A stretch of 32,000 nucleotides of DNA from positions 2,550,001 through 2,582,000 of the forward strand of contig NZ_RSDW01000001.1 of NCBI RefSeq assembly GCF_003945235.1, written 5' to 3'. This DNA comes from Edaphobacter aggregans. GTDB taxonomy: Bacteria > Acidobacteriota > Terriglobia > Terriglobales > Acidobacteriaceae. Both the position numbers and the translations under genes were made by a program. Under the pieces are notes generated by a model, which was not told the origin of the DNA, searched no databases, and saw nothing but the letters and a program-made list of their open reading frames with translations. Below, piece by piece: positions 1 through 32,000 of the stretch. Each line of letters starts with the position of its first letter. Position 1 is the stretch's first letter.

Positions 1-482
1 CTAACGGCCTCCACACCAACGGCTACTCCCTCGCCCGCAAGCTCCTCTTCGAAGTAGCCAAGTACGGCCCCGACCAATACGTCAACGAGCTCAAGGACAA
101 GACCGGTGCCGCTCTCATGCGCGTCCACCGCAGCTACCTCGCCATCATCAAGAAGCTCACCGGAGCAGAACTCGTCAACGGCATGGCTCACATCACCGGG
201 GGCGGCATCACCGAAAACCTCCCCCGCATCATCCCCAAGGGCATGGGCGCAGTCGTAGACCTGGCCTCCTGGACAGTCCCACCGCTTTTCGAACATCTCC
301 AACACCTCGGCAACGTCGAACAGGGCGAAATGCTCCGCACCTTCAACATGGGCATCGGCCTCATCGTCGTAGTTCCCGCCGAAAAAGTGAAGAAGGCCAA
401 AGCCGTCCTTAACCGAGCCAACGAACGCCACTGCATCATTGGCCGCATTGTCCGAGGCGAACGCAAAGTCACTTACAACTGA
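1..482 (+). CDS. purM: Phosphoribosylformylglycinamidine cyclo-ligase (AIR synthetase), C-terminal part; the 5' end lies upstream of the window
   Basis: Frame 3 is open from nt 3 to the stop at 480-482. The translation NGLHTNGYSLARKLLFEV...MAHITGGGITENLPRI...FNMGIGLIVVV carries the conserved PurM C-terminal motifs (GxHxNGYSL, HITGGG). Confidence 0.9.
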   Translation, partial: NGLHTNGYSLARKLLFEVAKYGPDQYVNELKDKTGAALMRVHRSYLAIIKKLTGAELVNGMAHITGGGITENLPRIIPKGMGAVVDLASWTVPPLFEHLQHLGNVEQGEMLRTFNMGIGLIVVVPAEKVKKAKAVLNRANERHCIIGRIVRGERKVTYN

Positions 483-493
483 TGATGTTCCGT

Positions 494-1264
494 CTAATGT
501 GAGCCGGTAGCCGCAGCCGCCGCCACCCGGCCCGCATCCACCTCAAGCGGACTTTGAAGCGTCATCTGGAACTGCCAGCCGGCGTCGAACTGAACATAAT
601 CCGCATCGCTCGTCTTGTGCCGCGACAACAGTACCGCAGCGGTTACCACCAACGCAGCAAACCCGCTCGCTATGCCGATGATCACATCCTTGGGAGGTCC
701 TACGCTCGGCGTCGGCGGCAGGGTCGGCAGGGTCGGAAAGGTTGGTGTGGACTGGAAAGCTGCGCCAGGAAATGCCGTGCCCCTCCCGACCGCATCGTTG
801 TTATCCGCAACCACGAGCGAACTCGCGCCAGGAACCTCAACGGCCGCCCACGTATTGGCAGCATCGAGCATCGCCGTATATCCGTTTGCGTAGAGCAGCC
901 GTGTGAAATGAATCTGCACATTCTGTTGCTGCGTCTTCTTTGCCTGCGCCGTCAAGGAAGTAATCGTACCTTCCACATACGTTCCGGCCGGGATGGCCAC
1001 CTGATCACCGACGGTGACAGGAAACGCCACCACCGCGCGGACGGCATCTCCCACCTTCGTGGACCTGCCATTGATCGGACTCACCAGCGTCAGGGGCACA
1101 ACCGTTCCTGGCGGAATTGTGATCGTCTGGACGGCTGGCGTAGCCGTCTCCTGGGCAGGCACCGGAGCCTGAACTTCTGCGGCAATCACAACCTGCCTGG
1201 TAGAAACGGCAACCATCAAGAGTGCGGCAGTGAAGGGGACATGCGTACAGGTTTTCCAATTCAT
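494..1264 (-). CDS. Secreted/membrane protein with a TrbI/VirB10-like beta-barrel core (paralog A)
   Basis: 256-aa ORF with an N-terminal hydrophobic signal. It has the pattern IPPGTVVPLTLVSPINGRSTKVGDAVRAVV...VAIPAGTYVEGTI...HFTRLLYANGYT...QFQMTLQSPLEVD, which resembles the TrbI/VirB10 C-terminal domain layout. A hydrophobic helix (IIGIASGFAALVVTAAVLL) is inserted before the last strand. It is a clear paralog of the next gene. Confidence 0.6.
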   Translation of the reverse strand: MNWKTCTHVPFTAALLMVAVSTRQVVIAAEVQAPVPAQETATPAVQTITIPPGTVVPLTLVSPINGRSTKVGDAVRAVVAFPVTVGDQVAIPAGTYVEGTITSLTAQAKKTQQQNVQIHFTRLLYANGYTAMLDAANTWAAVEVPGASSLVVADNNDAVGRGTAFPGAAFQSTPTFPTLPTLPPTPSVGPPKDVIIGIASGFAALVVTAAVLLSRHKTSDADYVQFDAGWQFQMTLQSPLEVDAGRVAAAAATGSH

Positions 1265-1302
1265 ACTGGCTCGGCTTCCTTTGAGTTCTTATTTTTATAA
1301 AT

Positions 1303-2277
1303 TCACTTCTTTGCTGCCTGAGGTGCGCTTGGGTTCTGCTTGACCGTCAGCGTCTCCGGCGTGCTGGAAACAACCAGAGGCGGCGCCGGACACACCGTGT
1401 CGGGAGTAGATGGCGTGCCTGGCATACCCGGGATGACCGTCGGCGGAGTCCCAGGCGTGCCTGGGATCACAGTATCCGGCACTCCTTCGATCCCCGATGA
1501 AATCACGGTTGGAGGAGTTCCCGGCGTACCTGGAATCACGGTGTCCGGAGTCCCTGGGCTGCCGGGATCGCCCGCAATCGGACGACACAGCGTAGCCGGT
1601 TTGAACTGCCCGGGCTTCGGAGCCTGAGAAAGCGGAATAGCCTGCGCCACCCGGCTCGCATCGAGCACAAGCGGCGCTTCGAGAGTCATCTCGATCTGCG
1701 ATCCGTTATCCAGCAGAATGTCGTTGTTCTGGCTGACCTGTACGGTGACCAGACTCAGCGTAGTTTCTAAACCGGTGTCTGGCGCCCCATCCGGCCCGAT
1801 GCTCGGAGCCTTCTCGCTTGTGGCCGATCCGGATGTTCCCCCCGCACTGTGCGCATCCGGGCCCGAGAGCACAATCGTATAGCCATTGGCAAAGATGATC
1901 TTGGTGAAATGGACACCGATCTCGGCACGGCTGGTCTTCCGCGTAGGCTGTACGATCGAATCGATCACGCCTTCCACATAAGTGCCGGCTGGAATTCCGA
2001 CGTGATCGGCGGCAGTAACCGGGAAGATGGTCTGCAAATAGAGCGGATCACCCGCCTTCGCGGTTTTGGCCCATACCGCCCGCGTCAGCGCAACCGCCAC
2101 CTTGCTTCCAGCGGGAATCGCGATCGTGGGCGGAGACACTGCTGCAGCCACTTGCAACCGCGCGCCTTCCATCTGTAAGGGGAAGGCCAGACTAGGATGA
2201 GCCAGGAATAGAACGAACGCCGGAAGTAGGGGCCGCAGAAAGCAAGACATCCGCATCACTGCGTCAGATACGAACAC
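1303..2277 (-). CDS. Secreted protein with a TrbI/VirB10-like core and a Pro/Thr/Gly-rich repeat tail (paralog B)
   Basis: 324-aa ORF; the true start may be an internal Met (MRMSCF.../MSCF...). It has a signal peptide ending PSLA, then the same IPAGS...GDP...IPAGTYVEGVI...HFTKIIFANGYT...QIEMTLEAPLVLD core as 494-1264. The C-terminus contains PDTVIPGTPGTPPTVI twice. Confidence 0.6.
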   Translation of the reverse strand: MFVSDAVMRMSCFLRPLLPAFVLFLAHPSLAFPLQMEGARLQVAAAVSPPTIAIPAGSKVAVALTRAVWAKTAKAGDPLYLQTIFPVTAADHVGIPAGTYVEGVIDSIVQPTRKTSRAEIGVHFTKIIFANGYTIVLSGPDAHSAGGTSGSATSEKAPSIGPDGAPDTGLETTLSLVTVQVSQNNDILLDNGSQIEMTLEAPLVLDASRVAQAIPLSQAPKPGQFKPATLCRPIAGDPGSPGTPDTVIPGTPGTPPTVISSGIEGVPDTVIPGTPGTPPTVIPGMPGTPSTPDTVCPAPPLVVSSTPETLTVKQNPSAPQAAKK

Positions 2278-2471
2278 ACTCCATGGATTGTTTCAGAACC
2301 AAGCCCTTTCGCCTCCTGAGTTTACGTTTGCCGGTTAAGACCTCGCTCATTCTCTTGAAGTGCGGGAAGAACCAAAATTTCTTGGACGATTTGTCGAACT
2401 CCGGTCCCGCGGTTCGTCGTTATAGTGAAGGCAGGGCAACGCCCGCCTGAAGACCATTACAGGAGAAGACA

Positions 2472-2810
2472 GTGGCGCAATATTTGGTTGCGATTCACCA
2501 CCCCGACAACTACGACCCGTCCGTCGAAGACGAAGCAATGAGCCGCGATATCGACGCTCTCAACGAGGAGATGGAGGCGGCTGGTGTCAGGATTTTCGCA
2601 GGTGGCCTGTCGTCGGCAAGCAGCGCGAAGTCGCTGCGGGTGCAGCCCAATGGTGAAGTGCTCACCACCGACGGACCATATCTGGAGGCCAAGGAGCACG
2701 TGGGCGGTTTTTGGATGCTGAAAGCCGCTGATCTGGACGAGGCGCTGGCCTGGGGACGCAAGGCCGCCGTAGCCTGTCGGGCACCGGTCGAGGTCCGCGC
2801 GTTCCTCTAA
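2472..2810 (+). CDS. YCII-related (YciI-like) domain protein
   Basis: 112-aa ORF with a GTG start 6 nt after AGGAG. The motif DGPYLEAKEHVGGFWML and the overall size are typical of the YCII family. Confidence 0.7.
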   Translation: MAQYLVAIHHPDNYDPSVEDEAMSRDIDALNEEMEAAGVRIFAGGLSSASSAKSLRVQPNGEVLTTDGPYLEAKEHVGGFWMLKAADLDEALAWGRKAAVACRAPVEVRAFL

Positions 2811-2920
2811 CAGAGGGCCAACGAAAGCAATGGAGCAGCAGTGGCGACACTGCCGGCCCGCTGAAGGCATCTATTTTTCAGACAGCTTCTAACTCAAAAA
2901 CTGCCTGGTCGGGAGGTGTC

Positions 2921-2990
2921 GGAGAAGAAGCCCACCCCGAAGATAGCTCTCCTATCCACCTTCTGGGCAGGAGATTTCCGCCGACAACAC
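2921..2990 (+). repeat. Copy 1 of a roughly 70-76 bp imperfect direct repeat (partner at 5050-5125)
   Basis: ggagaagaagcccaccccgaagatagctctcctatccaccttctgggcaggagatttccgccgacaacac aligns with 5050-5125 at roughly 80% identity by eye. The shared core is gatt(t)ccgccgacaacac. Confidence 0.7.
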
Positions 2991-3213
2991 CACCCACGCG
3001 TCCCATCTCACTCTCTATCAAAAATGGCACGACCCATAACGGAAAAAGCAGTAAACATCGGCTCAAAATCGCCAAACCTTAAGTTCGGCTTAAGACGATT
3101 TCATAGACGCTTCATCCCATCAGCCTCAAGACTCCGTTACGCTCCAACCGTGACTGCATACGCTACGGCAAACGTCATTGAATACCCGCAGCCCGCCGTC
3201 ACAGGAGGCTTCA

Positions 3214-4917
3214 ATGAACCAGATCCACACCGCTGCGAAGAGCGTCGCCATTTTTTCCTTGTGCGCACTTGCCGCCAGCATCCCATCCAACGCACAAGAC
3301 GGACGTTTCGACCGCGACCATGACTTCTTCTTCTACCCCGGCAATCTCGTCGTCAGCCGCAGCGTCTACGACAACAACCCCAACAACGTGAAGGTCGGCA
3401 CCATTCTTCCTCCCAACTGCGCCAGCACCACTGGCGGATGCTCCGCAGCGACCGGAGCTCCTTACAACGGTGCCTATCCCACTGTCTTCAACAACGACAT
3501 CTACGACGCCAACTTCGGCGTTACTTCAGCGATCTTCCTCGATCAGATCACTCCCTTCGGTTGGCGCATCAACACCCTCGAAGTTCCCAACAGTTCGCAG
3601 CGTGGCATCAAGAGCTCCAGCGATCAGCTTGTCACCAGCTTCAGCTCCAAGTCCGAGATCGCGCTCAACCTCTCTACCGACGGCCGCATCCTCACCTTCA
3701 TGGGCTACGTCTCGCCCATCGACGCCATCGACGTTTCGAACTCCAGCACTCCGGCAGCCGTCGACCCGACTGATCCGGTCGGCCTGAACACCTATCGCGC
3801 CGTCGCGACCGTCGACAGTACCGGACGCTTCACCTTCACCGAAACCAACGCCTACAGCGGAAACAACGGACGCGCCGCCATCCTCAACGACACCGACGGA
3901 GCCAACGTCATCTATACCGCCGGCAACGCAGGTAACGGATCAAACCCTCAGCCCAACGGCATCGTCCTCGGCGCGGGAGCCCAGTTCATCGAACCCGCAA
4001 CAGTTCCGGAGAGCTTCCAGACTCCCACCACACCCACCCCACTCTCCAGCTTCTCTGTGACCCTCCTCGGTGACAAGGCAGACAAGGTCGGCAAGGACGA
4101 CAACTTCCGCGGCCTCACCATCTTCAACGACGTCGTCTACTTCACCAAGGGAAGCGGCAGCAACGGCGTCAACACCGTCTACTTCGTCGACACCACCGGC
4201 ACCGCATGCCCCAAGGGCGTAGGCATCCCTGCCGTTGGAGCGAAGCTGCCCATCTCTCCGCTCACCTACGATCCCACCAAGCTCCAGACCACCGGCCTGC
4301 CCAGCAACATGTGTATCCTCGCCGGCTTCCCAACCGTGCTGGCAAAGAATGCCAACCCCGCGGCAGCTCCCTTCGGCATCTGGTTCGCCAACGCAGACAC
4401 CCTCTACGTCGCTGACGAAGGAGACGGCTACACGGGTGGCACCGACCTCTACACTCACGCCGCTGCCCAAACCACAGCCGGCCTGCAGAAGTGGGTCTTC
4501 AACTCCACTACCAGCACCTGGAGCCTCGCCTACACCCTTCAAACCGGCCTCGGTCTCGGTACGTCCTATACCGTCCACAACTATCCCACCGGCAACAATC
4601 CGGCAACCAATCTACCCTGGGCTCCCGCAACCGACGGTCTCCGCAACCTGACCGGCCACGTCGATCGCGATGGTCACGTCACGATCTGGGCCATCACCTC
4701 CACCATCAGCGGCAACGGAGACGTAGGCGCCGATCCCAACCGCCTGGTCGCCATTCGCGATCTGGTACAAAACTCCGATCCCACCGTGGCCGCCAAGGAG
4801 AGCTTCTATACGTTGCGTCAGGCCGACTACGCTGAGGTTCTACGCGGAGTCTCCTTCACCCCCGGAACCGATGTAGCCCACGACCGTCATGACTTCGATC
4901 ATGGCTACCACCACTAA
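3214..4917 (+). CDS. Large secreted protein of unknown function with a His-rich C-terminal tail
   Basis: The ORF track starts at 3178, but the ATG at 3214 follows AGGAGG and gives the signal peptide MNQIHTAAKSVAIFSLCALAASIPSNA|QDG. I recognise no family motif. It ends ...HDRHDFDHGYHH. Confidence 0.75.
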   Translation: MNQIHTAAKSVAIFSLCALAASIPSNAQDGRFDRDHDFFFYPGNLVVSRSVYDNNPNNVKVGTILPPNCASTTGGCSAATGAPYNGAYPTVFNNDIYDANFGVTSAIFLDQITPFGWRINTLEVPNSSQRGIKSSSDQLVTSFSSKSEIALNLSTDGRILTFMGYVSPIDAIDVSNSSTPAAVDPTDPVGLNTYRAVATVDSTGRFTFTETNAYSGNNGRAAILNDTDGANVIYTAGNAGNGSNPQPNGIVLGAGAQFIEPATVPESFQTPTTPTPLSSFSVTLLGDKADKVGKDDNFRGLTIFNDVVYFTKGSGSNGVNTVYFVDTTGTACPKGVGIPAVGAKLPISPLTYDPTKLQTTGLPSNMCILAGFPTVLAKNANPAAAPFGIWFANADTLYVADEGDGYTGGTDLYTHAAAQTTAGLQKWVFNSTTSTWSLAYTLQTGLGLGTSYTVHNYPTGNNPATNLPWAPATDGLRNLTGHVDRDGHVTIWAITSTISGNGDVGADPNRLVAIRDLVQNSDPTVAAKESFYTLRQADYAEVLRGVSFTPGTDVAHDRHDFDHGYHH

Positions 4918-4952
4918 CGATCTGGCATCCGGCAAGTAGAAACGGAACAAAC

Positions 4953-4996
4953 TAGTGGAGCAGGAAGCTAATCTTCTCTGCTCCACTAATTTTTGG
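4953..4996 (+). terminator. Rho-independent terminator downstream of 3214-4917
   Basis: tagtggagcag (4953-4963) pairs with ctgctccacta (4978-4988). An inner gaag/cttc extension adds to the stem, and atttttgg follows. Confidence 0.8.
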
Positions 4997-5049
4997 AACC
5001 ATCTCGAATCTCATCGCGCGCAAACAGAAAACCATCCACGCGGAGGCAT

Positions 5050-5125
5050 CAGAAAAGAACCCCCATCCCCTCAAGATAACTCTTCCCATCCGCCCACCTT
5101 AGGCATAAGATTCCGCCGACAACAC
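5050..5125 (+). repeat. Copy 2 of the roughly 70-76 bp imperfect direct repeat (partner at 2921-2990), immediately upstream of the cytochrome c gene
   Basis: cagaaaagaacccccatcccctcaagataactcttcccatccgcccaccttaggcataagattccgccgacaacac. It ends 11 nt before the ATG at 5137. Confidence 0.7.
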
Positions 5126-5136
5126 AGGAGCCTCAT

Positions 5137-5541
5137 ATGCTGCGGTCAACGTTCGTCTTCTCCGCGCTATTGCTCTCGGCCCTTTCGCCACAGCAACCCG
5201 CCGCCACCCCCGCCGCGCAGAGCATGCCAGCCGACGCCAAAACCCTCGTCAACCCAGTCAAACCCACGCCCGACTCCCAGGCCCGCGTCAAAAAGGTCTA
5301 CGGATACGACTGTGCTATGTGTCACGGAGCCAACGGCAACGGCAAAGGAGACGTCGTCGCCGACATGAAGCTCACCCTCAAGGACTACACCGACCCCGCA
5401 GCCCTCAAAGACCTCTCCGACGGCGAAATCTACTACGTCATCAAAAACGGCAAGGGCCAGATGCCCGGCGAAGGCGACCGCGCCAAACCCGACGATCTCT
5501 GGAACATGGTCATCCTCGTACGTTCCTTCTCCAAAAAGTAA
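5137..5541 (+). CDS. Class I c-type cytochrome (monoheme), exported
   Basis: 134 aa with an N-terminal signal, the heme-binding motif CAMCH, and a distal Met in GKGQMPG. AGGAG lies upstream of the ATG. Confidence 0.85.
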   Translation: MLRSTFVFSALLLSALSPQQPAATPAAQSMPADAKTLVNPVKPTPDSQARVKKVYGYDCAMCHGANGNGKGDVVADMKLTLKDYTDPAALKDLSDGEIYYVIKNGKGQMPGEGDRAKPDDLWNMVILVRSFSKK

Positions 5542-5672
5542 GTACCTCAGCCTTCTCCTCTCCAACTTCCGCGTCATTGCCGCGCCCACGGGGCCATGCT
5601 CTGCTGGTACTTTGACCGTGCAACAAAACCCTGAGAGGAGTGTTTGAGAGGTTCAGTAAATCATCTTTGCCC

Positions 5673-6770
5673 ATGCAACATCACAACGTCCCTCCTCTTC
5701 GCCACCAAACCCGGCGAATCTTCAGATGCCTCGCTCTCTGCCTGATCTTTGGCGGCCTGGTCGCTCACGCCAGCGCCCAACAACAGCCTTCCCAAAACAC
5801 TCAACTCCCCAGCGCACCCACCCCTCAATCCGCCTCCGGAAGTATCAGGGGCACCGTCACCGACTCCGACGGAGCCATCATCGCCGGAGCCCGCATCACC
5901 CTTACCCGCGAAAACCTCGCACCCTCCACCCAAGACCAGCAAACCATCTCCAGCACCGACGGAAGCTTCTCCTTCTCCCGAATCCCTCCCGGCCCCTTCA
6001 CCATCACCATCTCCGCCGCCGGATTCTCTCCCCGCCAACTATCCGGAACCCTCCAACCCGGCGAAAACTACGAGCCGTCTGTGATCTCCCTGCCGGAGGC
6101 CGCCACAATCATCGACATGCAGATTACCGCCTCGCCGCAGGAGGTGGCACAGGCACAGATCGAGGGCGAAGAAAAGCAGCGCGTCCTCGGCATCATTCCA
6201 AACTTCTACGTCAGCTATGTCTCTGACCCCGTCCCGCTCACCTCAAAACAGAAGTTCGAACTAGCCTGGAAGACCCTCATCGACCCCGTCACCTTCACAG
6301 CAACCGGATTCATCGCAGGCATCGAGCAAGCGCAGGACGACTTCGGCGGCTACGGACAAGGCGGACAGGGCTACGCCAAGCGCTACGCAGCCGCCTACGG
6401 AAACGCCATCGTCGGCACCGCCATCGGCAACGCCATCCTGCCCGCCATCCTCAAGCAGGACCCCCGCTACTTCTACAAAGGAACCGGCACCACCCGATCG
6501 CGCGCCCTTTACGCCATGGCAAACTCCGTCATCTGTAAAGGCGACAACGGACACTGGCAGCCCAACTACTCAGGCATCCTTGGCGGCGCGGCTGCAGGCA
6601 GCATCTCAAACTTCTACTACCCATCAGCCGACCGCAACGGCGCCACCCTGACCGTCGAAAATGCTGCACTCGGCATCGCCGGCAGCGCCATCCAAAATCT
6701 CTTTCAAGAATTCGTCGTCCGCAAGCTCACCCCCCACCTCCCTGACTACAAAACCCAGTCCGAGAACTAG
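5673..6770 (+). CDS. Secreted protein with a carboxypeptidase-regulatory-like (CarboxypepD_reg) N-terminal domain
   Basis: The ORF is open from GTG 5640. The ATG at 5673 gives the signal MQHHNVPPLRHQTRRIFRCLALCLIFGGLVAHASA|QQQ. GSIRGTVTDSDGAIIAGARITL...TDGSFSFSRIPPGPFTITISAAGF is the classic CarboxypepD_reg pattern. I do not recognise the C-terminal half. Confidence 0.75.
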   Translation: MQHHNVPPLRHQTRRIFRCLALCLIFGGLVAHASAQQQPSQNTQLPSAPTPQSASGSIRGTVTDSDGAIIAGARITLTRENLAPSTQDQQTISSTDGSFSFSRIPPGPFTITISAAGFSPRQLSGTLQPGENYEPSVISLPEAATIIDMQITASPQEVAQAQIEGEEKQRVLGIIPNFYVSYVSDPVPLTSKQKFELAWKTLIDPVTFTATGFIAGIEQAQDDFGGYGQGGQGYAKRYAAAYGNAIVGTAIGNAILPAILKQDPRYFYKGTGTTRSRALYAMANSVICKGDNGHWQPNYSGILGGAAAGSISNFYYPSADRNGATLTVENAALGIAGSAIQNLFQEFVVRKLTPHLPDYKTQSEN

Positions 6771-6903
6771 ACTTCATCACCCCCAACAAGTGTCATCCTG
6801 AGCGGAGATGTGCGCCTTTGCGCATCGGAATCAAAGAACCTGCTGTTTGCCAACACCAGCTACCAAGCTCACCTATTCAAAGCTCACGACTTAAACTCAC
6901 AGT

Positions 6904-8283
6904 TCACTTCGGCCCCCAAATCCGAAACTCCCCGCTGGCATGCAGCAGACTCATCATGTACAGCATGCCGTCGTAGTACCGGCTATACCCAGAAGGCACC
7001 GGAGCATTCCACAATGCATCCACAAACTCCCGCGCCCGCACCTTATCCTTCGCCGCAAGACTAGCCACCGCATTCGTCCCCACCAACCCAATCGGCGCAT
7101 CTGTCTCCGGCGTAAGCTTCGGCGTCGCCCCCTGCGCCTTCCCATCCAGCGTATACACCGGACTGTACTTCCCCATTCCCTCGGACGCAAAGAACCCCTG
7201 AATCCGATCGCTCAGCACCTGTTCCTCAGGATCCTTCCGCCACCACGACCAATCCACCGACCAGTTGCTAGGCGTCCGCCACGAGTCATACCCAAACTCC
7301 CCCGACTGCACAAACCGCGTCTCATGCGGAGTCCCATCGAAGTTCGCATACACCGGCGCCAGTCCTGTCTTCGGATTCGTCGCCTTCACAAAATACTCCC
7401 GGCTCACCTCCGCAGCCCGCGCCCAGAACTCGCGATCCTCCTCCGGACCCCATCGCGCCCAAAGCTCATAAAACGCCGGCAGATGATACGACGGATCGCT
7501 GAACGGATGCTCCATCACCCCCGGCACAAACAGAATCATCGCGTGCTCTTCATTCACCTCAGGACCAACCTTGCGCGGCCCAAACTTCGTCTGTCCGCTC
7601 TTCACCTCGCGATGCCGCATCGCCCGCAGCAGCCGTTCCGCCTCCGCATGATAGTCATAGATCCCCGTTCCACTCCCCCACCGATTCGCTGCAAACAGCA
7701 ACGACATCGCAAAATACTCCTCGCCATCCGGAGCAGGCGTCTCTTCCCTCGCCGTCCCATCCGTCTTGCACGACCACGAGAAGTATCCATACGAAGGATG
7801 CACCGGATCCGAGATGTACATATTCGTCATCACCCAATTCCACAGCGCGTCGAACTCTTCTTTCTTGTTCATCTGCACCGCGATCATCATCCCGTACGAC
7901 ATCCCCTCGGTTCGCACGTCATGATTCGCCCAGTCCGTCACATAACTCAGCGGACCATTCGCATTCTTCCCCGCTGCAAAGTAGATCGCCTGCGTCTCCC
8001 CATCGCCATGAAACAGCTGCTGGTAAGCCGCATTGATCTTCGCGTCAATCTCAGCCTGCGAGTGCCCCGCCTCCGCAAACAGATTGCGATACTTGCCCGT
8101 TTTATACGCACCCTTCCCATCATTCGAAGCGGCACGAGCAATGCCACTGCCGCACGCCAACCCAACAACGCACAGAGCCGATGCAACGCAATGAATTCCT
8201 CTACGCCATCTCCACCCACCCACCATCTTCCCAGGCCCATTCAAACCAAACATCCGCATCAACCTCATCAGCGAGCACAGCAA
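6904..8283 (-). CDS. Glycoside hydrolase family 8 (reducing-end xylose-releasing exo-oligoxylanase-like)
   Basis: GAYKTGKYRNLFAEAGHSQAEIDAKI...HDVRTEGMSYGMMIAVQMNKKEEFDALWNW closely follows the GH8 Rex-type N-terminal and catalytic region. A signal peptide is present. The true start may be an internal Met (for example MVGGWRWRR..., about 8226). Confidence 0.85.
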   Translation of the reverse strand: MLCSLMRLMRMFGLNGPGKMVGGWRWRRGIHCVASALCVVGLACGSGIARAASNDGKGAYKTGKYRNLFAEAGHSQAEIDAKINAAYQQLFHGDGETQAIYFAAGKNANGPLSYVTDWANHDVRTEGMSYGMMIAVQMNKKEEFDALWNWVMTNMYISDPVHPSYGYFSWSCKTDGTAREETPAPDGEEYFAMSLLFAANRWGSGTGIYDYHAEAERLLRAMRHREVKSGQTKFGPRKVGPEVNEEHAMILFVPGVMEHPFSDPSYHLPAFYELWARWGPEEDREFWARAAEVSREYFVKATNPKTGLAPVYANFDGTPHETRFVQSGEFGYDSWRTPSNWSVDWSWWRKDPEEQVLSDRIQGFFASEGMGKYSPVYTLDGKAQGATPKLTPETDAPIGLVGTNAVASLAAKDKVRAREFVDALWNAPVPSGYSRYYDGMLYMMSLLHASGEFRIWGPK

Positions 8284-8302
8284 CTAACGCTCTGTATTTG
8301 TA

Positions 8303-8321
8303 TCGAGTGTAGAACACTCGA
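8303..8321. promoter_or_regulatory. Perfect 8-bp-arm palindrome in the divergent GH8 / 8382 intergenic region (candidate operator)
   Basis: TCGAGTGT-aga-ACACTCGA lies between the divergently oriented starts at 8283 (or lower) and 8382. Confidence 0.3.
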
Positions 8322-8381
8322 GAAAACAACTCGCAGTTCTTCTTGGGACTCTAAATTCTTAGGAATTAGAGGAGAAAATAT

Positions 8382-8825
8382 ATGTCCCGATGGAAGTCGC
8401 TTGCCTTCTTTGCTCTCACCGTTGCACTGGTGAGCAGCGTGTCCGTGGCACCAGCTCAAGTTTCCATTAACATCGGAACGCCGCCCGTGTGCCCGTACGG
8501 TTACTTTGACTACGCCCCCTATAACTGCGCTCCCTATGGCTACTATGGGCCGGATTGGTTTACTGGCGGAGTATTCATCGGAGCTGGCCCCTGGTTCCAC
8601 GGCCCTCACGGCTTCTACGGCCACGTCGATAACCGCTACGATCCTCACCACGGTTACAACGGACCAATGCCGGAGCGCAACGAGCAGGCGTTCACTCACT
8701 TCCATGCGAACGAGGCGCGCGATGGACAAGGCCACGTCGGCAACGCAGGCCACAATCCAGGTGGTGAACACAGCGCCGGATTCCAGGGGCACGGCGGCGG
8801 TGGTCATAGCGGAGGTCACCACTAG
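8382..8825 (+). CDS. Small secreted Gly/His/Tyr-rich protein of unknown function
   Basis: 147 aa with GGAGAA upstream of the ATG and the signal MSRWKSLAFFALTVALVSSVSVAPA|QVS. The C-terminus is GHNPGGEHSAGFQGHGGGGHSGGHH. Confidence 0.7.
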   Translation: MSRWKSLAFFALTVALVSSVSVAPAQVSINIGTPPVCPYGYFDYAPYNCAPYGYYGPDWFTGGVFIGAGPWFHGPHGFYGHVDNRYDPHHGYNGPMPERNEQAFTHFHANEARDGQGHVGNAGHNPGGEHSAGFQGHGGGGHSGGHH

Positions 8826-8851
8826 AGATCGGCCCAATCCAGTGAACGCAG

Positions 8852-8882
8852 CCCGCTTCATGTGGAGCGGGTCCCTTTGTGT
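8852..8882 (+). terminator. Probable intrinsic terminator after 8382-8825
   Basis: cccgct (8852-8857) pairs with agcggg (8866-8871). The T-rich stretch tccctttgtgt follows. Confidence 0.45.
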
Positions 8883-8996
8883 CTCAACAGCCGAGTGCCC
8901 CATTCATGCAGCTTCATCGCATGAGTGAGGCATTCGTGCGAAGGCGAATCGCATTTCATCCCCGCCGCGAAACCCGCATAATAGAAGACGGCCATC

Positions 8997-9602
8997 ATGA
9001 AGAAACTAGGCATTCTCCTCTCCGGACGCGGCTCCAACTTCCTCGCCATTCATCGCGCCATCACCGAAGGCCGTCTCAACGCCGAGATCGCCATCGTCCT
9101 CTCCAACATCGAAGCCGCACCCGGCCTCGCCGCCGCACGAGAGCTCGGTCTGCCCACTCTCGCCATCCCCTCCGCAGGCCGCAGGCGCGCCGAGCACGAC
9201 GCCGAGATGATCGCCCAACTCCATCATTACGATGTCGACCTCGTCTGTCTCGCCGGCTACATGCGCATCATCTCACCCGCCTTCGTCGCCGCCTTCCCCA
9301 ACCGCATCCTCAACGTCCACCCATCGCTGCTCCCGGCCTTCCCCGGCCTCGACGCCCAGCACCAGGCCTTCAACCACGGAGCCAAAATCGCCGGCTGCAC
9401 CGTCCACTTCGTCGACGAGGCCGTAGACCACGGCGTCATCATCCTACAAAAGACCGTCCCCGTCCTCGACACCGACACCCCCGAAATCCTCTCCGCCCGC
9501 ATCCTCGAGCAGGAGCACATCGCCTATCCGGAAGCCATAGCCCAAGTCCTAAGCACCAACTACACCATCCAAAACCGCCGCTTTCTCCACAAAACTCCTT
9601 GA
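8997..9602 (+). CDS. purN: Phosphoribosylglycinamide formyltransferase
   Basis: 201 aa. GILLSGRGSNF..., VDLVCLAGYMRII, ILNVHPSLLPAFPG and GCTVHFVDEAVDHGVII are the canonical PurN motifs. Confidence 0.93.
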   Translation: MKKLGILLSGRGSNFLAIHRAITEGRLNAEIAIVLSNIEAAPGLAAARELGLPTLAIPSAGRRRAEHDAEMIAQLHHYDVDLVCLAGYMRIISPAFVAAFPNRILNVHPSLLPAFPGLDAQHQAFNHGAKIAGCTVHFVDEAVDHGVIILQKTVPVLDTDTPEILSARILEQEHIAYPEAIAQVLSTNYTIQNRRFLHKTP

Positions 9603-9740
9603 ACCAGAAACTCTGTCAAGCCTTACTACCACCTAATCCATTGCACTACAACAACATCCATCTGCCGATTAATTACCCCAAACTAGCTAAGATAGAAATA
9701 GACACCAAGAGCCCAGGCGACTCCTGGACTATCCATTTGA

Positions 9741-9828
9741 ACCTGATACCTGATACCTGATACCTGATACCTGATACCTGATACCTGATACCTGATACCT
9801 GATACCTGATACCTGATACCTGATACCT
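9741..9828. repeat. Perfect tandem heptanucleotide array, (ACCTGAT) x 12.5
   Basis: 88 nt of uninterrupted acctgat units (equivalently TGATACC) in the convergent purN/mfd intergenic region. It lies outside any credible ORF. Confidence 0.98.
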
Positions 9829-9853
9829 AACGAGTCTAGGCCTAAGCCTCATA

Positions 9854-9884
9854 TTTCTTAGACTTTAGGACATCAAGTAGGGGT
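9854..9884 (+). repeat. Partial copy (A1) of a dispersed intergenic hairpin repeat
   Basis: ttcttagactttaggacatcaagtag matches copy A2 (9989-10014) at 21 of 26 positions by hand alignment. A G-run follows, as in A2. Confidence 0.55.
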
Positions 9885-9956
9885 AGGGGCATCACATCTC
9901 ACAAAAACCAAAAAATCGTGAGATCACTGTAAAGCCTCTCACGCCGCCACTAGGAA

Positions 9957-10025
9957 GTACACCCAAAGTCCAGACTTAACCAACCTGTTTCTAAGACTTT
10001 AAGACCTAAAGTACGGAAAGGGGGT
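9957..10025 (+). repeat. Copy A2 of the dispersed ~60-70 bp intergenic repeat (contains an ACTTTA-N5-TAAAGT hairpin)
   Basis: gtacacccaaagtccagacttaaccaacctgtttctaagactttaagacctaaagtac aligns along its length with the reverse complement of 14862-14921. The 3' 26 nt match at 22 of 26. Confidence 0.6.
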
Positions 10026-10039
10026 ACTTCTTCAGGCAA

Positions 10040-13000
10040 TTACTTGGCGTCCAAAGCATCGAGCAGAGCACGCGTCTCCGCCAGAACGTCTTCCGCCTTG
10101 GCGCTCGTAAGCGGCCAGCGCAAAACACCCTGCGGAGTGAACTGAGCCCCACGCTTCGTATTCCGGCTAACCAGTTTCATCAAAACCCCAGGATCGATGG
10201 ACCGAACATCGGAAGCGCCATCATTATTCCGCTCGGCGAACTTGATGTGAAGCATCTCGACAAACGTCTTGACCTTGTTCTGCTCCACCTGAGTACGCTT
10301 CCGGTCGATCTGAGCAATCCCAAGCTGCTGACAATGCAGCCGAATCTCACCCGCCGCAAGCAGGTTCAGCACCGACTCCGGAGGAGTGCCATACCGATCC
10401 TGCAACTCCGCCCGAACATCGGCGAGCGTAGCGTAATCCTCCGCTCCCGCGATGCGCTTATACATCCGCAGCCGCTGATTCTCCTCCGGAATGTAATCCG
10501 AGTCGATCCGCACACTGACGCCGAGATTGAGAACCGTAGTCGCGTGAGCAGGCTTGTCCTCCTCACCCTTCATCTTGCGCACGGCCTCCTCAAGCATGGT
10601 CGTATAAAGCTCGAACCCAATGGCCTCAATATGCCCAGACTGCTCGCCACCCAGCATATTGCCCGCTCCACGCAACTCCAGATCGAGCGCAGCGATCTTG
10701 AACCCGGCCCCCAAGTCAGAAAATTCTTTCAAAGCAGCCAAACGCCGCCGAGCAATCTCAGTAAGCTCCGTCTCCGGAGGAATCAACAGATAACTATAAG
10801 CGCGACGATTCGAACGCCCCACCCTCCCACGAAGCTGATAAAGCTCCGAGAGCCCATGACGATCCGCACGATTAATAATGATCGTGTTCGCCAGCGGAAT
10901 ATCAAGCCCGTTCTCGATGATGCTCGTCGCAACCAGCACATCGTACTCATGGTTCATGAACGCCAGCATCACCCGCTCAAGCTCCGCCTCCGGAAGCTGC
11001 CCATGACCAATAACGATACGCGCCTGAGGCACAAGCTCACGTATCTTCGAGGCAAGATCATAGATCGTCTCAACGCGATTGTGGACAAAGTAGATCTGAC
11101 CGCCCCGCTCCAACTCCATCTCAATCGCAGTGCGCAGCAGCTTCTCATCGAACTTCGCCACAATCGTCTGAATCGCCATGCGATCCTTCGGCGGAGTTTC
11201 GATCACCGACATATCGCGCAGGCCAACCAGCGACATATGCAGCGTTCGCGGAATCGGCGTAGCCGACATAGCAAGCACATCGATCGCGGTCCGCATCTGC
11301 TTCAGCCGCTCTTTATGCCGAACGCCGAACCGCTGCTCCTCATCCACAACGAGCAAACCGAGATCCTGAAACTTGAGATCCTTCGACAACAGCCTGTGCG
11401 TGCCAATAAGGATATCGACCTTGCCCTGCTCCACCTTCTCAAGGATCTCCTTCTGCTCCTTCGGCGTACGAAAGCGCGAGATCATCTCGATGTTCACAGG
11501 GAAGTTGGCAAAGCGGCGCTTGAATGACTCATAGTGCTGGAACGACAGCACAGTAGTAGGAGTCAGCACAGCGACCTGCTTCGAGTCCTGCACAGCTTTG
11601 AAGGCAGCTCGCATGGCAACTTCGGTCTTCCCATAACCAACATCACCGCAGAGCAGTCGATCCATAGGCTGCGTCGATTCCATATCGCGCTTGATATCGG
11701 CAATGGCAGTCAACTGATCGTCAGTCTCGTTGAAGTCGAAGGCATCTTCAAACTCACGCTGCATGTTGGTGTCTGGCGAGAAAGGAGTGCCCTGAATGGA
11801 CTCGCGCTGAGCATAGAGCTTGAGCAGCTCGGCGGTCATATCCGCCATCGCCTTCTTGACCCGAGCCTTCGTCTTCTGCCACGACTGACTTCCCAGCTTA
11901 TTGAGCTGCGGCGCAGGACCAGTATCGGTCGACCGGTACTTCTGGATCAGATCCAACCGTGTCAGCGGAACATAGAGCTTAGCCTCGTCGGCAAACTCTA
12001 AGATCATCAACTCAAGCGGCGGAGCATCGTTCTCTTCAATCACCCGCAGCCCGCAATACTGGGCGATGCCATGTTCGACGTGAACTACGTAATCTCCAAC
12101 GGCGAGGTCCCGGAAGTCAGAGATGAAGGCAGCAGTCTTGGACTTGCTGCGTCGAACGGGACGAGCAGAGACATCAGCTTCGTCCGATAAATCCTGCGCG
12201 CCGAAGATGATGATCTGACTGGCGGTAGTCTTATTGAGGTCAAGTATCTGTACGCCAGCAGCAATCGCTGTCTTAACGATGACCGGCGTACGCAGGTCTC
12301 CAGCTAGATAACTAGACTCGCTGTAGACGGTCGAACTCCCGTGTGCCTCGCTGCGAGAGCCTAAGCGATATGGCAGTTGATACTCCTGAAGCAGGCCAGC
12401 AAGGCGCTCGACCTCACCTTGATTAGGCGCGGTAAGCAGGATACGCGCATCCTGTTTCATGAGCACGTTGAGGGCATCAATCAACGCAGGGATAGAACCA
12501 TGGAAGCGCTGCGTAGGACGGGTTGCAAAGTCTACTTCGGAAAGATCGCTGCGATCCGCATCGAGGATGTCTACTGCGCCGAGCTGATCGAGTTCGCAGC
12601 CAGTGAAACGCCGGAGCCGGTCGTCGAGGTCCCAGGGAGAGAGATAGATGTCTTCCGGGCGGACGAGATTGCCTATACCGGATCGGTCATGCCGCTGCTC
12701 AACCTTGTTCCACCAGCGCTCACCCTGATTCTTGACCATGGCAGGCTCTTCGATGAACACACGAGTCGAAGGACCGAGCAGGTCGAGCAGGGTCTGATTC
12801 GCTCCGGCAACAGGCGCAAAAAACTCCCATCCGGGAAAGACCGTCGCTTCACCAGTGCGCGTAGCAACATGGGTTTGGAGCTCGACAGGTTCTTCACCGC
12901 CCTCAAGCGCCGCTCCAGCTGCACCTGCGCGGGTGAGACGAGCGTTGATCGCAGACAAAAGCTTTTCAGTAACAGGTGTTTCGGTCAGCGGAAGAAGAAG

Positions 13001-13702
13001 AGCGTCGTCAAGCGGCGACGAAGAACGCTGCGTCTCAGGATCGAACTTGCGGATGGATTCGATCTCGTCACCAAAGAAGTCGATGCGAACCGGTCGATCC
13101 TGCTCGGGAGAATAGACATCAATGATCCCGCCGCGGATGGTGACCTGGCCGGGCATCTCGACGACGTCGACGCGGGTGTATCCGACGGAGAGCAGATGCT
13201 CAACAAGCATATCGGGAAGGTGCTCTTCCCCTACCCGAAGATGAAGCGCAAGGGCGCGGTAGTAGTCGCGGGAGAAGAGCTTCATGCAGGCTGCTTCTAC
13301 CGGAGCAATAATGAGGCGCGGGGAACTGGATTGATGGCTTATCTTCCACAGCGTAGCAGCGCGCGTCTCCTGGATCTCGGAGTGGGGAGATAGGTTTTCG
13401 AATGGTAGGACATCATGGGCCGGAAGGCGGAGTACGGATTCGGCTGGAAGGGCTCCCGTGAGTTCGCAGGCAGCGAGAACGGCGGCGTGGAGGGCCTCGG
13501 CGGCCTTGTTGTCCGGAACGATGATGACTGACGGAGCAGCGGCTGCATGGACGAAGTAGGGCAGGTAAAGGGCGCGCGCGGTTGCGGTCAGTCCGGACAC
13601 ACGACGGCGGCCCGTGCCTCCGCTCAGGTGGCGGCGTACACGCTCGAACGCTTCAGAGTGTTCAAGGTCCGCGAGGAGTTCACGGACGAAGGGGAGAACC
13701 AT
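10040..13702 (-). CDS. mfd: Transcription-repair coupling factor
   Basis: Intact 1220-aa ORF. It contains the UvrB-homology N-terminus, the CarD/TRCF RNAP-interacting region (FISDFRDLAVGDYVVHVEHGIAQY), helicase motifs (LLCGDVGYGKTEVA, DEEQRFGV, SATPIPRT) and a TRG-type motif region (QLRGRVGRS). Confidence 0.97.
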   Translation of the reverse strand: MVLPFVRELLADLEHSEAFERVRRHLSGGTGRRRVSGLTATARALYLPYFVHAAAAPSVIIVPDNKAAEALHAAVLAACELTGALPAESVLRLPAHDVLPFENLSPHSEIQETRAATLWKISHQSSSPRLIIAPVEAACMKLFSRDYYRALALHLRVGEEHLPDMLVEHLLSVGYTRVDVVEMPGQVTIRGGIIDVYSPEQDRPVRIDFFGDEIESIRKFDPETQRSSSPLDDALLLPLTETPVTEKLLSAINARLTRAGAAGAALEGGEEPVELQTHVATRTGEATVFPGWEFFAPVAGANQTLLDLLGPSTRVFIEEPAMVKNQGERWWNKVEQRHDRSGIGNLVRPEDIYLSPWDLDDRLRRFTGCELDQLGAVDILDADRSDLSEVDFATRPTQRFHGSIPALIDALNVLMKQDARILLTAPNQGEVERLAGLLQEYQLPYRLGSRSEAHGSSTVYSESSYLAGDLRTPVIVKTAIAAGVQILDLNKTTASQIIIFGAQDLSDEADVSARPVRRSKSKTAAFISDFRDLAVGDYVVHVEHGIAQYCGLRVIEENDAPPLELMILEFADEAKLYVPLTRLDLIQKYRSTDTGPAPQLNKLGSQSWQKTKARVKKAMADMTAELLKLYAQRESIQGTPFSPDTNMQREFEDAFDFNETDDQLTAIADIKRDMESTQPMDRLLCGDVGYGKTEVAMRAAFKAVQDSKQVAVLTPTTVLSFQHYESFKRRFANFPVNIEMISRFRTPKEQKEILEKVEQGKVDILIGTHRLLSKDLKFQDLGLLVVDEEQRFGVRHKERLKQMRTAIDVLAMSATPIPRTLHMSLVGLRDMSVIETPPKDRMAIQTIVAKFDEKLLRTAIEMELERGGQIYFVHNRVETIYDLASKIRELVPQARIVIGHGQLPEAELERVMLAFMNHEYDVLVATSIIENGLDIPLANTIIINRADRHGLSELYQLRGRVGRSNRRAYSYLLIPPETELTEIARRRLAALKEFSDLGAGFKIAALDLELRGAGNMLGGEQSGHIEAIGFELYTTMLEEAVRKMKGEEDKPAHATTVLNLGVSVRIDSDYIPEENQRLRMYKRIAGAEDYATLADVRAELQDRYGTPPESVLNLLAAGEIRLHCQQLGIAQIDRKRTQVEQNKVKTFVEMLHIKFAERNNDGASDVRSIDPGVLMKLVSRNTKRGAQFTPQGVLRWPLTSAKAEDVLAETRALLDALDAK

Positions 13703-13846
13703 TCTTCTGCAATTTTAGTGGAAGCGTGTGCCAGCACTGCTGCAACAGGAGTAATATCTTGCATCCGCAGGGAATAAACCTGCGCCGCTGCCCGATTTAT
13801 CGGGGCCCCGGGTGACTCGGACAGCATGTTTCGTTGGAGGTTGACG

Positions 13847-14845
13847 ATGAGCATGTGGAGTAAAGGCGTCATCTTAGCGATCATGGCAGTTCTTCCCCTT
13901 CTGGAAGGATGCGCGCGGCATAGCAAGAGCGAGCGCTACTACCTTATTGCCACAAACACCAGCCTGCCGTACTGGAAGACAGCTGCCGAAGGGTTCCAAA
14001 CAGCTGGCGCCAAATATGGTGTTACGACGGACGTACGGGGGCCGGCGACGTTTGATCCTCAGGCCGAAGTGGAAGAGTTCCGCAAGGCGGTAGCGCAAAA
14101 GCCTGCGGGAATTCTGGTGTCGGTAGCGAGCTCGCAGTTGATGGTTCCGGAGATTGATGCCGCGCTGGCAGCGGGGATTCCGGTGATCACGATGGACTCG
14201 GATGCTCCAGAGAGCAAGCGGCTGTACTTTATCGGCACAAATAATCTTGAGGCGGGCCGCCTGGGTGGTCACCGTGTAGTGGCACAGTTGAATGGCAAGG
14301 GAAACGTGGTGTTCTTCAGCAATCCGGGACAGCCAAATCTGGATGAGCGGCTGAAGGGTTATAAGGATGTGTTCTCCTCCTATCCGGGAATCAAGATTGT
14401 GGAGGTGTTCGACATCAAAGGAGAGTCGGGCTCGGCTTTCGACAAGGCCGAGGAGTATCTGACGAGAACCGGTCCGGCGAAGATCGATGCATTTATCTCC
14501 CTCGAGTCCGCTTCAGGCCGCGATGTGGGAGAGGCGGCGAAGCGGGCTAAGGCTAAGGGCGATGCGGGTAGGCTGGTCGTGGCCATGGATAGCGACGCAG
14601 CCACCCTACAGTCAATCAAGGACGGAAACGTCGACTCAACCGTTGCTCAAAAGCCTTACACGATGGCATTTCTTGGACTCAAGGCGCTGGATGATATCTA
14701 TCACTATCCTGTGAAACCTCTAGCGGCAGACTATGCGCTCGACCCGTTCGCTCCTTTTCCAGCACTCATCGACACGGGAGTCGCGCTGGTGGATAAGAGT
14801 AACGTGGAGGCGATTCTGACCCGGAAGGAGGCTGCGGGGCCATAG
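13847..14845 (+). CDS. Periplasmic sugar-binding-type ABC substrate-binding lipoprotein (PBP type I fold), orphan
   Basis: The ORF is open from 13826. The ATG at 13847 lies 6 nt after GGAGG. The lipobox is LLEGC. IATNTSLPYW..., PAGILVS, IPVITMDSD, YFIGTNNLEAG and VAQKPYTMAF are typical of ribose/AI-2-type binding proteins. No permease or ATPase gene is adjacent. Confidence 0.8.
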   Translation: MSMWSKGVILAIMAVLPLLEGCARHSKSERYYLIATNTSLPYWKTAAEGFQTAGAKYGVTTDVRGPATFDPQAEVEEFRKAVAQKPAGILVSVASSQLMVPEIDAALAAGIPVITMDSDAPESKRLYFIGTNNLEAGRLGGHRVVAQLNGKGNVVFFSNPGQPNLDERLKGYKDVFSSYPGIKIVEVFDIKGESGSAFDKAEEYLTRTGPAKIDAFISLESASGRDVGEAAKRAKAKGDAGRLVVAMDSDAATLQSIKDGNVDSTVAQKPYTMAFLGLKALDDIYHYPVKPLAADYALDPFAPFPALIDTGVALVDKSNVEAILTRKEAAGP

Positions 14846-14856
14846 TAAAGCACCCT

Positions 14857-14921
14857 CCCCTGGGGTACTTTAATCCTAAAGTCCTAGAAGTAAATGAGTT
14901 ACTGGTGGACTTGGTTAGTAC
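14857..14921 (-). repeat. Copy B (inverted orientation) of the dispersed intergenic repeat
   Basis: The reverse complement, gtactaaccaagtccaccagtaactcatttacttctaggactttaggattaaagtacccc, aligns with 9957-10025. Confidence 0.6.
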
Positions 14922-14945
14922 CTGATCCTTATACCCTCTAAATGA

Positions 14946-14980
14946 AAAGCCCCGGTTTTCTGGCCGGGGCTTTCTATTTC
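14946..14980 (+). terminator. Rho-independent terminator after the substrate-binding protein gene
   Basis: aaagccccgg (14946-14955) pairs with ccggggcttt (14964-14973). ctatttc follows. Confidence 0.8.
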
Positions 14981-15004
14981 TGCTCTCTCTATCTATTGTA
15001 GCGG

Positions 15005-15020
15005 ATTGATTGGAATCAAT
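15005..15020. promoter_or_regulatory. Perfect 16-bp palindrome in the AT-rich region upstream of gatB (candidate protein-binding site)
   Basis: ATTGATT-gg-AATCAAT. Confidence 0.3.
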
Positions 15021-15278
15021 ATGCACTCGTATGTCATTTATTTTGTTGCGGATAACCGTTTTTAAGACTTGACAAGAAAAAATGGCGCAAAAGCCATGAA
15101 GCGACAGGATGGCATGAGGGTGAGGGTGCAGAGAAAAATCGACCTTGTAACTCTAAATGCAGGTGGATGGCGGACGTCGATAAGCGATTGCTTACCTTTC
15201 TACGCACTTAATCTCCGCAAACGACAGCAATTCGCCGTGGTCGGAGCGCATGAGAAAGGCTTGCTAAAATCTAGGTGA

Positions 15279-16769
15279 ATGTCTACCGCTACTATGCTTT
15301 CGCCTGAGATTCTTGCCAAGTACCAGCCTGTGATTGGGCTGGAGGTCCATGTTCAGCTATTGACGGAGTCGAAGGCCTTCTGCGGGTGCATCAATCAGTA
15401 CGGCGGTGAACCGAATACGCATGTTTGCCCAACGTGCCTGGGGTTGCCGGGAGCGCTGCCGGTTCTGAATCGCAAGGCTGTGGAGTTTGCCGTGCTCGCA
15501 GCGAAGGCGATCAACTGCGAGATTCGCGAGACGAGCATCTTTTCGCGGAAGAATTATTTTTATCCGGATTCCCCGAAGGGGTATCAGATATCGCAGTTTG
15601 ATAAGCCGATTGCGGAGCATGGTTGGATTGAGGTTCCAGCGTTCGATGCTGCGGGTGCGGCGATTACGAAGCGAGTTGGCGTGACGCGTCTCCACATGGA
15701 GGAAGACGCGGGCAAGAGCGTACACGATGGGTTCGCTGATTCGGTTTCGAAGACCTATATCGACCTGAACCGATGCGGGACGCCGCTGGTGGAGATTGTG
15801 AGCGAGCCCGATCTGCGGACCGCCGATGAGGTGTTCGAGTACCTGACGAAGCTGAAAGAGATTCTGCTGTACACGGGCGTGAGCGACTGCAACATGGAAG
15901 AGGGTTCGCTGCGCTGCGATGCGAATGTGAGCGTGATGCTGAAAGGCGCGAAGCAGTTCGGCACAAAGGCCGAGGTGAAGAACGTCAACAGCTTCCGATA
16001 TATTCGCGCGGCGGTGGAGTACGAGATTGAACGGCAGATTGGCGTGATTGAAGAAGGCGGCAGGGTGGTGCAGGAGAGCCGGCTTTGGAATAACGCAGAG
16101 GGCCGGACGTACTCGATGCGCTCGAAGGAGCAGGCGCATGATTATCGGTATTTTCCGGAGCCGGATTTGCCGCCGCTGGTCGTGGGAGCTGAGTGGCAGG
16201 CGGAGATTCTAAAGGAGATGCCTGAGCTTCCGGAGGCGCGGCGAGCGCGCATGATCGCGGAGTATGAGATTTCGGCACAGGATGCGGCCACGCTGACGGC
16301 TACGCGGGCGTTCGCAGATAAGTTTGAGACGGCAGCCAAGAAGGCGAAGAGTCCAAAGCGTGTGGCTGCGCTGCTGACGAGCGAGTTGACGATGCGTCTG
16401 CGGCTGGCGGGATTGGAGTTGGAGCAGTCTCCGGTCTCGATGGATGGGGTCGTGATGGCCGCGGATCTGGCGGAGTCGGGCGAGCTTTCAAGCAAGATGC
16501 TGAAGCAGCTGCTGGATATCAGCTTCGAGAAGAACGAGGATTTCCCTGTTGTGTATGAGCGGGAGAAGCCGCAGCAGATCTCGGATGCCGGTGCGATCGA
16601 GAAGATGATCGATGAAGTGATTGCAGGAAATCCGAAGCAAGTGGAGCAGTATCGCTGCGGAAAGAAGACGGTGGCGGCGTTCTTTGTGGGGCAGGTGATG
16701 CGGCTGTCAAAGGGTCAGGCTAATCCTGCGCTGCTCAATGAACTGGTGGTGAAGAAGCTGGATAGTTAG
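15279..16769 (+). CDS. gatB: Asp-tRNA(Asn)/Glu-tRNA(Gln) amidotransferase subunit B
   Basis: 496 aa. VIGLEVHVQL, CPTCLGLPGALPVLN, RKNYFYPD, TRLHMEEDAGKS, NRCGTPLVEIVSEPD, RCDANVS and the C-terminal GatB/YqeY domain all match. Confidence 0.97.
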   Translation: MSTATMLSPEILAKYQPVIGLEVHVQLLTESKAFCGCINQYGGEPNTHVCPTCLGLPGALPVLNRKAVEFAVLAAKAINCEIRETSIFSRKNYFYPDSPKGYQISQFDKPIAEHGWIEVPAFDAAGAAITKRVGVTRLHMEEDAGKSVHDGFADSVSKTYIDLNRCGTPLVEIVSEPDLRTADEVFEYLTKLKEILLYTGVSDCNMEEGSLRCDANVSVMLKGAKQFGTKAEVKNVNSFRYIRAAVEYEIERQIGVIEEGGRVVQESRLWNNAEGRTYSMRSKEQAHDYRYFPEPDLPPLVVGAEWQAEILKEMPELPEARRARMIAEYEISAQDAATLTATRAFADKFETAAKKAKSPKRVAALLTSELTMRLRLAGLELEQSPVSMDGVVMAADLAESGELSSKMLKQLLDISFEKNEDFPVVYEREKPQQISDAGAIEKMIDEVIAGNPKQVEQYRCGKKTVAAFFVGQVMRLSKGQANPALLNELVVKKLDS

Positions 16770-16813
16770 GCTGCGAACTTTCCAGAACAGTCCGCTTGAG
16801 GTTTAATGGGCGG

Positions 16814-18361
16814 ATGAAAATGCGCTCTTGGTTACTTGGGAGTGTTTGGCGCGTCGCCTCGTCGGTAATTTTGCTGACTGTGATCGGTTGCAATTGGGCC
16901 GAGATAGGCTACTCAGTGCCTGAGGGGCCGCTGCCTCCGAATACAATCCTGTTCTCACAGATGATGCGGGAGCTGTCGGCGACGCCGGGATTCACGGATG
17001 CGATGCTCGCGCATCTGAACGAAGCCCAAAAAAATGGGCCCGCGCTAATGACCCCGAGATTAGTTAGCCGGCTAAAAAGAATGATGATCGGCCGGGACTG
17101 GCAGGGGATGAATCGATTCCCTGGGTGGACCATGCGTGCACTGAATCCGACGGCAAATATTGCCAACAGGTTGGTGAACGGTCGGAGTAACGGCCCCGAC
17201 GGGGCTGTAGAAGAACCGGCGGGCGACAAAAAATCTTTAGAAGAGGCCAAAAAGTGGGTCGATGTAGAGACGTACCCATTGGACAAAGAAGTAACGATAA
17301 GTCTCGATGAGCCTTCCACGCTGCCGCCTTTCTCGACCGAAGATGTAATGACCAACGTGGGGGCCGGAGTGACCGTGAGGGATGGCGCGGACCCGGTTCG
17401 CGCACCGATGCATCCTGAAAGCCAGCGACTGGTGAATGTGCTGAATCGGGTGAGTCTGAATGGAGTGGAAGGCTCAGCTGTTGCAACGGCGACTATTGGA
17501 GGAAAGAACGCGACGACGCCGGAGGCGTTGATACAGGCGCTGATGGATACAGGACACACCGTGGTTGTGCATGACGGGCGGTACTTCGCCAACTTCGGAC
17601 ACTTCCATTTCCACGGGCAGGAAGTGATCATGCCATTCTGGCTGAACATGCAGATGCTTGTGCCGGGAACGGTGAGGCCGCTGCTTGTTCCAGCAAGCCA
17701 TGCTGAGTATGAATGGCAGGTTCGCGGTCCGAAGATCAATGCAGATGTGAGTTGGTTTTTCGGGGTCGACGGGAAGGCTGAGTTTCGAACGATGGACTCC
17801 CTGAGCCAGGCCTGGGTGTTGGGCCGGAATGCTCATGAGTATCGCGGGGCGGATGCTGTGGAGGTAACACGGCTGATTGGACGGATGTCGGTTGCCTATG
17901 CGCACCAGCATATTCGGCGACCGGAGTTGCCGTTCGGCGGATACTATCCGCTCGGCGTGTGCCAGGATGCGGTGGCGGCGATCGAGAAGAAGATGACTGG
18001 TAAGGTGACGCTGTTCCCGATTACGGCGGATATGTCGCTGTTTGATGACCCTCGCGATGAGGAAGTGAATGCGCTGATGCGCGCCACGCCCAACGACAGG
18101 GAGGGAGGCATGCCCGAACCGGAGCGAGTCTTTGGATCGTTGCCGACGACAGACTTTAACGCAGTTACGATTCCCGGATTGGCAGCGGATCTGGTAGCAA
18201 CGCACAACGCCTGGGAGAACGGATCGCTGATACGAACTCCAAATTGGGTTGGAAAGCTGGCGGCGCAGTTGATCAGCGGCACTGTGCTGACAATGCTGGT
18301 GGTAATCATTGCACTGGTAGTACGCAAGCGGAGGAAGAAGAGACAGGTGACAGCATCGTAA
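16814..18361 (+). CDS. Large lipoprotein-like protein of unknown function with a C-terminal transmembrane anchor
   Basis: The ORF is open from TTG 16796; ATG candidates are 16814 and 16820. The N-terminus is MKMRSWLLGSVWRVASSVILLTVIGC (lipobox-like VIGC). The C-terminus is LISGTVLTMLVVIIALVVRKRRKKRQ. I recognise no family. Confidence 0.65.
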   Translation: MKMRSWLLGSVWRVASSVILLTVIGCNWAEIGYSVPEGPLPPNTILFSQMMRELSATPGFTDAMLAHLNEAQKNGPALMTPRLVSRLKRMMIGRDWQGMNRFPGWTMRALNPTANIANRLVNGRSNGPDGAVEEPAGDKKSLEEAKKWVDVETYPLDKEVTISLDEPSTLPPFSTEDVMTNVGAGVTVRDGADPVRAPMHPESQRLVNVLNRVSLNGVEGSAVATATIGGKNATTPEALIQALMDTGHTVVVHDGRYFANFGHFHFHGQEVIMPFWLNMQMLVPGTVRPLLVPASHAEYEWQVRGPKINADVSWFFGVDGKAEFRTMDSLSQAWVLGRNAHEYRGADAVEVTRLIGRMSVAYAHQHIRRPELPFGGYYPLGVCQDAVAAIEKKMTGKVTLFPITADMSLFDDPRDEEVNALMRATPNDREGGMPEPERVFGSLPTTDFNAVTIPGLAADLVATHNAWENGSLIRTPNWVGKLAAQLISGTVLTMLVVIIALVVRKRRKKRQVTAS

Positions 18362-18420
18362 CGGTGGCGATGCAACTCGGTGTCTTCGTGCTGCCCTCTT
18401 AGAGAAGAGGGAGAATAGCT

Positions 18421-18696
18421 ATGGCCACGAAGAAGGCAACGAAGAAGAAGTCCGTGAAGAAGACCGCGGCGAAAAAGGCGCCTGCCAAGAAGACTACTGC
18501 GAAGAAGGCGAGTTCGACGCGCAAGTACGGCACGTCGGTAGGCAAGGACGTCGAGCGCGAGATGAAGGCGATGAAGCAGGGCAAGCTGACGAGCGGGCGT
18601 AGCGGAAAGAAAGTGACAAGCCGCAAACAAGCGATTGCGATCGCATTATCCGAAGCGCGTAAAGAAGGAAAGAAGGTTCCTCCGCCACCAGAATAA
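18421..18696 (+). CDS. Small basic protein with a histone H1-like Lys/Ala repeat N-terminus fused to a DUF6496-like C-terminus
   Basis: 91 aa, beginning MATKKATKKKSVKKTAAKKAPAKKTTAKKA. The following ...GKLTSGRSGKKVTSRKQAIAIALSEARKEGKKVP is the conserved SRKQAIAIxLSEAR signature of that small-protein family, recalled from memory. GGGAGAA lies upstream. Confidence 0.65.
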   Translation: MATKKATKKKSVKKTAAKKAPAKKTTAKKASSTRKYGTSVGKDVEREMKAMKQGKLTSGRSGKKVTSRKQAIAIALSEARKEGKKVPPPPE

Positions 18697-18725
18697 TTGC
18701 GAAGACTTCAGCGGCAGGGTAAGGG

Positions 18726-19055
18726 CTATTTCTTGTCGGAGCTGGCGGCCGGAGCTGGGGTTGATGTTGTTGTAGACGCGGCTGGAGCGGAGCTAGCCGA
18801 AGAGCTTTCGGAGCTGGAGGACGATTTGCCCGAGTCCGATGAGGAGCTTTTGCTCTCGCTGGAGGATTTTGGCTTGGCGTTGCCGTAGCCGTCGGCATAC
18901 CAGCCTCCGCCTTTGAAGCTGACGGCGGGCGCAGAGAGGACGCGCTCGAGATGGCCGCTGCAGTGGGGGCAGATGGTGATCTCGGGGTCAGAGAATTTCT
19001 GGATCTTTTCCGTGCGCTCGTGGCACTCGGTGCATTCGTATTCGTAAAGCGGCAT
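18726..19055 (-). CDS. FmdB-family zinc-ribbon protein with a Ser-rich tail
   Basis: The MPLYEYECTEC...ICPHCSG...RVLSAP motif (two CxxC pairs) is followed by a low-complexity Ser/Ala/Thr tail. Confidence 0.85.
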   Translation of the reverse strand: MPLYEYECTECHERTEKIQKFSDPEITICPHCSGHLERVLSAPAVSFKGGGWYADGYGNAKPKSSSESKSSSSDSGKSSSSSESSSASSAPAASTTTSTPAPAASSDKK

Positions 19056-19145
19056 TTTGCGGTGTTTCCTTGCTTATAGCTTATCGAAGTTGGCGGATTT
19101 TCTGTAAGGCGGAGGACTCTGAGTGCGGGCTCAGAGCCCTCGTTG

Positions 19146-20774
19146 CTAGAGTTTGCCGAGTTCGATGAGGCGGACACTGGCGATGGCTTCGACTTTGCGA
19201 AGGGCTTCGACAGCGGCGGTGGCTGGGGCGGCGTTGGGAACGTCGATCTGCACGACGGCCAGAGCCTGACCTTGCGGGACTCGCTGCGATCGGGTGGAGC
19301 GGCCGAGGGCGAAGTTGGCGATGTTGACGGCGTGCTCGCCGAGTATGGTGCCAATGCGGCCTACTACACCGGGGACGTCGTGGTTGCGGATGGCGACCAG
19401 AGTTCCGGTCAGTGGCGCCTCGATGTCGATGCCGTCGTAGGTGAGCAGGCGCGGCGAGGTCCCATGAAGAACCGTGGCTGATGCGCTTGTGTCGCCGTCG
19501 GAAGAGTGGAGGACGAGCTTGAGGACAGAGCCTGCACCTCCTGTGGTGAACTCCTTCTTGTCTTCCTGGATGCGGATGCCTCGCTCAGCCGCGATAGCAG
19601 CGGCGTTGATACGGTTTGCGGTGCTCTTCGCCTCGCCGTTGCCTTCGGAGCCGGAGAAGATGCCGGCGATGGCGGCGTTGCGGATGAGATCGGTTTTGCC
19701 GGTAGCGATGCGACCAGTGTAGGTGATTTGAATGTTTTCGAGGTTGCCGGGGGTGGCGTGGGAGAGGAAGTGACCGAGGCGCTCAGCCATCTCAATGTAG
19801 GGAGCGACCTCGAGGTACTCTTCGTGAGAGAGCGACGGCAGATTGACAGCGTTCTGGACTACGCCGAGCTTGAGGTAGTCGCGGACCTGCATGGCTAGCT
19901 GGATGCCGATGGCCTCCTGAGCTTCGTCGGTGGCTCCGGCGATGTGCGGGGAAAGGATGACGTTGTCGAGGTCAAAGAAGGGCGACTCCTTGAGCGGCTC
20001 CTGGTGGAAGACGTCGAGGGCGGCGCCCGCGACCTTGCCGGACTTGAGGGCTTCGGCGAGCGCGGATTCCACGATCAGCTCGCCACGGGCGCAGTTGATG
20101 ATGCGGATGCCCTTCTTCATGATGGCGATGGACGTTGGGTTGATCATGCCCTCGGTCTGGGTCGTGAGGCCGACGTGGAGCGTGAGGTAGTCGGACTGCT
20201 TGAAGATGTCGTCGATGGAGACGAGGGTGACGTCGTTCTCGCGGGCAATGACGGGGGCGATGAAGGGGTCGTAGCCGATGAGCTCCATGCCGAAGCTGCG
20301 GGCGCGGCGGGCGACTTCAAGGCCGATTCGCCCGAGGCCTACGATGCCGAGCGTTTTGCCGCGGAGCTCCTGCCCCTGGAGGGATTTTTTCTCCCACTTG
20401 GCCTGATGCATGGTGGCGTTGGCGCGGGGGATGGCGCGGGCCAGCGAGATCATGAGGCCGAGGGTGAGTTCGGCTACGGCTACGGCGTTGGCGCCGGGGG
20501 TGTTCATGACGACGATGCCGCGGTGAGTGGCGGCGTCGGTGTCGATGTTGTCTACGCCCACTCCGGCGCGGCCAATGACGCGGAGCTTGGGGGCGGACTC
20601 GAGCAGCTTGGCGTCGGCCTGAACGGCGGAGCGGACGACGAGGGCATCGGCATCGGCGAGCTCAGCGGCGAGACCGTTTTTGATCTGGTCAGGCGTGACT
20701 ACGTTCCAGCCAGGTTCTTGCTGGAAGACGGCTAGGGTGGCGGGCGAGACTTTTTCGGCGAGGACGATCTTCAT
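19146..20774 (-). CDS. serA: D-3-phosphoglycerate dehydrogenase (long form with ASB and ACT domains)
   Basis: The ORF track starts at 20825, but MKIVLAEKVS (ATG at 20774) is the conserved start. It has the NAD-binding motif GIVGLGRIG, the catalytic region and a C-terminal ACT-like domain. Confidence 0.93.
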   Translation of the reverse strand: MKIVLAEKVSPATLAVFQQEPGWNVVTPDQIKNGLAAELADADALVVRSAVQADAKLLESAPKLRVIGRAGVGVDNIDTDAATHRGIVVMNTPGANAVAVAELTLGLMISLARAIPRANATMHQAKWEKKSLQGQELRGKTLGIVGLGRIGLEVARRARSFGMELIGYDPFIAPVIARENDVTLVSIDDIFKQSDYLTLHVGLTTQTEGMINPTSIAIMKKGIRIINCARGELIVESALAEALKSGKVAGAALDVFHQEPLKESPFFDLDNVILSPHIAGATDEAQEAIGIQLAMQVRDYLKLGVVQNAVNLPSLSHEEYLEVAPYIEMAERLGHFLSHATPGNLENIQITYTGRIATGKTDLIRNAAIAGIFSGSEGNGEAKSTANRINAAAIAAERGIRIQEDKKEFTTGGAGSVLKLVLHSSDGDTSASATVLHGTSPRLLTYDGIDIEAPLTGTLVAIRNHDVPGVVGRIGTILGEHAVNIANFALGRSTRSQRVPQGQALAVVQIDVPNAAPATAAVEALRKVEAIASVRLIELGKL

Positions 20775-21013
20775 TGGCAGAAACCTTCCAAGAACTGAGT
20801 TTTGCTGGTGGAGGTATACCCCCACCCCTAGCTAAATTGTGCAAAGTCTTCAAAAAAGGAGACTTAGGTTTGGACTTAGGGGCTTATCCGGTGGGATTTC
20901 CGCGCAAAGTCTTCGAACCATGAGAGTTGTCCGAGCAGGGAGTAGCACTCTTAAATGGCTCCAGATCATTGTAGCGAATGGGGCGAGTTTGCTCAGGATG
21001 GGGTCCGATGTTG

Positions 21014-21047
21014 GCAAAACAAAAATCCCCAGCCTTAGCTGAGGATT
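21014..21047 (-). terminator. Strong hairpin terminator (bidirectional in appearance) after the Hcp-like gene
   Basis: aatccccagc (21024-21033) pairs with gctgaggatt (21038-21047), with one G-U pair. On the minus strand tttttgttttg follows; on the plus strand ctttttgg follows. Confidence 0.8.
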
Positions 21048-21067
21048 CTTTTTGGATTTGTGGCGAG

Positions 21068-21586
21068 TTAGTCGGACACGTTTGTTACGCGGTTCCAGCC
21101 GCCTTCAGTGCCGCCGTCGTCGCTGCCGTTGGCGGTTTTGACCTCGACAGCGCCAAAGTTCAGCTTCACGTCCAGGTAGGAGGCAGGCTTGTCTCCTGCG
21201 GTGCGCGGGCTGCGAGCGATGGCATCGAGTGAGGCGATAGAGACGAGTGAGAATTTGTACTCGACTGTGTCGCCGTTTGTTTTAGTGGTGAGGATGCAGG
21301 AGGTGAATGTGCCACCGTTCGACGCGGCCTGAAAGAACTGTGAGAAATTGATGACCGCGGTATGGATTTCGAGCGGGTTGAAGGTGACCTTCCCGGCACC
21401 GGCGCCAGAGCTTTGCGAGCCGATGTTCAATCCATTCGAAAGACCGAGATCATAGAAGCTGAGGTTGGCGGTGACCGTGGAGGTGTTCGAGGTACAGGAG
21501 AGCTGTCCGACAGCGGCGTGCGCGACGGATGCTCCACAGAGGACGAGTGATGCGAGGCCCAGAAGCGTACTGCGGTTAAATTTCAT
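21068..21586 (-). CDS. Hcp-like (T6SS tube protein fold) protein carrying a Sec signal peptide
   Basis: 172 aa with the signal MKFNRSTLLGLASLVLCGASVAHA. The mature part aligns by eye with Pseudomonas Hcp1, recalled from memory: GAGAGKV..L......S....A.NGG, VEY, V.LNFGAVEV, DGG..GGWN...N. GGAGAT lies upstream. Confidence 0.55.
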   Translation of the reverse strand: MKFNRSTLLGLASLVLCGASVAHAAVGQLSCTSNTSTVTANLSFYDLGLSNGLNIGSQSSGAGAGKVTFNPLEIHTAVINFSQFFQAASNGGTFTSCILTTKTNGDTVEYKFSLVSIASLDAIARSPRTAGDKPASYLDVKLNFGAVEVKTANGSDDGGTEGGWNRVTNVSD

Positions 21587-21695
21587 TCGGATCTCCGACG
21601 AGATTTGAGTGGAACCTTAGAACTTTAGCAGGCAGCAGGAGAGCTGTGATGCGACTTTTGTGGGATTTACTTCACAATGATTTGGGAGCACCCAA

Positions 21696-22463
21696 CTATT
21701 TCGATATCGGCGGGATTTTGATCTCGAAGATCGTGGGCCATTGTTTGCCGGTGACGAAAAGACGGTGGCGCTGGGCATCATACGCAATGCCGTTGAGGAC
21801 AGACTCAGCGTCGATCTTTTGGTCATCGGGCAGAAGGCCGGTGCAGTCGATCCAGTCGATGACGTGGCCGTCGCGGGGATCGATGCGGGCGATGCGGTCG
21901 GAGTGCCAGATGTTGGCGTAGATGACGCCGTCGATGTATTCGAGCTCGTTGAGCTGATCGATGAGCGTGGGCCCATCATGGACGCTGATGCTTCGTGTCT
22001 CGGCAAAGTTGGAGGGGTTGCGAAATCGAAGAGTAGAGGTGCCGTCGCTGGTGATGAGCTCGGTTGCGGTGCGGGTGATGCCCCATCCCTCGCCGTCGTA
22101 GTGGAAGGTGGCGAGGGTGCGGAAAGTGGCGCGGTCGAAGACGAAGCCGATGTGGGTCTGCCAGGTCCATTCGATGAGGTTGGGGCCGAAGTCTATGATG
22201 CCTTCGCCGAAGTATTGCGGCGGGATTTCATGGCGCTGGAGAACCTTCCCAGTGAGGGGATCGCTAACCACAATGGCAGAGTGGCCCTCGCGTCCGGTGC
22301 CCTCGTAGAAGCGGCCATCCCGATAGAAGAAGCCCTCGGTGTAGTTCTCGGTGGAGTGAGGGAGCTTCGTCAGGACGGTGCAGGGCTGAATTGGCGCGGA
22401 GTATGCGGCAATGGTCGTGAGGAGAATCACGAAGATAGCAAAAAGAAGTTTGGGATGAGGCAT
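21696..22463 (-). CDS. Glutaminyl-peptide cyclotransferase (beta-propeller, plant/bacterial type), exported
   Basis: 255 aa with an N-terminal signal. YTEGFFYRDGRFYEGTG, YFGEGI, EGWGIT, LNELEYIDGVIYANIW and VLNGIAYD match the glutamine cyclotransferase family. Confidence 0.88.
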   Translation of the reverse strand: MPHPKLLFAIFVILLTTIAAYSAPIQPCTVLTKLPHSTENYTEGFFYRDGRFYEGTGREGHSAIVVSDPLTGKVLQRHEIPPQYFGEGIIDFGPNLIEWTWQTHIGFVFDRATFRTLATFHYDGEGWGITRTATELITSDGTSTLRFRNPSNFAETRSISVHDGPTLIDQLNELEYIDGVIYANIWHSDRIARIDPRDGHVIDWIDCTGLLPDDQKIDAESVLNGIAYDAQRHRLFVTGKQWPTIFEIKIPPISK

Positions 22464-22481
22464 CGGACTTTAGCTTCTGGC

Positions 22482-23642
22482 TCAGACAAAGAAATGCGGC
22501 ACGAACGAACTCAGGTTGTCGGTGATGGGGCCGGCAGATTCGCGGATACCCATGCCGCAGCAGTCCTGATCGATCATCCAGAGGCCGAGGACCGGGTGAC
22601 GGTTCTCGAATATGACTTCGGGAGCCAGGGCCTGGATAATCTGGTGGCCTCGGTAGGGTCCGTCGGTCGCGGCGATGGTGGCGTTGTTCCGGACCATGGT
22701 GATGTTGGCACCCTCGCGGGAGTAGAGGGGCTTGCGGACATAGTCGCGCAGCGTAGTCGGGGTCGTGTCGAAATGAGCTTCGAGGAGTAACTCGTGGTTG
22801 GGGTAGAGCTGCCAGAGGATGGGGAGGATGCCTTTGTTGGAGAGGAGCAGCTTCCAGATGGGCTCAATCCAGCGGGTGGATTGGTAGGTGTCGATGGCGT
22901 GGGGGGCAAACTCTTCCTGGAGCATGGCCTCCCAGGGGTAGAGCTTGAAGATGGAGAACATGTGGTCTTCGTTGGGGTCGAGGAAGGCTTGCTGCTCGTC
23001 GTTCCAGCCGATCTCTTCCATGAACATCTGGAGGGTTTTGAGGCCGGCCTGCTGGGCGGTGTCGCGGAGGTAAACGAGGGTGAGCTGGTCTTCGGGGTTG
23101 TCGAGGCCGGCGAAGTAGATGGGCTTAGAGAGGTAGGGGTCGATGTCGCGCCACTTGGCGATGAGTTTTTCGTGGATGGAGTTGAACTGGTCTGGCTTGG
23201 AGGCGAGCGAGGTGCCGAGTTCTTCGAGCCAACTCCACTGGATGACGGCGGCTTCGAGGAGTGAGGTGGGAGTGTCGGCGTTGTACTCGAGGAGCTTGGG
23301 GGCGTGGCCGCTGTGGGCGCCGGCCCAGCTTAGGTCGAAGCGGCCGTAGAGGGCAGGGGGCTCGTTGTTCCAGGCCCACTCGATGGCGGGGATGGCGATC
23401 TCGGGGATGTCGAGTTCGGCGTAGCGTTTTTCGTCGATGATGTGTTGGGCGGCGGCGAGACACATCTCCTGGAGGGTGTTGCCGGCGGCTTCGAGGGTGT
23501 CGATCTCGGCGGCGGTGAACTGGTAGGCGGCGGACTCGTCCCAGTAGGGTCGGTCCATGCCTTCGGGCGAGTGGAAGGTCAGGCCGGCGGTTTCTACTTT
23601 TTGCTGCCAGTTTTCGCGAGGGGTTAGGTGGATGCGCTGCAT
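22482..23642 (-). CDS. Glutathionylspermidine synthase-like ATP-grasp protein (YgiC/YjfC family)
   Basis: The true start is the ATG at 23642 (MQRIHLTPRENWQQKVE...), giving 386 aa. PYWDESAAYQFT, LYGRFDL, KLLEYNADTPTSLLEA, YPWE and SREGANI are family motifs. The upstream 203 codons of the 589-aa track ORF are Arg-rich read-through. Confidence 0.88.
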   Translation of the reverse strand: MQRIHLTPRENWQQKVETAGLTFHSPEGMDRPYWDESAAYQFTAAEIDTLEAAGNTLQEMCLAAAQHIIDEKRYAELDIPEIAIPAIEWAWNNEPPALYGRFDLSWAGAHSGHAPKLLEYNADTPTSLLEAAVIQWSWLEELGTSLASKPDQFNSIHEKLIAKWRDIDPYLSKPIYFAGLDNPEDQLTLVYLRDTAQQAGLKTLQMFMEEIGWNDEQQAFLDPNEDHMFSIFKLYPWEAMLQEEFAPHAIDTYQSTRWIEPIWKLLLSNKGILPILWQLYPNHELLLEAHFDTTPTTLRDYVRKPLYSREGANITMVRNNATIAATDGPYRGHQIIQALAPEVIFENRHPVLGLWMIDQDCCGMGIRESAGPITDNLSSFVPHFFV

Positions 23643-24037
23643 TATTCTCCTGCTCCGCTGCCGTGTCCGCCGCCTTCGCCTTCGCCACTGTGGAAGGAGC
23701 TGCCGAAACCTCCGCGGGTGGTGACGCCGGAGCGAGTGGCGTACGTGGTGGATGGGTCTGGAGTGTTGCTGCCGCCGCCGACTACGCTGCCTAGCCCGTA
23801 GCCTCCCCAGCCGCCGTAGTAGTAGTGGTAGAGGCGGATGAAGGGAAGGATGCCTCCGCCAGCTCTCGGTTGTTGCTGCTGGTTGGGCTGCTGGGGTTGG
23901 TTGGCGCAGAAGCTGTCGTCGACGACTTTGTTGTTTTCGTCGACGCAGCGCTGCATCTGGGGCTTTTGACAGCCGGTGGTGATGGCGAGGGCTGCCGCGG
24001 CAAGGAGTGGGGCGGCTACTTGGGTCGAGCGTTTCAT
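23642..24037 (-). CDS. DUF1190-like lipoprotein (YgiB/YjfM-like)
   Basis: 131 aa with the lipobox LAITTGC. It has a Gln-rich linker and a Gly-rich C-terminus with TTRGGFGSS, resembling the TRGGFG motif of E. coli YgiB (from memory). Its TAA stop overlaps the ATG of the ATG-grasp gene downstream as TAATG. Confidence 0.55.
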   Translation of the reverse strand: MKRSTQVAAPLLAAAALAITTGCQKPQMQRCVDENNKVVDDSFCANQPQQPNQQQQPRAGGGILPFIRLYHYYYGGWGGYGLGSVVGGGSNTPDPSTTYATRSGVTTRGGFGSSFHSGEGEGGGHGSGAGE

Positions 24038-24131
24038 GGACAGTGTGCTCCAGCGTAACAGAGCGTCGGCTCAGAGGATCTGCGAGAAATGGCAGCCGAT
24101 AGCCGGCCCAGAATCGGCCCACGGCTAACGT

Positions 24132-25232
24132 ATGATTTTGCGCATGCTGAGTTGTATCCTTCCACTGTCGCTTGCGTTGCTTCCACTTGCACTGGGCGCT
24201 CAAGAAAAAACGGCAAATCCTTCGCCCGCATACAAACTGACTATTACGCAAAAGTATCCCGATATGGGTACTTATTTTGCAGTCGCTCGAGACCAGTCTC
24301 TGCTGTTCTTTATTGGCAACAAGGCGGGTGATTGGGATCTGATTCGTGTCACCGATTGGGATACGCCTTCTCCTAAGAAGGAAAAGTTGCGGTTAAATGG
24401 ACCAACGCACGAGGAGATCGAGAGTGCGTTCTACCGTCAATCAAACTTCGTACTTACAAATGATGGGCGGTTCGCAATAACTCGCGTCGAGAGAGCGGCG
24501 CCTGGTATGGCCTCCAGCTTTCGGAGAAACAGCCAAGCGGTCATCAACGTAATCGATTTGCAAAGCTACTCCGTTGTTTCAACCCTCCACACTGCGGACC
24601 AACTTCTGGCTGGTGGGTTTTGGCGGACGTTTGAAGAGCATTCGATTCTCGCGGAATACGGAGCAAGCGAGAAGGCTGCGAGCGGTAATACGTTCTCGCG
24701 GCAGTCAGTCGCTCAACTTGAGGTGCCATCCATGCATGCATCGATCGAGTGCAACTATCTGCTGCATTACGGCGAGATGAAACAGGATGGGCATGGCGGA
24801 TGGAGTCGAACAACGTCCAATTCGGACATGTCGCCTGGCTGCGCAGAAATGATGGACAAGACCAACGCGTCGGAACCGGAAGGCATTCAGAAATTTCAAC
24901 CCGTGAGTAGCGCGGTCAGAGGCCTCAAGTTTCAACCGCAGGAGTTTTCCGGCAGCCCAGCGGCATGGCGTGGATGTTCCCTTGTCGAAGAAAGCGCGGA
25001 AGATAAGCTGGCCCTTTTTGATTGCGGTAACAGTCACCAGACCTGGTACGACTCTGTGAAGATGGATTCAAGAGCTTATTTTGTTGTGGACGTCACAACC
25101 GGGGCAGCGCTTCTGCGCGTCTCTGTAAATCCGTCAAAGAGCGCCGTCGGTCATCTGACAACACACGAAGGGAAGCCATGGTTGGCTTTGCTAGCAGATC
25201 ACATCGACCTTGCGTTTTATCCGATCCAATAA
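24132..25232 (+). CDS. Secreted protein of unknown function in a low-GC gene
   Basis: 366 aa with the signal MILRMLSCILPLSLALLPLALGA|QEK. I recognise no family. The composition is visibly lower in GC than either flank. Confidence 0.65.
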   Translation: MILRMLSCILPLSLALLPLALGAQEKTANPSPAYKLTITQKYPDMGTYFAVARDQSLLFFIGNKAGDWDLIRVTDWDTPSPKKEKLRLNGPTHEEIESAFYRQSNFVLTNDGRFAITRVERAAPGMASSFRRNSQAVINVIDLQSYSVVSTLHTADQLLAGGFWRTFEEHSILAEYGASEKAASGNTFSRQSVAQLEVPSMHASIECNYLLHYGEMKQDGHGGWSRTTSNSDMSPGCAEMMDKTNASEPEGIQKFQPVSSAVRGLKFQPQEFSGSPAAWRGCSLVEESAEDKLALFDCGNSHQTWYDSVKMDSRAYFVVDVTTGAALLRVSVNPSKSAVGHLTTHEGKPWLALLADHIDLAFYPIQ

Positions 25233-25263
25233 AAATGGCGACGCTGGTGCCATCAGCGTCGCC
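25229..25263 (-). terminator. Rho-independent terminator after the aminotransferase gene (shared convergent region)
   Basis: ggcgacgctg (25237-25246) pairs with cagcgtcgcc (25254-25263). On the minus strand the hairpin is followed by atttttatt. Confidence 0.8.
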
Positions 25264-25276
25264 GTTGGTGATAGTG

Positions 25277-26476
25277 CTACTTGGTGCGTTCTGCGAAGAC
25301 GTTTTGAGCTGCGATCAGGCCTTTGCCGAATTCGAAGTTGGGTAGGGGGAGCTTGGCGGCTACGGCTACTTGTTCCAGAGCGCCGATGATGGCGATGGTG
25401 TCCATGTAGTCGAAGAAGCCGAGGTGGGCGATGCGGAAGAGGTGGCCCTTCATTTCGCCCTGGCCGTCTGTGACGATGGCAGCGAACTTCGACTTGAGGC
25501 CCTTGACGATGACACCGGAGTCGGTGCCTTCAGGGGGCAGGATCGCCGTGGCTGCGGCTGCTTCGTAGCCCTTGGGCGCGAAGAGCTTGAGGCCCATGGC
25601 TTCGGCTGCGGCGCGGGTCATGGCAGCGCAGGTCTCGGCGTTGTCGACGAGCTTCTTGCGGCCTTCGGCTAGGTTGCCTTCGGGGCTTTCGGGGGTTGCA
25701 GCCTGCTTGGCGATGTAGTCGAGCGAGGCACCCAGCGCGGCGATCAGCGCCACCGACGGTGTGTAGGCCGACTCACCCTTGGCGGCGTTCTTGCGCTCCT
25801 TGCGGAGATCGAAGTAGTAGCGCGGGTTGTAGGTGGCCTCCATGCGGTCCCAGGCGCGCTGGCTGACGGCAAGGTAAGCGAGGCCCGGCGGAATCATGAC
25901 GGCCTTCTGGGAGCCGCCGATGAGGACGTCGATACCCCAGCCATCCATGTCGAGGTGCGTGGTGCCGAGGCCGGTGATGGCGTCGACGACGAGCAGAGCC
26001 TCGCTGCCGTTCTCCTTGAGGAGGTTGGCAATGCCCTTGATGTCGTGGCGGACGCCGGTGGACGATTCGGTAGCCTGGACGAAGACGGCGCGGGTCTCAA
26101 GCTTGAGGGCGGCGCTGACCTGATCGAGCGTAAACGTGCTGCCGTAGGGGGCTTCGACAACGTCGACGTGGCAGCCGAAGGCCTTCGTGAGGCCGCTCCA
26201 GCGCTCGCCGAACTTACCGGCGCTGAGGACGAGGACACGGTCGCCGGGCGACGTGAGGTTGGAGACCGAAGCTTCCATGGCTCCGGTGCCGCCGCTCGAG
26301 AGGATGATGACGTCGTTCTTGGTGCCGACGAATTCTTTGAGCTGGGCGAGGACGCGGGTGTAGAGGGCGCGGAACTCGGGCGTGCGGTGGTGAATGTCAG
26401 CGGCTGCCATGGCGAACTGGGCGGCGGGGAGCAGGGGCGTCGGGCCAGGTGTAAAGAGGCGAGTTTTCCGGATCAT
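25277..26476 (-). CDS. Class V pyridoxal-phosphate aminotransferase (alanine-glyoxylate/serine-pyruvate family; possibly acting as phosphoserine aminotransferase)
   Basis: 399 aa. LFTPGPTP, the SGGTGAMEA loop and GSQKAVMIPPGLA (PLP-Lys region) are typical. The phosphoserine aminotransferase role is only an inference from the nearby serA. Confidence 0.85.
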   Translation of the reverse strand: MIRKTRLFTPGPTPLLPAAQFAMAAADIHHRTPEFRALYTRVLAQLKEFVGTKNDVIILSSGGTGAMEASVSNLTSPGDRVLVLSAGKFGERWSGLTKAFGCHVDVVEAPYGSTFTLDQVSAALKLETRAVFVQATESSTGVRHDIKGIANLLKENGSEALLVVDAITGLGTTHLDMDGWGIDVLIGGSQKAVMIPPGLAYLAVSQRAWDRMEATYNPRYYFDLRKERKNAAKGESAYTPSVALIAALGASLDYIAKQAATPESPEGNLAEGRKKLVDNAETCAAMTRAAAEAMGLKLFAPKGYEAAAATAILPPEGTDSGVIVKGLKSKFAAIVTDGQGEMKGHLFRIAHLGFFDYMDTIAIIGALEQVAVAAKLPLPNFEFGKGLIAAQNVFAERTK

Positions 26477-26536
26477 GAGTTTATTGTAGCGAGTCAGCAG
26501 GGCGGCGAGTTCGCAAGTCAGCGGGTTTGCGGAACT

Positions 26537-26542
26537 TATAAT
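26537..26542 (+). promoter_or_regulatory. Possible -10 box for yqeY
   Basis: A consensus TATAAT lies 33 nt upstream of the ATG at 26575. I found no convincing -35. Confidence 0.3.
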
Positions 26543-26574
26543 CGGATGTTGATGTTTGTGAGGGCGAGAAGGTT

Positions 26575-27042
26575 ATGACGATTGGCGAGAAGATACAGGC
26601 GGATATTGTTACCGCGATGAAGGCTCGGGACGAGCACAAGCTGACCACGCTGCGGATGGTGAAGTCGGCGCTGAAGAACAAGGAGATCGACAAGCGCGAG
26701 AAGCTGAGCGATGCCGAGGAGTCGCAGATACTGACGACGCTGATCAAGCAGCGCAAGGAGTCGGTGGAGTCGTTTACCAAGGGCAACCGGCCGGAGCTGG
26801 CCGAGAAGGAGCGCGTGGAGATCGGGATCATCGAGGCCTACCTCCCGCAGGCTGCGGGCGAGGACGAGATTCGCGCGGTAGTGCAGGCCGCGATCGCTCA
26901 GATTGCCGAGGGCGGGACGAAGCCGGGGCCAAAGGAGATGGGCTCAGTAATGAAGGCGGTGCAGCAGCGGATTCAGGCTGGCGGACTGCGGGCCGATGGG
27001 AAGCTCGTCAGCGAGCTGGTGAAATCGGAGCTGGCGAAGTAG
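26575..27042 (+). CDS. yqeY: GatB/YqeY domain protein
   Basis: 155 aa. KARDEHKLTTLRMVKSALKNKEID..., KQRKESVESF and AEKERVEIGIIEAYLP are typical of YqeY. Confidence 0.88.
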   Translation: MTIGEKIQADIVTAMKARDEHKLTTLRMVKSALKNKEIDKREKLSDAEESQILTTLIKQRKESVESFTKGNRPELAEKERVEIGIIEAYLPQAAGEDEIRAVVQAAIAQIAEGGTKPGPKEMGSVMKAVQQRIQAGGLRADGKLVSELVKSELAK

Positions 27043-27067
27043 ACGACGATCTCGACAGGTTTTCTTC

Positions 27068-27096
27068 TTGCTCAAAGCATCGCGGAGCATTATATG
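27068..27096 (+). promoter_or_regulatory. Putative sigma70-type promoter for the lysozyme gene
   Basis: TTGCTC (27068-27073), a 17-nt spacer, then TATATG (27091-27096), about 75 nt upstream of the ATG at 27172. Confidence 0.35.
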
Positions 27097-27171
27097 TAGC
27101 TGACGGACAAACAGCTATTAGTGCGTGGGCTCCCCCGTTTCTGTTCTGAGAAAAAACAAAGGAGAAAGCGA

Positions 27172-27615
27172 ATGGCAAATTTTACTTATGGCGATGCTGG
27201 TTTGGCGCTCACCAAGAACTTTGAAGGGTGCGTTTTGACTGCCTATGCGGATCAGGGCGGGGTGTGGACGATCGGATATGGGCATACCGGGCCGGGAGTG
27301 CATGCCGGCTTGACGATCACGCAGGACCAGGCGGATGCGTTTCTGGAGAGCGATGTCGCCGGGTCGGTGGCTTGTGTGAACCGGCTAGTCACGGCGAACA
27401 TCAACCAGAACCAGTTCGATGCGTTGGTGGACTTTGTGTTCAACCTCGGGTGCGCGAGTCTGTCGCAGTCGACGCTGCTGCGCTATGTGAATACGGGCGA
27501 CTTTGCGGACGCGGCGACGCAGTTTCTGCGCTGGGACCATATCCGCGGGGTCGTCATCTCTGGGTTAACGCGGCGGCGGCAGGCTGAGGCGACTTTGTTT
27601 GGCACTGCGGCTTGA
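27172..27615 (+). CDS. GH24 phage-type lysozyme (muramidase)
   Basis: The ATG at 27172 follows AAAGGAGAAAG; the track ORF starts at 27121. NFEGCVLTAYADQGGVWTIGYGHT (catalytic Glu in FEG), NQFDALVDFVFNLG and GLTRRRQAE fit the family. There is no signal peptide. Confidence 0.88.
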   Translation: MANFTYGDAGLALTKNFEGCVLTAYADQGGVWTIGYGHTGPGVHAGLTITQDQADAFLESDVAGSVACVNRLVTANINQNQFDALVDFVFNLGCASLSQSTLLRYVNTGDFADAATQFLRWDHIRGVVISGLTRRRQAEATLFGTAA

Positions 27616-27643
27616 GTTTCATGCTTAATCCCAAGAACTGACC

Positions 27644-29740
27644 CTACGCGCGGAGGGTAAAGCGGTAGAGCCAGCTGCCCCCGCACCACTGGGGGTAGTT
27701 GGTGCCCCAGGCGTTGTTGAAGAGGTTGATGTGGACGCCCGAGTTGAGAACGGGCAGGTCGAGAGAAAAGTTGAGCGGAGAGCGCTGGCCGAGGGCTACG
27801 ACAGGGGCGTCGAGGGTGCTGAGGTCAAAGGTGCCCGAGGGGTCGGCGTAGCGGATGTTTTCTGCGATGGAGTGCATGTTGCGGTTGCCGCCACGAACGA
27901 CGTCGGCGATGCGGATGGGCTGGCCGGACTTCTCGAGGAGCCAGCCGGAGGTTTGTGGGGCGTCGGGGGCGAAGGTAAGCCACATGGCTTCGGGCAGGCG
28001 ATTCTCGGGCTTGTCGATGGTGGAGAGAGTCATGTGGATGGTGGGCTCGTCGTCCGGGAGCGATAAGTCGAGGTAGATGGTCGCGGGTGGCGCGGTGATC
28101 TGGGCGTCCTCAGGCTTGATGTCGATCTTAAGTTCGAGGAGCAGGCGATGGCTCTTATCAGTACCAGTCCATGCCTGCGTGAGGGTGGGGTGCCACTCGG
28201 CTGAACGGGCTCCGAAGTGTTCGATGTTGGGTTTGCCGAAGTCCTGCGGGGCCCACCACTCCTTGCTCTTGACGTAGGCGTCGAGGAAGCGGGAGAAGTC
28301 TTCGGCGGAGAGGGTCTGATACGTGAAGAGGGCGAGAGGGTGACTTGGAGACGCCCACTCTTTGCCGGTCTTGCGGTTCTTGAGACCGACGACGGCTCCG
28401 GTTTGCGGGTCAACGGCGAGGGTGTAGTGGCGGGATTCTAGCGCGATGGGATTCGTCGGCGATATCGTCAGGGGCCTGAGGCCAGCGTATGACGGAACCT
28501 GTGGGTCAAGCTGCTTCAGAGACTGCTGCGCCTGAGTGCGAAGAGCCTCGGGAAGGGTGTCGATGGCTTTTGGGTTGTTGTCGCGCTTCTCCTGCCACGA
28601 GATAACCATGGTCTTGTAGCCGGGGAATTTGACTGGGTCAGCCAGGGCCAGTTGGAGATCGTGCGGAGTGTAATGGTCGTGGTCGAGGTAGGTTTTGGTG
28701 TCGGTGCCCCAGGTGTGCTCGACGTTCAGAAGGAAGTGGCCGAGAAGTTTGCGGTCGGTCGCATCGCCAACGGTGAACTTCTTGTCGTGGAGCCACTGGC
28801 GGCGGAGGCGGGAGATCTCGCGGTAGGTAGCTAGTTTGAGCGGGTCGCTGGGTGCGCCGTAGATCCATGTGTCGCCGATCTCCTGCGTAACGATGGGGAG
28901 CTGTGAGCGGATGGGATCGGTTGCGGCGGCGACCTCGTTGAGGTTGGAGGCCTGGATGGTGGCGTTTGGAAATTGGGCGCGAAGGCTGGCGTAGGTCTTG
29001 CGGATTTCATCGAGGGAATGTGGGCCGGCGTTGTCGTTGGCCATCTCCATGGCGAAGACGGTGGTGGTGCCGGGGATGGGGACGATGCCACCGTAGTTGT
29101 GGTGGTGGTAGACCATGACGAGTTCGGCGCCGGCGGGGTCGCGCCAGAGAAAGATGGGTGGGACATCGGGAGGCGTGCTGGCGGCGTTGACGCCGATGTC
29201 GAGAAGACGGACGCCGGCGGCGGCGAGGGGCGTGATGATGCCGCGAGTGTGGCCGGGGACGTCGGACATTTTGGAGCCGGTGGTCTTTTTGCCGAACCGC
29301 GAGTCGAGCGTGGCAGAAAGAGAGAGGCCTCCGGCGATAAGAGTGGGGTCGAGGAGCTCGGTCTGCCAGCTGAATGGGATGGCGTGCCACGCGATGTCCC
29401 CTGCCGCGATGGCCTGCTCCATGGCGCGGCGCTGGGCGGGGGTGGCCTGCTCGAGGTACTCGTAGAGGAGCCAGGAGCCTGTGGTCCAGGTGTAGTGGTC
29501 GGGGCCGGACTGGCGGAGCGTTGCGGCGGTAGCCATGGCCGCGGGGTAGTAGACGTCGAAGTATTTACGGATGATGTTGGCCTGTGTGTCGATAAAGCCT
29601 ACGTCGAGGTGGCATTTGGAGACGACGAGGACTCGGGTGACCTGGGCGGCATCGGGTAAGGCGGGCTCAGCGAAGAGGGTGCGGGTAGTGGCGGCTCCAG
29701 CGGTGAGGGCGGCTAGTTTGAGCAGTTCGCGGCGGTGCAT
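27644..29740 (-). CDS. Tat-exported glycoside-hydrolase-like protein (GH38 N-terminal / DUF5054-like)
   Basis: The probable start is MHRRELLKLAALTAGAATTRTLFA (twin-arginine motif), with AGGAG 4 nt upstream. VLVVSKCHLDVGF resembles the metal-binding start of GH38-type domains. The family assignment is tentative. Confidence 0.55.
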   Translation of the reverse strand: MHRRELLKLAALTAGAATTRTLFAEPALPDAAQVTRVLVVSKCHLDVGFIDTQANIIRKYFDVYYPAAMATAATLRQSGPDHYTWTTGSWLLYEYLEQATPAQRRAMEQAIAAGDIAWHAIPFSWQTELLDPTLIAGGLSLSATLDSRFGKKTTGSKMSDVPGHTRGIITPLAAAGVRLLDIGVNAASTPPDVPPIFLWRDPAGAELVMVYHHHNYGGIVPIPGTTTVFAMEMANDNAGPHSLDEIRKTYASLRAQFPNATIQASNLNEVAAATDPIRSQLPIVTQEIGDTWIYGAPSDPLKLATYREISRLRRQWLHDKKFTVGDATDRKLLGHFLLNVEHTWGTDTKTYLDHDHYTPHDLQLALADPVKFPGYKTMVISWQEKRDNNPKAIDTLPEALRTQAQQSLKQLDPQVPSYAGLRPLTISPTNPIALESRHYTLAVDPQTGAVVGLKNRKTGKEWASPSHPLALFTYQTLSAEDFSRFLDAYVKSKEWWAPQDFGKPNIEHFGARSAEWHPTLTQAWTGTDKSHRLLLELKIDIKPEDAQITAPPATIYLDLSLPDDEPTIHMTLSTIDKPENRLPEAMWLTFAPDAPQTSGWLLEKSGQPIRIADVVRGGNRNMHSIAENIRYADPSGTFDLSTLDAPVVALGQRSPLNFSLDLPVLNSGVHINLFNNAWGTNYPQWCGGSWLYRFTLRA

Positions 29741-29860
29741 CGGGCTCCTGAGGGTGCACGACAGGTTTATCACTTTTCGATGGCTTCGTGAGAGGGGGGC
29801 AGGATCAGGGCGGAATTCGCTTGCGTTCGGCTAGAATCGCGATGTTGAAAGGAGGTAGAT

Positions 29861-30226
29861 ATGCCGCCTACGCTTGGCAATGGAAAGATCTGCTATATCG
29901 AGATACCTGCGATCGATATTGGGCGCTCAGCTGATTTCTACTCTGGTGTCTTTGGATGGAAGATCCGGCGACGTGGGGATGGTGCGACGGCCTTTGACGA
30001 TAGCGTCGGCGAGGTGAGCGGCGCGTTTGTGCTGGGGCGACCGCCCGCTTCACAGCCGGGACTGATGGTGTATGTGATGGTCGATAGCGTGGCAGCGACC
30101 GTCGATGCTGTCGTGGCCAACGGGGGCGAGATCGTCCAGCCAATCGGAGCTGATGCTCCGGAGATCACGGCCCGGTTTCGCGATCCTGCCGGGAATGTAA
30201 TCGGGCTTTATCAGAATCCTGTGTAG
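29861..30226 (+). CDS. VOC (glyoxalase/bleomycin-resistance/dioxygenase) family protein
   Basis: 121 aa. ICYIEIPAIDIGRSADFYSGVFGW...RFRDPAGNVIGLYQ is the typical VOC beta-alpha-beta-beta-beta pattern. Confidence 0.8.
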   Translation: MPPTLGNGKICYIEIPAIDIGRSADFYSGVFGWKIRRRGDGATAFDDSVGEVSGAFVLGRPPASQPGLMVYVMVDSVAATVDAVVANGGEIVQPIGADAPEITARFRDPAGNVIGLYQNPV

Positions 30227-30280
30227 AGATGGCTTCCTCCACGCCGCAAAATTGGAGTGCGACACGGAGGAAGACAGGGA

Positions 30281-30781
30281 TCAAAGAGAACGGAATCTGC
30301 GACGAAGTGTCTCCGCTCCGGCAAGTGCTCCAGTGGCCAGCAGGGCCAGGCCGGACGGCTCGGGTATGGGAGATGGGTCGGACGGTGCGTCTGCCGCGAT
30401 GACGAGCTTGTACTTGGCGCCGTCGATGTCGTCGGTAAGTTTGAACTTTCCAAGCAGGAACGTCGGGGCATCGTTAGTTCCTGTGAAAAGTTGATCACTG
30501 TCGAAGACAAGCGTGGAGGGATTGGGCTGGACCTCAAGTCCACCACCGAAGTCGCTGTCGTAGAAGGTCAACGTCGAATTGGTCGTGCTGACGCCGTTCT
30601 CGGTAACGGTGATGCCCTGGATGATAAAGCCGAAGGAGATCGGCGTAACGATAGGGCTTGCAGCCAGGGAGAACGTAAAGGTGTTGCCTTCGCCGGTGAG
30701 CGTGAAGGAGTCGGCCCTTGCTGCAAGCGTGGCGGAGGCGGCAATGGCGAGAAGGGACAGAGCTTTGACGAGTACGCGCAT
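30281..30781 (-). CDS. PEP-CTERM sorting-domain secreted protein
   Basis: 166 aa with a signal peptide ending AARA. The C-terminus PIPEPSGLALLATGALAGAETLRRRF is a canonical PEP-CTERM motif, TM helix and basic tail. Confidence 0.88.
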   Translation of the reverse strand: MRVLVKALSLLAIAASATLAARADSFTLTGEGNTFTFSLAASPIVTPISFGFIIQGITVTENGVSTTNSTLTFYDSDFGGGLEVQPNPSTLVFDSDQLFTGTNDAPTFLLGKFKLTDDIDGAKYKLVIAADAPSDPSPIPEPSGLALLATGALAGAETLRRRFRSL

Positions 30782-31038
30782 ACAGGGACAGCCCTTTCGA
30801 ACAAGTGCGGAATATGTGACGGCTTTATGCGAGGTTGTCCGTAAGCGGGCTACAAGTCAACGGAAGAGGCCTTCCATTTTCCCCCGCAAAGGTTTGCAGC
30901 ACGATGCGATTCGCCAATCGTGGCGCGGATTTTAGAGAGTTTGAAGAAGCTGCGAAGACAAAACGATTTACGAACATTTCATCGTACGGTGAATCGATGG
31001 ATGAACGCTCGGTTACAGATGCACGCGAGTGAATATTC

Positions 31039-31073
31039 TTACTCGTGGATGATTTTTTTACGAAGACGCCGTC
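31039..31073 (-). repeat. Duplicated copy of the 3' end of the RNase H gene (direct repeat, left copy)
   Basis: ttactcgtggatgatttttttacgaagacgccgtc versus 31556-31588 ttactcgcggatgatttttacgaagacgccgtc. The differences are one substitution and a 2-nt T-run length change. On the minus strand it would read DGVFVKKIIHE-stop. Confidence 0.85.
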
Positions 31074-31127
31074 TGATAGGGTCTTCCAACTCTATCGACT
31101 GGCCAATGAATCAGGAGGGAGCGACTT

Positions 31128-31553
31128 ATGATTGCCAAAACTGTTTGGACCAGGGAGATGGAATTTGAGGGCCGCTCCGAAAGTGGTCATAACGTCACTT
31201 TCGATGGCGGAGCCGCGCACCACGGCGGCCCTTCACCCATGGAGGCGGTACTGATGGCCCTTTGCAGTTGCAGCTCCGTCGACGTCGTCTCGATCCTGCA
31301 AAAGAAGCGCGAACCTCTCACCAGCCTCACTGTATCGGTAACCGCTGAACAGGCCGCTGCACCGCCACGGGTCTTTACAAAGATCACGCTGACCTACCTG
31401 ATTGGTGGTGCTGTCTCAAAGAAGGCCGCCGAAACCGCAGTCTCGCTGTCGAAGAATAAATACTGCTCGGTCTCGAAGATGTTGGAAAAGACAGCCCAGA
31501 TCGACTACACCATCGAATACTCAAACGACTCCAGCGCCGTCTCAAGCCAGTAG
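31128..31553 (+). CDS. OsmC/Ohr-family peroxiredoxin-like protein
   Basis: 141 aa with CAGGAGGGA upstream. GPSPMEAVLMALCSCSSVDVVSIL and NKYCSVSKML (the two conserved Cys regions) are typical. Confidence 0.85.
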   Translation: MIAKTVWTREMEFEGRSESGHNVTFDGGAAHHGGPSPMEAVLMALCSCSSVDVVSILQKKREPLTSLTVSVTAEQAAAPPRVFTKITLTYLIGGAVSKKAAETAVSLSKNKYCSVSKMLEKTAQIDYTIEYSNDSSAVSSQ

Positions 31554-31555
31554 CT

Positions 31556-31588
31556 TTACTCGCGGATGATTTTTACGAAGACGCCGTC
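31556..31588 (-). repeat. Right copy of the direct repeat, forming the authentic 3' end of the RNase H gene
   Basis: See 31039-31073. On the minus strand it encodes ...DGVFVKIIRE-stop. Confidence 0.85.
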
Positions 31589-32000
31589 GGGCAGCGTTGC
31601 GTTGCCGAGGATGTGGACGACGCCGTCCTTGGTGAAGCCACGGAGCATGGTGTCGGCTTTCGCGTAAGGATTGGGCGGAGCCTCGGATTGAGTGGGGTAG
31701 GGGGTGGCTTTGAGGGGTGCGGGGGCAGGCTGGCCGGACGCATGAGGGCGTTTCATCCCGCGATCCATGGCTTCGTTGGCGAGACGGTCGGCGTCCTTGT
31801 TCTTGTGGCGGAGCGCGTGGCTGATCTCGAACCCTTCGAGCTTAGCGATGCGGTTCCTGGCCTCCTGCCACAGAGGCCGGAGGTCGGGCGAGTTGACCTT
31901 GTACTTGCCCTGAATCTGCTTGACCATCAGCTCGGAGTCGCTGACGACGCGAAGGCGGGGGTGGTGGTGATCGAGAGCGTACTGGAGACTGGCGAGGAGC
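31556..32000 (-). CDS. rnhA: Ribonuclease HI-family protein with a C-terminal extension; the 5' end lies beyond the window
   Basis: The frame stays open upstream of the listed Met to the window edge (...LLASLQYALDHHHPRLRVVSDSELMVKQIQGKYKV...). SDSELMVKQIQG and HALRHKNKDADRLANEAMD fit the RNase H active-site region. A Pro-rich linker and a ~30-aa tail follow. Confidence 0.8.
   Translation of the reverse strand, partial: LLASLQYALDHHHPRLRVVSDSELMVKQIQGKYKVNSPDLRPLWQEARNRIAKLEGFEISHALRHKNKDADRLANEAMDRGMKRPHASGQPAPAPLKATPYPTQSEAPPNPYAKADTMLRGFTKDGVVHILGNATLPDGVFVKIIRE

Follow-up and report, generated by a model that had tools for sequence, protein, structure and literature searches.

A strand-composition switch in the middle of an intact mfd gene of an Edaphobacter-like genome, possibly the preserved seam of an old recombination

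The strand composition of the window, by which we mean the whole 32,000-nucleotide stretch of DNA analysed, switches in the middle of the mfd gene, and this switch is confirmed as real. The window belongs to an Edaphobacter-like genome of the Acidobacteriaceae with extreme strand skew. The explanation that we favour, with a confidence somewhat better than even, is that the flip preserves the seam of an old recombination lying beside a later rearrangement and is not an origin of replication inside the gene. The single clean flip would then combine two layers of history in a genome with extreme replication-linked mutation bias.

A maximum-likelihood model with a single change point, applied to the third-position G/C sites of 15 genes, placed the change of + strand GC3 skew from -0.53 to +0.43 at position 12,053, codon 551 of mfd, with a 2-lnL interval 19 nt wide (Table 1) and a 100:1 interval of 12,029-12,080. 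The analysis restricted to mfd returned the same position with a log-likelihood gain of 42.4, which was reached in none of 500 permutations. Whole-sequence GC skew in 1-kb windows runs from -0.25 to -0.35 at 3-10 kb, crosses zero at about 12 kb and reaches +0.2 to +0.3 at 15-30 kb. The earlier note on this DNA had claimed a skew sign change of origin-type polarity near 12 kb and had put it at about codon 545 (12,060); sign and polarity are as described and the site is within a few codons of the computed one. It had further located the change at the junction of the UvrB-homology and RNAP-interacting modules, which proved incorrect, as the seam lies instead inside the RID domain (aa 533-589), in a less conserved spacer flanked by two conserved blocks.

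Table 1. Coordinates of the blocks, genes and segments of the window.
Feature	Position	Strand	Basis
Left block, C-rich on the + strand	1..9602	.	Per-gene GC3 skew -0.47 to -0.74 (confidently called genes)
purN-mfd spacer and synteny breakpoint at the mfd stop codon	9603..10039	.	Synteny with relatives
mfd, intact transcription-repair coupling factor, 1220 aa	10040..13702	-	Pfam domains and Mfd of relatives
mfd 3' segment, codons 551-1220, G/T-rich in gene sense	10040..12053	-	GC3 skew +0.38 (gene sense)
Compositional seam, GC3 skew change point	12047..12065	.	mfd codons 546-554; 2-lnL interval
mfd 5' segment, codons 1-550, C-rich in gene sense, decaying	12054..13702	-	GC3 skew -0.27 (gene sense)
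Periplasmic binding protein gene, conserved upstream neighbour of mfd	13826..14845	+	Pfam Peripla_BP_4
Right block, G-rich on the + strand, mostly +0.34 to +0.55	15279..32000	.	Per-gene GC3 skew, synteny

The gene that carries the seam is intact, as had been claimed, and all domains are present: its product matches in order the Pfam families UvrB_inter, CarD_TRCF_RID, DEAD, Helicase_C and TRCF, each above the curated cut-offs, in agreement with the domain order of the Mfd/TRCF family (UvrB-interaction, RID, superfamily-2 translocase, TRCF), and is 76-98% identical to about 150 Acidobacteriaceae Mfd proteins. Across the window the + strand GC3 skew is independent of gene orientation, and its sign follows the block for genes of both strands, which bears out another claim of the same note. 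In the left block it amounts to -0.66 and -0.63 in two + strand genes (3178-4917 and 5640-6770, respectively), -0.64 in the GH8 gene (- strand) and -0.74 in purN (+ strand), and in the right block to +0.46 in gatB (+ strand) and, on the - strand, +0.54 in serA, +0.55 in 21696-22463 and +0.51 in 27644-29773. A strand-specific codon bias of this size (GC3 skew 0.4-0.7) is indeed unusual. An atypical island of near-zero skew extends over about 480-3150 within the C-rich left block.

Both halves of mfd are less skewed than their flanks (0.27 and 0.38 vs about 0.5 and 0.65); on the + strand, the 3' half has a skew of -0.38 against about -0.65 in the left block. Third positions of the 3' segment, in gene sense, comprise 3% A, 21% C, 47% G and 29% T. 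Third-position T, again in gene sense, accounts for 26-29% in both halves in the window and in its close relative L081, compared with 15% in L001 and 4-6% in L002. The synteny of the right block is family-typical (gatB, a hypothetical gene, serA and onward) and its skew is weaker than that of the L002/L003 orthologues. The periplasmic binding protein gene next to mfd is syntenic in 32-34 relatives and has a weak GC3 skew of +0.18 to +0.21 in the window, L081 and L001 vs about +0.5 in L002/L003.

The seam is reproduced in two independent assemblies. The metagenome contig L081, 97.2% identical to the window over 13.9 kb, spans it with the same change point in mfd and skews of -0.31 and +0.35. 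In L001, the nearest sampled species, the change point falls at codon 556 (interval 538-591) and the skew goes from -0.44 to -0.05, a step of 0.39 that is weaker than the 0.65 of the window; here the seam sits in a context of reversed polarity. L001 and the window share 85% identity in DNA and 97-98.5% in protein, their flanks are unrelated on both sides, and third-position identity between them is equally low in both mfd halves (0.5-0.67). Because L081 and L001 both carry the seam, an assembly chimera is excluded and the seam appears, on this comparison of sequences, to predate the split of the window lineage from L001. Such a chimera, one of the candidates of the earlier note, would have joined two related populations with opposite mfd replication contexts inside a conserved gene; conserved genes are the typical mis-join points of metagenome assemblies, and contig L081 itself breaks 278 bp past mfd, inside a microsatellite. 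Nevertheless, L081 comes from another assembly, is 2.8% divergent and shows the same step, L001 belongs to a different species and project and changes at the same codon within the interval given, and the divergence between window and L001 is similar in both halves. This candidate is effectively refuted for the seam and hardly credible. Very improbable as well is a gene-intrinsic effect, in which ancestry and replication context would be unchanged and the switch would come from unlike codon or amino-acid usage, or unlike transcription-linked mutation, in the two parts of mfd. A small intrinsic step is indeed present in nearly all relatives (0.1-0.15, near codons 540-590), several of which have weak change points at this place. 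In the window, however, the step is 0.65 and changes sign, and L001 reaches 0.39. Flanking genes of either strand fall into the same skew domains, the two halves show equal synonymous divergence, and about 150 other relatives with uniform skew along mfd contradict the effect.

Instead, we favour a mosaic ancestry of mfd, as in the candidate of the earlier note in which a hybrid gene arises by recombination or by homologous replacement from an oppositely replicated relative. In neighbour-joining bootstrap analysis of the protein, L002/L003 are the sister group of the 5' half in 63% of replicates but of the 3' half in 6.5%. The 3' half is sister to L004/5/6/10 in 40% and to the L058 group in 27%, and it groups with clades (B/C) whose mfd block is neutral or reversed in skew rather than with L002/L003. 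Indels agree: the 5' half has the clade-A indels (as L002/L003) at codons ~122-125 and ~309, and the 3' half carries none of the indels of clade A, its 1-aa state at ~1166 being shared with clade B. In clade B the entire gatB-PBP-mfd block is weakly reversed in skew, making this clade a plausible donor type for the 3' half; among the relatives sampled, no close donor with more than 94% protein identity in the 3' half was found, and distant positive-skew lineages also appear "closer" in this half. The incongruence of the two halves is therefore only moderate evidence for mosaic ancestry, since shared skew can pull protein trees and synonymous similarity together.

In the first layer of the proposed history, homologous recombination with a crossover at about codon 551 would have produced the mosaic mfd before the L001 split. 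The 5' half would represent the family-typical allele, head-on to replication and C-rich in gene sense, and the 3' half an allele from the opposite replication orientation, G-rich in gene sense, of a kind present in related clades. Since the exchange was homologous, the frame would have been kept. The second layer would be a rearrangement with its breakpoint at the mfd stop codon, after the L001 split and before that of L081, which placed a strongly C-rich block (GH8, purN and neighbours) beside mfd. Homology between the window and L001 stops exactly at this stop codon, which is a recurrent breakpoint in the family, and in none of the relatives compared by synteny are the left-flank genes of the window found downstream of mfd. 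A single contig of L163 carries GH8 and purN, arranged and oriented relative to each other as in the window and with the same sign and strength of skew, and purN is followed there by an HtrA-like protease, not by mfd. The spacer between purN and mfd contains a perfect microsatellite, (ACCTGAT)x12.6, at 9741-9828, and as L081 ends in this repeat, the left block is seen adjoining mfd in the window alone. The loss of synteny at 10,040 and the skew change at 12,053 are 2 kb apart, and to make them coincide the 3' half of mfd has to be assigned to the incoming block; the visible boundary would lie 2 kb inside mfd because the 3' half already shared the sign of that block. The cost of the two-layer scenario is two events and a 1-in-2 coincidence, namely that the left block and the 3' half have the same sign.

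The direction of present-day mutation was estimated from third-position transitions between the window and L081 (unpolarised, 18-92 per region), with the steady-state expectation taken from two reference pairs. For the + strand, (G<->A)/(C<->T) per base came to 3.35 (3' half of mfd), 1.71 (5' half) and 1.53 (gatB-serA), and in these small, unpolarised counts no sign change of the recent asymmetry was found at the seam, since the ratio exceeds 1 to the left and to the right of it. Compared with the reference pairs, the G-rich stretch (12,054-20,825) is not at steady state (p=3e-6): + strand G takes 76% of the recent transitions in the 5' segment of mfd vs 45% expected (p=1e-4), and 81% vs 55% at 15.3-20.8 kb (p=0.002). 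In the 5' segment, polarised changes in gene sense comprise 24 C>T vs 6 T>C. Recent transitions in the 3' segment fit the steady state, and the region 20.8-23.7 kb is steady-state-like as well, with a ratio of 0.58. It is thus partly shown that the mutational asymmetry does not change sign at the seam, over a range of at least 10-20.8 kb, and that the - strand is the one prone to C-to-T change. The G-richness of the right block and of the 5' half of mfd therefore seems to be a decaying record of an earlier replication direction, and the asymmetry indicates that it is not evidence of diverging forks.

Two further explanations compete with the two-layer history. An inversion or translocation by recombination between oppositely oriented mfd copies (or a partial copy) could have delivered the hybrid gene and the C-rich left flank together, with L001 later replacing its downstream flank; a single event of this kind, which we consider unlikely, would account for the in-gene seam and also for the agreement in sign between the left block and the 3' half. 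Recombination of the tufA/tufB type, which leaves intact hybrid genes at inversion ends, is a precedent for it, and both the window and L001 are without the family-typical downstream small gene, DUF885 and NTP_transferase. On the other hand, the seam is older than the separation of window and L001, which now differ at about 40% of third positions, and an old block in the wrong context should have decayed, whereas the left block is at full strength (about -0.65) and the 3' half at -0.38. The exact end of window/L001 homology at the stop codon and the absence of mfd near GH8 and purN in L163 also speak against it, as may the lack of a second mfd copy among the loci recovered, one per genome. Less probable still is a present-day divergence of forks (a chromosomal origin or leading-strand start points) in or beside mfd, with the flanks as the two replichores. 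As at an oriC skew switch, the polarity is C-rich to G-rich and the domains to either side are strong and long (C-rich over at least 12 kb, G-rich over at least 20 kb), and the strong skew of both flanks would be explained without an argument about timing; the steady-state behaviour of the 3' half also suits an origin. The prior is raised by the position of mfd beside dnaA and rpmH-rnpA-yidC in part of the family, where 19-23 relatives have DnaA/Jag/RnpA genes next to it. In the Granulicella-like clade mfd lies 1-3 kb from jag-dnaA-rpmH-rnpA-yidC, with a weak shift to positive skew at the mfd 3' end, and because of this arrangement mfd was origin-proximal ancestrally, pointing at the origin. 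An active origin in or within about 2 kb of the mfd coding sequence, with neither a nearby dnaA nor a recognisable DnaA-box cluster, would descend from this ancestral mfd-dnaA-oriC neighbourhood, and we judge its existence improbable. No DnaA-box cluster was found in the 32 kb, where 7 TTATCCACA-like sites (at most 1 mismatch, by a consensus that may not be that of the family) are scattered vs 3.7 expected; near the purN-mfd spacer there is only one, at 9583 in the 3' end of purN, with one mismatch. Searches of the window by tblastn with DnaA, Jag and RnpA gave no match, nor did a search with YidC. Unlike at an oriC, the switch is in conserved coding sequence and not at a non-coding AT-rich unwinding element, the present-day asymmetry keeps its sign, with the transitions at 12.05-20.8 kb sharing the asymmetry of the C-rich side, neither half of mfd comes near the skew of its flank, and L001 has the same seam in reversed-polarity context. 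In the Edaphobacter clade, to which the window belongs, no dnaA occurs in the 10 kb around mfd, and most members keep a negative skew well beyond mfd. Flips of both polarities also occur commonly in the family. The reading of the flip as a marker of an origin or of a nearby fork-divergence point, proposed in the earlier note, is not supported.

The mosaic mfd proposed here resembles other housekeeping genes assembled by recombination of diverged alleles, such as penA/pbp or those arising by tufA-tufB exchange: the frame is intact, the breakpoint is sharp, internal, flanked by conserved blocks and repeated in independent genomes, and the nearest relatives of the segments appear to differ. It departs from them in that the parents are told apart mainly by replication-strand composition and not by sequence divergence, no close donor is sampled, and the seam is still sharp even though third positions have diverged by about 40% since this old event. 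Transferred or inverted DNA undergoes amelioration, and here, too, a skew opposing the present direction of replication would be the fossil of an earlier orientation, with decay visible in recent substitutions. In earlier work, inversions of genes or segments were read from local reversal of GC skew (Merrikh & Merrikh 2018, PMC6220195), an approach that was later criticised (Liu & Zhang 2022, PMC9098844). In contrast to those records, the signal in mfd changes within one gene and not from gene to gene, its amplitude is far larger (GC3 skew 0.4-0.7), and the direction of its decay can be checked against a 97%-identical sister sequence.

Taken alone, the mfd case would add another mosaic gene and another rearrangement scar to the known ones. 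The strong bias (GC3 skew 0.5-0.8 in many Edaphobacter- and Granulicella-like genomes), however, allows seams and changes of replication direction to be read to about 20 nt, even inside genes, and the decay of the signal to be traced between strains. A 2015 survey placed the Acidobacteria lowest among all phyla in strand bias (PMC4613354). Some close relatives in the family are almost without skew, and these, together with the flips of both polarities, the mfd-dnaA neighbourhood broken up in one clade and the strong bias, make the family a natural system for studying how fast strand composition re-equilibrates, how often the direction of replication changes and what determines the strength of the bias. 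For genome scans, an origin-polarity flip in such lineages is not evidence of an origin. Among the relatives, 30 strong sign flips of skew, equal in strength to that of the window, were counted over 2.87 Mb (origin polarity 17, terminus polarity 13), which undercuts the link between flip and replication drawn in the earlier note, where many equivalent flips had been named as evidence to the contrary. Five flips lie inside other intact genes, namely those for NTP_transferase, YidC, NTP_transf_5, an M20 peptidase and URO-D.

The skew switch inside mfd is real and striking. The strand-composition flip that the earlier note had described in the middle of the gene was borne out, as both the computed GC skew and the GC3 skew (G versus C at third codon positions, computed for the + strand so that gene orientation is irrelevant) change sign, the latter at 12,053. 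Whole-sequence GC skew was -0.25 to -0.35 at 3-10 kb and +0.2 to +0.3 at 15-30 kb; GC3 skew was about -0.65 left of the switch and +0.35 to +0.55 right of it. Likelihood change-point analysis placed the switch, here termed the seam, at mfd codon 551 (2-lnL interval 12,047-12,065), and the observed gain was matched by 0 of 500 permutations within mfd. In gene sense, the GC3 skew was -0.27 in the 5' half (codons 1-550) and +0.38 in the 3' half (codons 551-1220). The seam falls about 18 residues inside the RNAP-interacting domain (aa 533-589). It sits in a 20-codon spacer of lower conservation with a conserved block on either side, which contradicts the expectation of a crossover at the most conserved stretch of mfd.

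The mfd product has its top matches in Acidobacteriaceae (Edaphobacter, Granulicella, Terriglobus; 76-98% protein identity). The closest genome locus to the window is L001, on a 740-kb contig of an uncultured Acidobacteriaceae MAG, while the 103.5-kb JGI soil-metagenome contig Ga0070734_10000360 (L081) is 97.2% identical at the DNA level to window 9766-23713. L081 crosses the seam with a matching step (-0.31, +0.35), and in L001 the change point falls at codon 556 (interval 538-591; skews -0.44 and -0.05); the seam is thus no assembly chimera, one of the earlier candidates. Sites unchanged between the window and L001 have a skew of -0.39 in the 5' half and +0.26 in the 3' half, which dates a step of about 0.65 back to their ancestor, and the low third-position identity of the two (0.5-0.67 in both halves) makes the seam older than a deep split. 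In about 150 other relatives, gene-sense skew is uniform over mfd, between -0.6 and -0.8 in most of them and positive in a few; the cultured isolate Edaphobacter aggregans DSM 19364 (L058) has an independent mfd step at codon ~386, from -0.36 to -0.03. Divergence between the window and L081 varies among adjacent genes from 1.1% (gatB) up to 4.9% (20.8-23.7 kb), and is 3.9% against 1.6% for the mfd halves. Such unevenness in the aligned sequences indicates strain-level recombination still under way, the 4.9% divergent segment being probably a strain-level import.

Separate phylogenies of the mfd halves, as the earlier note had proposed, suggested differing affinities and gave no close donor. 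In protein NJ bootstraps, the window and L001 joined L002/L003 (the clade A side) in 63% of replicates for codons 1-545 and in 6.5% for codons 556-1220, where 40% had the L004/5/6/10 clade as sister and 27% the L058/L009/L015 group (with or without L013/L037). Indels, which are free of base-composition bias, side with the trees: the 5' half has the indels at ~122-125 and ~309 common to clade A, and the 3' half is without A-specific indels and has a 1-aa state at ~1166 common to clade B, the candidate-donor side. The whole block in clade B is weakly reversed in skew, the kind of allele required of a donor. When protein distance in the 3' half was regressed on that in the 5' half, none of 153 relatives stood out as close enough for a donor, the best being L006 (94% against 86%). 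Synonymous-site identity beyond composition was rejected as a test of the donor clade, since distant positive-skew lineages are also high in the 3' half, which implies convergence confounding synonymous similarity.

The genes upstream of mfd (the periplasmic binding protein gene PBP, gatB, a hypothetical gene and serA) keep their order family-wide, and the side downstream of mfd in the window is unique among the relatives. L001 has in common with the window mfd and PBP only; homology extends precisely to the mfd stop codon, and the far flanks of L001 have the reverse polarity. L163 also has GH8 and purN, arranged and oriented relative to each other as in the window and away from mfd. No homology links the purN-mfd spacer of the window to the spacers that follow purN in L161 or L163. 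The purN-mfd spacer, at the synteny breakpoint, contains a perfect 7-nt microsatellite, (ACCTGAT)x12.6; L081 ends within it, so the repeat may vary in length or interrupt assembly. Most likely, ordinary recombination and rearrangement produced this pattern, and a mutational bias of unusual strength has recorded them. An old homologous exchange with its crossover at about codon 551 would be common to the window, L001 and L081, and a rearrangement breaking at the mfd stop codon would afterwards have brought the C-rich block beside the gene; the visible domain boundary would lie 2 kb inside mfd because the 3' half already had the sign of the left block. One inversion between two copies of mfd would be a simpler account, but it fits the timing and the difference in skew strength less well than two layers do, and we regard it as unlikely.

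Still less probable is a true present-day replication origin at or beside mfd, to which four of the five testable features expected of an origin were opposed. Both mfd halves are much less skewed than the flanks; in relatives mfd attains the skew of its flanks, so this would not be expected of an origin of long standing. The scan of the window and 80 relatives' loci gave no DnaA-box clusters, and neither dnaA nor jag, rnpA or yidC was found in the window, so the search for dnaA and its boxes suggested earlier came out negative there. In the dnaA-rpmH spacers of 16 relatives we found no repeated box and no canonical DnaA-box cluster; all 16 contain the blocks TAAGCGGGTTTGATAGTAGCACG and TTGCACCATTCCTTGTGAAG, each invariant and single-copy, which are absent from the window and may belong to a promoter or to an origin of non-canonical type. 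In Granulicella-like loci, the change points near dnaA were dropped as a gauge of the distance between switch and oriC, the skew being too weak (0 to 0.3).

The present strand asymmetry also keeps its sign across 12,053, which speaks against an origin. The 365 window/L081 differences gave the sharpest test: unpolarised third-position counts were set against two reference pairs with uniformly skewed blocks (L002/L082 and L003/L084), taken as the steady state; here the transition rate per base of the abundant third-position base was 0.45 times that of the rare base (n=175). Polarisation by distant outgroups was rejected, as a control run showed it to be biased by the outgroups' own skew. The (G<->A)/(C<->T) ratio exceeded 1 on either side of the seam (see the table), hence the absence of a sign change. 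On the G-rich side, G accounted for 76-81% of recent transitions against an expectation of 45-55%, counts being small. The G-richness of the right block thus appears, on these small transition counts, to be in decay. Replication across the window is predicted to run leftward at present. Right-block orthologues have stronger skew in L002/L003 than in the window. Gene-sense third-position T is 26-29% in both mfd halves of the window and L081, 15% in L001 and 4-6% in L002, and changes in the 5' half polarised by L001 comprise 24 C>T against 6 T>C in gene sense.

Features of the window and of relatives' loci (L-numbers); ratios are + strand per-base (G<->A)/(C<->T) between the window and L081
Feature	Position	Strand	Observation
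mfd	10040-13702	-	all domains present
CarboxypepD_reg protein, GH8, purN	left of mfd
PBP, gatB, hypothetical gene, serA, glutamine cyclotransferase, glutathionylspermidine synthase, aminotransferase	right of mfd
Microsatellite	9741-9828		purN-mfd spacer
Transitions, mfd 3' half	10040-12053		3.35; fits steady state, p=0.48
Transitions, mfd 5' half	12054-13702		1.71; departs from steady state, p=1e-4
Transitions, PBP			1.02; deviation not significant
Transitions, gatB to serA	15.3-20.8 kb		1.53; departs, p=0.002
Transitions, pooled	12,054-20,825		1.32; departs, p=3e-6
Transitions	20.8-23.7 kb		0.58; fits steady state, p=0.44
mfd-jag(R3H)-dnaA-rpmH-rnpA-yidC	L063:13782-19991		example locus
mfd-dnaA cassette	L046, L047, L048, L118, L121-L123, L128-L134, L137, L138, L140-L142		~20 further loci
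dnaA-rpmH spacer	L063:16288-16806		example with both invariant blocks
NTP_transferase	L021:7235-8140		intragenic GC3-skew flip
YidC	L063:17745-19988		intragenic GC3-skew flip
NTP_transf_5	L067:7960-9093		intragenic GC3-skew flip
M20 peptidase	L073:21202-22533		intragenic GC3-skew flip
URO-D	L113:4427-5719		intragenic GC3-skew flip
tRNA-Pro(ggg) call	22937-23020		antisense within glutathionylspermidine synthase ORF
Low-skew island	~480-3150		near-0 GC skew
ORF in island	494-1264	-	TrbI match under Pfam cut-off
ORF in C-rich block	8268-8903		GC3 skew +0.12
ORF in G-rich block	31110-31550		GC3 skew -0.18

The seam matters moderately, and chiefly through what it reveals about the family as a whole. 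In the Granulicella-like clade, mfd is followed within 1-6 kb by jag (R3H), dnaA, rpmH, rnpA and yidC, which makes mfd ancestrally origin-proximal and pointing toward the origin. In the Edaphobacter clade, to which the window belongs, this cassette has given way to a small gene, DUF885 and NTP_transferase, and dnaA is not within 10 kb of mfd; gene order thus suggests that the dnaA/origin cassette moved elsewhere in this clade. Among the relatives' loci we counted 30 strong sign flips in 2.87 Mb, 17 from negative to positive and 13 opposite, far above the two (an origin and a terminus) of a 4-5 Mb chromosome. Many equivalent flips unrelated to replication, the outcome that the earlier note had named as refuting its reading, are thus present in relatives. 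Five of the 30 fall well within other intact genes, hence intragenic compositional seams recur in the Acidobacteriaceae. Moreover, GC3 skew strength among close relatives ranges from ~0 (L005, L015, L048, L065, L077) to ~0.8, and many Edaphobacter-like or Granulicella-like genomes (e.g. L002, L019, L039, L073) reach 0.6-0.8. A 2015 survey found strand bias weakest in Acidobacteria of all phyla (PMC4613354). The strength of strand bias appears to be a fast-evolving trait.

The Rfam scan of the whole window gave no match and thus no support to the one tRNA called, a tRNA-Pro(ggg) by ARAGORN, which is probably a false positive. The low-skew island stands amid the strongly C-rich block, contains no ORF with the usual third-position GC enrichment and, given the conjugation-related TrbI match, may be a mobile-element remnant. 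Two ORFs have a GC3 skew contrary to that of their block, and these are either not true genes or recently arrived.
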